A stretch of 64,000 nucleotides of DNA from a virus (taxonomy: Duplodnaviria; Caudoviricetes), in the IMG/VR virus record IMGVR_UViG_3300021255_004000, positions 195,308 through 259,307 of that record; one strand, written 5' to 3'. Each line of letters begins with the position of its first letter. Within the stretch, counting starts at the first letter, position 1. Positions 1-64,000 of this stretch are shown piece after piece. A model generated the notes under the pieces. The model worked only from the letters and a program-made list of their open reading frames with translations. It was not told where the DNA came from and made no database searches. Made by a program: the position numbers and the translations under genes.

Positions 1-2
1 TT

Positions 3-119
3 CTTGGCGTTGTAACAACTTTAGTAACGACAGGAAAGGCACTTCAGGGTTTTGAAACAAAACACGATGACAAGCAGAAAGATGAAAAGGTCGAACCTGA
101 AGCAATAGAGGAGAAATAA
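3..119 (+). CDS. 3' end of a gene truncated by the window start
   Basis: Open frame LGVVTTLVTTGKALQGFETKHDDKQKDEKVEPEAIEEK* ending just before a hairpin terminator. Confidence 0.5.
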   Translation, partial: LGVVTTLVTTGKALQGFETKHDDKQKDEKVEPEAIEEK

Positions 120-121
120 TT

Positions 122-146
122 AAAGGCGGCAATTTGCCGCCTTATT
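122..146. terminator. bidirectional intrinsic terminator
   Basis: AAGGCGGCAA-T-TTGCCGCCTT hairpin between convergent genes. Confidence 0.75.
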
Positions 147-1199
147 TTATTTATTCTTTTTCTTAAACATTTGATATTCGGACCACCAACGATACCATTC
201 TTTGAACCGCTGTATAGGTGTTAATGGTCTCCAGCCACTTTGCATAATTTGATATAAGTCTTCACAAACAGGACAACGCTTTGCATTCTCAGGATGTGAC
301 TGATGCCATCCAGGTGTTATTACTTTTTCAAAATATTTTGGGTTGTCGCTGCTTGCATAGTACTCATCATCAACAAGCCAATTGTGTTTTGACTTACATC
401 TCCACCAATGTCCTTGTTCCTGATTGCTTCGATTGACTTCTTCCCAAGTACCGCGTACAAAAGGCTTTTCCCACATTTCATCAAATGATTTGTAAGTGCC
501 TTCAGGATAACCAAGTTGTTTAACTGCTGCTTCCCATTCTTCTTTGTTATAGAAAGTCAACATACTGTTTTCCCAATCTTCACAACTGGAATAGTCAATG
601 CCTTTGTAAGAAAAGTGGCGCATTACTTCAGGATCATCTTCAAACTTTCGAACATAGCCAATGTCAGGATTGCTTACCCACGAATAGTTGCAGGCTTTGC
701 ATTTCCAATCGTACATTTCAAGTTCTGGGTCCCAAATTGCTTTTGATACCAACTTTCTTTTGTTGATATATTTCCAGAGTTTCTTTGCTTCACGAGGATG
801 CAAATACTTTTCACATTTGTAAAACTCAACTTCTTTATTGCTTTTCGGACCAACATAAGTACAAATTGGAATAACGCCGTGTGGTGTCATAAATGACTCA
901 AACTTTATTTCACGAGTTACATAGCCAAAAAGACATTTGATACTGTAATGCTGACCTTCAATGTAAGGAACTTTTTGATTAACAATAAGATGTCGATCTT
1001 CTCCATACCAAATAAGAACATCAATAGTGCCATCTCTTAAAAGGCCACACTGAACAATGACATCTTTTTCAGAAAACATTTTGACTTGATGAATATGTTT
1101 GTTGCACCAAAAGTCAAAATGAAGCCATTCATTATCAACATAAAGTGATGGTTTATTCTTCATTGTTCTCTCCTGTAATTGACTTGTTATATTTTTCAA
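147..1199 (-). CDS. hypothetical protein (Cys/Trp-rich)
   Basis: 350 aa ORF with CxxC pairs; the true start may be the MKNKP Met after GGAGAG. Confidence 0.6.
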   Translation of the reverse strand: MKNITSQLQERTMKNKPSLYVDNEWLHFDFWCNKHIHQVKMFSEKDVIVQCGLLRDGTIDVLIWYGEDRHLIVNQKVPYIEGQHYSIKCLFGYVTREIKFESFMTPHGVIPICTYVGPKSNKEVEFYKCEKYLHPREAKKLWKYINKRKLVSKAIWDPELEMYDWKCKACNYSWVSNPDIGYVRKFEDDPEVMRHFSYKGIDYSSCEDWENSMLTFYNKEEWEAAVKQLGYPEGTYKSFDEMWEKPFVRGTWEEVNRSNQEQGHWWRCKSKHNWLVDDEYYASSDNPKYFEKVITPGWHQSHPENAKRCPVCEDLYQIMQSGWRPLTPIQRFKEWYRWWSEYQMFKKKNK

Positions 1200-1689
1200 T
1201 CCAAGGCTGCTTTACAATTTTAACACCCATCTTTTCAAGTACAGGATATGAAGAGTACAAGTCACTTTCCTGAATTACCCAACCTTCCTGCATCCAATAT
1301 GCAATAGTTTGAACAAAGTACTCACTTGCATAATGCTTAAGCAGCTGTTCAAATCTGTTCTTAAGATGTTGAGTGTACAACTTCCAAGGAAATACTGCAA
1401 CCATTGAAACACCTAAGTAAGGCGCTCTAAAAATCTTATTCCATTCGTCAACACATACATTACGAAAACTTTCATAAAGATCGTGATGTTTCCAGAATGC
1501 TTCAGGAACATAGCCTATTTCACAAATGTAATCATAGGCCTCAAGAAGTTCACCATAGGTGTTCTCATTCAAACCAATCAAAACACCAGTGATTCTTCTT
1601 CCTTCTTTTCGTGAGTTAACTAATACTGCATTAACGCGGTTGTGTAGCCCGCTTGGATTCTTATGTGCCATAACATGTGCGGGAATCAA
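1153..1689 (-). CDS. hypothetical protein
   Basis: 178 aa ORF in the co-directional cluster. Confidence 0.55.
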   Translation of the reverse strand: MIPAHVMAHKNPSGLHNRVNAVLVNSRKEGRRITGVLIGLNENTYGELLEAYDYICEIGYVPEAFWKHHDLYESFRNVCVDEWNKIFRAPYLGVSMVAVFPWKLYTQHLKNRFEQLLKHYASEYFVQTIAYWMQEGWVIQESDLYSSYPVLEKMGVKIVKQPWIEKYNKSITGENNEE

Positions 1690-1717
1690 GTTCCCGCTCT
1701 ATTCAAAAGCTTTGTGA

Positions 1718-2383
1718 TTACTTAGGCTGTTTCGGAATGGCCTCGCAATACTCCAAAGCATCAACTGGGGTTATTGCCATCTTTTGCAGTGCAGCGATAC
1801 CCATCGCGTGACTTGATAAATCCCAATAATGGTTAAGTACACGGTCAACAAATACTCTGCAATCTTCATTTTCATCAAGGTTCTGTTTGTTTCTGTTCTG
1901 AAATCTTTCCAGCAAGTCAGGCACTTTGACGCAAAAGATTGACATATGATTATTGAAGTAAGCAGGGTTTGGGTTGAAGGTACCAAGAAGTCCGACTCTT
2001 TCTTTGTACGGTCCGAGGTCAATCCCTGTCTCCTCTTCAAACTCGCGAATGGCGGCGTTCTTTCTAACCTCTTTAAGAGCGTCGTCATAACCTTCAAGCG
2101 GAAGATCTTTCATTTCAGAGTCTTCCACTGTACCGCAAGGGAACTCAATAGTTTTTGCTTCTGCACCCCAGCGTGTCTGTTCAACAAAAACGCAAACAGG
2201 ATTTTCTCTTGAACTTGCGTCTGCAGCTATCAACATACACCAGTCGTTACAATTCAAACCAACAGGCTTGAAGTTTGGAACATTGTCAAACTCCTTCTCT
2301 ACAACGGTAAAGACGGGTGTTTTCATTTTTGTAGTTTCTTTAGTCTTTTTTAGCATTTTTCGCATTCTCCAAAATTGTACCAA
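1718..2383 (-). CDS. Nudix hydrolase (ADP-ribose pyrophosphatase-like)
   Basis: EFPCGTVE...AAIREFEEETG Nudix box with an insertion; NPNPAY and LDENE motifs typical of NudF-type ADPRases; the start is probably downstream of the called Met. Confidence 0.8.
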   Translation of the reverse strand: MVQFWRMRKMLKKTKETTKMKTPVFTVVEKEFDNVPNFKPVGLNCNDWCMLIAADASSRENPVCVFVEQTRWGAEAKTIEFPCGTVEDSEMKDLPLEGYDDALKEVRKNAAIREFEEETGIDLGPYKERVGLLGTFNPNPAYFNNHMSIFCVKVPDLLERFQNRNKQNLDENEDCRVFVDRVLNHYWDLSSHAMGIAALQKMAITPVDALEYCEAIPKQPK

Positions 2384-2843
2384 GCAGTTTTACATCGTCA
2401 ATCTTTTTGAGGTCTTTTCCAACATCCTCAGTTGCAAGTAAACGAGCGCTTTCATATTTCTTATTGTACTTATAAGCTTCTATGTAATCTTGAACTGTTG
2501 GATATTCAAGAGCTTCATACTTTGTAATCATTTCTTGATTGTTTTTGATAAAGCTTTTTGCATCAAATACCATAGTTGCAAAAGCCAATGCAAATATAAA
2601 ACCAAACAAGCAAACAATGCATCTTATTGTGAAAAATGTCCAATACCAGAGATGCTGCCACCATTCATCTGCATAGCCCATTACTAATGCATCACGCAAC
2701 TTTCGAATGATTCCATCAGATTTTGTTTTATCTGACCAATAAACTCTTTCAAAAATGAAAGCAATCAAATGATGGATTCCAATCAACGCCAGACCAGGGA
2801 TAATCAGGAAACAAAAAACCCCGATAATCAAACTTGTATTCAT
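2340..2843 (-). CDS. hypothetical membrane protein
   Basis: Two hydrophobic segments; GAGG RBS. Confidence 0.6.
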   Translation of the reverse strand: MNTSLIIGVFCFLIIPGLALIGIHHLIAFIFERVYWSDKTKSDGIIRKLRDALVMGYADEWWQHLWYWTFFTIRCIVCLFGFIFALAFATMVFDAKSFIKNNQEMITKYEALEYPTVQDYIEAYKYNKKYESARLLATEDVGKDLKKIDDVKLLGTILENAKNAKKD

Positions 2844-2854
2844 TTAGCCACCTC

Positions 2855-3412
2855 TTAAAGTTTGTTGTACCAGTCCGCGTCGTCCAAGTACATTTCCATC
2901 AATTCAGATATTAACTTGTTGCGAACTTTTGAAGAACTTGCTTCCAAGAAATCTTTTCCAATGTACAATTCCTCGCAAGGAACAACTTTTACAAGGTCAT
3001 CTTTGCTGTTTCCGCGCTGGACAACCATCAGAGTTGCCATAAGGAGAATGTCTTCATAGCGGAACCAAGTTGGAAAGTTTTTGTAGGAGTCTTCGCCGAT
3101 GATAAGATATAATTCATCATTAGGATACTGTTCTTTGAAGTACTGAACTGTGTTGATTGTACGCCACTTGCTGTCTTTATCTTTTTCAAGGCTGTCAATT
3201 ACAATGTTTCCAGGCGCATTTGAAATCATCTTTGTAATGATTGCAACCTTTTCATCGAAAGTAAACAACTTTCTTGAGTCAGGTCGATAGTAATCACAAA
3301 TCGTTGGTACGATGATTACCTTGTCAAGTTTCTTTGCAGCTTCAACTGCGATTTTCAAATGTCCCTGGTGGAACGGGTCAAATGTACCACCAAAAATTCC
3401 AATCTTTGCCAT
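2855..3412 (-). CDS. nadD: nicotinate-nucleotide adenylyltransferase
   Basis: GIFGGTFDPFHQGH (HxGH), IIGEDS, SSSKVR motifs. Confidence 0.9.
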   Translation of the reverse strand: MAKIGIFGGTFDPFHQGHLKIAVEAAKKLDKVIIVPTICDYYRPDSRKLFTFDEKVAIITKMISNAPGNIVIDSLEKDKDSKWRTINTVQYFKEQYPNDELYLIIGEDSYKNFPTWFRYEDILLMATLMVVQRGNSKDDLVKVVPCEELYIGKDFLEASSSKVRNKLISELMEMYLDDADWYNKL

Positions 3413-3610
3413 TTACTTTGCTCCTTTTGGATATCTGAACAACCAATCAGCACCGCCATCCATAAAGATTGACATTGTGTCGATTTCAAATCCTCGTTTC
3501 TTTATTTCGTTGTATTCTTCTTCAGTCAAACGACCACGGTAAGAACCGTAGGCAGGATAATGTTCAACTGCATAAACCAACGCTTTTGTCAATTCATCTC
3601 GAAGTTTCAT
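3413..3610 (-). CDS. hypothetical protein
   Basis: 65 aa; GGAGG upstream; abuts nadD. Confidence 0.55.
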   Translation of the reverse strand: MKLRDELTKALVYAVEHYPAYGSYRGRLTEEEYNEIKKRGFEIDTMSIFMDGGADWLFRYPKGAK

Positions 3611-3625
3611 TATCCTGCCTCCGAC

Positions 3626-4933
3626 TTATTTCTCGTAAGTCATACGCCAGTCAATTTCCTTGTGCAGTCTTTCGATTGCTTCAGGATTGCGGCACATATT
3701 CTTTCCAGGTGCATCAGAAAGTTTTGCAACATCCAAGCCGTTTACGATTGCAACCTTGCATACGATATTCAAAGCTTCAATTCCCTGAGGACCTGACCAA
3801 TCAGTTCCGATACCGAATGCAACCTTTGCCTTGCCTTTGAAGTACTTATTGATTTCAGTTGCCTTCTGAAGATTGAGACCGTCACTGAACATCAGAGTTT
3901 TTGTAAGAGGGTCAATTCCCAAGCTCTTGTAATGGGCAATCATTTTGTCACCCCAAGCGTAAGGATCTCCAGAGTCGTGGCGTACACCGCTGAACAAAGT
4001 TGCAAATGTTTTGCGGAAGTCCTTCAAGAAAACATCTGTTCCGATTGTGTCAGTTAAGGCGATACCGTTCATTGTTCCGTATTCTTTAACCCAAGCATCA
4101 AGTGCGAACCAGTTGCTGTAAGCAGGGTTGTGGTAGAGGTGTCCCTGGCCGACTGTCATAATGAACTCGTGAGCCATTGTACCAACGGCGGTAACACCGT
4201 ACTTCATTGCAAGATACATATTTGATGTACCGATGAAGCCCTGGATAGGTCCGATTGCATTGTGCTTTTTCTCTTCGACAAGGCGGCCAATCAACCAATC
4301 CTGAAGTTCAAAAGAAACGCGGCGGCGGGCACCAAACTCTGAGAAGATGCCAGGTGCAAAAATGCCTTCGCGCATAAAGCGGAGCTTTTCTTCAGTCTTT
4401 TCTTTGAATTCTTTTGCAAGCTTTTCGTAATCATAGTGATTGCGGTAGTATGTTTCTGCGGCGATTTCGAGAACAGGAATTTCGTAATCTGAGATTTTCC
4501 ACTGAACACCTTTTGTGTGAATTGCGAGTCCTGAGATAGGATCATCACCGATTTCAAAGTCTTCAAAATGAGGCTTCCAATCGCGTTCAACTTCAATAAA
4601 GTTGTTGTGAATCCAAGGACGGGTTGCAGGATCTCCAAGGAAAGCGAGTTCCTCTTCTGTGTAACGAAGTGCGCAGTAAGCGCGGATCTGATTTGTAATT
4701 TCTTCACGGTCAGCAGCAGTGTACTTTTCGTGAGATGCAGCATCCCCGACATTGCGAGCCTTGAAGTCCCAAGTTGCGTGATCACCACTGAACTGATGCA
4801 AGTAAGCCTGTTTCATTGACTTCTTGTACTGATCTGTATCAAGCGGTGACTTGACCATAGGCGGATATTTCAAATTAAACGCCTTCATAACAACTGACTC
4901 ATCGTCAGTCAACTTACCATTGATTTCCCACAT
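3626..4933 (-). CDS. pncB: nicotinate phosphoribosyltransferase
   Basis: LDTDQYK, EFGARRR, GTSN, GTMAHE, ALTDT, GVRHDSGDP, FGIGT, KLSDAPGK motifs. Confidence 0.93.
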   Translation of the reverse strand: MWEINGKLTDDESVVMKAFNLKYPPMVKSPLDTDQYKKSMKQAYLHQFSGDHATWDFKARNVGDAASHEKYTAADREEITNQIRAYCALRYTEEELAFLGDPATRPWIHNNFIEVERDWKPHFEDFEIGDDPISGLAIHTKGVQWKISDYEIPVLEIAAETYYRNHYDYEKLAKEFKEKTEEKLRFMREGIFAPGIFSEFGARRRVSFELQDWLIGRLVEEKKHNAIGPIQGFIGTSNMYLAMKYGVTAVGTMAHEFIMTVGQGHLYHNPAYSNWFALDAWVKEYGTMNGIALTDTIGTDVFLKDFRKTFATLFSGVRHDSGDPYAWGDKMIAHYKSLGIDPLTKTLMFSDGLNLQKATEINKYFKGKAKVAFGIGTDWSGPQGIEALNIVCKVAIVNGLDVAKLSDAPGKNMCRNPEAIERLHKEIDWRMTYEK

Positions 4934-4950
4934 ATAGGAATACCTCCAAA

Positions 4951-5172
4951 TTATTTGTATCTTGGTTCGTTCATTACGAACAACTGTTTTCTAAATTGAT
5001 TTAAGACAACTTCTCTTGCTTCATCATTCAAGCCATAAAGCAATGAGCCTGCTTTTTTAGTGCACCAGTCATCAATAAAGTCTTCTTTTTCTTCAACGGA
5101 GTTTACAACATCGAGAAGTTCATCTCGATCTGAACCATTGTAATCTTCATCCCAATAGATGTAAAATTCCAT
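4951..5172 (-). CDS. hypothetical protein
   Basis: 73 aa; AGGAGG RBS. Confidence 0.6.
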   Translation of the reverse strand: MEFYIYWDEDYNGSDRDELLDVVNSVEEKEDFIDDWCTKKAGSLLYGLNDEAREVVLNQFRKQLFVMNEPRYK

Positions 5173-5183
5173 TTTAGGCCTCC

Positions 5184-5435
5184 TTAGAAAATTCTTATTG
5201 TTTTTGACAAGTCAAAAGCCAAAACTTCATTTCGAACTGAGTATGATGAACCATCCTGAGTATCAGCTTCTACAGAATAGTTTCCATAGCCTGCCTCGAT
5301 CATTTCATTCAAAAAGTCGCGCAATTCTGTTACAGTCAATTCAGACTTTTCAGAAACACCTGAAATGTTGTTTGCATATACTTTTTCATCACCTATTGTT
5401 TCATAAGTCCATTTTGATGTTTCTTTCTTCAACAT
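5184..5435 (-). CDS. hypothetical protein
   Basis: 83 aa; first gene after an early-type promoter; AGGAG RBS. Confidence 0.6.
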   Translation of the reverse strand: MLKKETSKWTYETIGDEKVYANNISGVSEKSELTVTELRDFLNEMIEAGYGNYSVEADTQDGSSYSVRNEVLAFDLSKTIRIF

Positions 5436-5469
5436 AATTTGCTCCTTTTGTTTAGGTTTTTACAAATAT

Positions 5470-5509
5470 AATATAAAAGAAAACTTGCGGGAGTTCAAAA
5501 ACTCCCGCA
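5470..5509 (-). promoter_or_regulatory. sigma70-like (class E) promoter overlapped by a terminator-like hairpin
   Basis: TTGAAC-17bp-TATATT; hairpin TGCGGGAGTT/AACTCCCGCA (5486-5509) just after the nadE stop. Confidence 0.8.
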
Positions 5510-5520
5510 TATTTTATGAA

Positions 5521-6267
5521 TTATTTTTCTGGGTCAAAAACATCGAAGACGACAAGTTTCTTTGCTGTGTTCGGGTGATTGTGCATTCTGTCAATCATTT
5601 GCTTTGTTTCAAAATCTTTAGGCGGAATTCCATAACGGATGTACCTGTCAAGTGTATCATAAGAAAAGCCCAGGTTGTCTTCGTCGGTTTTGCCGCACAT
5701 TCCATCAGAAGGAACTTTGTGAGTCCACTTCTCGCTGATGCCAAGGTAATCTCCCAAAGCGACAACTTCAGTTTTTGTCAACTTTGCAAGAGGAGAGAAG
5801 TCGCCAGTTGCATCGCCCCACTTTGTGCTGTAACCAACATAATCTTCAGAGAGGTTGCAAGTGTTTACAACGCGGCCATTAACCGCAGCAGCAATTCCAT
5901 ACAATGTTGCCATACGAAGGCGGGCAGGAGTGTTTGTAGTAAAAACTTTACATTCATTCAAGTCTTTACCAATGTTGATTGCATCGAACAGAGCGTTATA
6001 TGCAGTACCAATGTTTACTGTAATAGGCTCAACCCCAAACTCTTTACAAATGTCGATACTGTCCTGAATGTCTGCCTGTGTACCATTCGGCATAAGAACA
6101 GGAACAACACGATCTTTACCAAGGTATTTGATACCAAGCTTCAAGCAAACTGTGGAATCTTTTCCACCACTTACACCGATAACCATCGGCGAATCTTTTC
6201 CGTTTTTCTCAAACCAATCTTTGAACCACTTTTCAAGTTTAGGCTCAAAATCTTTAGGATCCAACAT
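5521..6267 (-). CDS. nadE: NH3-dependent NAD+ synthetase
   Basis: GVSGGKDS, NTPARLRMATLY, NLSEDYVGYSTKWGD, PSDGM...TDEDNLG; no glutaminase domain. Confidence 0.93.
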   Translation of the reverse strand: MLDPKDFEPKLEKWFKDWFEKNGKDSPMVIGVSGGKDSTVCLKLGIKYLGKDRVVPVLMPNGTQADIQDSIDICKEFGVEPITVNIGTAYNALFDAINIGKDLNECKVFTTNTPARLRMATLYGIAAAVNGRVVNTCNLSEDYVGYSTKWGDATGDFSPLAKLTKTEVVALGDYLGISEKWTHKVPSDGMCGKTDEDNLGFSYDTLDRYIRYGIPPKDFETKQMIDRMHNHPNTAKKLVVFDVFDPEK

Positions 6268-6471
6268 TTAATGACCTCCAAATCCAATCGTAGGGATTAC
6301 ATCATAGCATCTTACAATATAACCATTTTTGCGAAGTTCAGCAGCAACTGCAATCATTGCGTCTTCGTTTTCTGTAATGCCTTGACATACAGTGTTGCCG
6401 TCTTTATCACGAGCGACAACTCTGTACTTTGTTACTGCAATACTCATTAGCGAATGTTGCACTGGCAGCAT
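6268..6471 (-). CDS. hypothetical protein
   Basis: Small ORF coupled between pncA and nadE. Confidence 0.5.
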   Translation of the reverse strand: MLPVQHSLMSIAVTKYRVVARDKDGNTVCQGITENEDAMIAVAAELRKNGYIVRCYDVIPTIGFGGH

Positions 6472-6956
6472 TCCATAACTTTCAATGCAGCCTCGTGGCT
6501 CTCCTTTGTAAGTCCGGCGCAGCAGTCAGCAATAACTGTTACTTCAACGCCTTCGATTGCCTTAAGAGCAAGCGCATTACTGACAACGCAGATGTCGGTA
6601 CAAGTTCCGCAGATAACAACTTCATCGCCTTCTTTGACATATTCTGTCCAGTTGTCAAAACCGAAGTGAGTCTTGTCAATGAAGAGAGTGTTTTCATCAG
6701 TCTCTTCCATAAGTTCAGGAACAACCTGCCAGCCTTCAGTGTCTTTTACGCAGTGCTTTACAGGAAGATGCTTTCCTTCGCCTGTTTCCATATAATTTTC
6801 ACCGTGTGTATCACGAGTGAAAATGATGTTTGCTTTTTCAGCCTTTGCTGCCTGAACCTCTGCTTTAATGCGAGGAATGATTGCAACTGCATCTTTGTTT
6901 GCAAGAGCTCCTGTGCAGAAGTCATTCTGCATATCAACAACAACGAAATGTTTCAT
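6447..6956 (-). CDS. pncA: nicotinamidase (isochorismatase family)
   Basis: VVVDMQNDFCTGAL, TRDTH, HCV, GTCTDICV; located in the NAD gene cluster. Confidence 0.88.
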   Translation of the reverse strand: MKHFVVVDMQNDFCTGALANKDAVAIIPRIKAEVQAAKAEKANIIFTRDTHGENYMETGEGKHLPVKHCVKDTEGWQVVPELMEETDENTLFIDKTHFGFDNWTEYVKEGDEVVICGTCTDICVVSNALALKAIEGVEVTVIADCCAGLTKESHEAALKVMECCQCNIR

Positions 6957-7525
6957 TATTTACCTCCAATGATTTCATTCAGTGTTTTTGGTCCCCACTC
7001 CATAGCAGGGCACATAATACCAACATTGTACATTTTGACTTCGTGGCCGACAACATCTTCGTAATCTTTCTTCCACTTTTCAATCATATCACAGTCGTGC
7101 GGATTTGTATGCACGTGACCGTAAAGGTGAACAGTATGACCGTGATAAACACCATCGAACATAAAGATCGGATAGTGTGAAAGAATTACAGTGTTGCCTG
7201 CGTTGTCGATATGTTTGTGGTAACCTTCGTACACATCAACAAACTGTCTGCGAAGTTCTTCGTTCTTCCACAACTTATAGTCGTGGTTGCCTGTAACCCA
7301 ATGCTTTTTGCCGCGAAGGCGAGCAATCAAGCAGCGTGTTTCATAAGGATTTGTCCAAGAAATATCACCAAGAATCCAAACATCGTCTTCATCTGAAACG
7401 CGTTCATTCCAAATACGAATGATTGCTTCGTTCATTTCGTTAATGTCTTTCCAAGGACGATTGTCAAAATTGATTGCATTTGCGTGTGAGAGATGCAAAT
7501 CTGAAATATAAAACTCTTTACCCAT
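6956..7525 (-). CDS. calcineurin-like metallophosphoesterase
   Basis: SDLH, LGD, GNHD, SHYP, GHVH motifs. Confidence 0.88.
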   Translation of the reverse strand: MGKEFYISDLHLSHANAINFDNRPWKDINEMNEAIIRIWNERVSDEDDVWILGDISWTNPYETRCLIARLRGKKHWVTGNHDYKLWKNEELRRQFVDVYEGYHKHIDNAGNTVILSHYPIFMFDGVYHGHTVHLYGHVHTNPHDCDMIEKWKKDYEDVVGHEVKMYNVGIMCPAMEWGPKTLNEIIGGK

Positions 7526-7540
7526 AATTGTATATTAACC

Positions 7541-7816
7541 TCAGTACTCTTTCAGCTTTTCTTCCAATGCAGATTTTGCTTTCAATTCTTCAAAGTTGTC
7601 AGGTGTAATAACAACACAATGAATGCAGTGGTCAAAGCCTTCAACTTTCTTATCAAAGCAATGTCTGTTGCCTGACTTAATCTGCTTCTTTGTTACGAAA
7701 CAGCGATGTTTTTCGCAATAGCAGGCAAGGTTTTCTTTGTACCCAATCCCGTTGTTTAATGTCAACACATAATCTTTTTTGTATTCAGGATTAAACTTAA
7801 GATCGTTAAAGTCCAT
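7541..7816 (-). CDS. hypothetical protein (Cys/His-rich)
   Basis: 91 aa; AGGAGG RBS. Confidence 0.55.
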   Translation of the reverse strand: MDFNDLKFNPEYKKDYVLTLNNGIGYKENLACYCEKHRCFVTKKQIKSGNRHCFDKKVEGFDHCIHCVVITPDNFEELKAKSALEEKLKEY

Positions 7817-7818
7817 TT

Positions 7819-8280
7819 TTAGTCCTCCTTTATCAGATTGTAGCCGCCGTCAACCCAAGTAATGTTTCCATCAACTCTTGAAAGTCCCTGTGCGCCGTCA
7901 ATGTCATATACATAATCGACCAATTTGTCAAGGTCGAATGCATTTCTTGGAAAGTTGATGAAACCATATTCATCAGTAAGCTTTTCAACAATTTCGTTAT
8001 CAGAGAGATCAGAGAATGTATCACTGTCTTCGATACGGAAGTCGTTGATGTAAACCTCATCGAAGAAGTTGATTAAGCCGCCGTTGTCAGCAACAAACTT
8101 GTTCAAGCTTTCATCAGAGTAATCATTTTCAAAAAGCTCTCTGATATCTTTGCGAGCTGCTTCCTCAAGTTCGTCATCATCGTAGCATTTGTAAGTGTCC
8201 CCGTTGATAGTGAAAGTTGTATCATCGATCTGCTCGATGTCACCTTCATATTGATTCTTTAGGGCTTCAAGCTTATCCAT
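7819..8280 (-). CDS. highly acidic early protein
   Basis: About 42 D/E versus 13 K/R in 153 aa; first gene after a class E promoter. Confidence 0.65.
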   Translation of the reverse strand: MDKLEALKNQYEGDIEQIDDTTFTINGDTYKCYDDDELEEAARKDIRELFENDYSDESLNKFVADNGGLINFFDEVYINDFRIEDSDTFSDLSDNEIVEKLTDEYGFINFPRNAFDLDKLVDYVYDIDGAQGLSRVDGNITWVDGGYNLIKED

Positions 8281-8310
8281 AGTTTCCTCCTTTGAGTTTG
8301 TTACAGTAAT

Positions 8311-8339
8311 AATATAAAAGACTTTAACTCAAAGTTCAA
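8311..8339 (-). promoter_or_regulatory. class E promoter
   Basis: TTGAAC-17bp-TATATT. Confidence 0.8.
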
Positions 8340-8716
8340 TAAAAATCTGCAACTTCTTCAATTTCCCAAGTATTATCATCAATGTCAATTCTTATAATAA
8401 AATGCAACTTGTCAGTTGACATTTCATCTGTCAAATTATAATCATATACATAAGGTCGGCTGTCCCAATCAAGAAGGTACATACCTACACTGTAATCGTG
8501 AACATTTTCATCAGAGTTTTTATGGAAACGAGTAACGATTCGCCAGCATTTATCGCCAACTTTCCATTCATTTACGCCTCTGTAATTTATTACATCAAAA
8601 TGTGTCTCAAGATCACTGAATGAAATGTTTGCTCCAAGATAATTGTTGATTGCGGAAAAGATTGCTGACTCATCTACGGAACGCCATAAAGTGTTTGAAG
8701 GTATTTCGCCTTTCAT
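8336..8716 (-). CDS. hypothetical protein
   Basis: 126 aa; resembles its upstream neighbour. Confidence 0.55.
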   Translation of the reverse strand: MKGEIPSNTLWRSVDESAIFSAINNYLGANISFSDLETHFDVINYRGVNEWKVGDKCWRIVTRFHKNSDENVHDYSVGMYLLDWDSRPYVYDYNLTDEMSTDKLHFIIRIDIDDNTWEIEEVADFY

Positions 8717-9096
8717 TCAAAAAATCTCCAAGTGTCGTCATCATAAAGAACAATCAAAACATCACTTCTGTCAATAACACCTTCATTCTTAAGTCTTGTT
8801 TCCAATATGTCAGGAGCGTTTTCAGACTTATAAAGATTGAAGAAAGCGTGAAACCTGTTATCGGTTCCACCAAGTGACGTGACAACTATAACCCAAACAA
8901 AGTTTTCATCTTCACTCCAAAGTCGAAAAAGATAGCAACCGTTGTTGAAGAAGTTGGAAGCATTCTTTCCAAGTTCAATGGACTTACCAAGATAGTCACT
9001 AATTGCTGCTATCATAAGATTATACATTTTACTAGTCAAAGATGGACACCTCCTTTCCATCAAAGTATGTTGGGTCAATGTCGAGAACTTTTTCAA
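8713..9096 (-). CDS. hypothetical protein
   Basis: The true start is likely later (TTG after AGGAGG near 9040). Confidence 0.5.
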   Translation of the reverse strand: MKKFSTLTQHTLMERRCPSLTSKMYNLMIAAISDYLGKSIELGKNASNFFNNGCYLFRLWSEDENFVWVIVVTSLGGTDNRFHAFFNLYKSENAPDILETRLKNEGVIDRSDVLIVLYDDDTWRFFE

Positions 9097-9188
9097 ACCA
9101 CTCTTTGAAGCCTTTGTAAGATGGATTGTGGAAGTTGGTTCTCATCCAACATTTGATTCTTAATGTCAGACGTTCTTCGTCAGTCATA

Positions 9189-9926
9189 TTACAGTCCCCA
9201 AGTCAGTTTCTTATTCGGATTGTTTGTACGAATTACAATAAGCTTTCTAGGTGACTTGTTGTTTACAGTTTCAGGCTCGATTGATGTTACAACAAAAGGA
9301 ACCATCCAAGTTTGATTCTGATACATTACAACATCTCCAATCTCAATAGGAACATTGTAACGATCTTTGTGAACGACAGCAGCAATCTTCTTTTTATAAA
9401 CATCTTCAGTCATCTTGATGTAGGCAGCAGATGTTTTGAAGTCATAGATGTCATAATTAAGATTCAGCAACTGATTGAAAACCAAACGAGCAACTTCATT
9501 GCTTTCCACATCGACATATGTGTAGTCATCTTCACTGAATGAGATCCACTTCATTGTAATTTTATCAACAGTGATGAAGTCATCTTCAGAGATTGTAAAT
9601 CTTCTTCCGCTCCAACTGTTATAAGAGTACTTCCCAGGCTCGCTATAATCTTCATAGAAGTCTTTCTTAGGAATGTAATCATTTCCTGATTTGTAAACTT
9701 TTACGCTGCTTTTTGAAAATGTGTACAAAATTGGCTTTTCATAATTTTCATCATACTTGCCGCCAAGGTCAATATCCAACTGATCTGGGCAACTTGGTAA
9801 GGCAAGATTTTCTCCAATGACTGAAGTTGTCCAGTACCTTACTTTGTCGCCGTTTGCTTTTTCCTGAGCAACACTAGTAAATGCTTTTGGGTCAATATAA
9901 ACTGCCTGTCTTATCATTTTTACCAC
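9189..9926 (-). CDS. hypothetical protein
   Basis: 245 aa; C-terminal D..G..I.IGD.V motif. Confidence 0.6.
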   Translation of the reverse strand: MVKMIRQAVYIDPKAFTSVAQEKANGDKVRYWTTSVIGENLALPSCPDQLDIDLGGKYDENYEKPILYTFSKSSVKVYKSGNDYIPKKDFYEDYSEPGKYSYNSWSGRRFTISEDDFITVDKITMKWISFSEDDYTYVDVESNEVARLVFNQLLNLNYDIYDFKTSAAYIKMTEDVYKKKIAAVVHKDRYNVPIEIGDVVMYQNQTWMVPFVVTSIEPETVNNKSPRKLIVIRTNNPNKKLTWGL

Positions 9927-10351
9927 TCCACTTTCATAAGTTCTGGGCCTTCATCTGCTCCGCAAACCCATCTTACTTTAAATCCTTTATCTTCAAAAGC
10001 TTTTGTCATAAAGTTTTCAAACTCTTCAACTTCGCTTTTTGTTGCTTTGTGTTTCCATATTTCTTGGAAATCAATTTCTGCGTTATTGTTTCCAAGATGA
10101 ACAGCTGTTGCAATTAGAGCTGACATCTTCTTAAAGGACCCTTTGCGAAATCTTTCCAAATCTTCCGCATGCATTTTGTCAATATGTTCTCTTGCTTCTG
10201 ATGCAGTAAACTGTTGGTTATCATACCTATGTTCAAGCAAGCTGACTAAACCAAGCGACGCAAAGAACAATAAAACTACTAAAATAATTATAATCATATT
10301 TGTAGGTGTAACCTCCATATTACCAATCGCCCAAGGCCAAATCATTGTCAA
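9920..10351 (-). CDS. hypothetical membrane-anchored protein
   Basis: Single N-terminal TM segment. Confidence 0.55.
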   Translation of the reverse strand: MTMIWPWAIGNMEVTPTNMIIIILVVLLFFASLGLVSLLEHRYDNQQFTASEAREHIDKMHAEDLERFRKGSFKKMSALIATAVHLGNNNAEIDFQEIWKHKATKSEVEEFENFMTKAFEDKGFKVRWVCGADEGPELMKVEW

Positions 10352-10614
10352 TCTCCTATCTTGGCGTTCGATGTCAATACAACATCAGGATTGTGCTCTT
10401 CAAGCGGCTGAATGAATGAAATGAAAACGCTTTCAGGAACATACCCAGTGTTGTCTTCAATCGCTTCCCTAATCACTGTCTTAAATGATTCCATTGTTTC
10501 CCAGGACATTTCAATATGATCACCAGAAGTTTCACTTTCAATTCTCAGATCTCCGTGGCCTACACGACCACCTGAAAGATAGAAAACATACGAAACATAA
10601 AACAGTTTCTTCAT
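10348..10614 (-). CDS. hypothetical protein
   Basis: 88 aa; coupled to neighbours. Confidence 0.55.
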   Translation of the reverse strand: MKKLFYVSYVFYLSGGRVGHGDLRIESETSGDHIEMSWETMESFKTVIREAIEDNTGYVPESVFISFIQPLEEHNPDVVLTSNAKIGD

Positions 10615-10615
10615 A

Positions 10616-11443
10616 TTAAGCCTCCATCATTTTGTAAAACTCTTCATATGTAATTGTTGCAATTCCGAGTTTCTCAGCCTTAACCATTTTTGCTGTTCCT
10701 GTTTCTGATGATACGAGGTATGAAAGTCCTTTCTTTACGCTTTCAACAGTTCCGCCAAGTTCAGCAACTTTTTCCTCGAGAAGTTTTCTTTTCTCTTCAG
10801 GCTTGAAGTCGTTTGAACCTGTGAAGCAGAATGAAAGCCCAGAAAACTTTCCACCTTCAACAACTTTTGCTTTATCTTCGATTGAAACAAGTTTGTAGCA
10901 TTTTTCAATGTCTTCTTTGTTTTCAGCAATAAGGCTGACAAGTTCTTTTGCAGAGTTTTCAGTCCAGCCGTAAACATTTGCAATTTCAGGAACAATGTTT
11001 AAGCCGTTTACAAGTTTCTGAAGATCAAAGCCTGCATCAACCAAAGACTGAATTGATCTTCGTCCATAACCATCAAGGTCAAATGATGCAAGGAAGTCAG
11101 CAGTTTTGAAAGGCTCTGCCATACGCTTTGCAAAGTTGCGGCGAATCTTTTCTGCATTTTTACCGCAAACATTGTCCAAAGAAGGACTGTTCAATTTTGT
11201 AAGGAATTCATAGTTTGATGTGATGTTTTCTGCTTCGACAAAATCCTTAATGATAGCAGGTCCGATCTCAAGGACATTCCAAATGTTTGTCAATTTTTGG
11301 ATTTTGTGAAGTACTTTCTGTTCACAGGTAGGATTCGGGCAAAAAAGAACACCCGATTCATTTATTTCGAGAGCTGTCCCGCATACAGGACAGATTGTAG
11401 GCATATTCCATTTATGTGATTTTGCGTATTCTGCGGCGTTCAT
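10616..11443 (-). CDS. NAD-dependent DNA ligase, C-terminal portion only (Zn finger, HhH, BRCT)
   Basis: PTICPVCGT...LFCPNPTC zinc finger, HhH-like LEIGP / DGYGRR / VYGWT, BRCT GLSFCFTG...KAEKLGI; no KxDG adenylation domain. Confidence 0.82.
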   Translation of the reverse strand: MNAAEYAKSHKWNMPTICPVCGTALEINESGVLFCPNPTCEQKVLHKIQKLTNIWNVLEIGPAIIKDFVEAENITSNYEFLTKLNSPSLDNVCGKNAEKIRRNFAKRMAEPFKTADFLASFDLDGYGRRSIQSLVDAGFDLQKLVNGLNIVPEIANVYGWTENSAKELVSLIAENKEDIEKCYKLVSIEDKAKVVEGGKFSGLSFCFTGSNDFKPEEKRKLLEEKVAELGGTVESVKKGLSYLVSSETGTAKMVKAEKLGIATITYEEFYKMMEA

Positions 11444-11473
11444 AAGTTCCTCCGTTGTTCAATTTACAAAAAT

Positions 11474-11502
11474 AATATAAAAGAACAACGGAGAAAGTTC
11501 AA
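11474..11502 (-). promoter_or_regulatory. class E promoter
   Basis: TTGAAC-17bp-TATATT. Confidence 0.8.
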
Positions 11503-11509
11503 AAATATT

Positions 11510-13312
11510 TTATGCTACTTTGAAATAATTACAAATTGCATCATTTACACTAGAAATAAGCGCAAGGTCTTCTGGTGTTGTTTGTGACTTGTCTGAAACA
11601 AAACATTTATATTTCAAGCATTTTGTAACGAAGAGAGTGAACATCATTCTCTTTTTAAGGCCTTTGTCCAAACCATTTTTGAATGCAGAAATAAGTCTTA
11701 TTACACAGTTGAAAGTATAATCAGCGCCTGGGCCATTAACATAATCGAGATATTCCTTAGTCAACTGATTGTATTCATCAAAAACTTTAATTAAGTTTCC
11801 ACCACCAACAACACCTTCTGTCAAAGCTTCCAAGGCAGACATTGCTTCACCACATTTTCCACCGAAGCCTTTATCACCAATTTCAAGTTCAAGTTGTCCA
11901 TCACCTTTTGTACCATCTGCTTTAATTGAACTCATTGATACCTTAAGACGAATACCTGGGATGCCATCAATCTTTGGCAAGTTGTCTTTATTGATTTGCA
12001 AATCGTGATAGCCTGCTTCAGTCAATGTAAAGAATGGACGAACTCTTGAATATGAAACATTTCCGTCTTTCTCTTTTCCAGGGAGAGCCTTTACAATATA
12101 AAGATCATCAATAGTTGTTTTATCTGAGAACTCTCCAGCGTAAACGCCAGCGACGTGACTTGTGTATTGAGAGAGTTTGTCATAAATCTTGAGTTCTGAG
12201 AATTTCACGTGTGCAGGACCTTTAGGAACTTTTTTCAATGAGATCGGCAAAATCCAACCCATAATTGTACAGATGTTCATATTGTAAATCAAAGACTGCT
12301 TTCTTTTTGAAAGTTGGTCTTCAGCAACATTGTCATCATCTGAAAGTAACTGCATTCTCAACATCTTAACTCTTTGTTTTCTTGTACCTGCTTTACCTTT
12401 AATAGCAGTAAAGTGATCATCATCTTTCAAGAAGTTGTCATACTCTGTTGTCTTAAATGAACCAGCACGGTTGTAAATCTTTTCGAGTTTTGACTCATCA
12501 TTTTCAGCATAAGCAGCAGCAGGAACTTCACCATATCTTAAAGCTTTATAAAGTTCGTCTTCGTGCTCACTGTCAACTAAGAAAATATCTGCAGGTTGAA
12601 CATTGTCTTTGTTGCTCAAACCATAAGAACGATCATCAAACAAAAATCTGAAGTCGTGTTTTCCAAGTGGCTTCAAAAACTCGTGAACAGGAATCCAATG
12701 TACATCTTTTGTTGCAGCTCTTGTATGCATCATACATTCTTTAATGATTGTATAATTTGAACAAGCAAGAATTGAGTTGTTCCACTCTTTGTTATATACA
12801 ACAGCATCAATAGTTGCTTGTGCAATAGGTACTGTTTTTGAAAGACCTTGATTATCAAAGTAATCAAGAAAGCCCTTAGTGCTTTTTGCTTTAATACTTA
12901 CATAAATATCTTCTTTACAGCAAGCAAGAGCAGTAAGTCCTTCCTGAACAGCTGTTATGCTGTTTGCCTCAAGGCCTGAGGCTTTGTCAGCTTTACAAAA
13001 TCCTTTCCAAACGCCCCATTCATTCTTTTCACCAATATCAACGCCAATGCTCTTAAGTAATTCACCAAGTTTATCAACTGCTTCAGGTGAAACAATGGTA
13101 GGGAGATTTTCTACTTCATCAACAATAGAACTTGCATCAATAATAACAGGTTCTGCGTCATCGCCATCTCTTGTATCAACATATCCTTTTTCAATTATGT
13201 TGTTTCTTAAAGTCACATAGTAAGCGCCTGAATGCTTAGTCAGCAACTCGCTTCTTTTAACGTGTTGCTCTTCAATCTTTATAAGATTTTCAAAAAATAA
13301 TTCCATTCCCAT
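11510..13312 (-). CDS. hypothetical late protein (possible virion internal protein)
   Basis: 600 aa; ACTAATT motif 12 nt upstream of the ATG; N-terminal LFFENL motif. Confidence 0.6.
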   Translation of the reverse strand: MGMELFFENLIKIEEQHVKRSELLTKHSGAYYVTLRNNIIEKGYVDTRDGDDAEPVIIDASSIVDEVENLPTIVSPEAVDKLGELLKSIGVDIGEKNEWGVWKGFCKADKASGLEANSITAVQEGLTALACCKEDIYVSIKAKSTKGFLDYFDNQGLSKTVPIAQATIDAVVYNKEWNNSILACSNYTIIKECMMHTRAATKDVHWIPVHEFLKPLGKHDFRFLFDDRSYGLSNKDNVQPADIFLVDSEHEDELYKALRYGEVPAAAYAENDESKLEKIYNRAGSFKTTEYDNFLKDDDHFTAIKGKAGTRKQRVKMLRMQLLSDDDNVAEDQLSKRKQSLIYNMNICTIMGWILPISLKKVPKGPAHVKFSELKIYDKLSQYTSHVAGVYAGEFSDKTTIDDLYIVKALPGKEKDGNVSYSRVRPFFTLTEAGYHDLQINKDNLPKIDGIPGIRLKVSMSSIKADGTKGDGQLELEIGDKGFGGKCGEAMSALEALTEGVVGGGNLIKVFDEYNQLTKEYLDYVNGPGADYTFNCVIRLISAFKNGLDKGLKKRMMFTLFVTKCLKYKCFVSDKSQTTPEDLALISSVNDAICNYFKVA

Positions 13313-13324
13313 AATGTAATTAGT

Positions 13325-13353
13325 AAAAAAGGACAGGTTTTTGCCTGTCCTTT
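13325..13353 (-). terminator. intrinsic terminator
   Basis: AAAGGACAGG-loop-CCTGTCCTTT followed by a T-run on the minus strand. Confidence 0.75.
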
Positions 13354-13387
13354 ATAACTTTTATATTCCTTTATAACTTTTTATAAC

Positions 13388-14533
13388 TTAATATGCACCG
13401 AAGTCAATGTGCTTTGAAACTGTCAAGCATTCAAGCTTGAGATTGTGTTTCTTACGGAATGTCTGATCTCCAGCAGAAATCCAAATGTCTCCGTCTTCAT
13501 CCTTGAACTGTACCCAGTAAGGATCATTTACATCAACATCTGGGTAGAAGCCCTGCCATCTGTCAATCTGAATGTTACCTGTCGGAATAAGTGCAGGCTT
13601 GAGTGAAACTTCCCTAAACTTAAACTTAATGTAGCAGTAATCATTGAGCCAGCCTTTGCAAAGTCCTTTTGATGTGTTCCAAGTATCAGTTACTGTGAAC
13701 TGGTGTCCGTCAAGTGAGAATGTTGCAGCAATATCAATTTCCAACTTGCTTTCGCTGATGTTCATAATCTGAGCGATGTCTTCAACACTCATAGTTGGGA
13801 ATGAGTTCATTTCTTTTACGATAGACTGAACGATGTCAAGCGACTGTACACGAGAACCACGCAAAACATCAACAACATCTTTAATGTCATCCCATCTTGA
13901 CTTAATCAAATTGTCTTTGCAGTACTCTTCGATTGCAGCTTCTGAAATGTTTTCATAGCGGAAATGATAGCGAATACGACCTGGGCGTGAAATCAGATTT
14001 TCATTGAGAGAGAAAACATCGTTCACTGAAAGCAAGTACAAATTGTGTGAAAGTGATTTTGTACCGTCAAGCACTGAAAGCAATGATTCCTGTGGAGTCA
14101 TACCTTCATCACCGTTCTTTTTGAACATCTTTTCAAATTCATCGAGAACAACAACACATTCTTTCAAGTCACTCAAAACATTAGGAAGCAAGTCTGTGTA
14201 CTGATCTACAACGATGACAGGTCTTGTCTTAATGTAATGTTCAACAATAAGACGGATTGTCAATGATTTACCTAAACCTTTATTTCCAGAGAATAAAGCT
14301 CCAACATTTTTGTCTTTTTCGATGTCGTAAGACTCCCAAACGTGCTTTGCAAAACTTTCTGCATCGCCGTAGATTTTACCGTGAGAAGTTTTGTAATCTT
14401 CCATCTTATAGAAGTAAGGCGCGTTGGTCATTGGACGGTAGCCGATGCCCCAAGCTCCAGCAGGAAGTTGGTCTACTGTTTTGAGAGCCTCACCTTCAAA
14501 ATAAGTTGCCTCATTGTTGGCTATGATGTACAT
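13388..14533 (-). CDS. AAA+ ATPase
   Basis: Walker A GNKGLGKS, Walker B VVLDEFEK, SRPGRIRY arginine finger. Confidence 0.85.
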   Translation of the reverse strand: MYIIANNEATYFEGEALKTVDQLPAGAWGIGYRPMTNAPYFYKMEDYKTSHGKIYGDAESFAKHVWESYDIEKDKNVGALFSGNKGLGKSLTIRLIVEHYIKTRPVIVVDQYTDLLPNVLSDLKECVVVLDEFEKMFKKNGDEGMTPQESLLSVLDGTKSLSHNLYLLSVNDVFSLNENLISRPGRIRYHFRYENISEAAIEEYCKDNLIKSRWDDIKDVVDVLRGSRVQSLDIVQSIVKEMNSFPTMSVEDIAQIMNISESKLEIDIAATFSLDGHQFTVTDTWNTSKGLCKGWLNDYCYIKFKFREVSLKPALIPTGNIQIDRWQGFYPDVDVNDPYWVQFKDEDGDIWISAGDQTFRKKHNLKLECLTVSKHIDFGAY

Positions 14534-14579
14534 TTATGTACCTCCAAAAAATATTTTAATCTTCTGTTATTATATTAAC

Positions 14580-15488
14580 TTAATTTGGCTTCCACATAGG
14601 ATTTTTATTTCTCATTCTTTGCTGTTGTTTGTAACTCATTTTTGTTTTAACAGGCTTTTGTTCTTCCTCATCTGCATCAAGCAATGACTGCATTCTTGTC
14701 ATAGCATCTTCATCACTCATATCCATTGTGATCATGCCTTTTGCTTTATTGCTTAACACTGGCTGAATATATGCGATTGCATCATTTACTGGTTCCATTG
14801 CAAACTCAGTAAACAGCTGAGGCCTATAAGGAATGCGGCTTTCACTGTCACCGTCTTTTATCTCTGGAATGTCTTCACCTTCAAAGAAATCAGGCCAAGC
14901 ATCAAGAATTAAACTTATATCTTTTTCATTAAAATCTTCAACTTTAACATCTTGTTCTTTTAAGTAATCTTTAAACTCTTTTGCAGTACCACACTTTTTA
15001 ATAAAGTCTGAGAGTGAAATTGTGTTGAAAAGATCTGCTTTAATTAAAGAAATTGTAGAAATTCCACCGTGTGAAAATTGCCCATCATCTTCATCAATCT
15101 TCTCATCAAAAAGCAGTCTGGCGTGTTCTTCATTTGCAGCCAATGCCTTCCTATAAGGCGTTACTTTTTTGCCGTTTAGATTTGTTCCCCACTTCTTTCC
15201 AAGTTCAACAGCTTTGTTCTGTGCTTCTTCTGCAGGAGTAAGTTTATACTTTTCAGCAAGTTCTTTTTTGATTTTGTCAAAGTCTGGAAAGTCAAACTGG
15301 ATTGTCCAATCAGAGTGATCATCAGCTTCTGTAAGTTTACCACCAAGCAAACTTGCAACATCAGCAGAAACAACTTGTCGAGAAACGCCTCCTCGATCTA
15401 TACTTTTTGACATATCTGGTATTTGTGACCAAGCGTCAAGAAAGTCTTTACTTCTTTTCACCACTATACTTTCATTGAATCTTTGCAT
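14580..15488 (-). CDS. hypothetical protein
   Basis: 302 aa ORF. Confidence 0.6.
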   Translation of the reverse strand: MQRFNESIVVKRSKDFLDAWSQIPDMSKSIDRGGVSRQVVSADVASLLGGKLTEADDHSDWTIQFDFPDFDKIKKELAEKYKLTPAEEAQNKAVELGKKWGTNLNGKKVTPYRKALAANEEHARLLFDEKIDEDDGQFSHGGISTISLIKADLFNTISLSDFIKKCGTAKEFKDYLKEQDVKVEDFNEKDISLILDAWPDFFEGEDIPEIKDGDSESRIPYRPQLFTEFAMEPVNDAIAYIQPVLSNKAKGMITMDMSDEDAMTRMQSLLDADEEEQKPVKTKMSYKQQQRMRNKNPMWKPN

Positions 15489-15491
15489 TCG

Positions 15492-15899
15492 TTACTCCAT
15501 AAATTGTTCCATCTGTAAACCACCAGCCAAATATCCTGTAACTCTTTTTGGTAAACCTGTCGTCATAACTGGAATCATTGTACCATAAGTAACAGATCCT
15601 TGTACATTAGTTTGAATTGCACCAGTTTTCTTTAATTCATATTTATAATACTCATCATAAGAGTCACAGTACTCAACTTCTTTATTTTCAAAATATGTTG
15701 GCAGATAATCTATGATTTGTTCAGCATCTTCATAAGTAACAATAATTTTGCCATCTTTTGTCTGTCCCATAGTTGCATCAAGATATGCTTTCAAACTGTC
15801 TGTTGTGCCAAATGACATACTGCGAAACTTGATTGGGCCTGTGTTTCCAAATGAAGGAACAGGAGATGCTATTCTTCTTATACTTGACAATATTCCCAT
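15492..15899 (-). CDS. hypothetical protein
   Basis: 135 aa; GTTAATAT motif directly upstream. Confidence 0.6.
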   Translation of the reverse strand: MGILSSIRRIASPVPSFGNTGPIKFRSMSFGTTDSLKAYLDATMGQTKDGKIIVTYEDAEQIIDYLPTYFENKEVEYCDSYDEYYKYELKKTGAIQTNVQGSVTYGTMIPVMTTGLPKRVTGYLAGGLQMEQFME

Positions 15900-15913
15900 A
15901 ATTGAATATTAAC

Positions 15914-15937
15914 AAAAAAGGCGAGCCGAAGCCCGCC
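15914..15937 (-). terminator. intrinsic terminator closing the flaA unit
   Basis: GGCGGGC-TTCG-GCTCGCC-TTTTTT on the minus strand. Confidence 0.75.
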
Positions 15938-15960
15938 AGTAGAGTCCGAGACCCTAGGTT

Positions 15961-16791
15961 TTATTTTGCATCTTCTTTTTCTTCTGAAGCCATCAAAGTT
16001 TTTTCAACTTCACGAATGCGGTTGCGTTCTGCAATATCTGCTTTAACTCGCTTTTCAACATTATCTGTTTCTTTTATGCCAAACTCTTCTTTAAGAGTTT
16101 TTGCTGCTTCAAGCTGTTCGTCTGTAAATGCTTTATCACAAACAACCACAACAGATTTCAAATAAAAGATGGAATATTCACTGTAAGTACTGTAACCTGA
16201 AGGAGCATTTGTTTTAATGCGGAAGCCTCTTAAATATAAACCGTCCGCATCTGCACCGAGTACAGGAGATGTTACAATCTCGCGTTTCTTATAATCTTTT
16301 TCATACAATGGATTTTCAAAAGTTAGTGTGAACTCTTCCATTGACTTAATTGCATTAAAGTCCTGCGGCATTTTAATCGACTTAATAGGACCCATAGGCG
16401 ATGTTGAGTAAAGTAATATAATTTCATCGTATGGACGATTAGTTGTTGCAGTAACTTTAATTGATTTTATTGCACCAGCATTCTGAATAACACCTGCGCC
16501 ATCAACGCCTTCATTAAGGAACGAAGGATATGCAGTCAAAATATCATAGGATGTTGAAATATCCTTAGGTACTTTTGTTGCAAGGAAACGCAAGCCTTTT
16601 TCATTTGGCTCAAGAATTGTCAACTCTGACTTGTTAAAGTAGCCACTTGTTGAGCTAATTTCAAAGTTGCTTACATAATCATAACCATCAACATCAGCTT
16701 TTGCTGCTGAGCTGAACAACACCTGTTCTTGTGCGCAAAGCAATATACAAGTTGCAAACATTACACACAAGAATGACAAAAATCTTTTCAC
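15961..16791 (-). CDS. flaA: spirochete flagellar filament sheath protein FlaA homolog
   Basis: Sec signal peptide; GAGVIQNAGAIKSIKV, FENPLYEKDYKKREIVTSPV, YLKSVVVVCDKA and EEFGI..ERNRIREVEKTLMASE parallel remembered Treponema FlaA motifs (GVIKNVGTIKSIAV, WNNPSYISDVRSRE, YFKDVKIIYDKA). Confidence 0.75.
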   Translation of the reverse strand: MKRFLSFLCVMFATCILLCAQEQVLFSSAAKADVDGYDYVSNFEISSTSGYFNKSELTILEPNEKGLRFLATKVPKDISTSYDILTAYPSFLNEGVDGAGVIQNAGAIKSIKVTATTNRPYDEIILLYSTSPMGPIKSIKMPQDFNAIKSMEEFTLTFENPLYEKDYKKREIVTSPVLGADADGLYLRGFRIKTNAPSGYSTYSEYSIFYLKSVVVVCDKAFTDEQLEAAKTLKEEFGIKETDNVEKRVKADIAERNRIREVEKTLMASEEKEDAK

Positions 16792-17126
16792 TGTCGTACT
16801 CCTATGTACACATCAAAAACATCATCAGCGCAGTCATTCTTCAAAGAAATAAGCCATACTTCTTTGAAGCCGCCAATGTTTTTATCGTTCAATTTGTTGA
16901 TGAATGACAATAAATCAACCAAGTATTTATTCCATTCACCACTTCCATTCTTTCCACCATAAAGATGGACAACCAAATGAGTTCCTTCTTTGACTTTTGC
17001 AACAAAGTCAAGTTTTAAGTTGGACCATTCACATCCTTCCAATGATCTTGTAACTCTTGTTACTATATCACCATTAGGAATATCTATCCAAGTCTCGCCA
17101 AATTCGTTAGTTATTTTATCTTCCAA
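16788..17126 (-). CDS. hypothetical protein
   Basis: 112 aa; overlaps the flaA start. Confidence 0.55.
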   Translation of the reverse strand: MEDKITNEFGETWIDIPNGDIVTRVTRSLEGCEWSNLKLDFVAKVKEGTHLVVHLYGGKNGSGEWNKYLVDLLSFINKLNDKNIGGFKEVWLISLKNDCADDVFDVYIGVRQ

Positions 17127-17419
17127 TTTTCTGTCCTGTGTAATTGAATAAAGCAGAAATCATCTGTTTCTGCAACCAAATGATCAGTTGGCTCAAGATA
17201 TCCAATCTGAGTATATGCTGATGAATTGACTGCATCTTTCAATGTCTTTTCTGTGTAAGCAAGATCATTGTCAGCAGTATAATTTCCGTAAAGTTCTTTT
17301 ACCAAAGTTTCTTTTGGATTCTTGTCGTCAGGACTTACAGCCGCAACAAGATCCGCTGCTACAGAGTTGTTGATAAAAAACCTAACCTTACAAAGAATAA
17401 GTCCTTTCTTCATAATCAA
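17111..17419 (-). CDS. hypothetical protein
   Basis: 102 aa; GGAGG RBS after a GTTAATATA motif. Confidence 0.55.
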   Translation of the reverse strand: MIMKKGLILCKVRFFINNSVAADLVAAVSPDDKNPKETLVKELYGNYTADNDLAYTEKTLKDAVNSSAYTQIGYLEPTDHLVAETDDFCFIQLHRTENWKIK

Positions 17420-17439
17420 CCTCCATAAGTTATATTAAC

Positions 17440-18291
17440 TTATTTAAGAAGCGCAAGTACTGTTGATGACTGACTGTTTGCATTTGCCAACATTGCAGTT
17501 GACGCCTGCTGAAGAATTGCGTTCTTAGTATAATCAACCATTGCTGTTGCCATATCTTCATCACGGATAACGCTTTCTGAAGATGTAAGGTTTTCAGCAG
17601 CAACATCAATACCTTTCTGTGTAAGTTCCATTCTGTTCTGAACTGCACCAAGATCAGCACGCTGCTTGTTTACAACTTTCAATGCTTCGTCGACTGTTGC
17701 GATAGTTGAGTTTGCTTCATCAGCAGATGCGATAGAAATTGTGTTACCTGCTTCTCCCTGGATATCTTTCAAACCAAGTGCAGCAGCTGTTGCAGATTCG
17801 ATGTTGATGCTAATACGCTGGTCAGCATTTGCGCCAATCTGGAATGTCATTTCAGTTCCTGCTTCTTTTCCAAAGCGGCCTGTCAACATATTCATACCAT
17901 TGAACTGTGCAGAACTTGCAATGCGGTCAACTTCTGAAACAAGCTGAGAAACTTCAACCTGAATCTGCATACGGTCTTCATCACTGTAAAGTCCATTGCT
18001 TGACTGAACAGCAAGTTCACGAATACGCTGCAAGATGTCAGAAGTTTCCTGAAGGTAACCTTCTGTTGTCTGAATGAAGCTTACGCCGTTTGAAACATTT
18101 TTTGATGCCTGATTAAGACCACGAATCTGTGAACGCATCTTTTCAGAGATTGCAAGGCCGGCAGCATCGTCACCAGCACGATTGATTTTCTCTCCACTTG
18201 AGAGCTTTTCCATTGAGCTTTTCAATGCAGCAGTGTTAAGTCCTTCCTGTCTTGCTGCAAATATTGAACTCATATTATGATTTATCACCAT
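17440..18291 (-). CDS. flaB: flagellin, spirochete periplasmic flagellar core protein FlaB
   Basis: [84 protein letters not shown]; the 283 aa length lacking D2/D3 is typical of Treponema FlaB. Confidence 0.96.
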
Positions 18292-18297
18292 ATTGTA

Positions 18298-18351
18298 AGC
18301 CCCTCCTATAGGCTACATAAGGTGGCTTCCTTGCCACCTTATTATATTAAC
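18298..18351 (-). promoter_or_regulatory. flaB leader: GTTAATATA promoter plus two GGA-loop hairpins
   Basis: AAGGTGGC-AAGGAA-GCCACCTT and AGCC-TATAGGAGG-GGCT. Confidence 0.7.
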
Positions 18352-18362
18352 TCAAAAATCTT

Positions 18363-18620
18363 TTAACAGTTTGTTGTTATGTAATCGTGAAGCTCATTGG
18401 CAAGTGCCTTAATCTCTTCATCAGAAACCATACTGTTGTTCAATGCATCTGTAACAATAGTTGCAAATGTCTTTGGCGAACCTGCAGCTTCATAGAGATC
18501 GTCAAATGCATCAACGATTTTATTGTGAATAGCATAAGTGTCAATAGTCTCTTTCATATGCTTCTGATTGTCTTTGCTTTCATTGCAATTAACAATGCTT
18601 TCAAATAATTCTTTTTTCAT
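18363..18620 (-). CDS. small late protein
   Basis: ACTAATT motif plus GAGGA RBS; begins MKKELFESIVNCNES. Confidence 0.6.
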   Translation of the reverse strand: MKKELFESIVNCNESKDNQKHMKETIDTYAIHNKIVDAFDDLYEAAGSPKTFATIVTDALNNSMVSDEEIKALANELHDYITTNC

Positions 18621-18697
18621 TTAAATCCTCTTATAAATTAGTTTTGAAATCATTAAAGGCTGCCTTTAAGCAGCCAATAATCAACAAGGAATAAGCT

Positions 18698-19225
18698 TTA
18701 GTCTCCCCAGTACTTCGTGTTTGCGTAGAAGGCCATAACTTCATCAGCGTGACCTAACTTGTCAAAGTGGAGAACTGCAGCTCCAGTTTTGTAAGGCTTT
18801 GGCTGATTTTCATCGCGGAACTTCAACCAATTCTGATAGTCAATCTTGAACTGTGCAAGGTCTGCTTCATACTTTGCAGCAGCAGCTTTTCCAGTTTTTG
18901 TTCTTTTATCAAACTTCTTTGCTTCAGGTTTTTTAGGACAAGGATTTGCTTTAACCCATTCAGCTCTTTCATCTGCCTGAGAGATACCTGCAAAAGATCC
19001 GATTTCAAATCCTGCTTTTTCAGCGGCAAACTCGATTGTACTTCTCAAGCCATCAGGTGTTGGGAAGTCGAAAAACTCTCCAGTAGGATTGATGCCTTCA
19101 CCATAAAGATAAAGTTCATCATATGTACCTGAGCCTTCAGAAGTGATTTTTGTTTCAACTTTTATGTTCGGAAACTTTTCTGCAAGTTCCTTTGTAAGAC
19201 TTTCAAAAAACTGTGCGCATACCAT
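18698..19225 (-). CDS. hypothetical protein
   Basis: 175 aa; AGGAGG RBS; terminator-like hairpin at 18657-18675. Confidence 0.65.
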   Translation of the reverse strand: MVCAQFFESLTKELAEKFPNIKVETKITSEGSGTYDELYLYGEGINPTGEFFDFPTPDGLRSTIEFAAEKAGFEIGSFAGISQADERAEWVKANPCPKKPEAKKFDKRTKTGKAAAAKYEADLAQFKIDYQNWLKFRDENQPKPYKTGAAVLHFDKLGHADEVMAFYANTKYWGD

Positions 19226-19236
19226 ATTGTTCCTCC

Positions 19237-19410
19237 TTATTTTGTTCCTTTCATTTCACGGCGGCGCTGGAAGTAAAGATGAGTTGCATCTGACAATGAG
19301 AGATTTTTTGCATAAAGCTCACCGTTCTCAAAATAAGCACACCAGCGGCCTTTTTTCTCGACAAAAGTTCCTTCATTCTGTGGGTCCTGAAGTTCGATTG
19401 TTGTTCTCAT
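19237..19410 (-). CDS. small early protein (not in the ORF track)
   Basis: MRTTIELQDPQNEGTFVEKKGRWCAYFENG...; AAGGAG RBS after a class E promoter. Confidence 0.6.
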   Translation of the reverse strand: MRTTIELQDPQNEGTFVEKKGRWCAYFENGELYAKNLSLSDATHLYFQRRREMKGTK

Positions 19411-19442
19411 AATTTACTCCTTGTCGTGTTGTTTACAAAAAT

Positions 19443-19471
19443 AATATAAAAGATGCTCGTGCAAAGTTCAA
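19443..19471 (-). promoter_or_regulatory. class E promoter
   Basis: TTGAAC-17bp-TATATT. Confidence 0.8.
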
Positions 19472-19507
19472 TTTTTATTTAGACATTTTGACATTTTTTG
19501 TCTAAAT

Positions 19508-19541
19508 GACTTTTTTAGCTATATGGGACAATAATAAATAA
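19508..19541 (+). repeat. dispersed conserved element, copy 1
   Basis: GACTTTTTTAGCTATATGGGACAATAATAAATAA; exact reverse complement at 61891-61924; 26-bp core at 46614-46639. Confidence 0.9.
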
Positions 19542-19594
19542 GGAAATACAAGGATTTATTTATTATTGAACTTTTATAAAAATGACTAATTTAT

Positions 19595-19855
19595 ATGGAT
19601 CATAGGAAAGTATTATCAGCTAAACTTACTTTTATAAAAAATTATTTACACGGAGCTTCTGGGCGTTGTCTGACACTTCCGTTTGATTGGTTTTATGTAA
19701 GTGAGCCTATGTCTGATAAAGATGCTTATGGCCATCAGTCTTTTAAGGTTGTCGACTTGTTCAGAGAACATAAAGACAGCGTTATTAAGGAACTTAAAGA
19801 AGACAGCATCAAGGTTGAAACCGTGCCAAAGATGTACATCTTCAAGAAGTGTTAA
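19595..19855 (+). CDS. hypothetical protein
   Basis: 86 aa; ACTAATT motif 10 nt before the ATG. Confidence 0.55.
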   Translation: MDHRKVLSAKLTFIKNYLHGASGRCLTLPFDWFYVSEPMSDKDAYGHQSFKVVDLFREHKDSVIKELKEDSIKVETVPKMYIFKKC

Positions 19856-19877
19856 TATATTTAAGTAGGAGATCATT

Positions 19878-20048
19878 ATGGCAGATAGTGAATGCACAAA
19901 GCCATCTGAGACAGTAACACTTGTCAAAAATGGCGATGAAATTGTTATGGATAAAAAATCATATGAAGAAGGCGTTTTTTCAGGCAAACTCAAAGTAACT
20001 GAAGGAACAGATGGAAAGAAACATCTTCTCGAAAGAATGAACGGCTAA
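19878..20048 (+). CDS. small protein (not in the ORF track)
   Basis: MADSECTKPSETVTLVKNG...; GTTAATATA motif plus AGGAG RBS. Confidence 0.55.
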   Translation: MADSECTKPSETVTLVKNGDEIVMDKKSYEEGVFSGKLKVTEGTDGKKHLLERMNG

Positions 20049-20069
20049 ATCCGTATAAAAGAGGTAACA

Positions 20070-21047
20070 ATGCAATATGATGTAATTGCAGTTGATATGT
20101 TCAACTTGTATTATCGCAAGAAGAACAGTTCACTGGAAAAGGATCCTATATCTATTGCACGGAATATGGTTACTTTTATCAATAACGAGGTTATGCAACA
20201 CCTCACTGATGATGGTAAGTTGTTTCTTTTATATGACCCAATTCCTAAAACGGATTTAGGATTATCAAAAACTTTTAAGTATACTGAGCGTCAGGAAATT
20301 GTACACGCTTACAAAAAGAATCGTACTCACGACAGAAACTGTCTTACAGTTGTTGATCTTGTAAGAAAAAACTTTATCCACCGTGGTGGCAATGTTATTT
20401 CAGTAATCAGCGACAAATATGAAGCTGATGACTTTATGGAAAGTATTGTCAAAGAAAACGAAGGTAAAGATATTCTTATGATTACCAACGATGAAGATTG
20501 GTGTCGTTATTTGTCACCAAAAGTTGAAATGATGAATACAGATAATTGGCTTAATCTTTTTACTGTTGATTCATTCAGAGAGAAGTACAACTTCATTCCT
20601 TCAATCGCAGGAGTTTGTGTTTGGAAGGCTTGCTTTGGCGATGGTTCTGACAATATCAAAGGCGCACTTCAGGTTAAAGGCCTTAGGAAAGCAAATGATG
20701 TTAAACTTAAAGCTTTTGAATATGTTAAGTATCTTGGTGCAAATCAGGATGTTACTATTAAGCATATTGAAAGCTTAAAGAATCTTAGTCATTCAGACCT
20801 TTTGAATAAGCAAAATAAAACAGTTGAAGAAGAGTTTATTTACGCGCTCAATATGTTTGACCCCAAGTATGAGGTCACTTCTACTTTCTTTAGCAATCTT
20901 CGTGTTATCCAATCAAGATGCGATGATTATTTCAAGTTTGCAACAGCGAAAGAAGTAGATGAAAAGTACAACATTCTTATTGAAAAGACTTTGGGATTTA
21001 TCAAAAAAGAAGACCGTACTTTTAAGTTTGGAATGATTAAAGGTTAA
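20070..21047 (+). CDS. 5'-3' exonuclease / T4 RNase H-like flap nuclease
   Basis: IAVDMFN, YKKNR, YEADD, TNDEDW, GDGSDNIKG motifs. Confidence 0.85.
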   Translation: MQYDVIAVDMFNLYYRKKNSSLEKDPISIARNMVTFINNEVMQHLTDDGKLFLLYDPIPKTDLGLSKTFKYTERQEIVHAYKKNRTHDRNCLTVVDLVRKNFIHRGGNVISVISDKYEADDFMESIVKENEGKDILMITNDEDWCRYLSPKVEMMNTDNWLNLFTVDSFREKYNFIPSIAGVCVWKACFGDGSDNIKGALQVKGLRKANDVKLKAFEYVKYLGANQDVTIKHIESLKNLSHSDLLNKQNKTVEEEFIYALNMFDPKYEVTSTFFSNLRVIQSRCDDYFKFATAKEVDEKYNILIEKTLGFIKKEDRTFKFGMIKG

Positions 21048-21065
21048 TTATTCCTCGGAGGTTTT

Positions 21066-22049
21066 ATGTTGTATATTTTTGGCGATGTCCACTTGTCTGC
21101 GATGAATCCTTGGAATGCGGATGTCGGCGAAAACTTTATAAAGTGGTTTGAAGAGTTTTGCAAAGAAACAGCAAGAAAAGATATTACAGAAAGAAACATT
21201 CTTTGGCTTGGTGATATTACTGAAAAGGATGTCAACCCTGGCGATGTTATCGACCAAGAGTATCGTATCTTCAAACTTTGTTCAGATTATTTCGCAAATA
21301 CATATGTAATTATGGGCAATCACGACTTAAAGTTGTATAAGAAAAAAGCTCAGCATTCATTGAAGTTTTTGCGAAATCTTCCGAATGTAAATATTATTGA
21401 TAGTCCTCGTGACATTAAAATCAATGAAACAGTTGTAAGAATGTTGCCACATTTACGAGTTGAAGGTAAGTCACTTTCAGATTATTATTCACAACTTCAT
21501 TTCCGCACCGATGCTGATTTGGTTGTAGGACATTGGGCAAAGATTGACCCAAATCATCCAAACTGGGGAGGTGTTGATGTTTCAAATATGCGGGGAAAGG
21601 ATTTCTGCTTAGGCCACATTCATACAAGAATTGAGCCTTGTTACACAGGCTCTATTTTTGCAAACAAGTCAACTGAAGTTGGCGAAAGAGTTTATAAGGT
21701 TTATAACAATGGACACGAAGTTCAAAGTGTTGTACTACCCAACTTCCTTGAGTACAGAACTGTAAAGTATCCTGAAGATCCAAACACAGATGTAACAAGT
21801 CCTTATACGACTTTGGTTTTCGATGTTGAAAATGTTGTTTCTGTTCAGCAGGCAAGAGTTCAATATCCAAACATTTATGTTCGTGGAACTGTTAAGAAAA
21901 AGATTGACCGTGAATTGACAGAGTCAGTTAAATCATCTGATGTGTTCTTGTATAAGAATAACCTTCAGGCATACAATGATTGGTTGAAAGAAACGAAGTA
22001 TCCTATCGGAAGGCGTGCTTCGGCGATGATAAATGAATTGTTGAAATAA
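21066..22049 (+). CDS. Mre11/SbcD-like (gp47-like) recombination nuclease
   Basis: GDVH, LGDI, GNHD, GH, LGHIH, YTGS motifs. Confidence 0.82.
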   Translation: MLYIFGDVHLSAMNPWNADVGENFIKWFEEFCKETARKDITERNILWLGDITEKDVNPGDVIDQEYRIFKLCSDYFANTYVIMGNHDLKLYKKKAQHSLKFLRNLPNVNIIDSPRDIKINETVVRMLPHLRVEGKSLSDYYSQLHFRTDADLVVGHWAKIDPNHPNWGGVDVSNMRGKDFCLGHIHTRIEPCYTGSIFANKSTEVGERVYKVYNNGHEVQSVVLPNFLEYRTVKYPEDPNTDVTSPYTTLVFDVENVVSVQQARVQYPNIYVRGTVKKKIDRELTESVKSSDVFLYKNNLQAYNDWLKETKYPIGRRASAMINELLK

Positions 22050-22053
22050 GTTC

Positions 22054-22078
22054 AAGGCGGCGGAAAGCCGCCTTTTTT
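22054..22078 (+). terminator. intrinsic terminator
   Basis: AAGGCGGC-GGAAA-GCCGCC-TTTTTT. Confidence 0.8.
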
Positions 22079-22101
22079 ATTGTGTTAATATAATTTCTGA
22101 G

Positions 22102-23181
22102 ATGTGGCAATTCAGGCCACGAGGAGTTAAAGTGTTAACGATAGACAATTCACAAGAATTGACTGTTCACGACTTTATTAAGAATAAAGAACATCAACCT
22201 TTCAAAGGTTGGCGAACAGTTGCAAAAACCGAAAACTTCGGTCTTATCTTTGGTTGTACTGCTCCAACATTTGCTGGAATGTTGAAACAGGCAAACTTCA
22301 CTGAAGCTGAATGTGATGAGTTCATACAGCTTACAAATAACACACAGGCATATAACGCTGCACTTGCAAACAATATGGGCAGTAAGCATCCTATGAAAAC
22401 TGCTGATGTAAAGTTTATAGTTGTTGCAGATGCAATGCGTACATCATTCTTTGAAACATATCAAGGCCTTATGGGTCGTATCAAGCGAGAGCAGGCTTTT
22501 GCTCTCGCGCACGGTTATGTTCGTTCTTGGCACGGACCTGTAAGACATCTTGCTGAATTAAGATATTTATCAGTTTCACCTAAAGGTGAATTGCAGGGAG
22601 CAGACCGCTCTCTTTATTCTAAAATGTTTTCCCATCTTTTGAACAACGCGTGTAACTCAACAATTCAGACAATGGAATCCCGCATCGCTTTTTCAACTTG
22701 GGTAAACATTGCAAAGTATCTTGCTCTTTGGGGACTTAAATCATATTGTTGGAACAACATCCACGACTCTCTTGACTTTTACATTTACAAGCCTGAACTT
22801 GAGTTGGTTGTTGCATTAGCTAATGCTTGTGCTGCTTGGGACCGTGAACCTGTAAAAGGCATTCATATGTCATTTGATGCAGAGATTTCTGATCTTCAAG
22901 ATTATGAACATCGTTGTGCAACATATTACAAAGCAGGTGTTGGTGTTGATGTTTTGCCTATTGAAGAAGCGATTGAACATTATAACAAAAAGAATGGAAC
23001 AAACCTTAAGTGGTATGGTTGTGATTGGGAATATGACAAGTATGCTTCAAATCGACTTTCAATGTATGAGAAGTATTGTCAGTTAAACGGTAAAGAAAAT
23101 GTTGATGAATGGCTTGAACGATGGGGCGGTCCTGTAATCAATCAGCCTGCAATGGCTACTAGGAGAGTTGTAAATGGCTAA
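22102..23181 (+). CDS. family A DNA polymerase, C-terminal fragment (motifs B and C)
   Basis: RTVAKTENFGLIFG (motif B), GYVRSWHG, NSTIQ, NNIHDSLDF (motif C); probable start GTG at 22132 after GAGGAG. Confidence 0.88.
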   Translation: MWQFRPRGVKVLTIDNSQELTVHDFIKNKEHQPFKGWRTVAKTENFGLIFGCTAPTFAGMLKQANFTEAECDEFIQLTNNTQAYNAALANNMGSKHPMKTADVKFIVVADAMRTSFFETYQGLMGRIKREQAFALAHGYVRSWHGPVRHLAELRYLSVSPKGELQGADRSLYSKMFSHLLNNACNSTIQTMESRIAFSTWVNIAKYLALWGLKSYCWNNIHDSLDFYIYKPELELVVALANACAAWDREPVKGIHMSFDAEISDLQDYEHRCATYYKAGVGVDVLPIEEAIEHYNKKNGTNLKWYGCDWEYDKYASNRLSMYEKYCQLNGKENVDEWLERWGGPVINQPAMATRRVVNG

Positions 23182-23905
23182 GACAGAAGCAAAGAAATCA
23201 AAAATTGAAACACCTATGACAAAGTCAGTTGCAAGACGCGTTAAGATTCAAAAAGGCGAGCCTATTATTGAGCATAAAGAAGAAAAGCCTGCCCCAAAAA
23301 AACGCAGAACAAAGGCTGAAATCGAAGCAGAGAAGAGAGCAAAAGCTGAACGCAAAGCAGAGCTTGCAAGAAAGAAAGCAGAGCGTGAAGCAAAGAAACT
23401 TGCTCGTGAACAGAAGAAAGCTGAAAAAGAAGCCAAGATAAAAGCAAAGGCAGATGCTGTTGCTGCAAAAGAAAAAGAAAAAATTGAACTTGCAAAGCAG
23501 CAAAAAGAAATTGATAAACTTAAGGTTGACACAAAGAAGTATTGTAAGCCTGTCCCAATGACAAAGGCAGATAGAGACCACATCAAAAAGATTATGGCAA
23601 ATCCTGACTTTAAGTTGTCAATGTGTACACAGACTTATGGTAAAAGTACTTTCAGAGTTCTGAATCATCGTGAAAATGAACTTGTCATTTCTGTTGATGA
23701 TGTTTATTATTTTTATAATAAGACAACTGATAAAGGAATCAACTTTGGACCAATCTTTGAAACTTGGCTGTGCACAAGTAAACGGATTCCTTGGACAGAT
23801 CCAGAACCTGAAGTTAATATACCAAAACAAGAAGTTGCTCAGAAGGTTGTTGTAACAGATGAGCAGAAAAAAGCAATTATGAGAAAGATGAGAGGTAGAC
23901 GATAA
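23174..23905 (+). CDS. Lys/Ala/Glu-rich basic protein
   Basis: KKRRTKAEIEAEK... charged helical region; translationally coupled between the two polymerase fragments. Confidence 0.65.
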   Translation: MAKTEAKKSKIETPMTKSVARRVKIQKGEPIIEHKEEKPAPKKRRTKAEIEAEKRAKAERKAELARKKAEREAKKLAREQKKAEKEAKIKAKADAVAAKEKEKIELAKQQKEIDKLKVDTKKYCKPVPMTKADRDHIKKIMANPDFKLSMCTQTYGKSTFRVLNHRENELVISVDDVYYFYNKTTDKGINFGPIFETWLCTSKRIPWTDPEPEVNIPKQEVAQKVVVTDEQKKAIMRKMRGRR

Positions 23906-23906
23906 T

Positions 23907-25922
23907 ATGCCGTTTATGTTCGGGGGCATCCGTGAAAATGCCAAAGCAAAAGACTTGAAAAAAGCTGAGGATATGATTGATGTTATCGTTTGTGATCATC
24001 AGTCTGATGTAGGTGATTATTACATCTTCTTGCTTGATAAACAACCTACTGATGCAATTAAGCAGCTTATATTAAATCGTATCCGTGATGAAGGATACAC
24101 AAACTATATGGTACTTAACGCTGTTGAGTGTAAGTATCATAAAGAAGATTTGAAAGGTGAAGGTCTTACTGACTTTATGGTAAAGCACCGTTCAACTTGG
24201 CGTTCATACTTATATGATTACGAAGGCAAACACTGTAAAGCGATTATGTGTTTTGGTCCTGCGATGTATTCAATAAATGCTTCATCTGACATTATGACAG
24301 GTGACTTTTATGATACGAAGATGTTGCACCCATACTATTATATGGGTCACGAAATCTTTAAGTATGATACATTTGTTTTCCCAGTTGATGGGATTGATGA
24401 CCTTTACCCAGTTTTGAAAAACTCAAGTAACACTGTCAACTTCAAGACAAGATTCTTCTTCGAACAGTTGAAGAATATGAAGAAAGAAAAATATTCTTGG
24501 CAGCCCAACTTGAATGAACCGAAGTATGTTGTAATCAACAGTAAAGAAGAAGCTGATGATATGTTCAGACGCAATATGAATATGAAGTTGGTTGCATTCG
24601 ATACTGAAACAAACGGTTTGAAGTTTTATAAAAACTACATTCACTGTCTTACAATCTGTTGGGACGGCATCACAGGTTATTATGTACCTTGGAAGTTTGT
24701 TGACCCAGTTCTCTTTGAAGAAAATGTAATGTCGTGTGAACACCGTACTGGTGCTAACCCAAAGTTCGACTTGAAGTTCTTTTGGCAACACGGTGTATCA
24801 AGACGCGTAAATGTTACAGATGCAACGGACCGACTTGCGCATTGTATTACATCTGAGGTAAAGTCAGGTTTGAAGCCGCTTGCATATCGTTACACTCCAT
24901 TTGGTGGTTATGACATCAAACTTGACAAGTGGAAGAAAGAAACAAAGTGTGATGACTATACAAAGATACCAACAGAGATTTTGTCAAAGTATGCAACGAT
25001 GGATGCGATTGCAACTTGGCGTATTCAAGTTGAACTTTGGTTGCTTGTTGATGAAATCGACAGAAACTTTCCAAATGAAAAATATCCTGAGTGGACAATT
25101 CGTCGTTGGTATGAAACACAATGTATGGAAATCTACAAGGAAATCTGTAATGTTGAATGGCGCGGTATTTATGTAAATGTTGAACTTATGAATAAGTATC
25201 GTGAAGAACTTACAAAAGACCTTGATGAAAAAGAAGCAGAACTTCGTAAGATATGGGGTGTAGGTCCTGACTTCAACATTGGCTCAACAACTGAAGTTGG
25301 AAAGTTGTTTGAAAGATTGGGATGGGAATGTTTCGGCCGAAATGATGCTGGAGTTTATTTGACAAATGATGAAGCGATGGGAGCTTGGATAAGACAGAAT
25401 ATGCCAGGCGCTGCATTGCTTGCAGAATGGCGTACTGAAAGAACATCAAGAAACTCATTCTTAGGTATCATTGATGAAAAAGGACAGGAAACAGGTTGGT
25501 TGCAATATATTTATCACGATGAGAAAGATGGCAATCCTGAAGAAGGTGGTTCATATCGAGTTCAGCAGTCTTATCTTGTAATGGGAACGGAAACTTATCG
25601 TTTCATCGGTAAAGATCCAAACTTCCAAAACATTCCTACACGCAACAAGTATGCAGGATATGTAAAGAAATGTATTGATACACCACCTGCTGATTTGTAC
25701 ACAATCGTAGGTGACAGCGGAAAAGAGTACAACCTTGCTGAGTTTGAACTTGTTTACACAAACGAGGGTTATAAAACAGCAAAGGAATGTTTCTCAAATA
25801 TGCGTCGTTTGAAGTTTATTGAAAATGACCCAGAACATCCTGCAGTGTTAAGATGCGGTTTTGACAAACAAGAAGATGGTTCTTTCAACACTCCAGATCC
25901 TAAAGTTTGGTTTGGAGCATAA
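23907..25922 (+). CDS. family A DNA polymerase, N-terminal fragment (UDG-like domain?, 3'-5' exonuclease, thumb)
   Basis: AFDTETNG (Exo I), NPKFDL (Exo II), YATMDA (Exo III), FNIGS, TETYRF..KDPNFQNIP; ends before motif A. Confidence 0.88.
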   Translation: MPFMFGGIRENAKAKDLKKAEDMIDVIVCDHQSDVGDYYIFLLDKQPTDAIKQLILNRIRDEGYTNYMVLNAVECKYHKEDLKGEGLTDFMVKHRSTWRSYLYDYEGKHCKAIMCFGPAMYSINASSDIMTGDFYDTKMLHPYYYMGHEIFKYDTFVFPVDGIDDLYPVLKNSSNTVNFKTRFFFEQLKNMKKEKYSWQPNLNEPKYVVINSKEEADDMFRRNMNMKLVAFDTETNGLKFYKNYIHCLTICWDGITGYYVPWKFVDPVLFEENVMSCEHRTGANPKFDLKFFWQHGVSRRVNVTDATDRLAHCITSEVKSGLKPLAYRYTPFGGYDIKLDKWKKETKCDDYTKIPTEILSKYATMDAIATWRIQVELWLLVDEIDRNFPNEKYPEWTIRRWYETQCMEIYKEICNVEWRGIYVNVELMNKYREELTKDLDEKEAELRKIWGVGPDFNIGSTTEVGKLFERLGWECFGRNDAGVYLTNDEAMGAWIRQNMPGAALLAEWRTERTSRNSFLGIIDEKGQETGWLQYIYHDEKDGNPEEGGSYRVQQSYLVMGTETYRFIGKDPNFQNIPTRNKYAGYVKKCIDTPPADLYTIVGDSGKEYNLAEFELVYTNEGYKTAKECFSNMRRLKFIENDPEHPAVLRCGFDKQEDGSFNTPDPKVWFGA

Positions 25923-26025
25923 AAAATGCCGAGGTGATTTCGGATTGGATAAATAAATATCTAAGGAGATATTTCAAGGCTTTTTCCCGCCAATAGGATT
26001 CCATCCTGCCAATCAAACCTCGGCA
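25921..26025 (-). ncRNA. candidate structured small RNA (~100 nt)
   Basis: Nested stems GCCGAGGT/ACCTCGGC and GATTGG/CCAATC enclosing three hairpins; ACTAAAT motif upstream and a T6 tail. Confidence 0.55.
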
Positions 26026-26066
26026 ATAATTTAGTTTTTTTGTTTTCAAAAACTTTACACAAAAAT

Positions 26067-26091
26067 AAAGGCGAGCCCTTAAACTCGCCTT
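26067..26091 (-). terminator. intrinsic terminator (AAGGCGAG family)
   Basis: AAGGCGAG-loop-CTCGCCTT. Confidence 0.7.
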
Positions 26092-26112
26092 AAATATTTT
26101 CAAACTTTTAAT

Positions 26113-26499
26113 TTATTCCCAAACGCTTTCAAAATTGACTTCTGTCAACTGACCTGCTTTAATCTTTTTGAAAGTAGAAGCATTGCATCTTGTTACTCGA
26201 ACAACCTTTAAGATGTTGTCAGGAATGTTTCTTTCTTTTGCAATTTTGTTTCGGAACTTAATTGCAGTTTCCATATACTTCATTCGTCTAGGACCAATGA
26301 ATGAGTAAATGCCGCCTTTAAGAATTACAGCATTTGCAGCAGAATGATCACCCCACTCGCTTTCGTAAGGAGTTCTTCCATATCTGTAATCGTGATAATA
26401 TTTGATATGGTCTTTATCCTCATCATTCACCAGAATGTAATAAGGCACATCCATTTGATTTCTTGTTTTCTTAGGTGGTTGACTATGATTCCAATACAT
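26113..26499 (-). CDS. hypothetical protein
   Basis: 128 aa ORF. Confidence 0.55.
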   Translation of the reverse strand: MYWNHSQPPKKTRNQMDVPYYILVNDEDKDHIKYYHDYRYGRTPYESEWGDHSAANAVILKGGIYSFIGPRRMKYMETAIKFRNKIAKERNIPDNILKVVRVTRCNASTFKKIKAGQLTEVNFESVWE

Positions 26500-26503
26500 A
26501 AGC

Positions 26504-27337
26504 TTACTTCCAGTTTGTTACAATTCTTCCATCAGGATGTATAATGATATTTGAATATCCATCTTTATAATCAACTGATGTTTGTCTTGTCATATCTCCG
26601 AGGCAAACCCTTGCCCACTTTCCTTTATAACGGAATGTACAGTATACGAAGAAGTCTCCAATTCTGAATGTTCCTACTTCAATTTCAGGATCTTCTCGCA
26701 ACTGATTCCAAATATCAACACTGTACTCATCGTTGCCGATTTCTGTAAGGAATCTGAAAGAAAAGCCTTTCACATTCTCATACTTATCCATCATCTTTTT
26801 GACATTTTCAACAGTCATTGTGTTGTTGTCAAAAATAGTTTGTAAGCAGCATCTGTCATCGAACAGTTCAATGTTAGGATGTACATAATCATTTGAACTG
26901 ATATTGATAACAGGTATGTCAAGCTTCAAAATGTCAGGATTGTAAAGAGTTGTGTTTACAGAAAAGAATTTTCTTTCACCATTCTCACAAAAAGTATCGT
27001 ACAACTTTTTCACGTGTTCAATGTAAAGCGAAGGTTCTCCGCCTGTAACTGAAACACGAGCTGTCGGATGATTTTTCAAAACTTTTTTAAGAGCTTCAAT
27101 TTGGGCATCAAAGTTTTTGATACCTTTCATTGGGTTCTGTCTTTCAAGGCAAAATGGACAGTGGTAAGGACATTCTCTTGTCATAATAATCTGACAGTTG
27201 ATGTTGTAATAAAGCGGGCGACCAAACTCTGTGGAATCTTTTCGCTCGTTCATACGATATTCAAAGTCCTTCTGCATTTCATCTTTGATGAACTGATAAT
27301 TCGGTATGACCGGAATGAACGGTAATTTGCTGCTCAT
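26504..27337 (-). CDS. radical SAM protein
   Basis: CPYHCPFC (CxxxCxxC), VTGGEP. Confidence 0.85.
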   Translation of the reverse strand: MSSKLPFIPVIPNYQFIKDEMQKDFEYRMNERKDSTEFGRPLYYNINCQIIMTRECPYHCPFCLERQNPMKGIKNFDAQIEALKKVLKNHPTARVSVTGGEPSLYIEHVKKLYDTFCENGERKFFSVNTTLYNPDILKLDIPVINISSNDYVHPNIELFDDRCCLQTIFDNNTMTVENVKKMMDKYENVKGFSFRFLTEIGNDEYSVDIWNQLREDPEIEVGTFRIGDFFVYCTFRYKGKWARVCLGDMTRQTSVDYKDGYSNIIIHPDGRIVTNWK

Positions 27338-27382
27338 AATTTGCTCCCTTTCAAATAAGGTGGGCTTGCGCCCACCTAAGTT

Positions 27383-28690
27383 TTAGTATCTGTCTACGAT
27401 CTTGAGGATTTCTTTCATTGCAGATTCCTCATCGCAGTGGTATGTGTTGAGAACTTCAACCCAAGGATACTTTGTCTTAAGGTTGAGGTCAACATAGTTT
27501 GTTGCATTTCCACGAGGATCAGCAACTCCCAAGTTCAACCAAGCGTTGATTGAGCGGGCAGTATCACCAGCTTCATAGTTGCAAGAAGACTCACGGATAT
27601 CTGAACAAGTTTTCAAATCCTCGATGAAAGTCTTCTGCTTTTCAGAAGGCGTATTGTTGAAGTACTGCTTGATGCAGTGTACTGCCTGGTCATAGCAGCT
27701 CTTTGTGTAAGAAGAGAAGATTGAAGTTGCATCCTTTACTTCTCTTTTTGTACCCAAGCTGAACATCTTTGATACAAGGGATGTATCATTTGTGAATGTG
27801 TTGATGAGATATTCATCCCAGTTAGGAAGTTCCATCGGATTTTTGAGGTACTTCTGAAGTCTTTTGTAATCGCCCATCTTGATGTAGGCAATCTTCTTTC
27901 TGAAAACATCAGCATTCAACCAAGAAGCCATTTTGCGGAACTTGCTGTCGATATCTTCCTTCTTCCAAATTGTAGTTGCACGGTCAAGAGAGCGAACATA
28001 ATTCTCGTTTCCTCTTGAGATACACATTATCATTCCTGCGTCAACACATTCCTGATAAGTTTTGTTACCTTCGTTTGTTTCAAACAACGGAAGGTTGATT
28101 GCAGCAGCGCGAGGAGCAGCAACATCATTCTTTTCAACCTTTACATTCTTGTAAGATTCATAAGAACTGATTGTCGGATTGTCAGCCCCAAGAAGTTTTG
28201 CAAGTTTTGCGGCATCAGGTCCAAGGATGTAAGTAACCTTAGGATCATCTCCGCGGTTGTTCTTTGCTGCTTCGAGTTCAAGGATTGTTGAAGGCACACC
28301 AGGAAGATAGCGCATATCTTCGTCAAGAGTGAACTTGTCGTAAGCCTTCTTTTCCATCGTCATAAAGAAGATGTTTTCAGGATGTTCAAAAGTAATGTTT
28401 GAAGCGAAGTTTTCAACAGGTCTTGTCCTCATAAACTGTGAGGAACGATACTTGCGAACAAGACGCTTATTGTTGTTACGCATTCCATAAACAATCATAA
28501 AGTCCTTGTCTGCAATTTTCTTGAGTTCATTGTCAAAAGCTGTCTGACGAGCTTTCAAATCAGAGCCGATACCTGCATTATCTTCATTAAGAACAGATGC
28601 ATATTTGTCGGCGATATACATAACAGTTTCGACCTCATTACCGTGAAGGTCCTTCCACTGTCTTTCGTAGTTTACCATAGTGTCCTCCAT
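27383..28690 (-). CDS. hypothetical protein, possibly the C-terminal half of rIIA
   Basis: Directly follows a truncated rIIA; has its own promoter and GGAGG RBS. Confidence 0.5.
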   Translation of the reverse strand: MEDTMVNYERQWKDLHGNEVETVMYIADKYASVLNEDNAGIGSDLKARQTAFDNELKKIADKDFMIVYGMRNNNKRLVRKYRSSQFMRTRPVENFASNITFEHPENIFFMTMEKKAYDKFTLDEDMRYLPGVPSTILELEAAKNNRGDDPKVTYILGPDAAKLAKLLGADNPTISSYESYKNVKVEKNDVAAPRAAAINLPLFETNEGNKTYQECVDAGMIMCISRGNENYVRSLDRATTIWKKEDIDSKFRKMASWLNADVFRKKIAYIKMGDYKRLQKYLKNPMELPNWDEYLINTFTNDTSLVSKMFSLGTKREVKDATSIFSSYTKSCYDQAVHCIKQYFNNTPSEKQKTFIEDLKTCSDIRESSCNYEAGDTARSINAWLNLGVADPRGNATNYVDLNLKTKYPWVEVLNTYHCDEESAMKEILKIVDRY

Positions 28691-28709
28691 TTGAACAATT
28701 TACAACAAT

Positions 28710-28750
28710 AATATAAAAGAAGTTGTCGAGAAGTTCAAAACTTCTCGACA
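28710..28750 (-). promoter_or_regulatory. class E promoter overlapped by a terminator-like hairpin
   Basis: TTGAAC-17bp-TATATT; hairpin TGTCGAGAAGT/ACTTCTCGACA at 28724-28750. Confidence 0.8.
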
Positions 28751-28763
28751 TTTTTTCAAACTT

Positions 28764-29807
28764 TTAAGCGGAAACCTTTTCGCGGTAAGTGTTGAGCGTA
28801 AGGTTGATAAGTTCTCTCTGAAGAAGATTTACAGTGTTTTCAGTGTAGTTCAACTTCTCACGAGAACTTTGGAAGTCAAGAGAACCAATTGGGAAGTGAA
28901 GTACCTTGAAACGGTTGCGGCGAACATAATCGCGGGTTTTGCTGTCATCAGGGAAAACCTGAGCCAAGTCGATGTCGTAAGGAACGCCACCCATTTCTGC
29001 AACCATATTGTTTGAAAACTGAGATGAAACATTTCGATTGAATGCCTTGAACTCGTAAGGAACTCCAGCATCCTCATAATCTTCCTTATCAGCATAGTAT
29101 GAAAGTTCAGGAATATCGAGAGTGTTCTTCAGGTATTCACGAACAACGATTGCATCATCAAGAGAGTTGAAACCTGCGGCAGAAAGCCATTTTTCAACTC
29201 CGCCAAGGATTTCAGGCATCTGCATTGCAAACAGGAAAACAGGAATGCTTTCACGAATGAAAGATGAGAAGTCTTTCTCGGCAACCGAGAAGGAAACTTT
29301 TGTGCCTGTATCGCTGTCACAAGGTTCTGTACCAAGGCGCTTTTTGCAAGGCAAGTCCTGTGAGTTTTTGTAGAAGACAACAGTTGATTTAATGCCGTTT
29401 TTGCAACTTTCAACTGTAAACATTCTTCCGTTTTCCTTGTAGGCGAAAGGAGTTTTTGCACCAAGTCCCAAACCACCGATCTGTGAATTGTCGTTGCGTT
29501 TGTTTGAAGCGCCGTAGGTACCGAAAACCTTGATGATCTCTTCCTCGGTCATACCGATGCCAAAGTCCTTGATGTAAAAGACAGGCTCAACTGAGTTTGC
29601 AAAGTGTACCTGAACAGGCTTCTGAACACCTGCAGCAGTATTTGCATCGATTGCGTTTGAAAGGATTTCGCGGATAATTGACTGAATAGGATTTGTGTAC
29701 ATTTTGTCAGAAAGAACACTGTACAACTGGGCGTTCATTTCCATACCCATTACTTCTTCGTCTTCGATGTTTGTATCAACATTGGAGAGCTGAGTATTCA
29801 TAATCAT
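28764..29807 (-). CDS. rIIA: rIIA-like protein, N-terminal GHKL ATPase part
   Basis: LSDKMYTNPIQSIIREILSNAIDA, DFGIGM, YGASNK, GGLGLGAKTPFAY, SREKLNY. Confidence 0.8.
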   Translation of the reverse strand: MIMNTQLSNVDTNIEDEEVMGMEMNAQLYSVLSDKMYTNPIQSIIREILSNAIDANTAAGVQKPVQVHFANSVEPVFYIKDFGIGMTEEEIIKVFGTYGASNKRNDNSQIGGLGLGAKTPFAYKENGRMFTVESCKNGIKSTVVFYKNSQDLPCKKRLGTEPCDSDTGTKVSFSVAEKDFSSFIRESIPVFLFAMQMPEILGGVEKWLSAAGFNSLDDAIVVREYLKNTLDIPELSYYADKEDYEDAGVPYEFKAFNRNVSSQFSNNMVAEMGGVPYDIDLAQVFPDDSKTRDYVRRNRFKVLHFPIGSLDFQSSREKLNYTENTVNLLQRELINLTLNTYREKVSA

Positions 29808-29846
29808 AGGATTGTCCTCCGTTTAATTGTTTTGTTTTACAAGAAT

Positions 29847-29875
29847 AATATAAAAGACAATTAACAGAAGTTCAA
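29847..29875 (-). promoter_or_regulatory. class E promoter
   Basis: TTGAAC-17bp-TATATT. Confidence 0.8.
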
Positions 29876-29892
29876 AAATTTGTGAAAAAATT

Positions 29893-30342
29893 TTAAGAAA
29901 CTGGAGTAATAATTGAATTATCAGTCAAGAACATATCGTAAGCCAAAAGGCCTGTAATTTTATCACGAACAGCAACACGGACCTTCCAGTACTTTTTAGG
30001 AGACATACATTTGACTTCAACTTCCATAAGTTCAATATCAGGCCATTCTTCCTGAGTTGCTGCACGAAGATCATTTTCGATTATAGGTTCACTTTCAGGA
30101 GTAAACTCATATTGGTGAATTGCTTCTGTAAAGAATCCACCATAACCTGCTTCGCGGATGTATGAAGTTGATCTCGACTGCAACCACATTTTGTAGGCAT
30201 TGAGAACTACAGAACCTTTCGTTATTTCTATATCTCCTACATCAGGATCAACTCCACGATAGTCGAGGTCAAGATAATCAATATTCTTTTGGAGAGATTT
30301 TTCAAGTTGTTTTATGTTTCGTGCAATAATTGAATTAGCCAT
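29893..30342 (-). CDS. baseplate wedge protein, gp25-like
   Basis: Size, YIREAGYGG (R..P.FG-like) motif, and position in the late tail operon. Confidence 0.55.
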   Translation of the reverse strand: MANSIIARNIKQLEKSLQKNIDYLDLDYRGVDPDVGDIEITKGSVVLNAYKMWLQSRSTSYIREAGYGGFFTEAIHQYEFTPESEPIIENDLRAATQEEWPDIELMEVEVKCMSPKKYWKVRVAVRDKITGLLAYDMFLTDNSIITPVS

Positions 30343-30352
30343 AAATTACCTC

Positions 30353-31024
30353 TTATATCAAATGCATAGGATTGTTTGTTGTACCATTTTTGCCAAGCAA
30401 GCCAGGAACATCATCAGTAATCCAATTGGAATCTGCAGAACCTTGATTAACAAAATGAATGTCATCACAATGATATGTTACTGAAACTGTTTTAACACTT
30501 CCACCTGCTTCATTGTCATATGATACTTCACCAACGCCTTCAGGAATCATTCCTTTAATTGAATAGTATTCAGTACACTGTGGTATTGCAACTGAGTCAA
30601 AAGGAGAACTTACATCCTTATTTCCTTCAACATAAGCAAAGTGCCACAAGTCGAGATTCATTCTTGCTCCGCCACCAACTCTGAAAAGTCCATAGTTCAA
30701 ATCAACTATACTGTCAATTAAACTCAAATGCATCTTCTGAACAGAGTTAAAAGCATCTTCATACCATTCGATTGTAACTGTGTCAGAGTATTCAATTCCT
30801 TCAATCATTGAATGACGAATCTTTTCATCAAATTGCATTTTGATTTGAGGAGTATTAAATGTTATTTTCTTTACTCTATAAGGAGGTAATGCCTTTCCGC
30901 CAATATCAGGTTTTGCAATAAAAAGGGAATCATTTCCCAAAGGCATATCATATAAGTAATCTAATGCCTTTTGCTGATATGCTAAAAACTCTTCTCCTAT
31001 GAGTCCTGCTTGAATATCTGCCAT
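30353..31024 (-). CDS. tail tube-like / baseplate-tube junction protein
   Basis: Tube-fold pattern (TVTIEWYED; GMIPEGVGEVSYD...VSVTY). Confidence 0.55.
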   Translation of the reverse strand: MADIQAGLIGEEFLAYQQKALDYLYDMPLGNDSLFIAKPDIGGKALPPYRVKKITFNTPQIKMQFDEKIRHSMIEGIEYSDTVTIEWYEDAFNSVQKMHLSLIDSIVDLNYGLFRVGGGARMNLDLWHFAYVEGNKDVSSPFDSVAIPQCTEYYSIKGMIPEGVGEVSYDNEAGGSVKTVSVTYHCDDIHFVNQGSADSNWITDDVPGLLGKNGTTNNPMHLI

Positions 31025-31030
31025 AAGTAA

Positions 31031-32281
31031 TTAGTAAATAATTCCTTGGTCTGTAACCTTAAGTACGCGGCGGAAAGTAAATGGGAAAGTTGCTTTCATA
31101 GGGTCAGCTGAACTGTTTTGAAATGTCAAAGCAGATGAACGACCTAAGAAACGACAATCGTGAAGTATGTATCTTTGAACACGACCTGTTTTTGACAAGA
31201 ATCTATCATCTTTAACTTTAGGTATCTCCTCTCCAAGATCACTTTTGTCGTTTGAGCCAAGCTTATCATTATATCTTGACATAATTTGATAAGCTGCATC
31301 ATATTCAACAATAATGTCGATAATGCTTTTCTTACCGCCTCTTTTATCAGCACTTGAATGATATGGCAAATTACCGAAGTTGAGCAAGAACTGTTTTCCT
31401 GTGATATGATTTGCTTCTGAAGCTTTTCCTTTTAATAAACCTGCATCGATTGCACTATAAGCTTCATATTCTTTTGCCCACCAATCTCCGTTCAAACGAT
31501 GGAAAGCATCGAGGATAAACATACTTTGGTCAAGTTCGATTGTAAATGATGCTTTATTTGGTGTATTTACATTTCCAACAATTTTCTTTACAAGTTGTCC
31601 TGCAACTTTAATGTCGGTTGTATTCAATGACTTATTTGGTATTTCAATTCCCTCAGTGCGCATACCAATAATGCTGAACAAGTCATTTGTATTTGTGCCT
31701 AAGTAATTGCGACCAGTGTCAGTTTCAGGACCAATGTAAGTGCCTAAAGCAGTACCTGTCTTATAAGCTTGTTCAGGATAATCACGATATGTTGCAGGAA
31801 CTTCAAGCAAATAGATGTTATACATATTTGCCATAAAGTCAGGTTCAGAAGATTGCAAAACTTCAATAGGACTTATATCATCTTTTAAGTCGTTATACTT
31901 TTTAACAGCTTTTGAAATAAGACGGTCAAAGCGTGTCTCTTCCTCTTTGAAATCTGTTGGTTGTGTTGTTTCAATCTTTTTTACTTTTGAGTAAGCGGAA
32001 GCATCTTTTTCAACTTTAATCTTTTTTACTTTATATTCAACTTCTTTCTTTTCAGTAAATGTATCATTTATTGACTTCTTTTCATAATCAGTTAAAGACT
32101 TGTCTGTATTTTCGGTTGAATAGTCAAAAGTATATGAAGCGCTCTCTATATGAACAACATTTGCATCTTTTGCTTTGTATGAGATATCTTTTACATCTGT
32201 TTTAATTTCCTGAACATCTTCATAAATTGTAAGTTCAGGCTGAGCTTCTGCAAGTGACATTACTTTTGAATAGTCTTCCAT
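31031..32281 (-). CDS. tail tube-fold protein with N-terminal extension
   Basis: PDFMANMYNIY and RYILHDCRFLG...FPFTFRR, shared with 32344 and 51207. Confidence 0.55.
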   Translation of the reverse strand: MEDYSKVMSLAEAQPELTIYEDVQEIKTDVKDISYKAKDANVVHIESASYTFDYSTENTDKSLTDYEKKSINDTFTEKKEVEYKVKKIKVEKDASAYSKVKKIETTQPTDFKEEETRFDRLISKAVKKYNDLKDDISPIEVLQSSEPDFMANMYNIYLLEVPATYRDYPEQAYKTGTALGTYIGPETDTGRNYLGTNTNDLFSIIGMRTEGIEIPNKSLNTTDIKVAGQLVKKIVGNVNTPNKASFTIELDQSMFILDAFHRLNGDWWAKEYEAYSAIDAGLLKGKASEANHITGKQFLLNFGNLPYHSSADKRGGKKSIIDIIVEYDAAYQIMSRYNDKLGSNDKSDLGEEIPKVKDDRFLSKTGRVQRYILHDCRFLGRSSALTFQNSSADPMKATFPFTFRRVLKVTDQGIIY

Positions 32282-32294
32282 AGAAAATTAGTCT

Positions 32295-32321
32295 AAAAAA
32301 GGCGAGCTCGAGCTCGCCTTT
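32295..32321 (-). terminator. intrinsic terminator (AAGGCGAG family)
   Basis: AAAGGCGAGC-TCGA-GCTCGCCTTT. Confidence 0.75.
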
Positions 32322-32343
32322 ATATTTTTACTTTTTAATTGAA

Positions 32344-32952
32344 TTACTGATTTACTTTGAAGCCAGGGTACTCGACATCACCGAAGTGGAAGTCAACAGC
32401 GAATGTTACAAGGTCAGCACCATCAGTTTTGAACTTAGGCATATCAACTTTTGTAACGAAGCAGCCTTTGAACTTCCATTCCATTCCGTTGTCTTTCTTG
32501 ATGCCTGTCTTAGCGCTGTTATCATAAGATTCAACGCCTTTAACAGAATAAGCCTGTCCGTCAGAATCACCAGCAGCAACAACAGCTGAATTGATAGTTC
32601 TTACAGTAACAGTACCTACTTTGTCAATGTTTGCGTTTGCAACACCGCCAGTGTTTGGGTCAACGTGCCAAGCAAGCAATGAAGTAAATGCCTGATAAAG
32701 TCCATATTTTGCATCCATACGGAATGTCATTGAGAATTTTCTTTCAAAGTTTTGCTCTGTCTTTACGCGGTCATATCCAACTCCGTGATACTTGTTTGTA
32801 TATGTTGGTGCCTCAACAGCAGGAATCTCAAATCCTTCAGCGCGGACTGTAGCATTCCAATCTGCAAACTCGAGTTCAACATCATACATATTTGCTTGAG
32901 CATCAGCGCCAGCTTCAATAAGAGCAGTAAGAGCGTTGTTTTCGTCTGCCAT
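32344..32952 (-). CDS. major tail tube protein (gp19-like)
   Basis: 202 aa; WKFKGCFVTKV...FAVDFHF tube motif; strong RBS, late motif and its own terminator. Confidence 0.7.
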   Translation of the reverse strand: MADENNALTALIEAGADAQANMYDVELEFADWNATVRAEGFEIPAVEAPTYTNKYHGVGYDRVKTEQNFERKFSMTFRMDAKYGLYQAFTSLLAWHVDPNTGGVANANIDKVGTVTVRTINSAVVAAGDSDGQAYSVKGVESYDNSAKTGIKKDNGMEWKFKGCFVTKVDMPKFKTDGADLVTFAVDFHFGDVEYPGFKVNQ

Positions 32953-32973
32953 TTTATATCTCCTAATAAATAT

Positions 32974-33513
32974 TTAGTAACCTAACTTGAGTCTTCTTTC
33001 AGCCATTGCTGCAATAATTGCTAATGTTTTTGGACTCAAATCTTCGTTATACAAATTAGTTTTATACTTTGACTTAATCAACATAGATCCGCCAAAATCA
33101 CCAGTACTTTCAAGAACCTGCAAAGCTAAAATAATTGGGTGGTCAGGCGCATCATCATCAAGCATAACACGAATGATTAAGTCATCAGGACGCAAATAAG
33201 CATTATGCGGTACAACAATTTCATAAAACTTTTTTGCTTCCTCACCTGCTGCATCTGGTAAAGATGTGATTTCCCATCCTCCGTCAAGAGTTGGTCCCAA
33301 ACGACGATAAGGAACATCAGTAAGTGGCGGGAATATTACAGGAATAACATCAGCCATTTCTATTGTTCTTGTTTCAATATCGCCTTCATCATCTTTCTTT
33401 AATCGTATTCTTATGCAGTCAGTTGGCACGCCTTCGTGTTCAATCTGTAAGTCGATAATCTTTCTTTTAATTCGGTCTTGCTTCATTGCAAGACGAGCTT
33501 GCCAGTTTCTCAT
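32974..33513 (-). CDS. virion structural protein (head closure/neck-like)
   Basis: Late motif; upstream of the tube gene. Confidence 0.4.
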   Translation of the reverse strand: MRNWQARLAMKQDRIKRKIIDLQIEHEGVPTDCIRIRLKKDDEGDIETRTIEMADVIPVIFPPLTDVPYRRLGPTLDGGWEITSLPDAAGEEAKKFYEIVVPHNAYLRPDDLIIRVMLDDDAPDHPIILALQVLESTGDFGGSMLIKSKYKTNLYNEDLSPKTLAIIAAMAERRLKLGY

Positions 33514-33579
33514 ATAGAATTAGTCGTACTAAATCAATATGGAAGCTAGGTTTGTCACCTAGCAATTTATGGGGTTTAT

Positions 33580-36030
33580 ATGGCAGACAAAAAACATCGC
33601 AATCCTATAAGAATTGCAACTACTACTCAAGCGCGTGAAGCAGATGCAATTAGCGCGCTCTTATCTCGTGAGTTGCTTTATAATCGTAACAACAAGACAT
33701 TAGGTATTGTTCTTGAAGATGAAGAAGGCAACAAATATCGTCAAATTGTTTCAGGCTTAGTTGATGAAGTAAACATCACTAAGAACGAAAACTTTGAAAC
33801 AAAATTAAAAGAAGACATTGTCATTGATACTGTTACAACACAAGCAGATCATAATGGTGTTGATTGGAAATCACAGTATAAAATAGCTGAAACAACATCT
33901 GAACGAACTGTAATTTTATTGTGTACACAGGACATCGACTCAGAAACCGACATTGGTGTTATTGGTGGAGAAATCCTTGAAGTCGGAAAGAATGTCTTTG
34001 GTCACTATCAAATATCATTAACATCAACAGGTTCACGACTCCTTAAAGGAGCAACAACATTTGAAAAGAAAGCCCGCCTCGTATTGGCAAAATATAACGG
34101 AAACTATTACTACGGTATTAAGTTTAAGTCAGCTGCACCTGCGAACATCTATTTCTCAGGTTGGTCAAAAATCCCTGGCGGCATTTCAGCTCCGTCATAC
34201 ACGACCTATAATGATGGAGATTTGTCAGAAGTCATCGAGCTCGATGATGATTCTGACACAGGGACGGAAGTAGTTGATTTTGAACTTTTGACTTATGATG
34301 ATATCTCTTGGGAGTTTTTAACTGCGCCTTATGTAAGAACGGAGGCGTCATCAGCAACCCAATATTATCCAACACAGCAAAACCTTACAAGAAGAACCGA
34401 CTTCACAGGCGTGGGTACAGCACCTTTTGGTACAGGTTATGCACATAATGAAAGATATTATGGATTGCACTGGTATGATAAAATTGATTATACATACAAT
34501 GACAATTCTTGGAAAGTTACACACGCAATTTCATTTGGAAGTGATACACGAGGCTCATATCTTCAGTCAGGAAGCAGCGGCGTTGCTGGTTACATTTCTA
34601 TCCCAGGAAACTTCAAAGGCGAAGTAGGCTTTTATGTTTACAACAACACAAACTCTACAAGAAACTTTAGATTGTTTAACATAAAAGCAGACAGATTTGC
34701 TGGCACAGAAGCTGCTGATTATGTAGCAGTCCCAGCTTATACAGCACAATGGGTTATGTTCCGTGATCTTCCTGCAGGTGAATATTATTTTTATCAATCA
34801 GGCGGATTTAGATACTATTCTGTTTATGAAGGCTATACAACTGTAACTGAAACAGTTCGTGATTCAAATTGGAATCAGAACGGTGACAACAATGGCTATT
34901 CACTTACAAATGGTTTGAAGATATCATCATCAAAAGATACATCTTGGTATGAAGATGCATCAGCAGGTAATAACGGTTACATCGACTTTGCTGAAGCAGG
35001 GGGACAAACTGATCCTGCGATGACTTTAACTGTTTTAGGAAAAGCATTCATAAAAGTAGGCTTTACTTCTATTGATGGCAACAACACAAACATTCGTATA
35101 AGTGAGACGCTTGACACATCTGATGAAAAGTGGAGTTCATCTGTATCAGTTGACAATTCAGATACGACAACCATTAAAGAATGTGTTTATGACTATAATT
35201 CTGGTGTGGGTGAAGTTTACATTATGAATGAAGTTGGCCCAGTTAGAATCTTGTATGTTGAAATCGACTATGATGATAGCATTTCTGACGGCAGTGCTAT
35301 TTATAACATAATCAAAGATTTGCCTGACACTGGTGAAGATGGTTCACCTCATATCATTAGACTTTCAGATGAAATAACTAAAGAAGCAATTCTTAAAATT
35401 GCGAAAGCCCTTAAAGATCCTACAAAGCAAGTTATCGTTGACTTGAGCAAATGTACAATGGAAGCTCAATATGTTGATTGGACAGCAGACACAGATCTTC
35501 ACGGAGCATTCAGAGATTGCGTTTCATTAAGAGAGTTTTATTACCCAATGAATGTCACATCAACTGGTGGTAACACTTTTAAGAATTGTTCATTCTTAAG
35601 AAAAGTTGTTTTCAATAATGAAATGCAAAGAATAGGTGGATCAGATCAAGTTTGGTCTTGGGAAAACAATGCTATGTTTGCAGGTGCAAGAATCAAAACA
35701 TTGTTCATTCCTAAATCTGTAAATAAGTTTGGTGGTTACCCATTCTCATATTCAAATGTTGTGAATCTTTTTATTGAAGAAGGTTCTAGTTTGATTAACA
35801 ATGCATCATCTTTAGGACAGTGGAATACTTGGGTAGGAACAAAAGAAAATCTTCGTTTCAGAGTTCCTCAAAGCATTTATGATGTTGTCAAAAACACAAA
35901 CATAGCATTCCCTGGAGCCGACGGAGATGGTGTTGAAATGATTGGTTCTGATTGTAAAATCTCCGACCATATTGCTCTTTGGGACGGTGATTATGACAGC
36001 ATTGACTATACAGCAAAGTATGACTTGTAG
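33580..36030 (+). CDS. tail fibre / adhesin-like protein with C-terminal BspA/TpLRR (LRR_5) repeats
   Basis: AFRDCVSLREF.YP.NVTSTG..TFKNCSFLRKV...IKTLFIPKSVNKFG repeats; beta-rich middle region. Confidence 0.6.
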   Translation: MADKKHRNPIRIATTTQAREADAISALLSRELLYNRNNKTLGIVLEDEEGNKYRQIVSGLVDEVNITKNENFETKLKEDIVIDTVTTQADHNGVDWKSQYKIAETTSERTVILLCTQDIDSETDIGVIGGEILEVGKNVFGHYQISLTSTGSRLLKGATTFEKKARLVLAKYNGNYYYGIKFKSAAPANIYFSGWSKIPGGISAPSYTTYNDGDLSEVIELDDDSDTGTEVVDFELLTYDDISWEFLTAPYVRTEASSATQYYPTQQNLTRRTDFTGVGTAPFGTGYAHNERYYGLHWYDKIDYTYNDNSWKVTHAISFGSDTRGSYLQSGSSGVAGYISIPGNFKGEVGFYVYNNTNSTRNFRLFNIKADRFAGTEAADYVAVPAYTAQWVMFRDLPAGEYYFYQSGGFRYYSVYEGYTTVTETVRDSNWNQNGDNNGYSLTNGLKISSSKDTSWYEDASAGNNGYIDFAEAGGQTDPAMTLTVLGKAFIKVGFTSIDGNNTNIRISETLDTSDEKWSSSVSVDNSDTTTIKECVYDYNSGVGEVYIMNEVGPVRILYVEIDYDDSISDGSAIYNIIKDLPDTGEDGSPHIIRLSDEITKEAILKIAKALKDPTKQVIVDLSKCTMEAQYVDWTADTDLHGAFRDCVSLREFYYPMNVTSTGGNTFKNCSFLRKVVFNNEMQRIGGSDQVWSWENNAMFAGARIKTLFIPKSVNKFGGYPFSYSNVVNLFIEEGSSLINNASSLGQWNTWVGTKENLRFRVPQSIYDVVKNTNIAFPGADGDGVEMIGSDCKISDHIALWDGDYDSIDYTAKYDL

Positions 36031-36038
36031 GAGATAAG

Positions 36039-36341
36039 ATGACAGTAAAAGATTATGTAGATATTTGGAAAAAGCCTGCATACATATTCTGCAATGGCTT
36101 TACAAATAAATGTATGTTCTTCATTCCTATTTGTGAGTATGATGATGTAATTATAAATCCTGAGTTTAATGCATTTTCATATTCACAGGTTGTAAAAGAT
36201 GGTGAAGTAATTTGTGACATTAAAGACTTGGTGCATAAGTTCTTTCTGAATGGAAATGACAAGATATTTATTGTGCCTATCGAGTTTGATGACAATTCAC
36301 TTCCTGAAGAAAATATCATTTACCCAGATGAAAAATCATAA
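36039..36341 (+). CDS. hypothetical protein
   Basis: 100 aa; AGGAG RBS. Confidence 0.55.
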   Translation: MTVKDYVDIWKKPAYIFCNGFTNKCMFFIPICEYDDVIINPEFNAFSYSQVVKDGEVICDIKDLVHKFFLNGNDKIFIVPIEFDDNSLPEENIIYPDEKS

Positions 36342-36511
36342 ACTTTTTATTTTTGGGAATACTAACTAACTAATATAATTGATTTGGTTTTGCTTAATAA
36401 ATGCAGATAAGAGGACAATAAATACCTCAAAAGTAGAAAAGTAAATGTCTAACTATCAATTCAGCAACGAAATCATTTTATAAAATTTTAACATAAATAA
36501 GGTGATTTATT

Positions 36512-38191
36512 ATGGCTTTAACAAACGCAATGACAGCACAGAAAGAAGGTGCTGCACTTCGCGAGGCAACACGCAAACACCTCGCTAGAACAGAAAGAGA
36601 ATTCCGTGGAGCTAAGTTCGTTGAATCTTGGTCTCGTATTCCAAAAATCGGTGCTGGTTTGACACAGCTTCCTGAAGCAGTAGCTCGTAACACAGCTATC
36701 AACCTTCAGACTCAGGCTGCTTCAATGTCAAAGATGACTGAAGCTCAGTTGTCAACTTCATTCCAGGGTTTCACTCCTGAAAATATGTTGAGACTTGTTC
36801 GCCTCGCAATGCCTAACACTTGCCGCAACAAGGTATTTACTGAGTTCGCTATGGAATCTGCAAAGGATTCTATTAAGTACATCAAACCTGTTTATTCAAA
36901 GACAGTACACGATGGTGACTTGCACGACAAGCACACTTCAAACACTGCTGGTGCTTATGGTGATGCTTCACAGTACAAAGACACATATAACGACATCAAC
37001 GAAGACGACTTCCAGCGTGCTCTTTACGAGAACACAGAAGACCGCTTCACACAGGAACTTATCAACATTCCTGGTAAAAATGGTGTGTTCACAATCCCTG
37101 CAGTAGCAGATGAAAATGGTAACCCTGCAGTTTATGCTGCAAAACTCCTTAAGGGTTATATGAAAGTTTACGATGGTGATGAAACACATCCTATCGCTGA
37201 AGAGAACAAGAGAACTGGTAACTTCTTCATCAACACAGCTGAATATCCAAAAGCTGACATTGATGTTGCAAAGCAGGAAGATGGTTCAATCGTTATCACT
37301 GTAACAGGTGTTGAAAGCGATGACATTCAGGTATTCGCACGCTTCGACCTCGAAGACGACTTCCTTGGTGACAACCTCGGTGAGATCGAACTCGTAATGA
37401 GCGACTACAAGTTTGAGCCACGCCCAACAACAATCGGTGTTACTTGGTCTCAGTTGGCAGAAATCACACTTGATGCTTCATTTGGTCTTTCTGCTCAGGA
37501 TATGTTGGTAACTTACGCTGGTGATGCAATTCGTATCAACCTTGACCTTCGTTCATTCAAGCTCGCTTACGGTGTAGCTCGTTCAAACAAGGACTATGTT
37601 GTTGAGTTCGATGCAGCTTACGGCAATGGTGAAAACATCGAAGGTTACTTCCACACAGCACAGACATTCCCATCTGCTGTTGACACAGTAACAGATATTA
37701 TGGTAAACGACATCAACCGTGGTGGCGTTTCAAGAATGGTTGCAGGTTTCTCTGCAGGTTCTTACCTCAAGTTGGTTAAAGGCACATTCTCAGAGAAAGG
37801 CCGCCAGTCAGCAAAAGGTATCTACCAGATTGGTGAATTCGGTGGTATCCCAACATTCAAGGCTCCTTCAAGCATCATCCCAACAAACGAGATTATGTGT
37901 GTATGGAAGGACGACGAAAATGAAGGCGATGTAGCTATTGCATTCGGTACTTTGGTTCCATTCTTCAACACTGGTATCATCCAGCGCAAGAACTTCTACA
38001 AAGAGGCTGGTCTTGCTACATACGGTGACTGGGCAGTTATGAACCGCCGTTACCTCGCTCTTATCCGCATCAAAGGCTTGAAAGATACAACTGCAAAAGT
38101 TGTAGGTGGTATGTTGAAATACTCAAACCCAAAGGCTAAAGCAACAACACAGGTTGCTTCTCCTGCAGCTGATGTTGGAACAGGCGACTAA
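36512..38191 (+). CDS. major capsid protein (T4 gp23-like)
   Basis: MLRLVRLAMPN and EIELVMSDY..EPRPTTIGVTWSQLAEITLDASFGLSAQ parallel gp23 motifs; strongly biased codons; tandem ACTAA motifs at 36361 upstream. Confidence 0.85.
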   Translation: MALTNAMTAQKEGAALREATRKHLARTEREFRGAKFVESWSRIPKIGAGLTQLPEAVARNTAINLQTQAASMSKMTEAQLSTSFQGFTPENMLRLVRLAMPNTCRNKVFTEFAMESAKDSIKYIKPVYSKTVHDGDLHDKHTSNTAGAYGDASQYKDTYNDINEDDFQRALYENTEDRFTQELINIPGKNGVFTIPAVADENGNPAVYAAKLLKGYMKVYDGDETHPIAEENKRTGNFFINTAEYPKADIDVAKQEDGSIVITVTGVESDDIQVFARFDLEDDFLGDNLGEIELVMSDYKFEPRPTTIGVTWSQLAEITLDASFGLSAQDMLVTYAGDAIRINLDLRSFKLAYGVARSNKDYVVEFDAAYGNGENIEGYFHTAQTFPSAVDTVTDIMVNDINRGGVSRMVAGFSAGSYLKLVKGTFSEKGRQSAKGIYQIGEFGGIPTFKAPSSIIPTNEIMCVWKDDENEGDVAIAFGTLVPFFNTGIIQRKNFYKEAGLATYGDWAVMNRRYLALIRIKGLKDTTAKVVGGMLKYSNPKAKATTQVASPAADVGTGD

Positions 38192-38223
38192 TCCGACAGA
38201 TTAACCCGTAAGGGTTAACATAT

Positions 38224-38252
38224 AAAAAGGCTTACCTTCGGGTAAGCCTTTT
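38224..38252 (+). terminator. intrinsic terminator
   Basis: AAAAGGCTTACC-TTCG-GGTAAGCCTTTT. Confidence 0.85.
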
Positions 38253-38304
38253 ATGATTTATACATACGCATATAATAAACCGACTAATTATTAAGGTTTT
38301 TGAT

Positions 38305-40800
38305 ATGAAGAGATTTGATACAGAAAGCAAATTAGCAAGAATGTTGACAGGCCTTAGAAAAGATTCAAATTGGCCTCTCATTTTACAAAAAGGCACAGTC
38401 GGCAATGTTCTTAAAGCAATAGCAGAATCTGGAGCTGAAGATGACCGTTATATGGAGCAGCTTTACCGTGAAAAGAAATGGAAAACTGCAATGGACTTTT
38501 CATCATTGGAAGCTCAGGGTGATTTACTTTCATATAAGAGACAGTTACCAAACTCAGCAATCGGTTATGTAATTGTATCACACACTGATGCAGAAGGTAA
38601 GGACCGTCTTTCTTATTATGGTTCTTATTACTATGATCTTGATGCAGAGTCTGATTATGATGATATCACAAAAGCTGAAATAGCTGATGAATCTGCAAGA
38701 CACGCACTTGTTCCTTGGACTTGTGATAAAGGCTATTCAATTCCAAAAGGAACTCGCTTTGTAACAGGCAGCGGTGTTGAGTTCTTTTCAACCGAAGTTG
38801 TATCTTCAAAAACCTTAAAGAAAAAATATTCTGAAATGAACGAGGTTGACCTTGAATCATTTCAGTCACGCGGTGGCTGGAAAGGTATCAAGTATCTTAA
38901 AATACCTGTAATGCAAGGCATTCAGAAAACAGTTTCTATTGGCCGAACAACTGCAAACTCTCGCTTTCAGTCATTTGTTTTACCAACGCTTGATGTTGAT
39001 GCTGCATCAAATGAGGTATCTTGCAATTACTTTTCTGTATATGTTCAGCCTCAGAATGGCGAGCCTGTAATCTTTACAGAAATTGATAAACTTTCAAGCG
39101 CTTCATCTATTGATAATGTTTTTGAAAAGTCAATCTTAAAAGATGAAAGCGGCATTAAAATTAAGTTTGGTGATGGTCTTAGTGGAGCAATCCCTCCTGA
39201 AGGTGTTGTTTATGTTAAGTATGTTGAAACACTTGGTTCAGCAGGAAACATCAATGCCAAATATCAAGTAAACACAATGATCCTTCCAACAGGATATAAA
39301 ATTAAGGACCCAAGAACTGACACATACGCAACATTCTTGTCTTGTACAAATGTTTGTGCAATCAGTGGCGGTCGTGATATTGAAGATGTTGAGAATTATA
39401 AAGTTAATGCTCCTACTTCATACTTGAAGTCATACACTATTGCAACAAACAAAGCATACTTAAATGCTATTGACAAGTACTCTCCTCTCAATCTTTTGCA
39501 TTGTAAAATCTTCCCAGATGAAAGTATAACTTCTGAGCAAGTTGATACAACAATCGGTGAAGATGTAAAAGAAGAAGTTGCAAATGAATTAAACACAATC
39601 TCAAGTAACATCAATATTACAGCAATGCTTTCAAACGGTGAAGAAATCCCTGATGAAGAAGTTGATGATACATTCTTGAATCCTTTACAAACATCAATTT
39701 ATGATATGAAAGGACCTTCAGATACAATTAAGTTTGTTCAGCCAAACTTGATTGAACTTGTAACATCTTTCAAGATTACTTCTTCTTCATATGATTATAC
39801 TGAAGATGAAATTGCAGAACGCATTAAAGAAATCATTGCTGAAGATTATGATATTTTTAATCAAGACTTCAATGAACCAATTTATACTTCAAAGTTGATT
39901 GCTTTGGCAAAGACATTCAAGTTTACTGACACAGTTTCAGTTATCACAGAAGCTGTCGCAAAAATTGATAATGACAACATCGACACAACTTATGTAAGCA
40001 ATATGAATGATTATATTGTAAGCATTCCGTTCAGCTTTGATGAAGTTTATATGAGTGACTTGATTAACCAAGGTTTTAAGGACTGTACAGTAAATGCTGA
40101 TTATTTGTTGAAAGTTGATTTGGAATTCATCAATGATTCAACTAAAACAGATAAGAACCGCACATTCTTCTTATATGACAATCGCATTGATGAAAGTGGT
40201 GAAACTACTATTTTCGATGCAAAGACAAAGTTACTTGACGGTACAACAAGTGAATATGTTACTCAATCAAATGAAATCGACTATACAATGTATGACAATG
40301 CAGGTACAGATTTTGATAATCTTCAGTGTCGTGTTGCACAGTTTGATACGATTGATAAAATTACTGATGCAGCTTATATGAAACAGTTGAAAGACTTTAG
40401 TAAGGCACCTACAGAGATTCGTCCTTATGAAACAACATCATCTGGAGCATATAAAGAATACTCATCTTCAACTGATGATTCTATTGTTGAGGTTGACAGC
40501 CGCTACTATAAACAAAATACAAAGTTTGTAAACGGAGTCGACATTGATTTTAATATGAATGAAGATGAAAAGACTTTGACAGGTACTTTCTATATTCCAC
40601 TTTCTTACTTTGAGTTTAGTTCAATCAAAAACTTTGACAAAGACAGTGATATGGAAAAACTTAGATCATTGATTAAGCAGTACATCAATTTGAGAGTTTA
40701 TGCTCAGCCTAAGATTCAGGATATTGCACCTCAGAACATCAATGATATTATATATGTTGATAAAAACTATATAAAAGTTGAAAAAGTACAGACTAATTAA
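38305..40800 (+). CDS. baseplate wedge protein (gp6/BaseplateJ-like)
   Basis: IPKGTRF, IKFGDGLSGAIP, Y.ETLGSAGN, SGGRDIEDVE...AP. Confidence 0.8.
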   Translation: MKRFDTESKLARMLTGLRKDSNWPLILQKGTVGNVLKAIAESGAEDDRYMEQLYREKKWKTAMDFSSLEAQGDLLSYKRQLPNSAIGYVIVSHTDAEGKDRLSYYGSYYYDLDAESDYDDITKAEIADESARHALVPWTCDKGYSIPKGTRFVTGSGVEFFSTEVVSSKTLKKKYSEMNEVDLESFQSRGGWKGIKYLKIPVMQGIQKTVSIGRTTANSRFQSFVLPTLDVDAASNEVSCNYFSVYVQPQNGEPVIFTEIDKLSSASSIDNVFEKSILKDESGIKIKFGDGLSGAIPPEGVVYVKYVETLGSAGNINAKYQVNTMILPTGYKIKDPRTDTYATFLSCTNVCAISGGRDIEDVENYKVNAPTSYLKSYTIATNKAYLNAIDKYSPLNLLHCKIFPDESITSEQVDTTIGEDVKEEVANELNTISSNINITAMLSNGEEIPDEEVDDTFLNPLQTSIYDMKGPSDTIKFVQPNLIELVTSFKITSSSYDYTEDEIAERIKEIIAEDYDIFNQDFNEPIYTSKLIALAKTFKFTDTVSVITEAVAKIDNDNIDTTYVSNMNDYIVSIPFSFDEVYMSDLINQGFKDCTVNADYLLKVDLEFINDSTKTDKNRTFFLYDNRIDESGETTIFDAKTKLLDGTTSEYVTQSNEIDYTMYDNAGTDFDNLQCRVAQFDTIDKITDAAYMKQLKDFSKAPTEIRPYETTSSGAYKEYSSSTDDSIVEVDSRYYKQNTKFVNGVDIDFNMNEDEKTLTGTFYIPLSYFEFSSIKNFDKDSDMEKLRSLIKQYINLRVYAQPKIQDIAPQNINDIIYVDKNYIKVEKVQTN

Positions 40801-40814
40801 AACAGGAGATATAA

Positions 40815-41996
40815 ATGAACAACTTTGAAGATGTTTATGGTCTTAATCGTGATGATCGTCAGATAAGCAATCTTGAAACATATAGACGCTTTATCTCAAA
40901 AGGTGACAAACCTTTGCAGTGCATTAACGATGAAGACGCAAAAGCTATAAAAGATGTATTAAACGGCAAAGGAAAACTCCTTGCTGTTGTTGATGGCCGC
41001 CGCACTATGGCAGGTAACCATAAGTATGTTCTTTTTGTAAAGGAAGAGGGCGGAGTAAAAGTTTATCTTTACACTGTTCTTAATGGACTTTACAATGATA
41101 TGGGACCTTACAAAGATCTTGACACTGCAATGTCAAATGCAGACTGCTATGGCTTGTTTGAAGAATGTAAGCAGGTTGCAAACAAAAAAGTATTAAACGA
41201 AGGCTTTTTATCAGTTGCTATTGGAGTACTTTTAGGTGGTCTTCTTTTGAAGATTGTTTCTAAGTTACTGAAATTTCTTGGAGGATATGCTGGAGCATTC
41301 AAAAATGCTAGTGAAATTACAGCTGATATAAAACGAGAATTGCAAGTCTTTCTTGCAGATGGTAAAACAGAGATTTCTGTTAGTGAGCTTACAGATATTA
41401 TATATTACCATATAGTTATTAAAGCAGTTCACTTAGGCGTTCAGGATAAAGATAAATTAAAGTCATTCATTAAAACATATGTAACTTCATATCTTAAAAG
41501 AAACAAACTTGAGTTTTCTGAGTCGAATTCATCTTTATTTGAAAAAATATTGAACGAAAGCATTGAAGATGAAGAAGAGTTTGAAGACTGGGATTCTGAA
41601 GGTTTCAACGATGTTTGCGAAGGCGATATGGAAGACTGGGACTGGGATGATTATGATGATGAGTATGGCGGACCAAATCCACACCAAGAAATGGAAGACC
41701 ATCTTGCAGACAGCTTCCCAACAAGAGATTCTGAATACCAAGATGATGACGGTGATTATAATCCATTTAACTATGTTCAGATGGGCGATGGTGAAGGTAG
41801 TATAGGTAAAAGAACTAAACCTGCTGCTTATGCTAATCATCTTAATGGCGGCGATTATGCTCCTACATTTGATGACGGAACAGTTCTTGGTGGTAACTTC
41901 AAAGGCACTAAATTTGGTAAGTATACAGATAATTCTGACGCTGATTTTGCAATGTCAGATGATGCTGACTTAGATGCTTGGGCAAGAGAAGAGTAA
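40815..41996 (+). CDS. modular late protein with acidic C-terminus
   Basis: ACTAATT motif plus AGGAG RBS; LFE/LNE linkers. Confidence 0.6.
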   Translation: MNNFEDVYGLNRDDRQISNLETYRRFISKGDKPLQCINDEDAKAIKDVLNGKGKLLAVVDGRRTMAGNHKYVLFVKEEGGVKVYLYTVLNGLYNDMGPYKDLDTAMSNADCYGLFEECKQVANKKVLNEGFLSVAIGVLLGGLLLKIVSKLLKFLGGYAGAFKNASEITADIKRELQVFLADGKTEISVSELTDIIYYHIVIKAVHLGVQDKDKLKSFIKTYVTSYLKRNKLEFSESNSSLFEKILNESIEDEEEFEDWDSEGFNDVCEGDMEDWDWDDYDDEYGGPNPHQEMEDHLADSFPTRDSEYQDDDGDYNPFNYVQMGDGEGSIGKRTKPAAYANHLNGGDYAPTFDDGTVLGGNFKGTKFGKYTDNSDADFAMSDDADLDAWAREE

Positions 41997-42016
41997 AAAT
42001 ATATTAAACATTTATG

Positions 42017-42042
42017 AAAAGCGGGCAGTTGTCCCGCTTTTT
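42017..42042 (+). terminator. intrinsic terminator
   Basis: AAAAGCGGG-loop-CCCGCTTTTT. Confidence 0.75.
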
Positions 42043-42084
42043 GTGTTATTAAACTAATTACTAAACAAGTAAAATGAGGTAGTT

Positions 42085-44280
42085 ATGGCTGATGATATTT
42101 ATAAGTCAGGAAAAGCTCCAGCGTCAAGTATCTTAAAAAGCTCTTACATAAATCGACTTTCATCTGTTTTTGGTTTTAGAGCAAAGAAAGGAACACCTGG
42201 CGGACAGGACTTGCCTTCAAAAATTGGTATGGAGTTTGTTCGTGTTGACTTGAACAACGATGCATACCGCTTTAAGAATGCTGCATTAGGTTCTGTTTTC
42301 AAATCTGAAAAATTAACAGAGAATCTCGAAAAGTATTTTGATGCATATATGACAGAAACAACTTTGTCATATAATGATATTCAAGACAGACAGCGCCGCT
42401 TAAATGAATTATCATTCTTTTATTACAACGACAACTTTGGTTACCGTGTTGTTGAACTTTGTGCTGCAGAAGCAACACAGCTTGATGTTCAAGATCGTAT
42501 CTTAACAATCGAATCTCCTAACGCAAACTTTTCAGCAAAGTGTTATGAGTTGTTTGCAAGATGGGGTATCAATCAGCAAAGATTGCAACAGGTATGTCAC
42601 GACCTTGAACTTTATGGTGAGTCATTCTGGTCTCATAAGATTGGTATGAATGGCATTGAAAACATTAAGCCGCTCAAAGTTAATTCAGTTATGGAGAGAC
42701 TTGAGTTCAATCCAGTGCATATGGCAGAGTACCTTGCACAGAAGAATGGTTATCTTGCAGCAAACAAAAACCGTCAGCAAAAGATTCAAGCTTTGGTTGA
42801 CATAATCCAAAATAAAAAGACAATGGACCTTGATGAAAACCTTGCGGATTCATTTGATTCTAAACTTATTGGTTATGAATTGTATGACGGCATTATGTGT
42901 CCTCCTTGGGAGATTACACACTTCCGTTACAATGCAGAAAACAGTGAGTTCTATCCTTATGGACGCCCACCACTTTTAGGTTGTATTGCTCCTTTCAAAC
43001 AGTGCTTCTCATCAATGATGCTTCAAGGTCTTGCTCGTCAGATGTCATTCCCTATCACAATGTACAAGGTTAAAGGTGCAGAAGGTATGGGACCTGATGT
43101 TCAGTTTGAACACGTGAACAGCGTTCGTGAAGAGTATGACAACCTTGGTGTTTCAGCAGATGTTGCAGGTGGTGAAGTTTACACAGTAAACACAAAGATG
43201 TGGATTCCTGATGGACTTATTGATGTTGATGTAAAAGAATCAAAATGTGACATTGACTTCGTTGGTGATATTGAACTTTATCAGGACCGTGTTGCTATTG
43301 CTTCAGGTGTACCTAAGGCATATCTTGACCAAGAGTTTGGTGGTTTTGGTAACAGTGGCATTTCATTGACAGAACAGTACAAGCCTTTCGCTCGTCACGT
43401 GTATACCATTCAGTCTGCTTGTCTTGAAGGCATTGGTGAACTTATTCGTTTGCATTTTGCAATCACTGGTGAGTTTGACTATAACACTCCATTCATCTTG
43501 TCAATGCGCTTCCCTGCTGAAGAAATGGGACAGGAAAAACGCGAAGCTCGTCAGGCATCTATTGAGATGGCAGGCGGCGTTATGGACTTGATTACTCGTG
43601 CACTTGGTCTTGAAGAAGGCGAGCCACTTCCTGAAGATGTTGTTACTGACATTCTTTCAAAGTATTCATTCCTTGACCCAACAGACATTCAAAAGTGGAT
43701 GCGCTTGTCATCATTCTTAAAGCCAGTTGGCGGAGACGAAGGTGACGAAGGTGGAGACGATGATATGGGAGGCGATGATTTCGACTTCGGTGGCGGAGAT
43801 GATATGGGCGGTGATGACGATATGGGCGGAGACGATGTTATGGAAGCAAAAGCTGAAGCAAAGGCCCGCTTACGCGAAAGAAAAGCTCGTATCAATGAAT
43901 TGAAACAAGAACGACTTCGTGAAGTATCACAAAGATATAAAGAAAGCAAAGAGCAGTTGTTCTTTAAGTATATGGAAAGCAATCATTTTACAGAATGGCA
44001 AGGAAGAGACTGGCGTCCTAACAACACAAATAAGGGTGGTACGGTTTCTCACACAATGTACATTCCAAAAATTACAGAGTATTCAGCATTAAATGATTCA
44101 ATAAAAGTTCTTGAAGCAATGCGTAACGGCGGATTAGAAAAGCTTCACGAAGAGTCTGAAGCAGCAGCTGTTGCTGAAAAGATGTATGAAGCTAAAATGT
44201 CCAACTTAACTGATGACGAAGCTGAACAACAGCGAAAAGTTCAGGAACAAATAGCTGAAGATATCTTAGGTGGTGTATAA
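42085..44280 (+). CDS. portal protein (T4 gp20-like)
   Basis: VELCAAEAT, ITHFR...YPYGRPPL, ASGVPKAYL; acidic GGDD low-complexity segment. Confidence 0.85.
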   Translation: MADDIYKSGKAPASSILKSSYINRLSSVFGFRAKKGTPGGQDLPSKIGMEFVRVDLNNDAYRFKNAALGSVFKSEKLTENLEKYFDAYMTETTLSYNDIQDRQRRLNELSFFYYNDNFGYRVVELCAAEATQLDVQDRILTIESPNANFSAKCYELFARWGINQQRLQQVCHDLELYGESFWSHKIGMNGIENIKPLKVNSVMERLEFNPVHMAEYLAQKNGYLAANKNRQQKIQALVDIIQNKKTMDLDENLADSFDSKLIGYELYDGIMCPPWEITHFRYNAENSEFYPYGRPPLLGCIAPFKQCFSSMMLQGLARQMSFPITMYKVKGAEGMGPDVQFEHVNSVREEYDNLGVSADVAGGEVYTVNTKMWIPDGLIDVDVKESKCDIDFVGDIELYQDRVAIASGVPKAYLDQEFGGFGNSGISLTEQYKPFARHVYTIQSACLEGIGELIRLHFAITGEFDYNTPFILSMRFPAEEMGQEKREARQASIEMAGGVMDLITRALGLEEGEPLPEDVVTDILSKYSFLDPTDIQKWMRLSSFLKPVGGDEGDEGGDDDMGGDDFDFGGGDDMGGDDDMGGDDVMEAKAEAKARLRERKARINELKQERLREVSQRYKESKEQLFFKYMESNHFTEWQGRDWRPNNTNKGGTVSHTMYIPKITEYSALNDSIKVLEAMRNGGLEKLHEESEAAAVAEKMYEAKMSNLTDDEAEQQRKVQEQIAEDILGGV

Positions 44281-44864
44281 TGGAATTATTTCTTGAGGCA
44301 ACTATTGATTCATTATCACAAAACGCTATATCAGGATTGACTCAAAAGCATCTTGATAAGCGTTATCAAAATGATTTCAATATCGACTTGGCGCAAGCTG
44401 CTTATTACAGAAAACAAGATTTCCTTGAGATGATTTTCTTTGCAAACTCAACTTACGGGGCAACTGGATTTATTGCTGCAACAAACTTGCCTCAAGGAAA
44501 GAATGGTCAGTACACACTTTGTATAAGATGGTATAAAGTTAAGCAGTATTTGAAAGATGAAAAGAATATGGGCTACTCACAACTTGAACAAGCACTTAAG
44601 CAAGTTGTTCATAATTGCGATGCAAAGTTTTACAGTGATGATCCATCTTTTTATTGGCAAGGCGTATGGGAAGGCCTTGATAAAAACGGAATGTCAATTT
44701 ACAAGTTTACAGGAGAAAAAGGAAAAGGAGTTTGGGATGAAAAACATAACTTATCAGGTGGGCTTTCAAATCCACAGGTCCATTTGACAAAGCATCTTGC
44801 ACAAGTTGTAAATGAAATTGATACTTACATCAGACCTGCTGCGCAAAACTTACAGATTATATAA
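44280..44864 (+). CDS. conserved phage protein with a degenerate SWIM-like motif
   Basis: KFYSDDPSFYWQG...NP...LTKHL; coupled to the portal gene. Confidence 0.5.
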   Translation: MELFLEATIDSLSQNAISGLTQKHLDKRYQNDFNIDLAQAAYYRKQDFLEMIFFANSTYGATGFIAATNLPQGKNGQYTLCIRWYKVKQYLKDEKNMGYSQLEQALKQVVHNCDAKFYSDDPSFYWQGVWEGLDKNGMSIYKFTGEKGKGVWDEKHNLSGGLSNPQVHLTKHLAQVVNEIDTYIRPAAQNLQII

Positions 44865-44867
44865 AAC

Positions 44868-44893
44868 AAAAGGCGAGCAAAAAGCTCGCCTTA
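44868..44893. terminator. bidirectional terminator (AAGGCGAG family)
   Basis: AAGGCGAGC-AAAAA-GCTCGCCTT between convergent genes. Confidence 0.75.
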
Positions 44894-44896
44894 ATT

Positions 44897-45475
44897 TTAT
44901 TTTACAAGTGATTCAAAATAATCAAATGCTTTTTCAGGTTCAACTTCCTTATTGATAACCAACCACTGGTAGCCTTTCCAAACATTGAATAATAAGCTGT
45001 CAAGTTTATCAGAAGTTCTTCTTTTAGGGAAGATTCTAATTTTTAAGCCATTGACTTTACATTCAATTACGCCGCCTTCCCAAACACAATCATAATGTGC
45101 TTCTTCAAGTTGCTTTCCAATAGCAGCATATATATCTGCTCTGTATGCTTCTTTTGAAGTTTCAGCATTCATCGGCTCGACTGGAGGTTCTTCATAATCA
45201 TCTTCTTCATCTGCAATTTCATCAGCAATGAAATCATCAGAATCGAAAATTGTCTCAACATCCATTGTACCGTCATACTCATTCGCAGGAACTTTGTTTC
45301 CGTCATCGTCATAGTAAACACGAGCTTCAACGTGGGCACCTGCTTCAATATTGTCAAGCATCCATTCTGCAACTTCCAATGAAGGTGCTGCAGTTCTTAT
45401 TTTATCTCCATCGTCAATCCAGATGTCGACTTCGTCTTCATCTTTGATTTCGTTGTAGATCTGCTCTTTTGTCAT
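44897..45475 (-). CDS. acidic late protein
   Basis: ACTAAAT motif plus AGGAG RBS. Confidence 0.6.
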   Translation of the reverse strand: MTKEQIYNEIKDEDEVDIWIDDGDKIRTAAPSLEVAEWMLDNIEAGAHVEARVYYDDDGNKVPANEYDGTMDVETIFDSDDFIADEIADEEDDYEEPPVEPMNAETSKEAYRADIYAAIGKQLEEAHYDCVWEGGVIECKVNGLKIRIFPKRRTSDKLDSLLFNVWKGYQWLVINKEVEPEKAFDYFESLVK

Positions 45476-45509
45476 AAAGAAAATCTCCTATAATATATTT
45501 AGTTGTATA

Positions 45510-46346
45510 TTAGTCGAAGTCCTCTTTATTTGCAACAATTACAGGTGTACCATACTGATATGTACCAGGTGTCGGAAGCATACCATTGTTGTTGTATTTG
45601 AACTCATCAGCAAACTCAGTGTAACCGTGTGACTCAAGAATATCCTTGCAGAACTGATGCGGATTGAAATTGAGTTTTGACTTCATAACAAGGAAGTGAT
45701 AACCACCTGTGGTCTGAACAGCAGCAAACGCATTTCTACCAAACTTTGAAAGGAAATCAGCGTGAACTGCTTCATAGATTTCAAGGCGTCTTTTCTTACC
45801 TTCGTCATTAAGGTCAAGGTCGAAATCAACCCAATTGCGATTACCTGTGCAGTCAAACTGGAGCCTCTTAAACTTTACCAGCGAGTGGCAGAGCTTATAG
45901 AGTGATTCGTTGACACCAGTTCTCGATCCTTTGAGAGCAGAGTCAACCAACTCCTGTTCGTGTACTGCAATGTACTGCTTAAGAAGTTTTACAACATTTC
46001 TTTCGTCAGAAGGATTTGGAGTGCTGTAAAGTACAAGTGTCTTTTCAAGGAAAGGCTTACCTTTGCGAGTTGTATAAGCAAGTTTTGGTACCTCGTACTT
46101 CATAATACCTTTTGCCCAGCGGAGGAAGTCCCATTCACCATTGCGACCAGGGAAAACAACCTGCGGGTCAAGCATCTCATCGTCACTTGACTGACCAAGT
46201 TCTTCGCGTTCTTCTTTTGTCAATTTCTTATGTCGAGAAGACATACAGAAGGCATAAGCTTCATCATACCCAGGCTTTGCAATAATGTGGTCAAAGTACC
46301 ACTGAAGTTCCTGCATATCAGAAATAAGTTTGTAATGTTCTGTCAT
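45510..46346 (-). CDS. AEP (primase-polymerase) superfamily-like protein
   Basis: WVDFDLD (DxD), QTTGGYHF, LPTPGT. Confidence 0.5.
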   Translation of the reverse strand: MTEHYKLISDMQELQWYFDHIIAKPGYDEAYAFCMSSRHKKLTKEEREELGQSSDDEMLDPQVVFPGRNGEWDFLRWAKGIMKYEVPKLAYTTRKGKPFLEKTLVLYSTPNPSDERNVVKLLKQYIAVHEQELVDSALKGSRTGVNESLYKLCHSLVKFKRLQFDCTGNRNWVDFDLDLNDEGKKRRLEIYEAVHADFLSKFGRNAFAAVQTTGGYHFLVMKSKLNFNPHQFCKDILESHGYTEFADEFKYNNNGMLPTPGTYQYGTPVIVANKEDFD

Positions 46347-46357
46347 AGTTTGCTCCT

Positions 46358-46543
46358 TTAGAATTCTGCGTATTCAACGATTCCAACGCGGTCAGCATAT
46401 CCTGAAAATCCCCAACCAAAGCTACCACGATATTTGAAGTCGTCGTAGATTTCTTCACCATTTTTAAGTTTGAGCCAATAGCGGCCTCTTTTGATAGTGA
46501 ATTGAGTTTCTTTTGTATAAGGTTTCCAGTTTCGTGATTCCAT
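46358..46543 (-). CDS. small early protein
   Basis: ATG immediately after a class E promoter. Confidence 0.55.
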   Translation of the reverse strand: MESRNWKPYTKETQFTIKRGRYWLKLKNGEEIYDDFKYRGSFGWGFSGYADRVGIVEYAEF

Positions 46544-46551
46544 ACAAAAAT

Positions 46552-46580
46552 AATATAAAAGATATTTTTCAAAAGTTCAA
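46552..46580 (-). promoter_or_regulatory. class E promoter
   Basis: TTGAAC-17bp-TATATT. Confidence 0.8.
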
Positions 46581-46613
46581 AAACATATAAAAATATTGTC
46601 TTTTTTCTTATTG

Positions 46614-46639
46614 TATTGTCCCATATAGCTAAAAAAGTC
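46614..46639 (-). repeat. dispersed conserved element, copy 2
   Basis: Reverse complement GACTTTTTTAGCTATATGGGACAATA. Confidence 0.9.
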
Positions 46640-46668
46640 TCAACATACTAATTTTATAAGAGGAAGTT

Positions 46669-47982
46669 ATGACAGGTATTTGTTATTTTACAGAAAAGCC
46701 AACTGAGTATCTTGCTGAAATGCAAGTTGATGCAGTTGTAAGATATACTGAAGATGATGCAGTTACATTGAAAATGGAAGGAAACTTTTCTCCTGAGAAA
46801 GCTGATAAACTTATCGAAAAAGCAATTTCTGACAACTGTGATAATTTGGTTTTCATTACAGAAAATAAGAATGTTAACATCTTAAATAGATTGATCCCAC
46901 AGGAGTATGGAAGATATTTTGAAAACATTACAGTTCTTGAAGAGAATTATGACCGACTTACAGAAAACGATGGAGTTGCTGCCGCTGCTCCTCAGGGTCA
47001 AAATGTTACAACTGCAGCAGGAACGACTGCTCAAACAAAACCAGCGTCTGAGACAACAGCAGCAAAACCTGCTACAGAGCCTGAAGGCGATAAAGTAATT
47101 ATTATATGTAATGCAGCTGCTCCAAATGCAAAGCTTTTAGGAATGTTTATTCAAGATAGAGCATCACTTGTAAATAATAAAGTACTAACACCTGAACAGC
47201 TGAAAAACTCAGAAACTTGGTTTTCAAATGTTGACAGCGCAGGTCTTACTGCTTCAGGCATTAAAACACTTTATCAGCAGCATCCTTCTGATGTAATTAA
47301 GAAAACAATCGAAAATGCAAATGTTTCAAGTGAGGGATTTGATAGCAACATTGATGATTTGATTATGATGGCTCAATCATCAAAAACAGTTCAAGCAGGA
47401 AATAAATATATTTTCGTTGTGCCTTCTACAATGAAAATTCAAAGCAACAGCAAGAGCGTTGTTGTTATTCCTAAACTTAGAAATTATGAAAATCCAAACA
47501 ACCAAAAGATCGTTCCTCTTATTGGCGAAGTTGCAAAAATGATTCAGAATCCTAAAGCAGAAATCAAGAAAAGAAATGACCTACCTAAGGACGAAGAAGA
47601 GTTTAATAAACAGTTCAACAAGGAAGAAGGGAAGATTAAGTTTATAGCAGCTTACGCAAAAGCTTTTGAATGGTGGACAAAAAATAAAGATAAGCGCATT
47701 AAAACAAAAGAAGCTGAAAGCCAGTTTGCAAAAGCTTTGAAAGAGTTTATTATGGCAGACTTCAATAATGCTTGGAATGCTCTTAAAAATGACAGCGATA
47801 AAGGCATTAAGTTTATGGCAAACTCAATCGACAAGATGGTCAAAGGCATTAAAGCAGATTTGAAAGGAAAGAAAGACGACGAAAATAAAAATAAACAGTC
47901 AAAGCAAGATGAAACTTCAGCAAGAAATATTTTCTCTTGGGAAAAATATCCTGAACTTTGTAAACTTTTATTTGAGAACTAA
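46669..47982 (+). CDS. hypothetical late protein
   Basis: 437 aa; ACTAATT motif plus GAGGA; Ala/Thr/Pro linker after LTEN. Confidence 0.6.
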   Translation: MTGICYFTEKPTEYLAEMQVDAVVRYTEDDAVTLKMEGNFSPEKADKLIEKAISDNCDNLVFITENKNVNILNRLIPQEYGRYFENITVLEENYDRLTENDGVAAAAPQGQNVTTAAGTTAQTKPASETTAAKPATEPEGDKVIIICNAAAPNAKLLGMFIQDRASLVNNKVLTPEQLKNSETWFSNVDSAGLTASGIKTLYQQHPSDVIKKTIENANVSSEGFDSNIDDLIMMAQSSKTVQAGNKYIFVVPSTMKIQSNSKSVVVIPKLRNYENPNNQKIVPLIGEVAKMIQNPKAEIKKRNDLPKDEEEFNKQFNKEEGKIKFIAAYAKAFEWWTKNKDKRIKTKEAESQFAKALKEFIMADFNNAWNALKNDSDKGIKFMANSIDKMVKGIKADLKGKKDDENKNKQSKQDETSARNIFSWEKYPELCKLLFEN

Positions 47983-48192
47983 GTCAGAAAACTTAGCAAC
48001 AGTAAGTTGATTATTTCTTAAAACTTTTAATAAGAAAAACTTTTCGGTGAGCTTGTCAGTAATTTCAAGCTCATCTGTGTTTTTAAGGCCACACGGACAA
48101 ATCAATGGGAGACCAGTGTTTTTAATTCGCTGATAAAAAACAGATGTTTCAGCGCTTGAGTTTTTCAAAAAACAATGGTCTCCCACTTTCAT
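47968..48192 (-). CDS. hypothetical protein
   Basis: 74 aa; coupled to the upstream gene. Confidence 0.45.
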   Translation of the reverse strand: MKVGDHCFLKNSSAETSVFYQRIKNTGLPLICPCGLKNTDELEITDKLTEKFFLLKVLRNNQLTVAKFSDLVLK

Positions 48193-48950
48193 TATATGTC
48201 CAATGCTCCTGTAGTAACAGCTTTCAAAGAAGCCATAACGCGGATTTTCAAATCCTTTGCTTCGTGAAAGATTTCATTTGCTTTGTCTGTTTTTTCAATA
48301 AGAACAGTTGTTCTGTTAGGGTCTGCACCTGCATCAGGATTTTCAAGATAGTTTTCATAAAACACTTTTACATCATCTGCGCAAGTTGCAACTGTCTCAA
48401 CATTACAAAAAGTATGTTTCTGCATTTCAAGGAAAGCAAACATATTTTCAGGCAATGCAGGAGTTACCTTACAGAAGAGAACATTGAAGTTTTCATAAAA
48501 CTGTTTAAGTCCTGTGTAGTACTTTGGTGTACCTGAGAATACAAACATAGGTGGACGTTTGCGGAATTCAACTTCTTCAATGTCATTCTGCATATCGTGT
48601 GAAATATGTGAAATCATTCTGAACAAAATATCTGAACAATCAACATTCTTTTCTGACGCCATTTCATCACCAGTGAATACACCATATTTCTTTGCAAGAA
48701 GGAAGTCAACCCATTCATCTTCCCAATGGTTGTTTTCAAGTTCAGTTTTGATGTCACTCAAAATTGCTTCTGAACATTTTACCAAACCTTCCTGAGTTGG
48801 TTTTCCTTCAGCATCAAGTTCATAATCTTTTCCATCGTCAATGATGTCAAAATGGATAACAGGCATACCCTGCATCTGTGAGCTTGGAAAAACACCAACT
48901 TCCAATTTATTCAACTTAAGCATTATTTGTACCTCCGCAAAAGTTATCAA
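48192..48950 (-). CDS. hypothetical protein (degenerate QueE/radical-SAM-like?)
   Basis: FPSSQMQGMPVIHF and VFTGDE weakly recall QueE; no CxxxCxxC. Confidence 0.45.
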   Translation of the reverse strand: MITFAEVQIMLKLNKLEVGVFPSSQMQGMPVIHFDIIDDGKDYELDAEGKPTQEGLVKCSEAILSDIKTELENNHWEDEWVDFLLAKKYGVFTGDEMASEKNVDCSDILFRMISHISHDMQNDIEEVEFRKRPPMFVFSGTPKYYTGLKQFYENFNVLFCKVTPALPENMFAFLEMQKHTFCNVETVATCADDVKVFYENYLENPDAGADPNRTTVLIEKTDKANEIFHEAKDLKIRVMASLKAVTTGALDI

Positions 48951-49281
48951 TAAGTTCTTTTTGATATTCCAAAGATGACAAATACTCGGCAGAACCTACT
49001 TTTGTCATCGGGAATGCTAAGTCAATGATGTGAATAGTCTCACCATCTTTTTCATATGAAAGGCCAGCAGTTGTACCTTTCGTATCAAAATAAGCGCCGT
49101 GAATACCCTTTGTTTCACAATACTGTATAAGATCAGTTATGATTGCTGTTTCAACAGATTCTGCATTCTGTGTTGTAAACAATTCCATAAACTTACTTGG
49201 GTTTAATCTTGAAGCCTTTGCAAGAATAAAAAGATTTGAAATAAGAATAAGTGAAAGCAACACAACTATCGCAATTTGCAT
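48916..49281 (-). CDS. membrane-anchored hypothetical protein
   Basis: N-terminal TM segment; GGAGG RBS. Confidence 0.55.
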   Translation of the reverse strand: MQIAIVVLLSLILISNLFILAKASRLNPSKFMELFTTQNAESVETAIITDLIQYCETKGIHGAYFDTKGTTAGLSYEKDGETIHIIDLAFPMTKVGSAEYLSSLEYQKELIDNFCGGTNNA

Positions 49282-49300
49282 TTCAACCTCCGTTTATAAA

Positions 49301-51196
49301 TTAGATTGTTTGATTTTTCTGTAAGCTAAACAGCTTTTTCCAAACATTTGCAGAAATGTACTGCTGATTAAACAAAGAGTTCAAAGTTTCACCTTTGCTT
49401 TTCAAGTTCAATTCCTGTAAGTTATCCAATGAATTATCATAACGCATTGAATAAGTTCTTGTAATGTCCTTCTGACCAGGGCGGAAAATACGGCCTCTTG
49501 ACTGTGTGTAAACAACAAAGTTGTAAGTCTTTTCAACATAAATCTCATACTTACATTCAATCAATGTTACAGAAGTGTTCATTACATTGATTGATGCAAT
49601 AATCAATTTCTGCTTAGGGTCCTTAAGGAACTTATTTATAATATTAACACGATCATCCATCGGAACATCAGCAGAAATTACAGTAGGATTATACTTCTTA
49701 TATCTTTCAACCAATGCATCTTTTGTTTGAGGATGGAAATACCAAATAATTCCTTTTTCGCCTTCTTCACCTGAGCGTTCTTCAACAATATCATCAACCA
49801 ATTCTGCTTTTGTTGAATGCTTGTTCCAATCAAACTTTAAGATATCTTGCTTCAAGTCTTCAGGAAACTTGTCAAACTTTGAACTGTTCTTTAAGCAAGT
49901 TGGGTTATCAACCGCGCCTTGTAAGTACTGAAACAGGTTCATCATTCGTTCACTGAAAGACTTACCGCCATCACCTGCAAGATCTGCCTGTTCCTGAGCA
50001 GTAAAGTTACTGAAGCGTTCATAAATCTTTCTTTGTAATGGTGACATATCACAATAGATTGTAGGAACTTCATAGTTGAGCGGCAAGTCAAGACAATCTG
50101 TCATCTTGCGTTTTGAACAATACTTATGCATCATTTCAATGTTCAACTGTTCAAGCTTTTCAAGGTTCCATTTATCGGGATTGATTGCATAAGCAGAATA
50201 CTTATTACCAAGTTCATTGTAAGCTGCACACCAAGTAGGATAGTCCATTCCATCAACCAAAGCTTTGTCAAGAATCCAACAAGGTTCATACAACTTTTCA
50301 TACTTGTCAGCAAGTGTACCTGTGAACAAGAATCTTTGGTCAAAGAAAGGCACAATCCAATTCATTACCTGTGTTCGTCTTGAAGACGGAACTGCAAGAG
50401 AATGATTTTCATCAAGGAACAATCCGCCTGGCTTATCTCCTAGCCATTCTTTAATTGGCATACAGTTTGTTCGATATGCTTTACCCGTGGAAGGATGTTT
50501 CTTTGTTTTAGTTCCATACTTCTTATCATAATAATAATTGCTTATTGATTTCAAAGCATCATATGACAAGATAATAATTGTCTGCGGATATTTTTCAGTG
50601 TTGAAAATATCACGGTCTTCAAAAGGAATTGCACCTGCTGATGTAAATGTAATAATATCTTCATCACGCATATTCTTACCGTGTTTCAACAATTCTGATT
50701 TAAGGTTGCGTGTACCGATTGGCGTTGAGAAAATCAAACATTTGCCAATGTCACCATAATATCTTTTATGTTCAATTAAAGCAGTTAAGATATAAGACTT
50801 GCCTAAACCCATCTCGTGATGGAACAAAAATCTGTTCTGACAAAGCCCTCGTGTAATGTCTGCAATCTGATAATCTTCATAAGGATGTTTACCTACAAGT
50901 GGGGGAAGATTCATCAATTCTTGTTTGAATGCACGACGATAAACTTTTAATTCAACGAGACTGTTTCTCCATCTTATGACTTCTGTTTTTGTCAACATAT
51001 CAATGTCAACAGCATCAAAAGCCATTGCGGCTGCCTTAAAGTCCTCATATTTTGTTACACTTAATGTCCAGCATTTTAAGTCGGGATTCCAACGACAACC
51101 TTGCAACTTTACAAAGTCAACAAGATCACGGAAATTGTCTCCTCCGATTGTAATATGCAAATCATCTTCTGCTGAGTCGAAAGAAATACTAATCAT
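49301..51196 (-). CDS. SNF2-family helicase with N-terminal HARP-like domain
   Basis: HEMGLGKS, LDENH, FTGT, QSRGRIFRPGQ; GCRWNPDLKCWT. Confidence 0.85.
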   Translation of the reverse strand: MISISFDSAEDDLHITIGGDNFRDLVDFVKLQGCRWNPDLKCWTLSVTKYEDFKAAAMAFDAVDIDMLTKTEVIRWRNSLVELKVYRRAFKQELMNLPPLVGKHPYEDYQIADITRGLCQNRFLFHHEMGLGKSYILTALIEHKRYYGDIGKCLIFSTPIGTRNLKSELLKHGKNMRDEDIITFTSAGAIPFEDRDIFNTEKYPQTIIILSYDALKSISNYYYDKKYGTKTKKHPSTGKAYRTNCMPIKEWLGDKPGGLFLDENHSLAVPSSRRTQVMNWIVPFFDQRFLFTGTLADKYEKLYEPCWILDKALVDGMDYPTWCAAYNELGNKYSAYAINPDKWNLEKLEQLNIEMMHKYCSKRKMTDCLDLPLNYEVPTIYCDMSPLQRKIYERFSNFTAQEQADLAGDGGKSFSERMMNLFQYLQGAVDNPTCLKNSSKFDKFPEDLKQDILKFDWNKHSTKAELVDDIVEERSGEEGEKGIIWYFHPQTKDALVERYKKYNPTVISADVPMDDRVNIINKFLKDPKQKLIIASINVMNTSVTLIECKYEIYVEKTYNFVVYTQSRGRIFRPGQKDITRTYSMRYDNSLDNLQELNLKSKGETLNSLFNQQYISANVWKKLFSLQKNQTI

Positions 51197-51206
51197 ATAA
51201 AATATA

Positions 51207-53408
51207 TTAACCTTTAAGCAATGAATTCAACGCTGATGATCCTTTCTTAATTTGGTCATTTGTCCAATCAACACACCAGTTTGCCAATGAGTCAAGTTGT
51301 GAGTTTACCCAATCTGCAGGATCATCTGCATAATAATCAAGTTTATAAAATCTTTTATAAATAAAGTTGTATGTAAAGTCTTGTGTATCTGCACTTTCTC
51401 GTTTGAATTGGATTCCATTTGAAGTACCAAGTAATTTAACATCTTCAAAGATAAAGCGTTCATCTTTCTTAGGTGTTGCCAAAGAATTGAATCTTTCACC
51501 TTGAGGTACGCGTCTTACAATAATATCAACACGAGAATGTTTACTTAAATCTTCAAATGAACTGAAAGGAGCAGCTGTTCCTCTTACTGCCATATTTCTT
51601 GCAATCGCGCCTGTTACATAAGCAGAAGCTTCTGTCCAATTCTGTTCAACTGCTACAGGACGATTTCTTAAATAAGCAGAAATAACTGCTACATTCTTTT
51701 TTGCTTTTGCGTTTCTCAGTCTTTTTGCAGCTTCTTTTGTAACATCAGAAATCTTTTTTGCACGAGCTTCTTGTTCTTTTTGGAGCTTTTTAATTTCATT
51801 TTTAATTTCTGTCATTTGACTTTTCTTTTCTTTTTCAAAAGCCCAATATTTGTCTGCTCCACCATCATTTTCTTTTGCTTTAACTTCTTTAAGTTTCTTA
51901 TTCAATGCAGCAACCTGAGCATTACCTGCTTCTTCAATCAATTCAAGTTCTGCTGCATATAAAGGCATACCACTAGCAGAAGAGCGGGCAAGAGCAGCTT
52001 TCATAAACATATTTCTTTGATTTTCATCAGCAAGATTGCTTTCATATTGAGAAATTATAAGGTTACGAGCAGCTTGAAGGTCTTCATCTTCCTTTTTCTT
52101 TATTTCAGCAATAGCTTTTTCCATAGCCTCTTTTGCTTTTTTGGCATCTTCACCTGCTTCTTTAATATAATTTGCTGTTCTTGAACAACTCAACTTATCT
52201 TTCAAGTCAAACACTGCACTACCTACATTAAGATAATCCGCCATAGGAGTACCTGACATAATGTTCATAAAGTCAATATAAAGTAAACGAGTATCGCCTC
52301 TTATTGAGAATGATGACTGTCCTGGAGTGTTGATTGCATCAGTAGGTCTTTCAAGTTTTCCACCCCAAGCTGAAATTTCAGTTGTCTGTCTTTCATAAGC
52401 TGGGATTTCAATAGAAGATATTCTTGCAGACAATAAGCGAGAACTGAACAAATTATCAACGCCTTGGAGCCCAGGAGTAAGATGCTTACCGTCAACATCA
52501 GTATCATTATCAACAATGCGGAAATAAACATCATACATATTTGACATTGCATCAGGCATTGCTCTTAAGTCCCATTTTCCTGTGTGGTCAAGGTCTGCTT
52601 CAATATTTTCTACTTTTCCATAACTTGGCTTTTTATCAAGAATATCTGTTGCATCTACATTTTCATTTGTTGCTTGATAATCAACTTCAGTTGAATAGAG
52701 TTCATCAATAGCATCATCGATTGCAGGAAGAACTTCAACATAAGGGTCAGTTCCATTACCTAAGTCTGAAATAGGAATGTTGATGTCAAATGGCTTAAGT
52801 GCACTGTTTGAAGAATTGCTGCCATCTTCGTTTATTCCTGAATATCCGTCACCAGTACCATTGCCGCTTCCGCCATCATTACTGCCTGGGCTTGTGTTGC
52901 TTCCATCTGCATTCATATCAGACAAAACTTCTTTAAGTGTTCCGTAAATAAGTTGCTTTGCCAAAGCATTCATTTTGGCAGGGTCTAGTTTTTTGCTATA
53001 AAGACCGAGGCCATCGACACCATTAGCTGTTGCGTTTGCATCTTCTGCATCGATATTGAATATTTTACCATAAGCGTCACCTAAAGCAGCAATCATTTCT
53101 GCGTATTCAGCATCGCTTTCATTTAAGTTGTAGGCTTGGGCAGGATCCTCAGAATAAATATCTGTATGAATGTCAGTGTCAAAACTTTCTTTGCTTACAT
53201 CTCTTTTGAAAGATGATGAACTGCTTTCAAGTGCAATCGAAGTATTACCTGAGGAGTTGGACTGTAATTTACCGCCGTTAAAAGATTGGCTTCCACTTGC
53301 GGGCTCTTGATTAGGCAATGCGCTTGACTCAACTTTTTCTTCACTACTACCGTGAAGATTTCCATTACCTTCAAGATCTTCAATTTTTATTCTAAAATTG
53401 TCTGCCAT
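51207..53408 (-). CDS. tail tube-fold protein with long N-terminal region and coiled-coil insertion
   Basis: PDAMSNMYDVYF...ERFIFEDVKLLG...FTYNFIYKR shared with 31031; start at 53408 is 11 nt after ACTAATT. Confidence 0.55.
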   Translation of the reverse strand: MADNFRIKIEDLEGNGNLHGSSEEKVESSALPNQEPASGSQSFNGGKLQSNSSGNTSIALESSSSSFKRDVSKESFDTDIHTDIYSEDPAQAYNLNESDAEYAEMIAALGDAYGKIFNIDAEDANATANGVDGLGLYSKKLDPAKMNALAKQLIYGTLKEVLSDMNADGSNTSPGSNDGGSGNGTGDGYSGINEDGSNSSNSALKPFDINIPISDLGNGTDPYVEVLPAIDDAIDELYSTEVDYQATNENVDATDILDKKPSYGKVENIEADLDHTGKWDLRAMPDAMSNMYDVYFRIVDNDTDVDGKHLTPGLQGVDNLFSSRLLSARISSIEIPAYERQTTEISAWGGKLERPTDAINTPGQSSFSIRGDTRLLYIDFMNIMSGTPMADYLNVGSAVFDLKDKLSCSRTANYIKEAGEDAKKAKEAMEKAIAEIKKKEDEDLQAARNLIISQYESNLADENQRNMFMKAALARSSASGMPLYAAELELIEEAGNAQVAALNKKLKEVKAKENDGGADKYWAFEKEKKSQMTEIKNEIKKLQKEQEARAKKISDVTKEAAKRLRNAKAKKNVAVISAYLRNRPVAVEQNWTEASAYVTGAIARNMAVRGTAAPFSSFEDLSKHSRVDIIVRRVPQGERFNSLATPKKDERFIFEDVKLLGTSNGIQFKRESADTQDFTYNFIYKRFYKLDYYADDPADWVNSQLDSLANWCVDWTNDQIKKGSSALNSLLKG

Positions 53409-53488
53409 ATCCAATTAGTCTAAAAAGAGCAGGTCCGTAAAACCTGCCCTCTTAAGGAGAATTGTATTCTTAAATTGATATTTTGAAA

Positions 53489-54721
53489 TTATTCTTCAGC
53501 TGCTTCATCAGCTTTTACAAAAGTTGTTTTCTGCTTGAGTTCTGCTTCTTCAGCTTCAATTTCAGCCTTTGAAAGTTCCTCAGCTTTTTCTTTTGTCAAG
53601 TCCTGTTCAGCAATCTGATCTTCATCTCCAGTAAACTCTTTACCTTCGATTTCGTGGGAAATGATGTCCTGAATTGTCTGCTTAATCTGTTCCCATTCAG
53701 CTGGCTTTACTTCACCGCTGTTGATAGCAGCAACAAAAGCATCCTTACCGTGGAAGTTCCAACCAAAGACTGTCTTTGAATTGTAATATCCTTTTGAACG
53801 ACAGTCGACAAGTTTAAGCAAACGAGGATCTTCAGCAAACTCATACAAGAAGTCAACGAACTCTCCAGTTGAGTCAAAGCCGCCTTTGTAGTAAAGGTCC
53901 ATCTCACATTCACGGAATGGAATGCCTGTCTTGTTCTTGTAGTTGCGTACCTGCATATGAATGCCAACAATCTTGCTGCCTTCTGTAAGGTTTTCAATCT
54001 TACGAACGCGGTTAAGAGTTGAAGCAACATACTTCAAAGCATAACCACCTGTAGTTGCAATAGCGTGGGACATCTGAGCCATCTGTGCGCGTTCCTGAGA
54101 AATTACAAACATTGTTGTGTTGTAATTTGCACAAAGAATGTTGAAGCGGTTACAGAATTCCTTCAAAGCTTTTGCACCAGAACCGAAGTTTGCTTTGTTG
54201 AACTCATCCTGCATTACAGTACGAGTAGGCGCCATAGATTCTGAGTCAAAGATAACAACCGCAACACGGTTTGTTTTAATCATCTCTTCGAGAGCAAGTG
54301 CGCCATCTTCCAAACAGTCAGGCTGCAAAAGTACAAACTTACCATCTGAACAGTACTTACCAGCATCATCATAAACAGATGTTACATTCAAGCCATTTTC
54401 GTGAGCGTGATCTGGGTCGAAAGAACGCTCAAAGTCCATATAGACAACAATGTCGTGGTCAGCCAAGTCAGGATGCTGTTCTGCAAGATGCTTCTGAAAC
54501 TGACCTGCGATGTATGTACAAATTGTAGACTTACCGCCACTTTCAGGTCCCATATAGCGGTGAAAACAACCAATCTTAATTCCTCCGCCATACTCATAAT
54601 TCAAACGCGGTGAGTCTGTAATTAACTTCTTACAAAGAAGGTTCTGATTAACGGGCTTAATCGCGTTTCCAATTTTCTTTTGAATTGTGCCCAATGCTGC
54701 GGCAAATGCGTCAGTTGCCAT
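53489..54721 (-). CDS. uvsX: RecA/UvsX recombinase
   Basis: GPESGGKST, YMDFERSFD, IFDS, ISQER, TTGGYALKY, KNKTGIPFR. Confidence 0.9.
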   Translation of the reverse strand: MATDAFAAALGTIQKKIGNAIKPVNQNLLCKKLITDSPRLNYEYGGGIKIGCFHRYMGPESGGKSTICTYIAGQFQKHLAEQHPDLADHDIVVYMDFERSFDPDHAHENGLNVTSVYDDAGKYCSDGKFVLLQPDCLEDGALALEEMIKTNRVAVVIFDSESMAPTRTVMQDEFNKANFGSGAKALKEFCNRFNILCANYNTTMFVISQERAQMAQMSHAIATTGGYALKYVASTLNRVRKIENLTEGSKIVGIHMQVRNYKNKTGIPFRECEMDLYYKGGFDSTGEFVDFLYEFAEDPRLLKLVDCRSKGYYNSKTVFGWNFHGKDAFVAAINSGEVKPAEWEQIKQTIQDIISHEIEGKEFTGDEDQIAEQDLTKEKAEELSKAEIEAEEAELKQKTTFVKADEAAEE

Positions 54722-54733
54722 TTTTCCTCCAAA

Positions 54734-56053
54734 TTAGTTTTGTATGATTCTTCTTGTAGGCTGAGGACCATACTTATCAAAGTAAGGCTTAAATGTTTCA
54801 ACAATGAAGTCACCATTGAAATACTTATCCTCAAGAAGATCATAATATTGTTTCAAATATTTCTTATACTCATCAGGATGCTCATTAAGATACTTGATTT
54901 TATCCCACATTTCTTTTGGTGAAGAAACTTTGAAATAATCAGGCATATCTTTGTAGTATCCGTCAGTGTCATATGAATACTTATCCCAGAATGGAATGAT
55001 GCCATAATAAATCATCTTCCAAACTTTTTGTGTTACGAAATTAGTGAGGCGGCGTTCGAAGCAAGGAACATAAGTAAACTTTGATTCCCACATCTGATCT
55101 TCGATTTCAACGATACCTTTACACTCAAAGTTCTTTTCATAACCCTTAATTGTTTCCTCAGGCCACTTACCATAAATAACCTGATCTTTTGCAATGTCAA
55201 GTACCCAACGCTTCAAATAATCAAAGCGGTCAGGAGAACCATTCAATGTCATAATAAAGTCATTCTTTTTCTGATAAACTTTATCACCAACAACGATATG
55301 GTCAGGATCACTGAAGTCAACCTTCTTTTTATCAGCAAGGAACATTTTTTCAATTCCTGCATAACGATATTTCAAATCGTGCTGCAAAAAGATTTTTGAA
55401 TCTTCAAAATAACCTTTACATCTTTCAACGCGGCAAGTTTTGTTTATCTGTGAAAGGATTTCAAGTTCGTTATTGTAAATATCACGAGTGTTGATAGGTA
55501 CATAACGAGGATCCTCATTTACAGATACCCAAGGAAATCCAAAGTAATTCAAACAATGAACAATCGGAGCAGAGTAATTTGTTGCCATCTGCATAGGTGT
55601 TGCAAGACGATTGAAGTCGGTCTTACATACAATGCCTTTGTTATTCATTGTAGTTGATTGGTCAGGTCCCTGAAGAAAGATACCGAAGTCAATTTTAATT
55701 CCGTCTCTTTCCATAATCTTTACCAAAGCATCGTGCTTTTCAATCTTTTCTGCTTTTGCCATATCAGCAGCAGGATGATAAAGATCAATGATGTTTGCAG
55801 GAACAATGACATTTGGATTTTCAACAATCTTTCTTGGGTTCATAAACCCACCGAAACCAACTTGCTTTGGTGGCTGTTCCTTTTCACGACACTTATTGAT
55901 GTCATTACCACCGATAAAGTAAAACTTATGTTCAGGAAAGCGCTTTGCCAAAGTTGTATAAAAAATGTATGGTGAGTCATCACCTGCATAAATCGACCAT
56001 CTTGACTTATCGAAGAAACAAGAACGGCCGAACTTACCTATTGCAATATTCAT
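54734..56053 (-). CDS. GT-B glycosyltransferase resembling T4 DNA beta-glucosyltransferase
   Basis: NFVTQKVWKMI...YDT...FKVSSPKEMWDKIKYL...YYDLL parallels the remembered BGT C-terminus (NFITLRVWETM...FDT...FYVNNRAELIDRVNEL...HDIL); MNIAI start. Confidence 0.65.
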   Translation of the reverse strand: MNIAIGKFGRSCFFDKSRWSIYAGDDSPYIFYTTLAKRFPEHKFYFIGGNDINKCREKEQPPKQVGFGGFMNPRKIVENPNVIVPANIIDLYHPAADMAKAEKIEKHDALVKIMERDGIKIDFGIFLQGPDQSTTMNNKGIVCKTDFNRLATPMQMATNYSAPIVHCLNYFGFPWVSVNEDPRYVPINTRDIYNNELEILSQINKTCRVERCKGYFEDSKIFLQHDLKYRYAGIEKMFLADKKKVDFSDPDHIVVGDKVYQKKNDFIMTLNGSPDRFDYLKRWVLDIAKDQVIYGKWPEETIKGYEKNFECKGIVEIEDQMWESKFTYVPCFERRLTNFVTQKVWKMIYYGIIPFWDKYSYDTDGYYKDMPDYFKVSSPKEMWDKIKYLNEHPDEYKKYLKQYYDLLEDKYFNGDFIVETFKPYFDKYGPQPTRRIIQN

Positions 56054-57682
56054 TTATTTCACCTCTATATATTTTTTGTACCAACGATTAAGAAGGTACT
56101 TGCCTGTGTAGAACGCAAACTTTGAGTAAGGCTGTGTATGTAATGCAGCAAATGACAAAATAACTACACACATAATCAACTCTGCCTTTTCTATATTAAC
56201 ATTTTCTTCGCGAAGAATATGTATCAAAATGTTTTCAAACTCAGTGTAAACCAATGAACGATGTACATCAAGTTCATAAGCGTTTTCACCTACACAGTCA
56301 ATCGAGAAGTGCCCATCTTTAATCATATGATCATTGATGTAGAATGAATGCCACAACTTTCCGATGTCATAGTAAATATCACCGACATCTTTCATACTTC
56401 CAAAGTTCTGACGGAAGTCAATCAATGCAAACGAATAGTTGTCAACATTGATAATGTTTTCCATTTGGAAATCACCGTGGAAGTTTTTAGACCAAATTGC
56501 ATCTTTTGACAATTCATCCCAGTCAAGGCTTTTAAGAATGTCACGAGCAGGCTTACATCTCATACCATTGATTAAACAATCTTCGTCTTTGTCTTCAAAC
56601 TTTACAAGATACTGCTGAATGCGGTCCATCGTCTTTTTGTAATAAAAGTTCTTGTAACCTTCAGCTGATGTTTCCTCTGAAACTTTTACAGGAACAATGC
56701 CTTTAAGATATGAACGAACAAGATGCTTGAAAAGTGGCAATGACTTTTCTTCTGACATTACTCTTCCATCAACATACTTATATGTATAAGTGTTATCAGA
56801 GTGAGCAATCAATTTTGGTAAAACGAATGTATCATTTGTTCTGTTTTCAACATTTTCCCATCTTGCAACTCTGTCCTTAATAAAGTTGGAGTCAATGTGG
56901 AACTTTACAACTTTGTCATCGAAAAACCAAATTGCTTCATCAGGCTTTTCAAGAATTGCTCTTCCATCTTTTGAAAACTTTTTCTTTGCGGCTTCCAAAT
57001 CCTTAATGTTACCCGTATCACACCAAGAAGGACAAAGATAAAAATCACTGTTCTTAAGGTTGTTCAAACCTACAGCTTCTCCAGCATTTGTAAACAATTC
57101 AGGATTCTTGTCATAAGCAGCAAAGAAGTCTTCCCAGTCCTTTACATAAGCAATACCAATGTATGGATATGCGTGCGGTGTTGGGTCACCTTTTGGCAAT
57201 ACTTCAACAACTTTTCCATCAACGACTTTTAAGTTGCGGTAAGCTTCAGGATTACTTACAGTATCACAAGGATAACCAAGAATTGTGTTTGATGCTGTTG
57301 GGATTTGAGAGATGTCATCATCAATGATTCCATCATTACAGAAAAAGTAAAAAGGCTCCTTAATCAAATCACGAGCTTTGATAATTGAATACCCAGGACC
57401 TGAGCCTTCTCCAGAAAACTTGTCAATTTCAACAAACTGAATGTTCCAATTTGGATAACAAGCTTTAATGACCTGCTTAAGCAAGTCTCCTTTGTAACCT
57501 ACACAAATAATGATTTTATCTGTAGGCTTAAACTTTTCAATGACATATGAAATGACAGGTTTATCACCTACACTCATCTGTCCCTTATTCACTTCAGCAG
57601 TAAATGAACCTAAGCGGCTGCCTGTGCCTGCTGAAGGAATCAATACTGTTCTCGGTGAACTACCTAATGGTCTAACACTCAT
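56054..57682 (-). CDS. sugar nucleotidyltransferase fused to an APH/choline-kinase-like phosphotransferase
   Basis: LIPSAGTGSRLG...NK, WCDTG; C-terminal HGDFQMENI, LIDFR, GDIYYDIGKL. Confidence 0.85.
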   Translation of the reverse strand: MSVRPLGSSPRTVLIPSAGTGSRLGSFTAEVNKGQMSVGDKPVISYVIEKFKPTDKIIICVGYKGDLLKQVIKACYPNWNIQFVEIDKFSGEGSGPGYSIIKARDLIKEPFYFFCNDGIIDDDISQIPTASNTILGYPCDTVSNPEAYRNLKVVDGKVVEVLPKGDPTPHAYPYIGIAYVKDWEDFFAAYDKNPELFTNAGEAVGLNNLKNSDFYLCPSWCDTGNIKDLEAAKKKFSKDGRAILEKPDEAIWFFDDKVVKFHIDSNFIKDRVARWENVENRTNDTFVLPKLIAHSDNTYTYKYVDGRVMSEEKSLPLFKHLVRSYLKGIVPVKVSEETSAEGYKNFYYKKTMDRIQQYLVKFEDKDEDCLINGMRCKPARDILKSLDWDELSKDAIWSKNFHGDFQMENIINVDNYSFALIDFRQNFGSMKDVGDIYYDIGKLWHSFYINDHMIKDGHFSIDCVGENAYELDVHRSLVYTEFENILIHILREENVNIEKAELIMCVVILSFAALHTQPYSKFAFYTGKYLLNRWYKKYIEVK

Positions 57683-57712
57683 AGAACCTCCGTACGAATT
57701 ATATTAACAATA

Positions 57713-58114
57713 TTACAAATAATCTACAGTTGCATCTTGGAAAATGTTTGGGTTTGCACGAGTCAAAATATCAGCTGTCTCTTCAGTACAACGGATAACT
57801 AATGCTTCCTGTTTTTTAATTGCAATGTCAATCTGACTTCTGATAAAGTTACAATAATGTGGTAAGTCTCCAAAGTACTGAACTTCTTCAAGGTCAACAT
57901 ACATTGTTTCAACATTTGGGTCGTGTTCCTTGTATGTTATATTTGGAGATCGCCAAGATTCAACGACTTTTCCATAATCGTCATCTTTATTACTTTTCAG
58001 AGACTTGACTTCATTAAAAGCTTCGTCTCCAAAAAGCTGTTTCATAATTGCAATGTCTTCGTCAGTACAACCACTTTCTCTTAATTGGTCTTCTGCACTA
58101 AGATATGTACTCAT
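57713..58114 (-). CDS. hypothetical protein
   Basis: 133 aa; overlaps the end of the HAD gene. Confidence 0.55.
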   Translation of the reverse strand: MSTYLSAEDQLRESGCTDEDIAIMKQLFGDEAFNEVKSLKSNKDDDYGKVVESWRSPNITYKEHDPNVETMYVDLEEVQYFGDLPHYCNFIRSQIDIAIKKQEALVIRCTEETADILTRANPNIFQDATVDYL

Positions 58115-58613
58115 ACATCAAGTCCTCTTTTGATTTATTAGTGAACTTTGACATAACCTCAAGAATACAATCTGCAAAACCGCCGTCACCGCCATTCATT
58201 TCTGAAACATAATCAGCTTCAGTTTGTGCAAGATAATGTCCGTTATTTACACAACAACTCATATCTGCTTTGCGGTACACAGGAATATCAACAAATGAAT
58301 CTCCAATGTAAACGACGAAGTTGTTAGGGTCTTTTCTGAAGTTGTCTTCAATCCATTGAGGACGGTCCTTTACTGAAACTTTGTCAACTTCATAGCCCAT
58401 ATCTTTAATGCGCTTTTCAGTTATTGCAAAGCCGTGGAAATCTGATGAACAAAAGTGTACTTCAGCATCAGGAATATTTTTACGCAACATCTTTAAAGAA
58501 TCAGCGTCGTCTCTTCCAAACTTTTTCATACACTTGCCTGTTTCATCATAATAAAATGACCCATCAGTAAGTACGCCGTCAACATCAGAAATTATAATCA
58601 ATTTCTTTTCCAT
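58098..58613 (-). CDS. KdsC/YrbI-family HAD sugar-phosphate phosphatase
   Basis: DVDGVLTDGSFYY, YIGDSFVD, GGDGG; likely start MEKK. Confidence 0.85.
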   Translation of the reverse strand: MEKKLIIISDVDGVLTDGSFYYDETGKCMKKFGRDDADSLKMLRKNIPDAEVHFCSSDFHGFAITEKRIKDMGYEVDKVSVKDRPQWIEDNFRKDPNNFVVYIGDSFVDIPVYRKADMSCCVNNGHYLAQTEADYVSEMNGGDGGFADCILEVMSKFTNKSKEDLMYEYIS

Positions 58614-59173
58614 TACAATGCTCCGAAAATAAACGGCCAAACATCTTGTTCCCAAATTTCTTCAGGTGTTCGACCATTTAAGTGAATAAGTTTTTTGTCC
58701 AAACAAGACATATTGTAAGCTCTTTCAAAAGCTTCAAGTTCCTGACGCTTTTTGTCAATATCAAGAGAGAATGATAAACCATCGCCTCTTTTCTTATCAC
58801 GCTCAATAACTGCTTCAGGTGTATCTGTAAACACAATCAACTTTGTTACTGGGTTGTTGTGACTTACATAATCTTTTTCAAAATCAAAAACGAAGTCACC
58901 ATTGTAATTACGATACATTGGTGAATAAACTGTTTCACCAAGATGAGCGCGGTCAAAAATCAAAACATTTTCATTTGGTACAACTGACATCAGTCTGAAC
59001 ATTTCTCGATAGCGTTTCATTGATGCAATTTTAATTTCTTCATTGCTGTCAAGTTTAATGTTTGAATAATGAACAATGTGAACTGCTTTGTTTCTTTTTT
59101 CCCATTCTTTTTCAATAAGAGCAATCTGCGTTGATTTACCAAGTGCATCAGCCCCCTCAACGATGATATTCAT
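58613..59173 (-). CDS. deoxynucleoside monophosphate (thymidylate-like) kinase
   Basis: IIVEGADALGKST, FDRAHLGETVY; start MNII after GGAGG. Confidence 0.8.
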   Translation of the reverse strand: MNIIVEGADALGKSTQIALIEKEWEKRNKAVHIVHYSNIKLDSNEEIKIASMKRYREMFRLMSVVPNENVLIFDRAHLGETVYSPMYRNYNGDFVFDFEKDYVSHNNPVTKLIVFTDTPEAVIERDKKRGDGLSFSLDIDKKRQELEAFERAYNMSCLDKKLIHLNGRTPEEIWEQDVWPFIFGAL

Positions 59174-59198
59174 TAAAACCTCCATTTTTATATTAACT

Positions 59199-59224
59199 AA
59201 GGCGAGCAATTAAGCTCGCCTTTT
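59199..59224 (-). terminator. terminator (AAGGCGAG family)
   Basis: AAGGCGAGC-AATTAA-GCTCGCCTT. Confidence 0.7.
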
Positions 59225-59244
59225 GTCAACATAAATTGATTTGA

Positions 59245-59757
59245 TTAAAGAGCAGCGGCATTCATAATGTCGTTGTCGAGATTTTCAAATGCTTTTCTGC
59301 GGAACTCAACAATGTCCTTATACTTTTCTTTGTAAAGTTTCATTGCTTTGTTTGTTGCAGCAACCTGTGTTTCATAGAACTCTTTGTCAAGAGCAGCTTG
59401 CTGTGCTTCGATAGCCTGCTTATCAGCAAGTTCCTTTTTAGCGCCTTCACATTCGCAAGACAACTGCATATTGTCAATGTCGCCTTTAACGATTGCAAGT
59501 TTGCCACAGTGAGGACAGTAAACATTTTCTGCGTGAATGTTGAAAACATCCTGCTTCATTTTTGTTACTTCTTCTTTCTGTTCAGGTGAAAGCTGTCTGC
59601 CGTTTATCTGCTTTGCAATTCTGCGATACTCTTCAATCTGTGCTTCCTGATCTTCGTTTACACAAAGAACGAAAGTTGAGTTGTCGCGCTTTGCAATTAC
59701 CTTGCTCAAAATCAATTTCTGAGCAGCTGTCAACTTCTCTTTCTTCTCTTCTGCCAT
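59245..59757 (-). CDS. coiled-coil protein with a zinc-hook/ribbon-like motif
   Basis: CPHC...CEC flanked by helices; start MAEEK. Confidence 0.55.
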   Translation of the reverse strand: MAEEKKEKLTAAQKLILSKVIAKRDNSTFVLCVNEDQEAQIEEYRRIAKQINGRQLSPEQKEEVTKMKQDVFNIHAENVYCPHCGKLAIVKGDIDNMQLSCECEGAKKELADKQAIEAQQAALDKEFYETQVAATNKAMKLYKEKYKDIVEFRRKAFENLDNDIMNAAAL

Positions 59758-59758
59758 T

Positions 59759-60085
59759 TTAAGCTCCCATAAGTTCTTTCTGTTCAGACTCTGCTGACTC
59801 AGGAAGTTCAAAACCAACCAAGTTGGTTTCTTTTGAACGAATTGCTTTCCAACTTGTTTTTGCTGTTACTTCAGCAACAACTGTTTCTTCAGCTTTCTTA
59901 CCAAGCTCTGCATCAATAAAAATGTACTTGTCAAGAATAGCTTTTGTGTTCTTTCTTTTGTTTCCAAATGTCTCACCACTTTCAATAGGTGCCTCAAGAA
60001 CATCACGAATTACTTCATTTGCAGAAGGTACCACTTCATATTTCAAAAGCAAGTTACCTTTGCCATCGTCTTCATACATAACCAT
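59759..60085 (-). CDS. hypothetical protein
   Basis: 108 aa; GAGG RBS. Confidence 0.55.
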   Translation of the reverse strand: MVMYEDDGKGNLLLKYEVVPSANEVIRDVLEAPIESGETFGNKRKNTKAILDKYIFIDAELGKKAEETVVAEVTAKTSWKAIRSKETNLVGFELPESAESEQKELMGA

Positions 60086-60142
60086 TTATATGTACCTCAA
60101 ACAAATTATGATAAAAAGAGGTCAACGACCTCTTGTTGTTTT

Positions 60143-60736
60143 TTACTTTGCCTTATCTCCAGTTGAGCCGAAGCCGCCAGTGCCGCGATTGTTGTACTCA
60201 AAACCTTCCCAAAATTGTTCCTCAGAGATGCCTTCCTCAGGGTCAACAGCAATATCAGTAAAGATGTGAGCTTCCTCAGTTACATAAACACGAGGAACAA
60301 GCTGTGTAATCTTGTCATCTTCGTAAATACGAACATCTTCAGGAGATGCGTTTGTTAATGAAAGATGAATTTCTCCCTGGTAGTTTGGGTCAATTTCACA
60401 AGCACCTACATCAAGACCTTTCTTTGTTGAAACACCTGATTTGTTTTCAACTAACAAGTCCATCTGCAAACCATAAGAAACAAGCGGCATTGGAAGTGAA
60501 AGATATGACTTTACACCTGAAGGAATACAAACACGACTGCCTGCTGGGAAGTCGATATATTCTTTTCCATTTTCATCAACTTTGAAATAACAACCTGCTT
60601 TAGGATTCTTTTCTGCTTCTTTTGCACAAGTAAGTTTGAAAGCTTCATTAAACTTTGGGACAAAGAAATCGAAGCCTGCATTACCGTTTTCTCGATATGG
60701 AGCAGCTACATCACGAGTAAGAAAAAACTTAATCAA
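60143..60736 (-). CDS. dut: trimeric dUTPase
   Basis: AGFDF, KSG, EIDPNYQGEI, RGTGGFGSTG. Confidence 0.9.
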   Translation of the reverse strand: MIKFFLTRDVAAPYRENGNAGFDFFVPKFNEAFKLTCAKEAEKNPKAGCYFKVDENGKEYIDFPAGSRVCIPSGVKSYLSLPMPLVSYGLQMDLLVENKSGVSTKKGLDVGACEIDPNYQGEIHLSLTNASPEDVRIYEDDKITQLVPRVYVTEEAHIFTDIAVDPEEGISEEQFWEGFEYNNRGTGGFGSTGDKAK

Positions 60737-60767
60737 TTAAGTTACCTCCGAAAAATCTGTTTTTATA

Positions 60768-61103
60768 TTAACAGCAAACTGAGAATGTAATTTTTTGCTG
60801 ATCTTTTTCATTGCGAATTATGACATCATATTCAACACCTGGAATGTTTACTTCTGTTTCTGATCTGACAATTACTTTTCCAAGCTTTGCATCAAGACGA
60901 GAGATAAGTGATGGGTCGACAACTTCAATTCTTTCAAAGGCGTGAACGATGTCCATAATAGAAACTTCTTCACTACCTTTATCAATTACAACAGCATTTA
61001 TAAGATCCTGACATAAAACACTTAATGTTGTTATGTCATCGTTGAAGTCTTCTTGTGTTGCTGGGTAATGTTCACCTTTTCTTAAACCATTATCGACTGC
61101 CAT
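60768..61103 (-). CDS. hypothetical protein
   Basis: 111 aa; GTTAATAT motif upstream. Confidence 0.55.
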   Translation of the reverse strand: MAVDNGLRKGEHYPATQEDFNDDITTLSVLCQDLINAVVIDKGSEEVSIMDIVHAFERIEVVDPSLISRLDAKLGKVIVRSETEVNIPGVEYDVIIRNEKDQQKITFSVCC

Positions 61104-61164
61104 AAATCAATATTAACACAAAAGGACGGATTGCTCCGTCCTTATCAATTCCTAATTAAAAATG

Positions 61165-61512
61165 TCAGTCTTTTACATATGCATATATAGGCCTTTTAAC
61201 TACTCGTTCTGAAAGAATTGTTCTTATTTCTCGAATGCGTCTTATGTAAGTATAAATAATTGCGCATTCGTGTGTATGTTTATTTGTTCCTAATTCATCA
61301 ATCAAACCTTGAAGATCTTCCATTATGTTCATCAAAACTGTCTTGCCCCATTCCCAGTCTTTTCTGCACATCGTATAAAAAGTATGTTTATCAAAATGCA
61401 CAAAGGGTTCAACACGCTTATCTTCAAAAATCCAAAACAATAGCGTTATGTAATAACCTAAAAGTCCTTTTGGGATAATGTAAGATGTACCAAGTTCAAT
61501 TCTTTTAACCAT
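61165..61512 (-). CDS. hypothetical protein
   Basis: 115 aa; terminator hairpin at 61120-61143 downstream. Confidence 0.5.
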   Translation of the reverse strand: MVKRIELGTSYIIPKGLLGYYITLLFWIFEDKRVEPFVHFDKHTFYTMCRKDWEWGKTVLMNIMEDLQGLIDELGTNKHTHECAIIYTYIRRIREIRTILSERVVKRPIYAYVKD

Positions 61513-61830
61513 TTACTTCCTCAAGTTTTTCAAAACATTCAACTCGCAATTTATGTCATACAGAATTACTCCGTAAACTTCACGGTCAGCATAGTACTGT
61601 CTTAATTTCCAACTGTCACGAAGTAAAGCTTTTGCAAAATAGTAAGCGTTCACTTCATCGTTTGTATCAAACAAAGTAGCATATTTCAAAAAAGGATTTT
61701 CAATAGTGTCTTCGTAACTCATATTATGTCGTGTCAACTGAGCTGAACACCAAGATGCAATCCTTTTGAATGTCTGTGTAGCCTGTAACACAGCTACCGC
61801 ATTTGCAATATTATAAGACTTGTGTGCCAT
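61513..61830 (-). CDS. early hypothetical protein
   Basis: ATG just after a class E promoter. Confidence 0.55.
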   Translation of the reverse strand: MAHKSYNIANAVAVLQATQTFKRIASWCSAQLTRHNMSYEDTIENPFLKYATLFDTNDEVNAYYFAKALLRDSWKLRQYYADREVYGVILYDINCELNVLKNLRK

Positions 61831-61840
61831 TTACAAAAAT

Positions 61841-61869
61841 AATATAAAAGTAAAATCATCAAAGTTCAA
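61841..61869 (-). promoter_or_regulatory. class E promoter
   Basis: TTGAAC-17bp-TATATT. Confidence 0.8.
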
Positions 61870-61890
61870 TAAATAAATTACACTTTCTTA

Positions 61891-61924
61891 TTATTTATTA
61901 TTGTCCCATATAGCTAAAAAAGTC
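61891..61924 (-). repeat. dispersed conserved element, copy 3
   Basis: Exact 34-bp reverse complement of 19508-19541. Confidence 0.9.
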
Positions 61925-61969
61925 TCGAAAACACTGGAATATTTTGCATAATTTTTTGACTAAATAAGT

Positions 61970-62593
61970 ATGGAACAGATTGATACGGAGGATTACATCA
62001 AGGGACATATTTCCCGCGTAAGAAAACACATAAATACCTTTATTCAACTGTTGATAAGAAGATCTGTAAATCACGACAAGTCAAAGCTTCAAGAACCTGA
62101 ACTTTCTTGGTGGAAACAAATGGACCAAGAACCTCGTTACCCTTACGGCTCTGAGGAATATAAGCAAAAGATTAAAAGATGGGATAGGGTTTTCAAACAT
62201 CATTATCAGTATAATCGTCATCATCCTGAACATTATGAATATGGCGTAAGAGAAATGACTTTGGTTGATATTGTTGAGATGATGTGCGACTGGCTTGGTT
62301 ATAAAGAGGCGATGTCAATTACTGAAGCTTTGAAAGTTTGTGATGAGCAAATGGCAAGATATGATATTTCAGAAGATCTTCGTCAAGTTATTTTTAATAC
62401 ACTTTTAAGATATTATTCTCTTTTGGGTGGGTTCAATCCAGATTATGATGAGAACTCTTATATGAACATTCCAACAGGAATACTTGAAGAACTTGACCCA
62501 TTAACATCTGAGGAAAAAGAAAGAGAAAAGTATGTTTACGGTGGGAGAAGAAGAGATATTAAATCAGGAACTATTATCGACACTTTTGTTTAA
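61970..62593 (+). CDS. HD-like protein (DUF5662-type)
   Basis: H...HDKSK, HHYQYNRHHPEH, EMMCDW. Confidence 0.7.
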   Translation: MEQIDTEDYIKGHISRVRKHINTFIQLLIRRSVNHDKSKLQEPELSWWKQMDQEPRYPYGSEEYKQKIKRWDRVFKHHYQYNRHHPEHYEYGVREMTLVDIVEMMCDWLGYKEAMSITEALKVCDEQMARYDISEDLRQVIFNTLLRYYSLLGGFNPDYDENSYMNIPTGILEELDPLTSEEKEREKYVYGGRRRDIKSGTIIDTFV

Positions 62594-62909
62594 GTCCCCA
62601 AGTTCGGTTTGATGGAATGTTCTTTAAGCCGTTTTCAATTAAAGATTTCATATAAGCTTGTTTGTCAAGTTCATCAGCTACACCAGCGAAAAACTCTGCA
62701 TCTGCACACATTTTGTCAACTGTGCTATTGAAGATCGCTGCTTGTTGTTCAAATGATAAGTCGTCAGGTGAAATGTCATTTGCTTTACAAAAGTTGATAA
62801 TTGGTATTTCTTGATGTTCACCAATAAAATCTGTTGCTTCAAGACATCTTAATGATGTTCCATAACACTCATCTCTAACTTGTTGCAAAAATTGAGCAGA
62901 TACATTCAT
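62574..62909 (-). CDS. hypothetical protein
   Basis: 111 aa; GTTAATATA motif just upstream. Confidence 0.55.
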   Translation of the reverse strand: MNVSAQFLQQVRDECYGTSLRCLEATDFIGEHQEIPIINFCKANDISPDDLSFEQQAAIFNSTVDKMCADAEFFAGVADELDKQAYMKSLIENGLKNIPSNRTWGLKQKCR

Positions 62910-62945
62910 ATTAGTATATTAACTAATTTTTATAAAGAGGACTTT

Positions 62946-64000
62946 ATGGGCAAACTTAATGAAAAAAGAATTGAACTCAATAATCCATACCCAGTGAGCA
63001 AGAAAGAAATTATTGATCTTGTTGAACGCTCAAGTAGATTAGTTCACACAGCCACTGATGATAAAACAATTCAGCTTTACATTTATTCAAACGGAAGTGA
63101 GAGACCTGAAGCTTTTGCTGAAGTTGAGATTACTTCTGTAGGATATATTCTTCACGGCGCTGAAGGATATGATTATCAAGGAAGCTCTATGAAAGAGTTT
63201 GAAGAAGACCTTAAAGATGTTGTCTTTAACTTTGACGCAACCACATCAAGAAGAATTGGTGAAAGCAACACTATAAATAAAGAAAACTTGTTTGAAAGTC
63301 TTCTTAATGAAGCTGAAACTACAAAGTATATGGCGTGCTGCTATGACCCAGAAGATTACTACGAAGAAACAAATTACATTGATGAAGATGGTGAATTAAG
63401 CTGCAATTCTTCAGGCGCAAAGTTGTTTAACACTGAAGACGAAGCTATTGAATATGCTGATGAAAATAAGCCTATTGGCTGGATGTCATTTGCTATGCCT
63501 TTTAACACCACGCTTAAAGAAGGCCGCGTTTCATTAGATGATAAAATAAAAATAATTGAAAGATTTAAGGCTTACTGCATTAAGTATGAAGTAGATGCAC
63601 AGCCTGTTGGCGAATGCTCTGATGGTATTTATGTGTATTGTAACAATCCTGATGATGTTAAAAGAATTATTAAAGATTGGAGAGAAAAAGGATTTGGTGC
63701 TGTAAGTGACGGCCAAAAAGTCAACATTTACAAAAAGTCAAGCACAATTTTAGAATCTGATGATACATATAAAGCAAAAGTAAATGGCAAGTGGCTTAAA
63801 GGCAACAAGCTTGTAAAAGACAAGAAAGATGCTGATACTTTTGAGTCAAAAACAGAACCTACACAGCGTATCAACCAAATGAAAAAAGATGGTAAAATAA
63901 ATAAAAATGCAAAGCCTACTATTATGAAGGAATATGTTTCCAATCAAATAACAAATACATTTATGAGACACGGTGTTGAAAAATACTTCCACGAATATAT
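62946..64000 (+). CDS. modular late protein, runs off the window end (not in the ORF track)
   Basis: MGKLNEKRIELNNPYP...ENLFESLLNEA...TLKEG...ILES; ACTAATT motif plus GAGGA RBS. Confidence 0.7.
   Translation, partial: MGKLNEKRIELNNPYPVSKKEIIDLVERSSRLVHTATDDKTIQLYIYSNGSERPEAFAEVEITSVGYILHGAEGYDYQGSSMKEFEEDLKDVVFNFDATTSRRIGESNTINKENLFESLLNEAETTKYMACCYDPEDYYEETNYIDEDGELSCNSSGAKLFNTEDEAIEYADENKPIGWMSFAMPFNTTLKEGRVSLDDKIKIIERFKAYCIKYEVDAQPVGECSDGIYVYCNNPDDVKRIIKDWREKGFGAVSDGQKVNIYKKSSTILESDDTYKAKVNGKWLKGNKLVKDKKDADTFESKTEPTQRINQMKKDGKINKNAKPTIMKEYVSNQITNTFMRHGVEKYFHEY

Follow-up and report, generated by a model that had tools for sequence, protein, structure and literature searches.

The window analysed here, a whole stretch of 64,000 nucleotides, belongs to a ~295-kb rumen jumbo phage whose host is probably a rumen Treponema; near-identical PncB is found on many rumen contigs, with sizes of up to 293-298 kb. 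Between positions 1718 and 7525, the minus strand encodes a metallophosphoesterase, PncA, NadE, PncB, NadD and an ADP-ribose-pyrophosphatase-like Nudix protein, with the catalytic motifs intact in all of them. The features of the locus, from the highest coordinate downwards, are the following:

8311..8339, minus: promoter P1, host sigma70-like TTGAAC-N17-TATATT, one of 8 copies
7541..8280, minus: two ORFs with no known function opening the first unit, 153 aa (7819-8280) and 91 aa (7541-7816) (ORF list, gene calls)
6956..7525, minus: calcineurin-like metallophosphoesterase, 189 aa (phrog_547, E 3e-35; PDB 1xm7, E 9e-9)
6447..6956, minus: PncA, predicted nicotinamidase (nicotinamide to nicotinate and NH3), 169 aa (PF00857, E 5e-33)
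6268..6447, minus: small ORF, 59 aa (gene calls on identical contigs)
5521..6267, minus: NadE, predicted NH3-type NAD+ synthetase (NaAD, NH3 and ATP to NAD+), 248 aa (PF02540, E 5e-47)
5486..5509, minus: intrinsic-terminator-like hairpin with a 10-bp stem and T-rich tail, immediately 3' of nadE
5470..5498, minus: promoter P2, of the same class as P1 (conserved-copy match)
4951..5435, minus: small ORFs with no known function, 83 aa (5184-5435) and 73 aa (4951-5172) (ORF list, gene calls)
3626..4933, minus: PncB, E. coli-type nicotinate phosphoribosyltransferase, 435 aa (PF04095, E 2e-61, and PF17767)
3413..3610, minus: small ORF with no known function, 65 aa (ORF list, gene calls)
2855..3412, minus: NadD-type nicotinate-mononucleotide adenylyltransferase (predicted, NaMN and ATP to NaAD), 185 aa (PF01467, E 3e-19)
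2340..2843, minus: 167-aa ORF with a hydrophobic N-terminal segment (sequence)
1718..2356, minus: Nudix hydrolase, 212 aa by gene call, not 221 (PF00293, E 3.5e-6)
147..1671, minus: two ORFs closing the second unit, 172 aa (1153-1671) and 338 aa (147-1163) (ORF list, gene calls)
123..143, minus: terminator-like hairpin closing the second (P2) unit

The sequence-only reading had recognized PncA, PncB, NadD, NadE and a Nudix gene interleaved with small phage ORFs. All five genes were borne out, each supported at family level and with its catalytic residues intact, as were the interleaved ORFs of 59, 83, 73, 65 and 167 aa. Pfam searches gave no match for the two ORFs heading the first unit or for the 59-aa ORF, and family searches found no family for the two ORFs closing the second. 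The 167-aa ORF, judging from its sequence, probably encodes a membrane protein; it had no match in Pfam or PHROG.

Assignments of the salvage enzymes draw on profiles, structures and motifs. The closest solved structures to PncA are nicotinamidases (top match, P. horikoshii 1ilw, E 1e-16), and the protein keeps the D8/K95/C123 triad together with the nicotinamidase-specific DxH...H metal site (D49/H51/H68). Its score against the E. coli PncA equivalog, 43.6 bits, falls far under the cut-off of 174, so that the assignment rests on the conserved residues and the nearest structures. NadE exceeds the TIGR00552 cut-off (155 versus 63.65 bits), matches phrog_11189 (E 2.5e-52) and carries the SGGKDS motif at residue 33 without a glutaminase domain. 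PncB, predicted from its sequence to form NaMN from nicotinate and PRPP in an ATP-coupled reaction, is above the cut-offs of both TIGR01514 (343 versus 269.55 bits) and NF003704 (387 bits), and H255 of its GTMAHE motif is invariant in alignment A1. For NadD, the top NCBIfam models are all NadD, with TIGR00482 slightly below its cut-off (111.6 versus 112.45 bits); the HxGH motif (H15xGH18, residues 15-18) and SSSKVR at residue 159 are present. Family assignments and catalytic residues thus lend good support to the proposed enzymology, from nicotinamide through nicotinate, NaMN and NaAD to NAD+.

The Nudix protein was likewise correctly described as ADPRase-like: its AlphaFold2 model (pLDDT 92) has the fold of ADP-ribose and NDP-sugar pyrophosphatases, with ADPRases and NDP-sugar hydrolases as the top Foldseek matches (E 3e-10 to 1e-8). 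The REFEEETG motif is kept, and R104, E105, E108 and E109 are invariant in 33 homologues. The predicted reaction is most likely the cleavage of ADP-ribose to AMP and ribose-5-phosphate. The protein scores below the equivalog thresholds, the loop glutamate typical of classical ADPRases is missing, and an insertion lies within the Nudix box; because of the latter two features its substrate is uncertain.

The sigma70-like sequence TTGAAC-N17-TATATT occurs in 8 exact copies in the window, against 0.9 expected by chance. P1 precedes a unit comprising g7819, g7541, the phosphoesterase gene, pncA, the small ORF and nadE, and P2 one comprising g5184, g4951, pncB, g3413, nadD, g2340, nudix, g1153 and g147. 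Contigs from RNA libraries (four studies of sheep and cattle gut metatranscriptomes) cover positions 1765-8291, and at three promoters contig ends fall 4-24 nt past the predicted start. At P1, contigs from three studies end at 8288-8291, ~13-16 nt past the predicted start; at P2, ends lie at 5443 and 5459, and one contig ends at 5490, within the hairpin following nadE. These are assembled contigs of relatives, with 90-99% identity, for which DNA carry-over is formally possible; given that they end just past the promoters, the genes of the cluster are probably transcribed. Of the earlier description of the promoters as early-type, the promoters themselves stand, two of the 8 copies heading the two halves of the cluster, whereas the early timing is something that we infer.

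The six genes are shared with two relatives, L010 from IMG/VR and L172, a 306-kb contig, in which they are 48-81% identical, unlike the intervening ORFs, which are not conserved. The sequence-only reading had suggested looking for co-localized pncA, pncB, nadD and nadE across phage genomes; in at least 57 of the best 80 IMG/VR loci, all four are clustered within 6 kb, in several gene orders. In relatives the genes extend over as much as 12 kb, with others interspersed, and NrtR-type Nudix regulators adjoin some of the pncA-pncB operons in IMG/VR. The Nudix protein accompanies the module here, in L010 and L172 and in the Sinorhizobium jumbo phage Phosso, and lies near PncB in Agrobacterium phage Atu_ph07. 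The phage PncB is ~48-55% identical to PncB of other phage contigs.

We consider it probable (about 0.8) that the cluster is a Preiss-Handler, that is deamidating, NAD+ salvage module borne by a ~295-kb jumbo phage of rumen Treponema. PncA would deamidate nicotinamide to nicotinate, which PncB would join to host-made PRPP, giving NaMN; NadD would adenylate NaMN to NaAD, and the ammonia-dependent NadE would amidate NaAD to NAD+. Free ADP-ribose would most likely be split by the ADPRase-like Nudix protein into AMP and ribose-5-phosphate, a step that would clear a reactive by-product and send carbon back toward PRPP. Consistent with the earlier remark that no PRPP synthetase is visible, none was found by family searches of the cluster or on the 306-kb contig of the related phage, and PRPP must therefore be supplied by the host. 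Host RNA polymerase would transcribe the genes from the two sigma70-like promoter copies, probably early in infection, and the net effect would be a greater capacity of the cell to hold or rebuild its NAD+ pool through a long infection. The gene set, its catalytic residues, its conservation in relatives and RNA data in agreement with the promoters are shown; we infer what the enzymes do, what the Nudix protein acts on, when the genes are expressed and which selective benefit matters most, be it to the phage's own ligase and metabolism or against NADase defences.

Calling the cluster a third NAD-reconstitution system is outdated, because NARP3, a PnuC-like transporter with a NadR-like enzyme, was published in August 2026 (Sci Adv; PMC13464706). 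The novelty of the gene set is also reduced: phage Preiss-Handler clusters were reported in 2024 (PMC11662467), the four-enzyme set is common in IMG/VR, and a set with Nudix occurs in the cultivated phage Phosso. The 2024 clusters, termed 'Preiss handler', consist of pncB-nadD-nadE in gut NAD-jumbo phages, including Kuafu_71 and Kuafu_19, which also encode NAD-consuming enzymes such as an NAD-dependent ligase, on bioinformatic evidence (Microbiome 2024; PMC11662467). They resemble the window in being large gut or rumen phages with PncB, NadD and NadE clustered. However, their cluster has three genes, with PncA mentioned in passing and no Nudix partner, against four enzymes and Nudix here, and their predicted hosts are mainly Bacteroidota rather than, as is probable here, Treponema. 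What the present analysis adds is the promoter and terminator anatomy and the metatranscriptome support. The ~5.6-kb cluster of Phosso (PV764938) encodes, interspersed with small ORFs, NadE, PncB, a MutT-like Nudix protein, an adenylyltransferase by annotation and a homologue of PncA annotated only as 'hydrolase'; Atu_ph07 (MF403008) has a partial set spanning ~6 kb, made up of a homologue of PncA, an ADP-ribose pyrophosphatase by annotation and PncB. Proteins of these phages of Alphaproteobacteria, whose clusters are known from their genes, are just 30-32% identical to those of the window, and BLAST detected no similarity between their Nudix proteins and the one described here.

Among the described NARP pathways, NARP2 (Nampt and a bifunctional Nmnat/Nudix; NadV/NatV of Vibrio phage KVP40) is similarly encoded by large phages, regenerates NAD+ from nicotinamide at the expense of PRPP and ATP, and combines ADPRase-type Nudix activity with an adenylyltransferase. 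It takes two amidated steps via NMN, whereas the window encodes a four-step route through nicotinate, NaMN and NaAD, with PncB (TIGR01514) in place of Nampt, a NadD-type adenylyltransferase and a separate Nudix gene; NARP2 counters NADase defences by experiment, whereas the window module is known from its genes. NARP1 (Adps and Namat) also starts from the products of NAD+ cleavage, but it pyrophosphorylates ADP-ribose and couples the product to nicotinamide, whereas the window module would at most hydrolyse ADP-ribose, with no direct reuse. Family searches found no PRPS-like or Nampt-like gene in the window. NARP3 shares phage-encoded restoration of NAD+ but imports nicotinamide riboside for kinase and adenylyltransferase steps (PMC13464706); the cluster has no match to PnuC or NadR. 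The same four families and chemistry are found in bacterial Preiss-Handler operons (NrtR-regulated nrtR-nadD-pncA-pncB-nadE; pncB-nadE-nadD in the rumen Treponema MAG L171). Unlike the NrtR-regulated operons, the window has no NrtR regulator, and it differs from the bacterial operons in its phage-specific promoters and the phage ORFs between genes. Its enzymes are 35-49% identical to Treponema proteins, with PncB closer to that of other phages.

As to purpose, the module might constitute a fourth, deamidating NAD+ reconstitution pathway, returning to NAD+ the nicotinamide released by NADase effectors of the SIR2, TIR or SEFIR type while ADP-ribose is disposed of, so that abortive infection fails. 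We regard this possibility as tentative. The KVP40-type Nampt/Nmnat salvage pair offers an analogy, as it was likewise first read as metabolic and then shown to be NARP2 (10.1101/2024.02.11.579819; PMC13728456). Host-type, probably early promoters precede the genes, the module is accompanied by the ADPRase-like Nudix protein, which may deal with the second product of cleavage, and 13 of the 61 genomes sampled from the probable host genus encode SIR2_2 domains of the defence type, mostly within large proteins. The four enzymes are also present in E. coli, whose NAD+ is nonetheless depleted by NADase defences; the route thus lacks the intrinsic speed required. It also has four steps, needs PRPP from the host and consumes more ATP than NARP2 does, and the host, with its defence systems, is assigned at the level of a probable genus. 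The searchable literature yielded no experiment pitting the deamidating route against NADase defences. An anti-defence role is plausible but unproven, and the suggestion that NaMN and NaAD escape NADases found no support in the present analysis.

Ordinary cofactor supply, in which the phage brings its own version of the sole NAD+ route open to a niacin-dependent host, to sustain its NAD-dependent ligase and general metabolism through a long jumbo-phage infection, independently of defence, accounts for the data equally well, and we hold it with the same reserve. The phage encodes a split NAD-dependent DNA ligase, and a third copy of the cluster-type promoter precedes the C-terminal half (10616-11443); the adenylation half is on contigs of relatives, and a LigA adenylation domain is present in all three PncB-bearing phage records tested. 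Treponema, the genomes of which contain PncA, PncB, NadD and NadE homologues, uses the same salvage route and for the most part has no de novo synthesis of NAD: four named genomes lack NadA, which turned up in only 6 of the 61 sampled. Many of the latter are incomplete MAGs, so that NadA need not be truly missing from each. The same reading was given for the NAD-jumbo phages (PMC11662467). It leaves the ADPRase-like Nudix companion without explanation, and is compatible with counter-defence. It is, by contrast, very unlikely that the clustering is incidental, with the PncA-like protein hydrolysing another amide and the Nudix protein acting as an NAD-cap decapper, a degrader of signalling nucleotides or an NrtR-like regulator. 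The sub-threshold equivalog scores of PncA and Nudix, the catalytic loop unlike that of ADPRases, the dispersed genes of relatives and the NrtR-type neighbours in IMG/VR would fit such a view. Against it stand the intact metal site and D-K-C triad of PncA, the recurrence of the four enzymes together in varying orders, and a Nudix protein with intact catalytic glutamates, top fold matches to ADPRases and NDP-sugar hydrolases, and no winged-helix domain (NrtR_WHD) reported by Pfam.

The metallophosphoesterase, the relatives of which carry PF00149/PF12850, is a sixth conserved gene of the cluster. Its DxH, GD, GNHD and H motifs are all intact, its stop codon shares one base with the pncA start, and it adjoins pncA in L010 and L172 too.

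In our ORF list the minus strand carries every gene from 147 to 13312, including those for PncA, PncB, NadD and NadE, the enzymes of the deamidating (Preiss-Handler) route from nicotinamide to NAD+. The gene limits match the gene calls on three contigs encoding an identical PncB.

Genes of the cluster and its flanks in order of transcription (window coordinates)
7819-8280, minus strand: ORF with no family, first in transcription order
7541-7816, minus strand: ORF with no family, second in transcription order
6956-7525, minus strand: calcineurin-like metallophosphoesterase with the complete motif set
6447-6956, minus strand: PncA with Asp-Lys-Cys triad and metal site
between PncA and NadE, minus strand: 59-aa ORF
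5521-6267, minus strand: NadE (TIGR00552)
between NadE and PncB, minus strand: two small ORFs (83 and 73 aa)
3626-4933, minus strand: PncB (TIGR01514)
between PncB and NadD, minus strand: 65-aa ORF
2855-3412, minus strand: NadD (PF01467 and NadD models)
between NadD and Nudix, minus strand: 167-aa ORF with hydrophobic N-terminus, putative membrane protein
1718-2356, minus strand: Nudix protein with Nudix box
1153-1671, minus strand: ORF with no family (172 aa)
147-1163, minus strand: ORF with no family (338 aa), last in transcription order

The sequence-only reading had claimed a genuine NAD-salvage gene set, and this was borne out by family matches and catalytic residues for each enzyme. In PncA, the triad D8, K95 and C123 and the metal site D49, H51 and H68 (DxH...H) align with those of Pyrococcus horikoshii PncA (1ilw), and the nearest solved relatives within the isochorismatase fold family are nicotinamidases; its score with the E. 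coli PncA model is low, under the equivalog cut-off. PncB exceeds the NCBIfam cut-offs of both TIGR01514 (343 bits) and NF003704 (387 bits), and its phosphorylatable histidine, H255 in GTMAHE, is invariant across alignment A1. NadD matches PF01467 (E 3e-19), its ten top NCBIfam matches are all NadD models, and it carries H15xGH18 (residues 15-18) and SSSKVR (159-164), the counterpart of the ISSTxxR-like motif; with TIGR00482 it reaches 111.6 bits against a cut-off of 112.45, that is, 0.8 bit short. NadE exceeds the curated equivalog cut-off of TIGR00552 (155 bits), has the PP-loop SGGKDS at residue 33 and is predicted to be ammonia-dependent because it is devoid of a glutaminase domain. Families and motifs place all four enzymes in the Preiss-Handler route, and we consider it likely (probability about 0.8) that the phage carries the cluster as a Preiss-Handler module, together with a partner that handles ADP-ribose, the activities being predicted from sequence.

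The putative partner is the Nudix protein, previously described as ADPRase-like. Its Nudix box, REFEEETG, has R104, E105, E108 and E109 invariant in an alignment of 33 homologues, and is interrupted by a 16-residue insertion that is specific to the window's lineage and absent from most homologues. The AlphaFold2 model (pLDDT 92) displays the N-terminal beta domain of the ADPRase/NDP-sugar hydrolase clade, and among the Foldseek matches listed the top 50 are ADPRases or NDP-sugar hydrolases (TM 0.5-0.69), including those of B. methanolicus, Bdellovibrio (NDPSase with ADP-ribose), NUDT5, NudF of E. coli and Klebsiella, YffH and M. tuberculosis ADPRase. Classical ADPRases carry a downstream loop with a proline and a catalytic glutamate (the 'SPG...E' motif). 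The aligned segment, FNPNPAYFNN, retains the proline but has asparagine at the position expected for the glutamate, and is followed by an invariant group, D161/E164/D165/C166. Thus, the earlier description is apt for the fold, and ADP-ribose is a putative substrate. We also considered an NrtR-type regulator, and rejected it because the protein had no winged-helix match in Pfam, retains its catalytic glutamates and resembles enzymes in its top fold matches.

None of the ORFs of 59, 65, 73, 83, 167, 172 and 338 aa yielded a lead in Pfam, NCBIfam, PHROG or the ESM Atlas. The 167-aa ORF was tried as a member of DUF5662, found in the pncA-pncB gaps of other phages, and proved unrelated to it. The phosphoesterase, which carries every motif of the metallophosphoesterases, was weighed as a counterpart of the phosphatase that counters aRES; this was rejected as a family match, since the methods headings of the corresponding preprint indicate a search for a Macro-domain protein and the protein here belongs to a common calcineurin-like phage family. 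No PRPP synthetase was detected with Pfam and NCBIfam in the cluster, as noted before, nor on the 306-kb contig of a relative described below.

The window holds 8 exact copies of the 12-mer CTTTTATATTAT, where chance would give 0.9; all have TTGAAC placed 17 nt before TATATT, with a TTGTAA-like stretch next.

Near-identical promoter copies with conserved flanks
5468-5498, minus strand: leads the pncB-nadD-nudix unit, which closes at a hairpin (143-123)
8309-8339, minus strand: leads the phosphoesterase-pncA-nadE unit, which closes with a strong hairpin and T-tract (5509-5486)
11472-11502, minus strand: leads an NAD-dependent ligase gene that covers the C-terminal half only (10616-11443)
19441-19452, minus strand: promoter copy
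28708-28719, minus strand: promoter copy
29845-29856, minus strand: promoter copy
46550-46561, minus strand: promoter copy
61839-61850, minus strand: promoter copy

For the first three copies, TTGAAC-N17-TATATT is placed at 5498-5470, 8339-8311 and 11502-11474. In six cases a Shine-Dalgarno sequence and a start codon are located ~30-45 nt downstream. TTGAAC-N17-TATATT is a clear sigma70-like class of phage promoter with a host-like consensus, which host polymerase should recognise. The cluster's promoters had been called early-type; sigma70-like promoters indeed head both units, but early timing is a presumption based on promoter type. The octamer GTTAATAT, with 17 sites in the window against 2.6 expected (for example, 7532-7539, 2908-2915 and 18344-18351, minus strand), often lies just 5' of start codons, including 6 nt ahead of the phosphoesterase ATG, and may represent a second promoter class.

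Part of the stretch is contained in 14 runs recorded as RNA from sheep and cattle gut, 4 of which, from 4 studies, were compared with positions 1-14000. Contigs assembled from these RNA libraries cover 1765-8291 at 90-99% identity, and their ends recur at 8288-8291, 5443-5459 and 11449-11454, each 4-24 nt past the transcript start that one of the three promoters predicts; a single contig stops at 5490, within the nadE terminator. Since DNA contigs would be expected to pass these points, the ends provide reasonable, if indirect, evidence of rumen transcription of the module in relatives of the phage. The gaps at 8407-8873 and over most of 11676-14000 may reflect divergence between strains and, like depth, do not lend themselves to interpretation.

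Megablast of the region against deposited phages gave no match. Many contigs in ENA and Logan, up to 293-298 kb in length, encode PncB proteins 95-99% identical to that of the window, and an identical protein was present in sheep-rumen assemblies. All six NAD-related genes were also found on JAZNWZ010000130.1 (306,108 bp), binned into a 'Candidatus Fimenecus' (Clostridia) MAG, with identities of 75% for PncB and PncA, 57% for NadD, 56% for NadE, 51% for the phosphoesterase and 50% for the Nudix protein. The contig thus derives from a related jumbo phage, most likely a near-complete one mis-binned into a bacterial MAG. A second relative, from IMG/VR (L010), spans 61.5 kb at an estimated completeness of 20%; there the six genes are partly reordered and interspersed with others. 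The window's inter-enzyme ORFs are conserved in neither relative, indicating that it is the enzymes that are under selection. The NAD-dependent DNA ligase comes in two parts: the window's gene, under its own promoter, encodes the Zn-finger/HhH/BRCT half only, and on both relatives' contigs the adenylation half is a separate gene of ~372 aa, ~17 kb from pncB (split ligase in relatives: G008:C130:262474-263145 and G002:C1:35505-36188).

PncB is rare in deposited phages, with 14 records. One of them is Phosso, a cultivated jumbo phage of Sinorhizobium whose cluster is annotated with NadE, PncB, a MutT-like Nudix protein, an adenylyltransferase and a 'hydrolase', the last being a PncA homologue. 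In Agrobacterium phage Atu_ph07, PncB lies near an ADP-ribose pyrophosphatase and a PncA homologue, with NadE elsewhere. In IMG/VR, 285 stretches carried a PncB relative, and the best 80 loci were examined. Of these 80, 38 share the order pncA-DUF5662-pncB-nadD-nadE and at least 57 have the four enzymes inside 6 kb, and the neighbours at a representative locus are phage-like (phrog_1735, methyltransferases, an HNH endonuclease, an RNA ligase and a polynucleotide kinase). Co-localisation of the four genes, for which a search had been proposed earlier, is common at these loci; the set is not new. Five of the 80 loci (L029, L034, L041, L012 and L016) look bacterial, with an operon of NrtR (Nudix plus winged helix)-nadD-pncA-pncB-glutamine-dependent nadE; the IMG/VR counts are therefore upper estimates, and an NrtR-operon filter is needed. 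DUF5662 (PF18907; for example, L065:9424-9987, L047:9369-9986 and L021:12929-13537) is absent from the window's cluster, and sequence comparison gave no solved relative for it. It sits no more than 6 kb from pncB at 45 of the 80 loci, and separates pncA from pncB at 39 of them.

The phage encodes a full-length flagellin (17440-18291, minus strand) sharing 66-71% identity with the FlaB proteins of many Treponema from rumen and gut, which points to Treponema as the host lineage; its best match (79%) is on the 306-kb contig. Four named Treponema genomes, one of them complete, gave no match to NadA, an enzyme of de novo NAD synthesis; it was present in 6 of 61 genomes sampled from the genus of T. 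bryantii. T. bryantii encodes a PncA 47% identical to that of the phage, NadE and a NAPRTase-family protein, and a rumen Treponema MAG contains a pncB-nadE-nadD operon (44, 49 and 35% identity to the phage proteins). Because these genomes carry the salvage route, mostly with no NadA found, the phage probably duplicates its host's main NAD+ route. The phage PncB is no recent host copy, being closer (~48-55%) to PncB of other phage contigs. Furthermore, 13 of the 61 genomes of the genus encode defence-type SIR2_2 domains, most of them in large proteins, making NADase-type immunity a plausible pressure.

NAD+ depletion is among the commonest bacterial routes to abort phage infection, and three phage NAD+ reconstitution pathways have been demonstrated, none of which uses the deamidating route of most bacteria. 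The sequence-only reading had summarised NARP1 and NARP2 in agreement with the literature, but its ranking of the present cluster as a third such pathway is outdated, because NARP3 (PnuC and NadR) was published in August 2026 (PMC13464706). Neither the PRPS-like Adps nor the Nampt-like Namat of NARP1 had a Pfam or NCBIfam match in the cluster, and the PRPS-like and Nampt-like proteins of phage phAss-1 had no tblastn match in the window. The cluster differs from NARP2 in that its phosphoribosyltransferase is a PncB equivalog rather than Nampt/NadV, matching the PHROG Nampt family weakly (E 5e-11), and its adenylyltransferase is of the NadD type. No PnuC or NadR kinase was matched in the 20 ORFs scanned (147-11443); NadR models match NadD weakly, via the shared HIGH motif. 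In 2024, 174 'NAD-jumbo phages' of the gut were reported to carry complete salvage or 'Preiss handler' pathways, including a pncB-nadD-nadE cluster in Kuafu_71 and a case of phage-host complementarity in Kuafu_19, with phage pncA mentioned in the discussion (PMC11662467). Prior knowledge of such clusters in phages, which had been named as counting against the proposal, exists and is bioinformatic. The two comparative surveys checked describe only the amidated route, and no experiment pitting the deamidating route against NADase systems came up in the searchable literature, a November 2026 review included.

Placed beside earlier reports, the gene set is not new, and an anti-defence function is plausible as a proposal from sequence. 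In its full form, this would hold that the four enzymes and the ADPRase-like Nudix protein constitute a fourth counter-defence route by NAD+ reconstitution, widespread among phages of the gut and rumen, which would regenerate NAD+ from nicotinamide via deamidated intermediates, clear ADP-ribose and let the phage infect niacin-dependent hosts bearing NADase systems of the SIR2 or TIR type; we regard this as tentative, with the odds somewhat against it. E. coli and other bacteria own the same pathway, yet NADase effectors still deplete their NAD+, which argues against automatic efficacy in counter-defence and implies that a phage copy would need to raise flux substantially. The phage Preiss-Handler route also costs more ATP than NARP2. 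The main benefit could instead be cofactor supply for the NAD-dependent ligase; we judge this and counter-defence about equally likely, and the two are mutually compatible. The cluster alone does not alter current knowledge. What it adds is the likely spirochete host reliant on the same pathway, the recurrent putative ADP-ribose-hydrolase partner and the transcript evidence, and the cluster and its gut and rumen relatives are ready material for asking whether the deamidating route counters defence or supplies cofactor.

Two human-gut contigs, L005 (phage phAss-1, OQ749652.1, record positions 96860-101298) and L006 (MT835544.1, locus 10996-16294), each have a cluster in which PncA and NadE accompany a divergent PRPS-like protein and a Nampt-like one; the 24-29 kb covered showed no adenylyltransferase of the NadD type. 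They may represent a deamidated variant of NARP1, in which ADPR-PP and nicotinate would give NaAD, the substrate passed to NadE; an adenylyltransferase would not be needed. A nicotinamidase would have little purpose beside a NARP1-like pair if the transferase did not accept nicotinate.

Follow-up and report, generated by a model that had tools for sequence, protein, structure and literature searches.

The window, by which we mean the whole stretch of 64,000 nucleotides analysed here (positions 195,308 to 259,307 of the IMG/VR virus record IMGVR_UViG_3300021255_004000), carries a group of four genes on its minus strand. The first (flaB, 17440..18291) encodes a 283-aa core flagellin of the Treponema type with both Flagellin_N and Flagellin_C domains, and the last (flaA-like, 15961..16791) a 276-aa protein with a Sec signal, assigned by PF04620 and predicted fold to the FlaA sheath family of spirochetes. 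Between them lie two small ORFs, as the preliminary description had it, of 100 aa (g102, 17111..17413; syntenic in related phages) and 112 aa (g112, 16788..17126; its stop overlaps the start of the FlaA-like gene). Upstream of the flagellin gene are a 5' leader with a predicted hairpin and Shine-Dalgarno stem-loop, marked out by folding and conservation (18292..18342), and an exact copy of an enriched promoter-like motif, GTTAATATA (18343..18351). A second exact copy is found directly past the flagellin stop, 17 nt before the ATG of g102 (17431..17439), and the group ends at a predicted intrinsic terminator with a 7-bp GC-rich stem, a TTCG loop and a T-run (15920..15937, z -3.48); all of these features lie on the minus strand.

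Genes with PHROG matches lie in the window (exonuclease, SbcD, a split DNA polymerase, RIIA, helicase, UvsX, tail tube), which bears out the earlier remark that the flagellar genes are embedded among phage genes. On gene content (RIIA, UvsX), and with a relative of ~300 kb that has terminal repeats, the source is classed as a tailed jumbo phage of lytic type. This relative (G006; 300,878 bp, direct terminal repeats, CheckV 100%) represents a complete genome. The tail-tube match inside the window supplies evidence of structural genes, and the Pfam models Terminase_6N and Phage_sheath_1 found no match in G006. We infer from sequence that the host is a gut or rumen Treponema; knowledge of lytic phages of this genus is scant. 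A CRISPR-spacer link to the host was tried and rejected: when 301 Treponema genomes were compared with a 20-kb part of the window, matches of 25–38 nt at 90–100% identity came up, and none of the 12 sites fetched lay in a repeat-spacer array.

The flagellin is intact and of the Treponema type, as had been proposed. PF00669 (Flagellin_N, E 6e-42) aligns residues 3–139 with positions 1–137 of the 139-position model and PF00700 (Flagellin_C, E 1.3e-21) residues 198–282 with positions 2–86 of 86, leaving a short, core-only (D0/D1) architecture. Among cellular flagellins, the best 79 loci all belong to Treponema or Treponemataceae (65–71% identity). In a tree, the window flagellin clusters with other phage flagellins in a clade of their own, 29–35% diverged from any cellular flagellin found, with the nearest phage copy in the related locus L002 (85%). 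Values of dN/dS are 0.11–0.24 overall, and 0.14 at dS 0.49 in the least saturated pair (L004 and L010). The segment QRIRELAV, from which a TLR5-type effect on the animal host had been thought conceivable, is indeed retained but adds nothing to that idea: it sits in the D1 polymerisation core, is nearly invariant across all flagellins aligned here, and is kept because filament assembly needs this core. Phage FlaB would presumably use the flagellar type III system for its export and polymerise into a filament.

The ORF at 15961 had been described as a signal-peptide-bearing, diverged and shortened FlaA, and this identification is upheld by a PF04620 score of 35.4 bits (cut-off 25; relatives score 30.4–40 bits) and by FlaA1 as the top fold match. 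The PF04620 match involves residues 97–221 only and spans only positions 109–224 of the 230-position model, while the N-terminal alignment to solved FlaA consists of the signal peptide and first strand. When a profile of the FlaA-like family was compared with solved structures, only FlaA was found (chains 9pim, E 1.1e-12, and 10pl, E 1.7e-11); in Treponema genomes it matched only the canonical long FlaA paralog, and in 14 control genomes nothing. The AF2 model (pLDDT 79.3) has FlaA1 9cyn as its best Foldseek matches, and VIA-align superposes it on 9cyn with Z 13.2 and an rmsd of 3.5 Å over 166 residues, the next unrelated structure reaching Z 11.0. All 26 aligned family members begin with MKR/K, a hydrophobic stretch and then A↓QE or A↓EE; in the window this signal and cleavage region (A↓QE), read by eye from the sequence and alignments, aligns with the solved FlaA chain and with FA↓(D/E)E of four Treponema FlaA. 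Identity to cellular Treponema FlaA is 26–30% over ~180 residues, the phage proteins being ~70–100 residues shorter, and among phages the window copy is closest to that of L008 (74%), followed by L002 (44%) and L004 (28%). The phage proteins fall into two subfamilies, one with the window, L008, L007 and L104 and the other with L004 and L010. Within subfamilies dN/dS is 0.10–0.26 (0.10 at dS 0.37 for L004 and L010), so that the dN/dS check suggested earlier for both genes returned purifying selection, with values far below 1. Judged by profile and modelled fold, the protein belongs, in a diverged and shortened form, to the FlaA sheath family of spirochetes, and it is probably bound for the periplasm via Sec.

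Pairing of FlaB with a FlaA-like protein recurs on phage contigs of 92–553 kb. The two genes are neighbours in L004 and L010. In the window, as in L008 (295 kb) and in L007 (553 kb), they stand two to three genes from each other, and in G006 the distance is ~50 kb; they hence do not form an obligate operon. Relatives of the FlaA-like gene were located via flagellin loci and a protein database, and 7 of the 7 phage lineages with this gene that were examined also have a flagellin; the fragment L005 has flagellin alone. The histories of the two genes among phages disagree, as the closest relative of the window is L002 for one and L008 for the other. A single-sequence pattern scan of viral contigs with the FlaA-like protein returned none, and the 50,697 records of deposited phages held no FlaA relative; flagellin matches in the latter were all below 60% identity and came mostly from short fragments or from faecal contigs that lack annotation. 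Profile searches of G006 detected a single Flagellin_N match and no FliS, FliW, CsrA, FliD or sigma-70-family protein, so the statement that no other flagellar genes are present holds in a complete genome. On sequence comparison, then, a clade of such phages carries selected copies of FlaB and FlaA.

This recurrence bears on the possibility that the genes are functionless passengers, either recently captured host DNA or the product of a chimeric contig. Some of the deposited "phage" records with flagellin matches are short or dubious, and MAGs do contain mis-binned contigs of jumbo phages. A chimera is nevertheless excluded by the identical four-gene order in three separate SRA-run assemblies and by the same arrangement on many long contigs of up to 553 kb, while the separate clade and 29–35% divergence of the phage flagellins, dN/dS far below 1, and the phage-type promoter motifs and phage-style operon around the genes all speak against recent capture. 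We give the passenger or artefact reading next to no credence and regard it as effectively refuted.

It is conceivable that the two proteins are not a functional pair at all, the FlaA-like protein having turned to binding, for instance, glycan or peptidoglycan in the periplasm or envelope, or to masking a receptor for superinfection exclusion or lysis timing, and the flagellin having an unrelated role. The extreme divergence and shortening relative to cellular FlaA are compatible with this, as are the separation of the genes in G006 and their incongruent histories; the beta-jelly-roll fold of the model is also common to many carbohydrate-binding modules (Z 8–11), and a changed function is possible on these grounds. 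At the same time, FlaA1 remains the best structural match (Z 13.2 compared with at most 11.0 for the carbohydrate-binding modules), the profile is specific for FlaA in structures and for the canonical long FlaA in Treponema genomes, and the FlaA-like gene kept company with flagellin in every lineage examined. We therefore consider repurposing improbable. Superinfection exclusion, raised in the preliminary description, is unlikely since the filaments are concealed in the periplasm. A complex prediction with two copies of phage FlaB and the mature FlaA-like protein, run without controls, gave no answer (score 0.00) and weighs neither way on binding.

There are 13 exact copies of GTTAATATA in the window against 0.49 expected, a count that none of 100 shuffles reached. 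Most are located 10–60 nt 5' of gene starts on the coding strand, often at the head of replication and metabolism genes, and the motif is present clade-wide across the phage loci and missing in four Treponema loci. The claim that it precedes both flagellar genes is right for the flagellin (18351–18343), and a copy does stand before the first small ORF (17439–17431, a junction also found in L108), but the FlaA-like gene itself is the third gene of the unit begun by g102, its GTG start overlapping the g112 stop (GTGA). No sigma-28 box was seen in the window, where the -10 position upstream of the flagellin gene holds the phage motif; in the relatives L002 and L004, however, the corresponding site carries GCCGATAA and GTCGATAA.

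Homologs of g102 adjoin the flagellin in L002 and the FlaA-like gene in L008, and only close homologs were found; g112 is present in L108–L110. Neither protein matched Pfam or NCBIfam, and in a protein atlas the look-alikes of g112 were unnamed viral clusters, with nothing usable for g102. The latter is predicted to adopt an alpha/beta fold (pLDDT 78; two long strands, two helices and a third strand) that matched nothing in the PDB at E <= 0.001. The g102 model, which mixes strands and helices, differs from an all-helical fold of the FliS type.

Contigs from RNA libraries of four bovine-gut studies cover and bridge the FlaA-like gene, g112, g102 and the flagellin gene (e.g. a contig of 2,009 nt at 15979–17967), and those of three studies stop at 15955–15979, near the terminator at 15920–15937. 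Such contigs are a hint of expression and cannot prove transcription, strand or level. Depth peaks at 17840–18173 were discarded as a phage signal, as they stem from the conserved flagellin of other organisms, and the near-lack of cover at 14667–15835 in four RNA-library runs is not usable as a sign of silence or of missing DNA.

Jumbo phages often have unusual fibres, and in this genome virion and replication genes are interleaved, which would leave room for the flagellin and/or the FlaA-like protein to serve as fibres or decorations of the phage particle. The promoter motif is that of replication and metabolism genes rather than of a virion-gene context. Furthermore, virion assembly takes place in the cytoplasm, away from the periplasm to which the conserved Sec signal would direct the FlaA-like protein, and polymerisation of flagellin normally requires type III export and a cap. 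A virion role is thus very unlikely in our view.

The 51-nt flagellin leader is predicted to fold into a hairpin of 10 bp whose AAGGAA loop exposes GGA, followed by a stem-loop with the AGGAGG Shine-Dalgarno sequence (MFE -22.7 kcal/mol, z -4.77; 0 of 200 shuffles equal). The hairpin is kept in L004, L005, L006 and L108 with different stem sequences, i.e. through compensatory changes. The same design of GGA-loop hairpin and Shine-Dalgarno sequence recurs among the flaB leaders of Treponema (68 of 131, compared with 14 of 84 control upstream regions), and in T. denticola CsrA sites are reported to lie near the Shine-Dalgarno sequences of flaB1 and flaB2 (PMC9481697). The phage leader is therefore of the host type and resembles CsrA sites, which remain putative here; CsrA may control translation of phage flaB.

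The earlier suggestion that phage FlaB acts as a sink for FliW has to be weighed at this point. As a decoy, FlaB would bind host FliW (or FliS) in the cytoplasm and shift the FliW-CsrA switch, and the freed CsrA would reprogramme host translation, entry into the filament being incidental. Work cited in PMC9481697 has established such a switch between FliW, CsrA and flagellin for B. subtilis, B. burgdorferi and C. jejuni; fliW and csrA are adjacent in 4 of 4 Treponema genomes, the D0/D1 termini of the phage flagellin are intact, and on the phage side, as searched in G006, there is neither FliW nor CsrA. Yet CsrA freed in this way would shut off the decoy too through its CsrA-site-like leader, the whole polymerisation core is conserved beyond the C-terminal FliW-binding region, and a sink leaves unexplained why a Sec-exported sheath protein is conserved alongside and kept under purifying selection. 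Given the host-type leader and the sheath protein, we view the sink as possible but less favoured, and on balance unlikely; the leader points instead to the phage joining host flagellin homeostasis rather than subverting it.

We suggest that in infected Treponema phage FlaB and FlaA are exported, in a host-dependent manner, into the periplasmic flagella and keep or alter motility, a proposal that we hold to be somewhat better than evenly balanced. Under this proposal the phage would bring a "filament kit" that comprises the FlaB core and the Sec-exported FlaA-like protein, the latter in a unit with g102 and g112, with flaB and this unit transcribed from phage promoters of the GTTAATATA type. 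For type III export, as well as for a chaperone and a cap, FlaB would depend on the host flagellum, because the phage encodes no such parts. It would polymerise to form the core of the periplasmic filament, and host CsrA-FliW homeostasis would go on governing its translation via the retained host-type leader. The FlaA-like protein would cross the inner membrane by Sec and coat this core, and the infected cell would go on building flagella, or build phage-specified ones. Periplasmic flagella underlie both motility and cell shape in spirochetes, and motility, chemotaxis and shape could be sustained or altered through a long jumbo-phage infection. The idea that the phage remodels or sustains host endoflagella is thus the best reading of two conserved genes under selection: during infection the virus probably maintains the motility organelle of its host or rebuilds it, though incorporation into filaments and a benefit to the phage remain inferential, and the benefit to a phage of lytic type is conjecture. 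The wider proposition, that a widespread clade of lytic-type jumbo or mega-phages specifies a core and a streamlined sheath and plugs into host export and CsrA-FliW so that infected cells stay motile or change their motility, is put forward more tentatively, at slightly less than an even chance.

No paper describing a phage FlaB and FlaA pair was found in the literature, nor one mentioning the related NCBI record, and two gut jumbo-phage surveys mention neither flagella nor Treponema; a small-mammal virome paper was set aside as a precedent as it covers Helicobacter FlaB only. The preliminary description was thus right about the pair, but phage flagellin itself is already known (PMC13418256, PMC11740651), and what is new here is its occurrence in lytic-type jumbo phages, with spirochete endoflagella and with both core and sheath. 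An AMG table of the rumen virome gives viral fliC and fliD on lytic contigs a one-line mention (PMC11740651), with no spirochete assignment, FlaA gene, synteny, selection or regulatory analysis; the search of G006, by contrast, found no FliD.

If our reading is correct, neither a multi-component kit for a motility organelle nor a flagellar sheath protein would have been known from a virus before. Viral remodelling of flagella would extend from temperate prophages of enterobacteria to lytic-type jumbo phages, and from exposed filaments, to which arguments from immunity or phage receptors apply, to periplasmic ones, for which they fail and the selected trait would instead be motility or chemotaxis of the infected cell. 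The phage proteins offer a natural minimal FlaA (~250 mature residues) and a diverged FlaB for studies of sheath-core recognition, and the compact flaB leader lends itself to tests of how CsrA-FliW control works in Treponema. Ecological relevance in rumen and hindgut is suggested by the abundance of the FlaA-like family in animal-gut metagenomes, where clustering at 90% identity yields at least 158 groups, some of which have ~500 members.

The closest cellular counterpart is the periplasmic filament of T. denticola, with a FlaB1–3 core and a FlaA sheath (PMC9481697; solved chains 9pim/9pin/10pl and FlaA1 9cyn). PMC9481697 distinguishes thin filaments of ~13–14 nm from thick ones of ~20–21 nm. 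The phage FlaA-like protein shares with it the family HMM, the signal and cleavage region, the beta-sandwich and the C-terminal helices, and the phage leader matches the design of one of the tandem cellular flaB genes. Unlike in Treponema, the genes are virus-encoded, the promoter appears to be the phage motif rather than sigma-28 or sigma-70, and there is one FlaA-family copy in the phage compared with three paralogs in cellular genomes. By analogy, the situation resembles that of cyanophages, whose psbA and psbD supply photosystem subunits so that the host machine runs during infection: in both cases the virus would supply structural subunits of a host complex useful to virus production. The cyanophage target, however, is an energy-transducing complex, whereas here it is a motility organelle, with no established turnover argument for flagellin.

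Among phage-borne flagellins, the best-described case is FliC^P, carried by prophages of Enterobacter and relatives together with the RNA-guided repressor TldR; host machinery builds FliC^P into the filament and the identity of the flagellum changes (PMC13418256; bioRxiv 10.1101/2023.11.30.569447). Both are flagellins with a conserved D0/D1 core, and the present pair may work in a like manner. It does not belong to that system: a Pfam search of the ten ORFs around the genes gave no TnpB/TldR-type domain, and where FliC^P is coupled to a TnpB-derived repressor of host fliC, the phage gene here has a host-type leader that resembles CsrA sites. FliC^P-TldR is a one-component system of temperate prophages, with variable outer domains, acting on the external flagella of enterobacteria, whereas the lytic-type jumbo phages described here combine a D0/D1-only FlaB with a separate, putatively Sec-exported sheath protein and would act on the periplasmic flagella of spirochetes.

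The 276-aa product of the ORF at window 15961-16791 (minus strand), which the preliminary description had taken for a shortened FlaA homolog, belongs to the FlaA family both by sequence and by fold. It scores 35.4 bits against PF04620 (curated cut-off 25), with the match limited to the C-terminal half of the model, and shares 26-30% pairwise identity with cellular Treponema FlaA over ~180 C-terminal residues. In each of four Treponema genomes (loci L090-L101) the FlaA family has three members, a long canonical FlaA (243-264 bits) plus a tandem pair of shorter paralogues (93-157 bits), and the profile of the phage family matches only the long form (E 4e-11 to 6e-17). The solved structures that match this profile are exclusively 'flagellar filament outer layer protein' chains (9pim, E 1.1e-12; 10pl, E 1.7e-11); the C-terminal helices are part of the alignment, to which the first strand and the signal peptide contribute weakly. 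The AlphaFold model (pLDDT 79.3, pTM 0.76) is a beta-sandwich with two C-terminal helices, and no structure matches it better than that of the sheath protein FlaA1 (9cyn; Foldseek E 8e-7; VIA-align Z 13.2, rmsd 3.5 A, 166 residues), which stands above the carbohydrate-binding jelly rolls in the background (Z ≤ 11). A K/R-rich N-terminus, followed by a hydrophobic stretch and A|(Q/E)E, is kept in 26/26 aligned family members, in agreement with cellular FlaA, where the cleavage region reads FA|(D/E)E. Since profile, structural match and N-terminus all agree with FlaA, we conclude that this is a genuine FlaA, strongly diverged and ~70-100 residues shorter. The conserved signal-type N-terminus speaks for export by Sec into the periplasm, the site of endoflagella. 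The FlaA-like proteins of the phages fall into two deep subfamilies (window, L008, L007 and L104 versus L004 and L010) with 28-31% identity between them. An unlikely rival reading is that the phage genes are flagellar parts repurposed for another role.

Pairing of this gene with flagellin is not an artefact of a chimeric assembly, because the window gene order (flagellin, 100 aa, 112/117 aa, FlaA-like, 108, 303, AAA) is reproduced exactly in three different SRA-run assemblies. Gene neighbourhoods showed the pair to recur in related phages: the two genes are adjacent in L004 (92 kb) and in the 306-kb L010 (wrongly binned into a 'Fimenecus' MAG), two genes apart in L008 (295-kb NCBI record), three apart in L007 (553-kb ENA contig) and ~50 kb apart in G006, a complete IMG/VR relative (300,878 bp, direct terminal repeats, CheckV 100% complete). 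IMG/VR contigs carry flagellin relatives at 60-100% identity, and FlaA-like homologues form at least 158 clusters (54-97% identity) on contigs of up to 553 kb, with a PF04620 match in nearly all of the 120 clusters listed. No FlaA relative was found among 50,697 deposited phage records. Viral fliC/fliD appear, unanalysed, in the AMG categories of one rumen-virome study (PMC11740651); our literature search found no description of spirochete-type flagellin in phages, of any viral FlaA sheath gene, of their pairing in a virus, or of the retained leader discussed below.

In public databases, jumbo-phage contigs of this clade are assigned to MAGs of unrelated bacteria, L010 (JAZNWZ010000130.1) to 'Candidatus Fimenecus' and P0049 to 'Bacteroidales'. 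The window is phage DNA: PHROG-recognisable functions in it include exonuclease, SbcD, a split family-A DNA polymerase, RIIA, helicase, UvsX, NAD-dependent ligase and NAPRTase. The polymerase lies in two ORFs (359 and 671 aa; 22102-25922, plus strand), and the 243-aa ORF between them has no Pfam match. BspA-type leucine-rich repeats are present in an 816-aa protein (33580-36030, plus; LRR_5, E 2.5e-9), which may be another host-derived surface-type protein; an LRR_5-type domain also lies near flagellin in the 553-kb contig (L007:4387-5826). Nearby NAD+ salvage genes (NAPRTase, 3626-4933, minus; isochorismatase and NAD synthase in L008:19433-20834) resemble the NAD+ systems of gut jumbo phages in a study that does not mention flagella (PMC11662467). 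A tail tube protein is also recognisable (E 7e-12). Use of the flagellar proteins in the virion is a further, improbable rival reading.

The 283-aa flagellin (18291-17440, minus) matches Flagellin_N (E 6e-42) and Flagellin_C (E 1e-21) end to end. It is preceded by GTTAATATA (18351-18343, minus) and a structured 51-nt leader between motif and start, while a second GTTAATATA directly follows its stop codon (17439-17431, minus). Then come, on the same strand, ORFs of 100 aa (17413-17111) and 112 aa (17126-16788), the FlaA-like ORF, whose GTG start overlaps the preceding stop (GTGA), and a clean intrinsic terminator (15937-15920; 7-bp stem with 6 GC pairs, T-run). FlaA-like is thus translationally coupled and comes third in a unit headed by the motif, and the preliminary description, which placed the motif before both genes, was right for flagellin only. 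With 13 exact copies in the window versus 0.49 expected, GTTAATATA is strongly over-represented; many copies head replication and metabolism genes (e.g., AAA ATPase, polymerase fragment), and it has no conserved -35 partner. It occurs clade-wide in the phage loci, and four Treponema loci lack it.

Several details of neighbouring and related loci deserve mention. Downstream of FlaA-like, each of three phages encodes two small paralogous proteins (window 15492-15899 and 14580-15488; L004:11835-13061; L008:10803-11618) with a common 'I-L-D-x-(W/Y)-P-x-F-F-(D/E)-G'-type motif and no family match. In a near relative (L108:1300-1390; FlaA-like 96% identical) the flagellin frame opens at ATC/ATA instead of ATG (LIIINHNM), possibly a non-canonical start, and the gene caller therefore cut the protein to 277 aa. 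In L008 (GCA_902725545.1, 6917-8991) a 108-aa 5' flagellin fragment ending in QRIREL is followed by a 288-aa ORF of HNH/NUMOD-like homing-endonuclease type and then by a complete flagellin; a NUMOD3 ORF also splits the exonuclease gene at this locus.

The flagellin leader is predicted to fold (MFE -22.7 kcal/mol, z -4.77) into a 10-bp hairpin with a six-base AAGGAA loop, followed by a stem-loop carrying the AGGAGG Shine-Dalgarno. Related phages retain the hairpin on stems of differing sequence (GGTGGC/GCCACC in the window, GGTAGC/GCTACC in L004, GTGGAA/TTCCAC in L005, AGGTAAA/TTTACCT in L108). The design, mostly an AGGA loop and then AAGGAGGAA, occurs in 68/131 cellular Treponema flaB leaders, essentially those of one of the two tandem copies, versus 14/84 regions upstream of other ORFs in the window. 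A classical CsrA target combines GGA in the loop of a hairpin with GGA at the Shine-Dalgarno. The fliW and csrA genes are adjacent in 4/4 Treponema genomes tested, and in T. denticola the CsrA homologue of the fliW-csrA cluster is reported to have sites for binding close to the Shine-Dalgarno of flaB1 and flaB2 (Kurniyati et al., PMC9481697). The complete phage relative encodes no FliW, CsrA, FliS, FliD or sigma-70-family factor, in line with the earlier statement that other flagellar genes are lacking. An unlikely rival reading is that phage flagellin acts as a FliW/CsrA decoy.

Upstream of the hairpin, the -10 position holds sigma-28-like boxes in two relatives (GCCGATAA in L002, GTCGATAA in L004), whereas the window and its closest relative carry GTTAATATA there, agreeing with the earlier report of no sigma28 promoter in the window. 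A TAAA lies 16 nt upstream of GCCGATAA in L002 (region compared, 9890-10000 in L002 and L004). The pattern resembles an exchange of promoters on a host gene acquired by the phage. We infer that flagellin came with its host promoter and leader, and that some lineages may have converted the promoter to the phage class while keeping the translational control element. The host-type regulatory leader is a new observation of the present analysis.

All of the best 79 cellular flagellin matches (65-71% identity) are from Treponema, Treponemataceae or unresolved spirochete MAGs, mostly of gut origin (rumen, horse, other animals). The FlaA family is specific to spirochetes (0/14 control genomes matched). 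The CRISPR-spacer approach gave no independent host evidence; bovine-gut RNA libraries contain 90-99% identical sequence, in keeping with a Treponema host from rumen or hindgut. A maximum-likelihood tree built from 139 flagellins places the seven phage copies together on one side of a single branch (SH-aLRT 81), with 97% support for a core of four (window, L002, L004, L010), and outside both clades of tandem Treponema flaB paralogues. The tree is unrooted, and is compatible with, not proof of, one ancient flagellin capture. The window flagellin is nearest to L002 (85%), then L004 (78%), while its FlaA-like protein is nearest to L008 (70-74%), followed by L104 of the L002 genome (44%) and L004 at only 28%. 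These incongruent histories point to recombination or separate captures.

Estimated dN/dS lies far under 1 for both genes. In the least saturated pair (L004-L010, Nei-Gojobori), dN/dS is 0.14 for flagellin (dS 0.49) and 0.10 for FlaA-like (dS 0.37); other within-subfamily pairs give 0.11-0.26 with saturated dS. The rival view of the two as passenger genes is very improbable. RNA-library contigs from four bovine-gut studies cover and bridge FlaA-like, both small ORFs and flagellin (e.g., 2,009 nt, window 15979-17967, ~94% identical; 823 nt, 15955-16783; 1,265 nt, 16700-17946), and contig ends from 3/4 studies fall within 20-45 nt of the predicted terminator. This is a hint, not proof, of transcription, as such contigs cannot judge DNA carry-over, strand or level.

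The best-supported model, to which we give somewhat better than even chances, is that of a host-dependent filament kit, its export, assembly and fitness steps being conjectural. Phage FlaB would be translated under host CsrA-FliW homeostasis, exported by the host type III apparatus and polymerised into the filament core, while FlaA-like would cross by Sec and coat that core, so that infected cells might continue to produce periplasmic flagella, or produce changed ones. FlaA determines how thick and how helical the T. denticola filament is, and every FlaB there has a part in motility (PMC9481697); therefore, supplying both could keep the infected cell swimming and responding by chemotaxis, or retune both, through a long jumbo-phage cycle. 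A precedent from Enterobacter shows that host filaments can be taken over by a phage flagellin (PMC13418256).

Follow-up and report, generated by a model that had tools for sequence, protein, structure and literature searches.

Introduction

Among family A DNA polymerases (PolA), division of the enzyme between genes has been described in S-SBP1-like T7-type cyanophages, where the protein is split into exonuclease and polymerase parts and has been modelled as a non-covalent complex, a case that its authors call the first split in PolAs (Czernecki et al., 2023, PMC10201439). The cut lies there between the two domains, leaving two adjacent pieces in normal order and without docking domains. For the family B polymerase of PhiKZ, the separately encoded subunits DNAP-N and DNAP-C are stated in a preprint abstract to form a stable complex (Basu et al., 2026, PMC13648687). 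Essential enzymes can also be rebuilt from fragments, as in Aeromonas phage Aeh1, whose ribonucleotide reductase is encoded in two pieces and in normal order as NrdA-a and NrdA-b with the homing endonuclease gene mobE still between them; the extra tails of the pieces date from the break, serve as interaction domains and are required for activity, while the active site is reconstituted without splicing (Crona et al., 2011, PMC3045599). Split inteins provide a further precedent: “fractured genes” and cyanobacterial DnaE are cases in which a replication gene has been broken up, its separately encoded parts ending with Hint-fold halves and being able to drift to separate loci (Dassa et al., 2009, PMC2677866).

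The present analysis concerns a PolA locus in a 64,000-nt stretch (hereafter, the window) of the Caudoviricetes record IMGVR_UViG_3300021255_004000. Like the S-SBP1-like enzyme, this PolA comes from more than one gene; however, it is cut inside the polymerase domain, on both sides of motif A, into three pieces that are permuted and scattered. It resembles PhiKZ as a large-phage replicative polymerase in separate genes, while the PhiKZ enzyme belongs to family B, comprises two pieces and has no Hint-like clasp mentioned in that abstract. Unlike the Aeh1 NrdA locus, no endonuclease was seen in the window. By sequence, the closest characterised relative among the matches listed is the T5-like (Demerecviridae) DNA polymerase I, for example that of Vibrio phage vB_ValS_X1 (QKN88405.1; N-piece residues 196-632, 27% identity, E 3e-20), with which the enzyme shares the HDS form of motif C and an exonuclease-plus-polymerase layout. 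In contrast to the window's enzyme, QKN88405.1 is one 866-aa chain with its motif A (KDLTTAEVYY) in place and with neither Hint-like tails nor a separate motif A gene. Altogether, 939 phage records match; identity is 24-28% among the 30 matches listed, and the two of these 30 with checked taxonomy or name, Vibrio phage X1 and its species VspSw1, belong to Demerecviridae.

Organisation of the polymerase operon

The polymerase operon (22132-25922, plus strand) runs from the C-terminal piece (C piece) through a lysine-rich ORFan to the N-terminal piece (N piece), placing the polymerase domain on more than one polypeptide (Table 1). The polymerase domain is divided among three ORFs, one of them outside the window, each with its own start, stop and Shine-Dalgarno site. 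Within the operon, the start and stop codons are tightly coupled: the middle gene begins in an 8-nt overlap with the C-piece stop (ATGGCTAA), while the N-piece start codon lies 1 nt past the middle-gene stop. A preliminary description of this DNA had reported a C-terminal piece, an unrelated basic protein and an N-terminal piece in permuted order, each with a separate start and stop, and all of these ORFs were confirmed. The hairpin upstream closes a group of exonuclease/phosphoesterase genes, and a TATAAT-like element (aatataatt) is found between this hairpin and the operon.

Table 1. Features of the polymerase locus, in window coordinates; C-piece residues are counted from ATG 22102.
Feature	Position	Strand	Remarks
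Terminator-like hairpin, intrinsic	22054..22079	+	8-bp stem with 6 GC pairs, then T-run
C piece	22132..23181	+	349 aa from GTG 22132; 359 aa if ATG 22102
Motif B (O-helix)	22213..22254	+	RTVAKTENFGLIFG; C-piece residues 38-51
Motif C (HDS)	22762..22770	+	H221-D222-S223, as in T5-like polymerases
Middle protein	23174..23905	+	243 aa, lysine-rich
N piece	23907..25922	+	671 aa
3'-5' exonuclease domain	24525..25049	+	N-piece residues 207-381; PF01612, E 2.8e-12
N-piece tail	25692..25919	+	Residues 596-671; beta-rich, Hint/intein-like in the model
Bidirectional terminator-like hairpin	26068..26091	.	Separates the polymerase operon from convergent minus-strand genes

The product of the middle gene is not a polymerase piece. 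It combines a Lys/Glu/Ala-rich N-terminal half with a conserved C-terminal domain of ~90 aa, modelled as a helix with a five-stranded sheet (pLDDT 80), and it has only 16 representative homologues among 1.84 billion proteins and no Pfam or PHROG family. Searches with the C-terminal domain gave nothing at E<=0.001 in Foldseek, no usable match in a feature-based comparison and, in a wide fold search, unrelated matches only (best Z 4.3). This protein (ELVISVDDVYYFY) was considered as the missing motif A piece and rejected, being a member of a small ORFan family without PolA relatives; further grounds for the rejection are that its Asp varies, that a relative (L019) lacks the gene and that the true motif A piece was found elsewhere.

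The C and N pieces

GTG 22132 is the most likely start of the C piece, in place of the ATG 22102 first described, in view of the GAGGAG located 5 nt upstream of the GTG and of the homologues, which are mostly 349-350 aa long and start MLTID. An N-terminal strand, (V)LTIDNSQEL, is followed by the fingers with motif B, by a palm portion that holds motif C and the final palm strand, and by a C-terminal extension of ~90 aa. Across homologues, R38 and K42 of motif B are invariant and N45 and F46 nearly so; F50, at the usual Tyr position of the motif (RxxxKxxxFxxxYG), is invariant as well. In motif C, H221 and D222 (the second catalytic Asp) are invariant and S223 nearly so. The piece covers positions 203-356 of the 381 in Pfam DNA_pol_A and positions 1059-1228 of PHROG 17.

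The N piece, covering Pfam DNA_pol_A positions 2-149 and PHROG 17 positions 541-1003, is made up of an N-terminal region of ~200 aa, the 3'-5' exonuclease, the thumb, the start of the palm (through PNFQNIP...KKCIDTPPAD) and a putative docking tail. Exo I (FDTE), Exo II (NxxxD) and Exo III (YxxxD) are all intact, with D232, E234, N284, D288, Y362 and D366 invariant across homologues. The N piece had been said to end just after PNFQNIP; instead, 94 further residues are present and form a folded tail.

Absence of motif A from the window

Between the stretches covered by the two pieces, ~55 profile positions corresponding to the motif A region (Pfam DNA_pol_A positions 150-202; PHROG 17 positions 1004-1058) are matched by neither. 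When the window was translated in six frames and searched with an HMM of motif A segments, no match emerged (best E 0.43), and six-frame searches of the window with individual motif A segments returned noise only. Conservation agrees with the profiles: the head of the C piece has no conserved Asp or Glu, the Asp of LTIDNSQELTV varying among homologues, and the N tail has no column with an invariant Asp or Glu. The earlier claims that motif A is missing from both pieces, and that no ORF of the window carries it, are borne out by the profile gap, by the lack of a conserved carboxylate in either piece and by the empty six-frame search; a cryptic motif A within either ORF was likewise found neither by profiles nor by conservation. 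At the start of the C piece, VLTIDNSQELTV could be taken for motif A by eye and was rejected, as its Asp is not conserved and most homologues start MLTI.

A free-standing motif A gene

Within the three-gene set, motif A (of the DxSxxExR type) is supplied only by a separate A piece outside the window. A pieces constitute a free-standing gene family (113-141 aa, 40 protein clusters) in which the motif A Asp (D23) and the D72 and H74 of a DxH motif are invariant, with S26, L27 and R30 making up the rest of the motif D[FY]xSL[EQ]xR. Neither Pfam nor PHROG matches the A piece. A profile built from free-standing A pieces alone retrieved no PolA from the PDB and gave only a spurious alignment with a T5-like polymerase; because this profile misses PolA structures, the link between the A piece and PolA rests on the bridging sequences L010 and P0072. 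The A piece P0135 matches the tail of the contiguous L010 N piece (E 2e-14) and the C-terminal extension of P0072 (E 4e-29). Alignment of the L010 N piece with Bst PolI extends as far as residue 598 of the query and residue 364 of the chain, and the WLMVTGDFASLQFR of this N piece falls, by residue count, at the end of that alignment.

The position of the A piece differs among relatives. In a 329-kb relative, it has stayed within the N piece; in L019, C, N and A are adjacent in this order, with A directly after N; another lineage carries it as a fusion to the C-piece end, so that motif A comes after motif C in one chain. In the 188.7-kb genome G002, the gene order of the window is found at 93.4-97.1 kb and the A piece at 38,973-39,377, 54 kb apart. 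The arrangements seen across the family comprise N+A with C in normal order, C-N-A, C and N with A far away, and the C+A fusion. In the genome of the window itself, a short-word index places a 417-nt P0135-like stretch (23 of 31 short words shared) 84,421 nt before the window start. The A-piece loci L022-L025 have no nucleotide overlap with the window, and its first 6 kb have no synteny with G002. The proposal of the preliminary description that the motif A gene resides elsewhere in the genome is supported by the free-standing family and by this look-alike outside the window, and a third piece does exist.

Predicted assembly of three chains

It is likely that the family A (T5-like) polymerase of this phage is translated as three separate polypeptides, which come together as one enzyme but stay unjoined; the assembly and its non-covalent docking are inferred in large part from modelling. 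The N piece would supply the exonuclease and the thumb and would begin the palm; the C piece would add the fingers with motif B and, within the palm, motif C and the final strand. The ~55 residues that lie between them in a normal PolA, namely the motif A strand bearing the catalytic Asp, the next helix and the DxH helix, would come from the third gene, an A piece of 138 aa encoded outside the window, putatively ~100 kb from the C/N pair and adjoining a DnaB helicase gene. In the proposed assembly, the short N-terminal strand of the A piece would dock on the Hint-like tail of the N piece, and the A piece's own beta-rich tail would receive the N-terminal strand of the C piece, while the motif A strand would pair with the motif C hairpin, completing the two-metal active site.

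The three-chain model combined the C and N pieces of the window with P0135, which is a database cluster representative and not this genome's own A gene, and its three runs scored an ipSAE of 0.82, 0.84 and 0.84, compared with 0.28 in the highest-scoring of 3 controls. The scores of the complex may reflect the model's memory of intact PolA structures, a known risk for the halves of split genes. In calibration, 58 of 80 solved complexes reached the ipSAE mark, as did 2 of 110 mismatched pairs, counts that hold only roughly here. At least 85% of the contacts agree among the runs, with a partner pLDDT of 74 or more. In the model, the A piece has its motif A strand alongside the C-piece hairpin that bears motif C: A residues 16-21 contact C residues 225-230 and 262-263, and C residues 222-230, around motif C, touch the A piece. 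C residues 7-35 also belong to the modelled interface with the A piece; on the N piece, this interface is predicted to span residues 590-652, with A residues 5-6 contacting N residues 597-598. The earlier suggestion of a PolA palm built from three polypeptides gains support from the contrast between model and control.

Putative docking ends

The pieces are probably clipped together through intein-like docking ends. The N tail was modelled with a pLDDT of 83.8, and inteins, together with a hedgehog Hint domain, account for 23 of the 26 chains that it matched with Z>=2 in a search of 48,161 chains. All Z scores are low, the best match being Npu DnaE (Z 4.7, rmsd 6.8, 55 aligned), and MchDnaB-1 aligns with Z 4.1 (rmsd 3.1, 48 aligned); the modelled tail holds only part of the Hint fold and would resemble that of split inteins weakly, while Foldseek found no match to it at E<=0.001. 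As a test of paralogy, comparison of the N tail with the A tail by hhalign gave the expected register, but only at E 0.04 and a probability of 1.3%. No splicing residues are conserved among homologues of the N tail, so that the docking is probably non-covalent. A somewhat less than even chance is given to the fuller reading that the docking ends are relics of split inteins that no longer splice and now serve as non-covalent clasps at the N-A and A-C junctions, freeing the three genes to move and recombine.

Alternative explanations

That the permuted order merely reflects misassembly or a circularly permuted contig has next to no chance of being correct, and nothing in its favour was found: five independent IMG/VR contigs, drawn from different samples and at 73-99% identity, repeat the order C, middle gene, N, and L019 also has C directly before N, here with the middle gene absent. 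The scrambled order could be expected of decaying remnants of a broken polymerase gene in a phage that replicates with another enzyme; such decay is very unlikely, however, given the coupled start and stop codons, the Shine-Dalgarno sites and the intact ORFs in more than 100 (C), ~30 (N) and 40 (A) protein clusters. The exonuclease, motif B and motif C residues remain invariant across homologues down to ~39-40% identity, which argues that the genes are in use. Alternatively, the enzyme may consist of two pieces, the N tail giving a degenerate motif A (through D603 or E606 of TIVGDSGKEY) and the 138-aa gene having another function. BLASTP and MAFFT do set KEYNLAEFEL of this tail opposite the T5-like motif A, but position 603 varies (D/S/K/T/E/P), as does position 606 (E/K/D/I), and the tail is modelled as a Hint-like beta domain; the candidate, with D603 aligned to motif A, was rejected on conservation and fold. 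As the A piece, moreover, keeps a canonical motif A with DxH and co-occurs with split N and C pieces, a two-piece enzyme is hardly to be expected.

A slightly closer competitor to non-covalent assembly, though still a very improbable one, holds that the Hint-like ends function as active split inteins, by which N, A and C would be trans-spliced to give a single canonical chain. The fold matches of the N tail are almost exclusively inteins, and most A pieces start with M..KKKEN followed by Cys, an Asn then Cys/Ser as at an intein C-terminus; N-piece Cys589 is nearly invariant, and joining ...YVKK to CREGG... would resemble a normal PolA. The candidate intein, however, measures only ~83 + 8 residues, whereas known mini-inteins have ~120-130 or more. 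Inteins of fractured genes are full size, keep their catalytic residues and splice, unlike the putative remnant in the window, which is too short and whose residues are not consistently conserved. The block B (TxxH) His of DPEHP becomes N, D or other residues in relatives; the Asn-Cys or Asn-Ser start of the A piece, kept in most members, is lost in some, and the L019 type lacks both Cys and Asn (VKRTITCPP; MKIIKKPK followed by Cys). Where A would be joined to C, the Asn and +1 positions show free variation (K, E, T, R), and the A tail after GTF has Val in the clade of the window and Cys in other members. Furthermore, CIDTPPADLYTIV is not an intein start, because it aligns to PolA sequence of a T5-like polymerase; C589 itself lies in sequence so aligned and is replaced in the L019 type. 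The N-termini of ten C pieces of unusual length were inspected, and none has an intein-length leader.

Significance

Although polymerases divided between genes are known, the literature searched describes a PolA split only at the exonuclease/polymerase boundary, and no paper on a three-piece PolA was found in that search. In the case of the window, the catalytic palm itself would be divided, with one metal-binding Asp on a 138-residue protein ~100 kb away, near a helicase gene. For annotation, an A piece that neither Pfam nor PHROG recognises means that pipelines would label such phages polymerase-defective or miss the subunit. For enzymology, the family would offer a natural test of how far a PolA palm tolerates cutting and yet assembles. 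For evolution, it shows one set of parts arranged in several ways, among them a natural fusion that puts motif A behind motif C. Should the tails be dead intein halves, the family would record the decay of a splicing element into a docking tag, which may be of interest to protein engineers.

Organisation of the polymerase operon

Three plus-strand ORFs are tightly packed between two terminator-like hairpins (see table), with the C piece matching positions 203-356 of 381 of the DNA_pol_A profile (Pfam) and the N piece matching positions 2-149. The C-piece stop and the middle-gene start overlap by 8 nt (ATGGCTAA), the N piece starts 1 nt from the middle-gene stop, and Shine-Dalgarno sites are present at both of these starts. 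Translation of the C piece probably begins at GTG 22132, since GAGGAG lies 5 nt 5' of it, ATG 22102 has no such site, and the majority of homologues are 349-350 aa long and begin MLTID. Ahead of the exonuclease domain, residues 1-206 of the N piece (23907-24524) form a conserved region of ~200 aa with no Pfam domain, in which Y67, G84, W98 and G117, among others, are invariant across the family.

Coordinates of the operon features and of the fused relatives
Feature	Position	Strand	Description
Terminator-like hairpin	22054-22079		Upstream boundary of the three ORFs
C piece (first ORF)	22102-23181	+	359 aa; motif B RTVAKTENFGLIFG, motif C HDS
Middle protein (second ORF)	23174-23905	+	243 aa, lysine-rich
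N piece (third ORF)	23907-25922	+	671 aa; 3'-5' exonuclease domain at residues 207-381
Terminator-like hairpin, bidirectional	26068-26091		Downstream boundary of the three ORFs
P0072 / P0063 fusions	L012:8001-9500		Single chain, 499 aa or 492 aa; motif A, then DxH and beta tail

The middle protein, without any Pfam or PHROG family match, has an N-terminal half rich in K/E/A, followed by a conserved ~90-aa domain, modelled at pLDDT 80 (93-97 over residues 11-80) and without a fold match in structure searches; only 16 representative homologues occur in 1.84 billion proteins. As its gene is missing from the related locus L019, it is not an obligatory part of the polymerase; from charge and position, a DNA-binding accessory role would be a guess.

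Directly upstream, 20070-22049 (+) encodes a 5'-3' exonuclease (PF02739; PHROG 107) and an SbcD-like metallophosphoesterase (PF00149; PHROG 100), with a terminator standing between these genes and the polymerase operon. A convergent operon carries genes for a radical SAM protein (26504-27337, -; PF04055, E 5e-11) and a GHKL-type ATPase (28764-29807, -; HATPase_c_3, E 2e-9), separated by that of a 435-aa protein with no family match.

Location of motif A

The preliminary description had proposed a family A DNA polymerase in at least three permuted genes, with the motif A gene outside the window. Motif A is indeed missing from both pieces, as neither covers Pfam positions 150-202 or PHROG 17 positions 1004-1058, and from the window as a whole, whose six-frame translation gave no match (best E 0.43) to an HMM trained on true motif A segments from related sequences. 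Its placement elsewhere in the genome is likewise supported: free-standing A pieces (genes for the motif A segment) occur in the relatives L019 and G002, and an index query returned one stretch resembling the A-piece cluster representative P0135, 417 nt long and located in this genome 84,421 nt ahead of the window's first position. With 23 of 31 short words in common with P0135, this stretch would place a putative A gene ~106 kb from the C piece.

Two candidates for motif A within the pieces were rejected. VLTIDNSQELTV, picked by eye at the N-terminal end of the C piece, has an Asp that varies (D, K, E, T, R) among homologues, while TIVGDSGKEYNLAEFEL in the N tail, placed opposite the T5-like motif A by BLASTP, shows no conserved acidic position among 30 N pieces.

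Motif A in relatives

Relatives carry the segment in several arrangements. A 329-kb contig (L010) encodes a two-gene polymerase in normal order (N piece, LytB-like gene, C piece), the N piece of which retains WLMVTGDFASLQFR together with a DAH motif and has a beta-rich tail; its alignment to Bst PolI reaches query residue 598, where the motif A string lies by residue count. The intervening gene (L010:7154-7996) is full-length and LytB/IspH-like (PF02401, E 1.7e-61), occupying a spot where a homing endonuclease might be expected. In L019, the C piece (51% identical to the window's) is followed by the N piece and then by a 122-aa gene with YFILTCDFNSLEAR...LDLH. G002 (188.7 kb; CheckV completeness 65%) shares the window's order of C, middle gene and N, with a 74% identical N piece, and encodes a 141-aa A-piece homologue (E 9e-36) 54 kb away on the opposite strand. 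P0072 and P0063 are natural fusions in which the segment extends the C piece at its C-terminus; as each chain reads motif B, motif C, motif A and DxH, the polymerase core is permuted, and no N piece lies within 8 kb of the fusion locus in L012.

Free-standing A pieces fall into 40 clusters (113-141 aa) without a single Pfam hit. Invariant positions are the Asp of motif A and both the Asp and the His of DxH; within D[FY]xSL[EQ]xR, the S, L and R do not vary in 21/21 free-standing members and remain nearly invariant when fused and T5-like sequences join the set. With 410 members, P0135 (138 aa; one contig labelled gut metagenome) is the commonest cluster; DnaB lies just upstream of it, and a helicase-loader-like gene and thymidylate synthase are further neighbours. 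Directly 3' of the A piece, a gene of 135-136 aa occurs in the P0135 clade (L022:7160-9803; PF10686 YAcAr recorded) and in G002 (L021:1070-1911). P0135 hits both the N tail of L010 (E 2e-14) and the extension of P0072 (E 4e-29). Since a profile made only from free-standing A pieces finds no PolA structures, their assignment as the PolA motif A segment is based on these bridging sequences and the motifs.

Predicted three-chain assembly

The multi-chain model that the preliminary description had asked for was built from residues 390-671 of the N piece, the full-length C piece and, as the A chain, the database representative P0135, with an alignment for each. Three runs gave ipSAE values of 0.82, 0.84 and 0.84 (highest of three controls, 0.28), with at least 85% of contacts in agreement and partner pLDDT of at least 74; the tool's calibration mark is reached by 58/80 solved complexes and 2/110 mismatched pairs, counts only roughly valid here. 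The lowest-error contacts join A residues 16-21, the strand ending in the motif A Asp (D23), to two parts of the C piece, residues 225-230 in the motif C hairpin (its second strand) and residues 262-263 in the final strand of the palm, which is the usual PolA palm arrangement. Furthermore, residues 5-6 of the A piece pair with residues 597-598 of the N piece, and C residues 7-35 lie within the A-piece interface. The prediction supports binding of the N, A and C pieces to one another, although the pass may reflect likeness to intact PolA structures, which are known.

Comparison with known systems

Among characterised polymerases, the T5-like single-chain enzymes are the closest relatives (27% identity). 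For T7-like cyanophages, a division between the exonuclease and polymerase domains has been called the first PolA split (Czernecki et al., 2023; PMC10201439), and PhiKZ has a family B polymerase of two subunits (Basu et al., 2026 preprint; PMC13648687). Aeh1 NrdA reassembles via tails that arose with the break (PMC3045599), and replication proteins from fractured genes are rejoined by split inteins (PMC2677866). Polymerases encoded by several genes are thus already established, as are docking tails on phage enzymes that have been broken up; the literature search found no paper on a PolA divided on either side of motif A into three permuted, scattered genes.

Nature of the proposed docking ends

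Modelled alone, the N tail (residues 586-671) folds confidently (mean pLDDT 83.8). Compared with 48,161 representative chains, it attains Z>=2 in only 26, and 23 of these are inteins or a hedgehog Hint domain, including the Npu DnaE split intein (Z 4.7, rmsd 6.8, 55 aligned), MchDnaB-1 (Z 4.1, rmsd 3.1, 48 aligned), NrdJ-1, VidaL and gp41-1. Given the low Z, the partial fold and the lack of a Foldseek match at E<=0.001, the predicted tail is termed Hint-like, short of a proven intein relic. One of the few non-intein matches is the central domain of phage T4 topoisomerase II (PDB 8yo3_C; Z 3.3, rmsd 3.8, 48 aligned; Foldseek probability 0.54), an enzyme whose gene, too, is split by a mobile cassette.

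That the docking ends join the pieces by trans-splicing is very improbable. The A-piece start MIVKKKEN/C retains its Asn-Cys in most members, as splicing would favour, but the L019 type begins without it, the block B His of the N tail varies among relatives, neither the Asn nor the +1 residue is fixed where the C piece begins, and behind 'GTF' the A tail has Val in the window clade and Cys in other members. Moreover, the candidate intein would span ~91 residues, and known mini-inteins are well above this length. Because the splicing residues are not consistently kept and the candidate intein is too short, the favoured reading is that the docking ends would act as non-covalent clasps.
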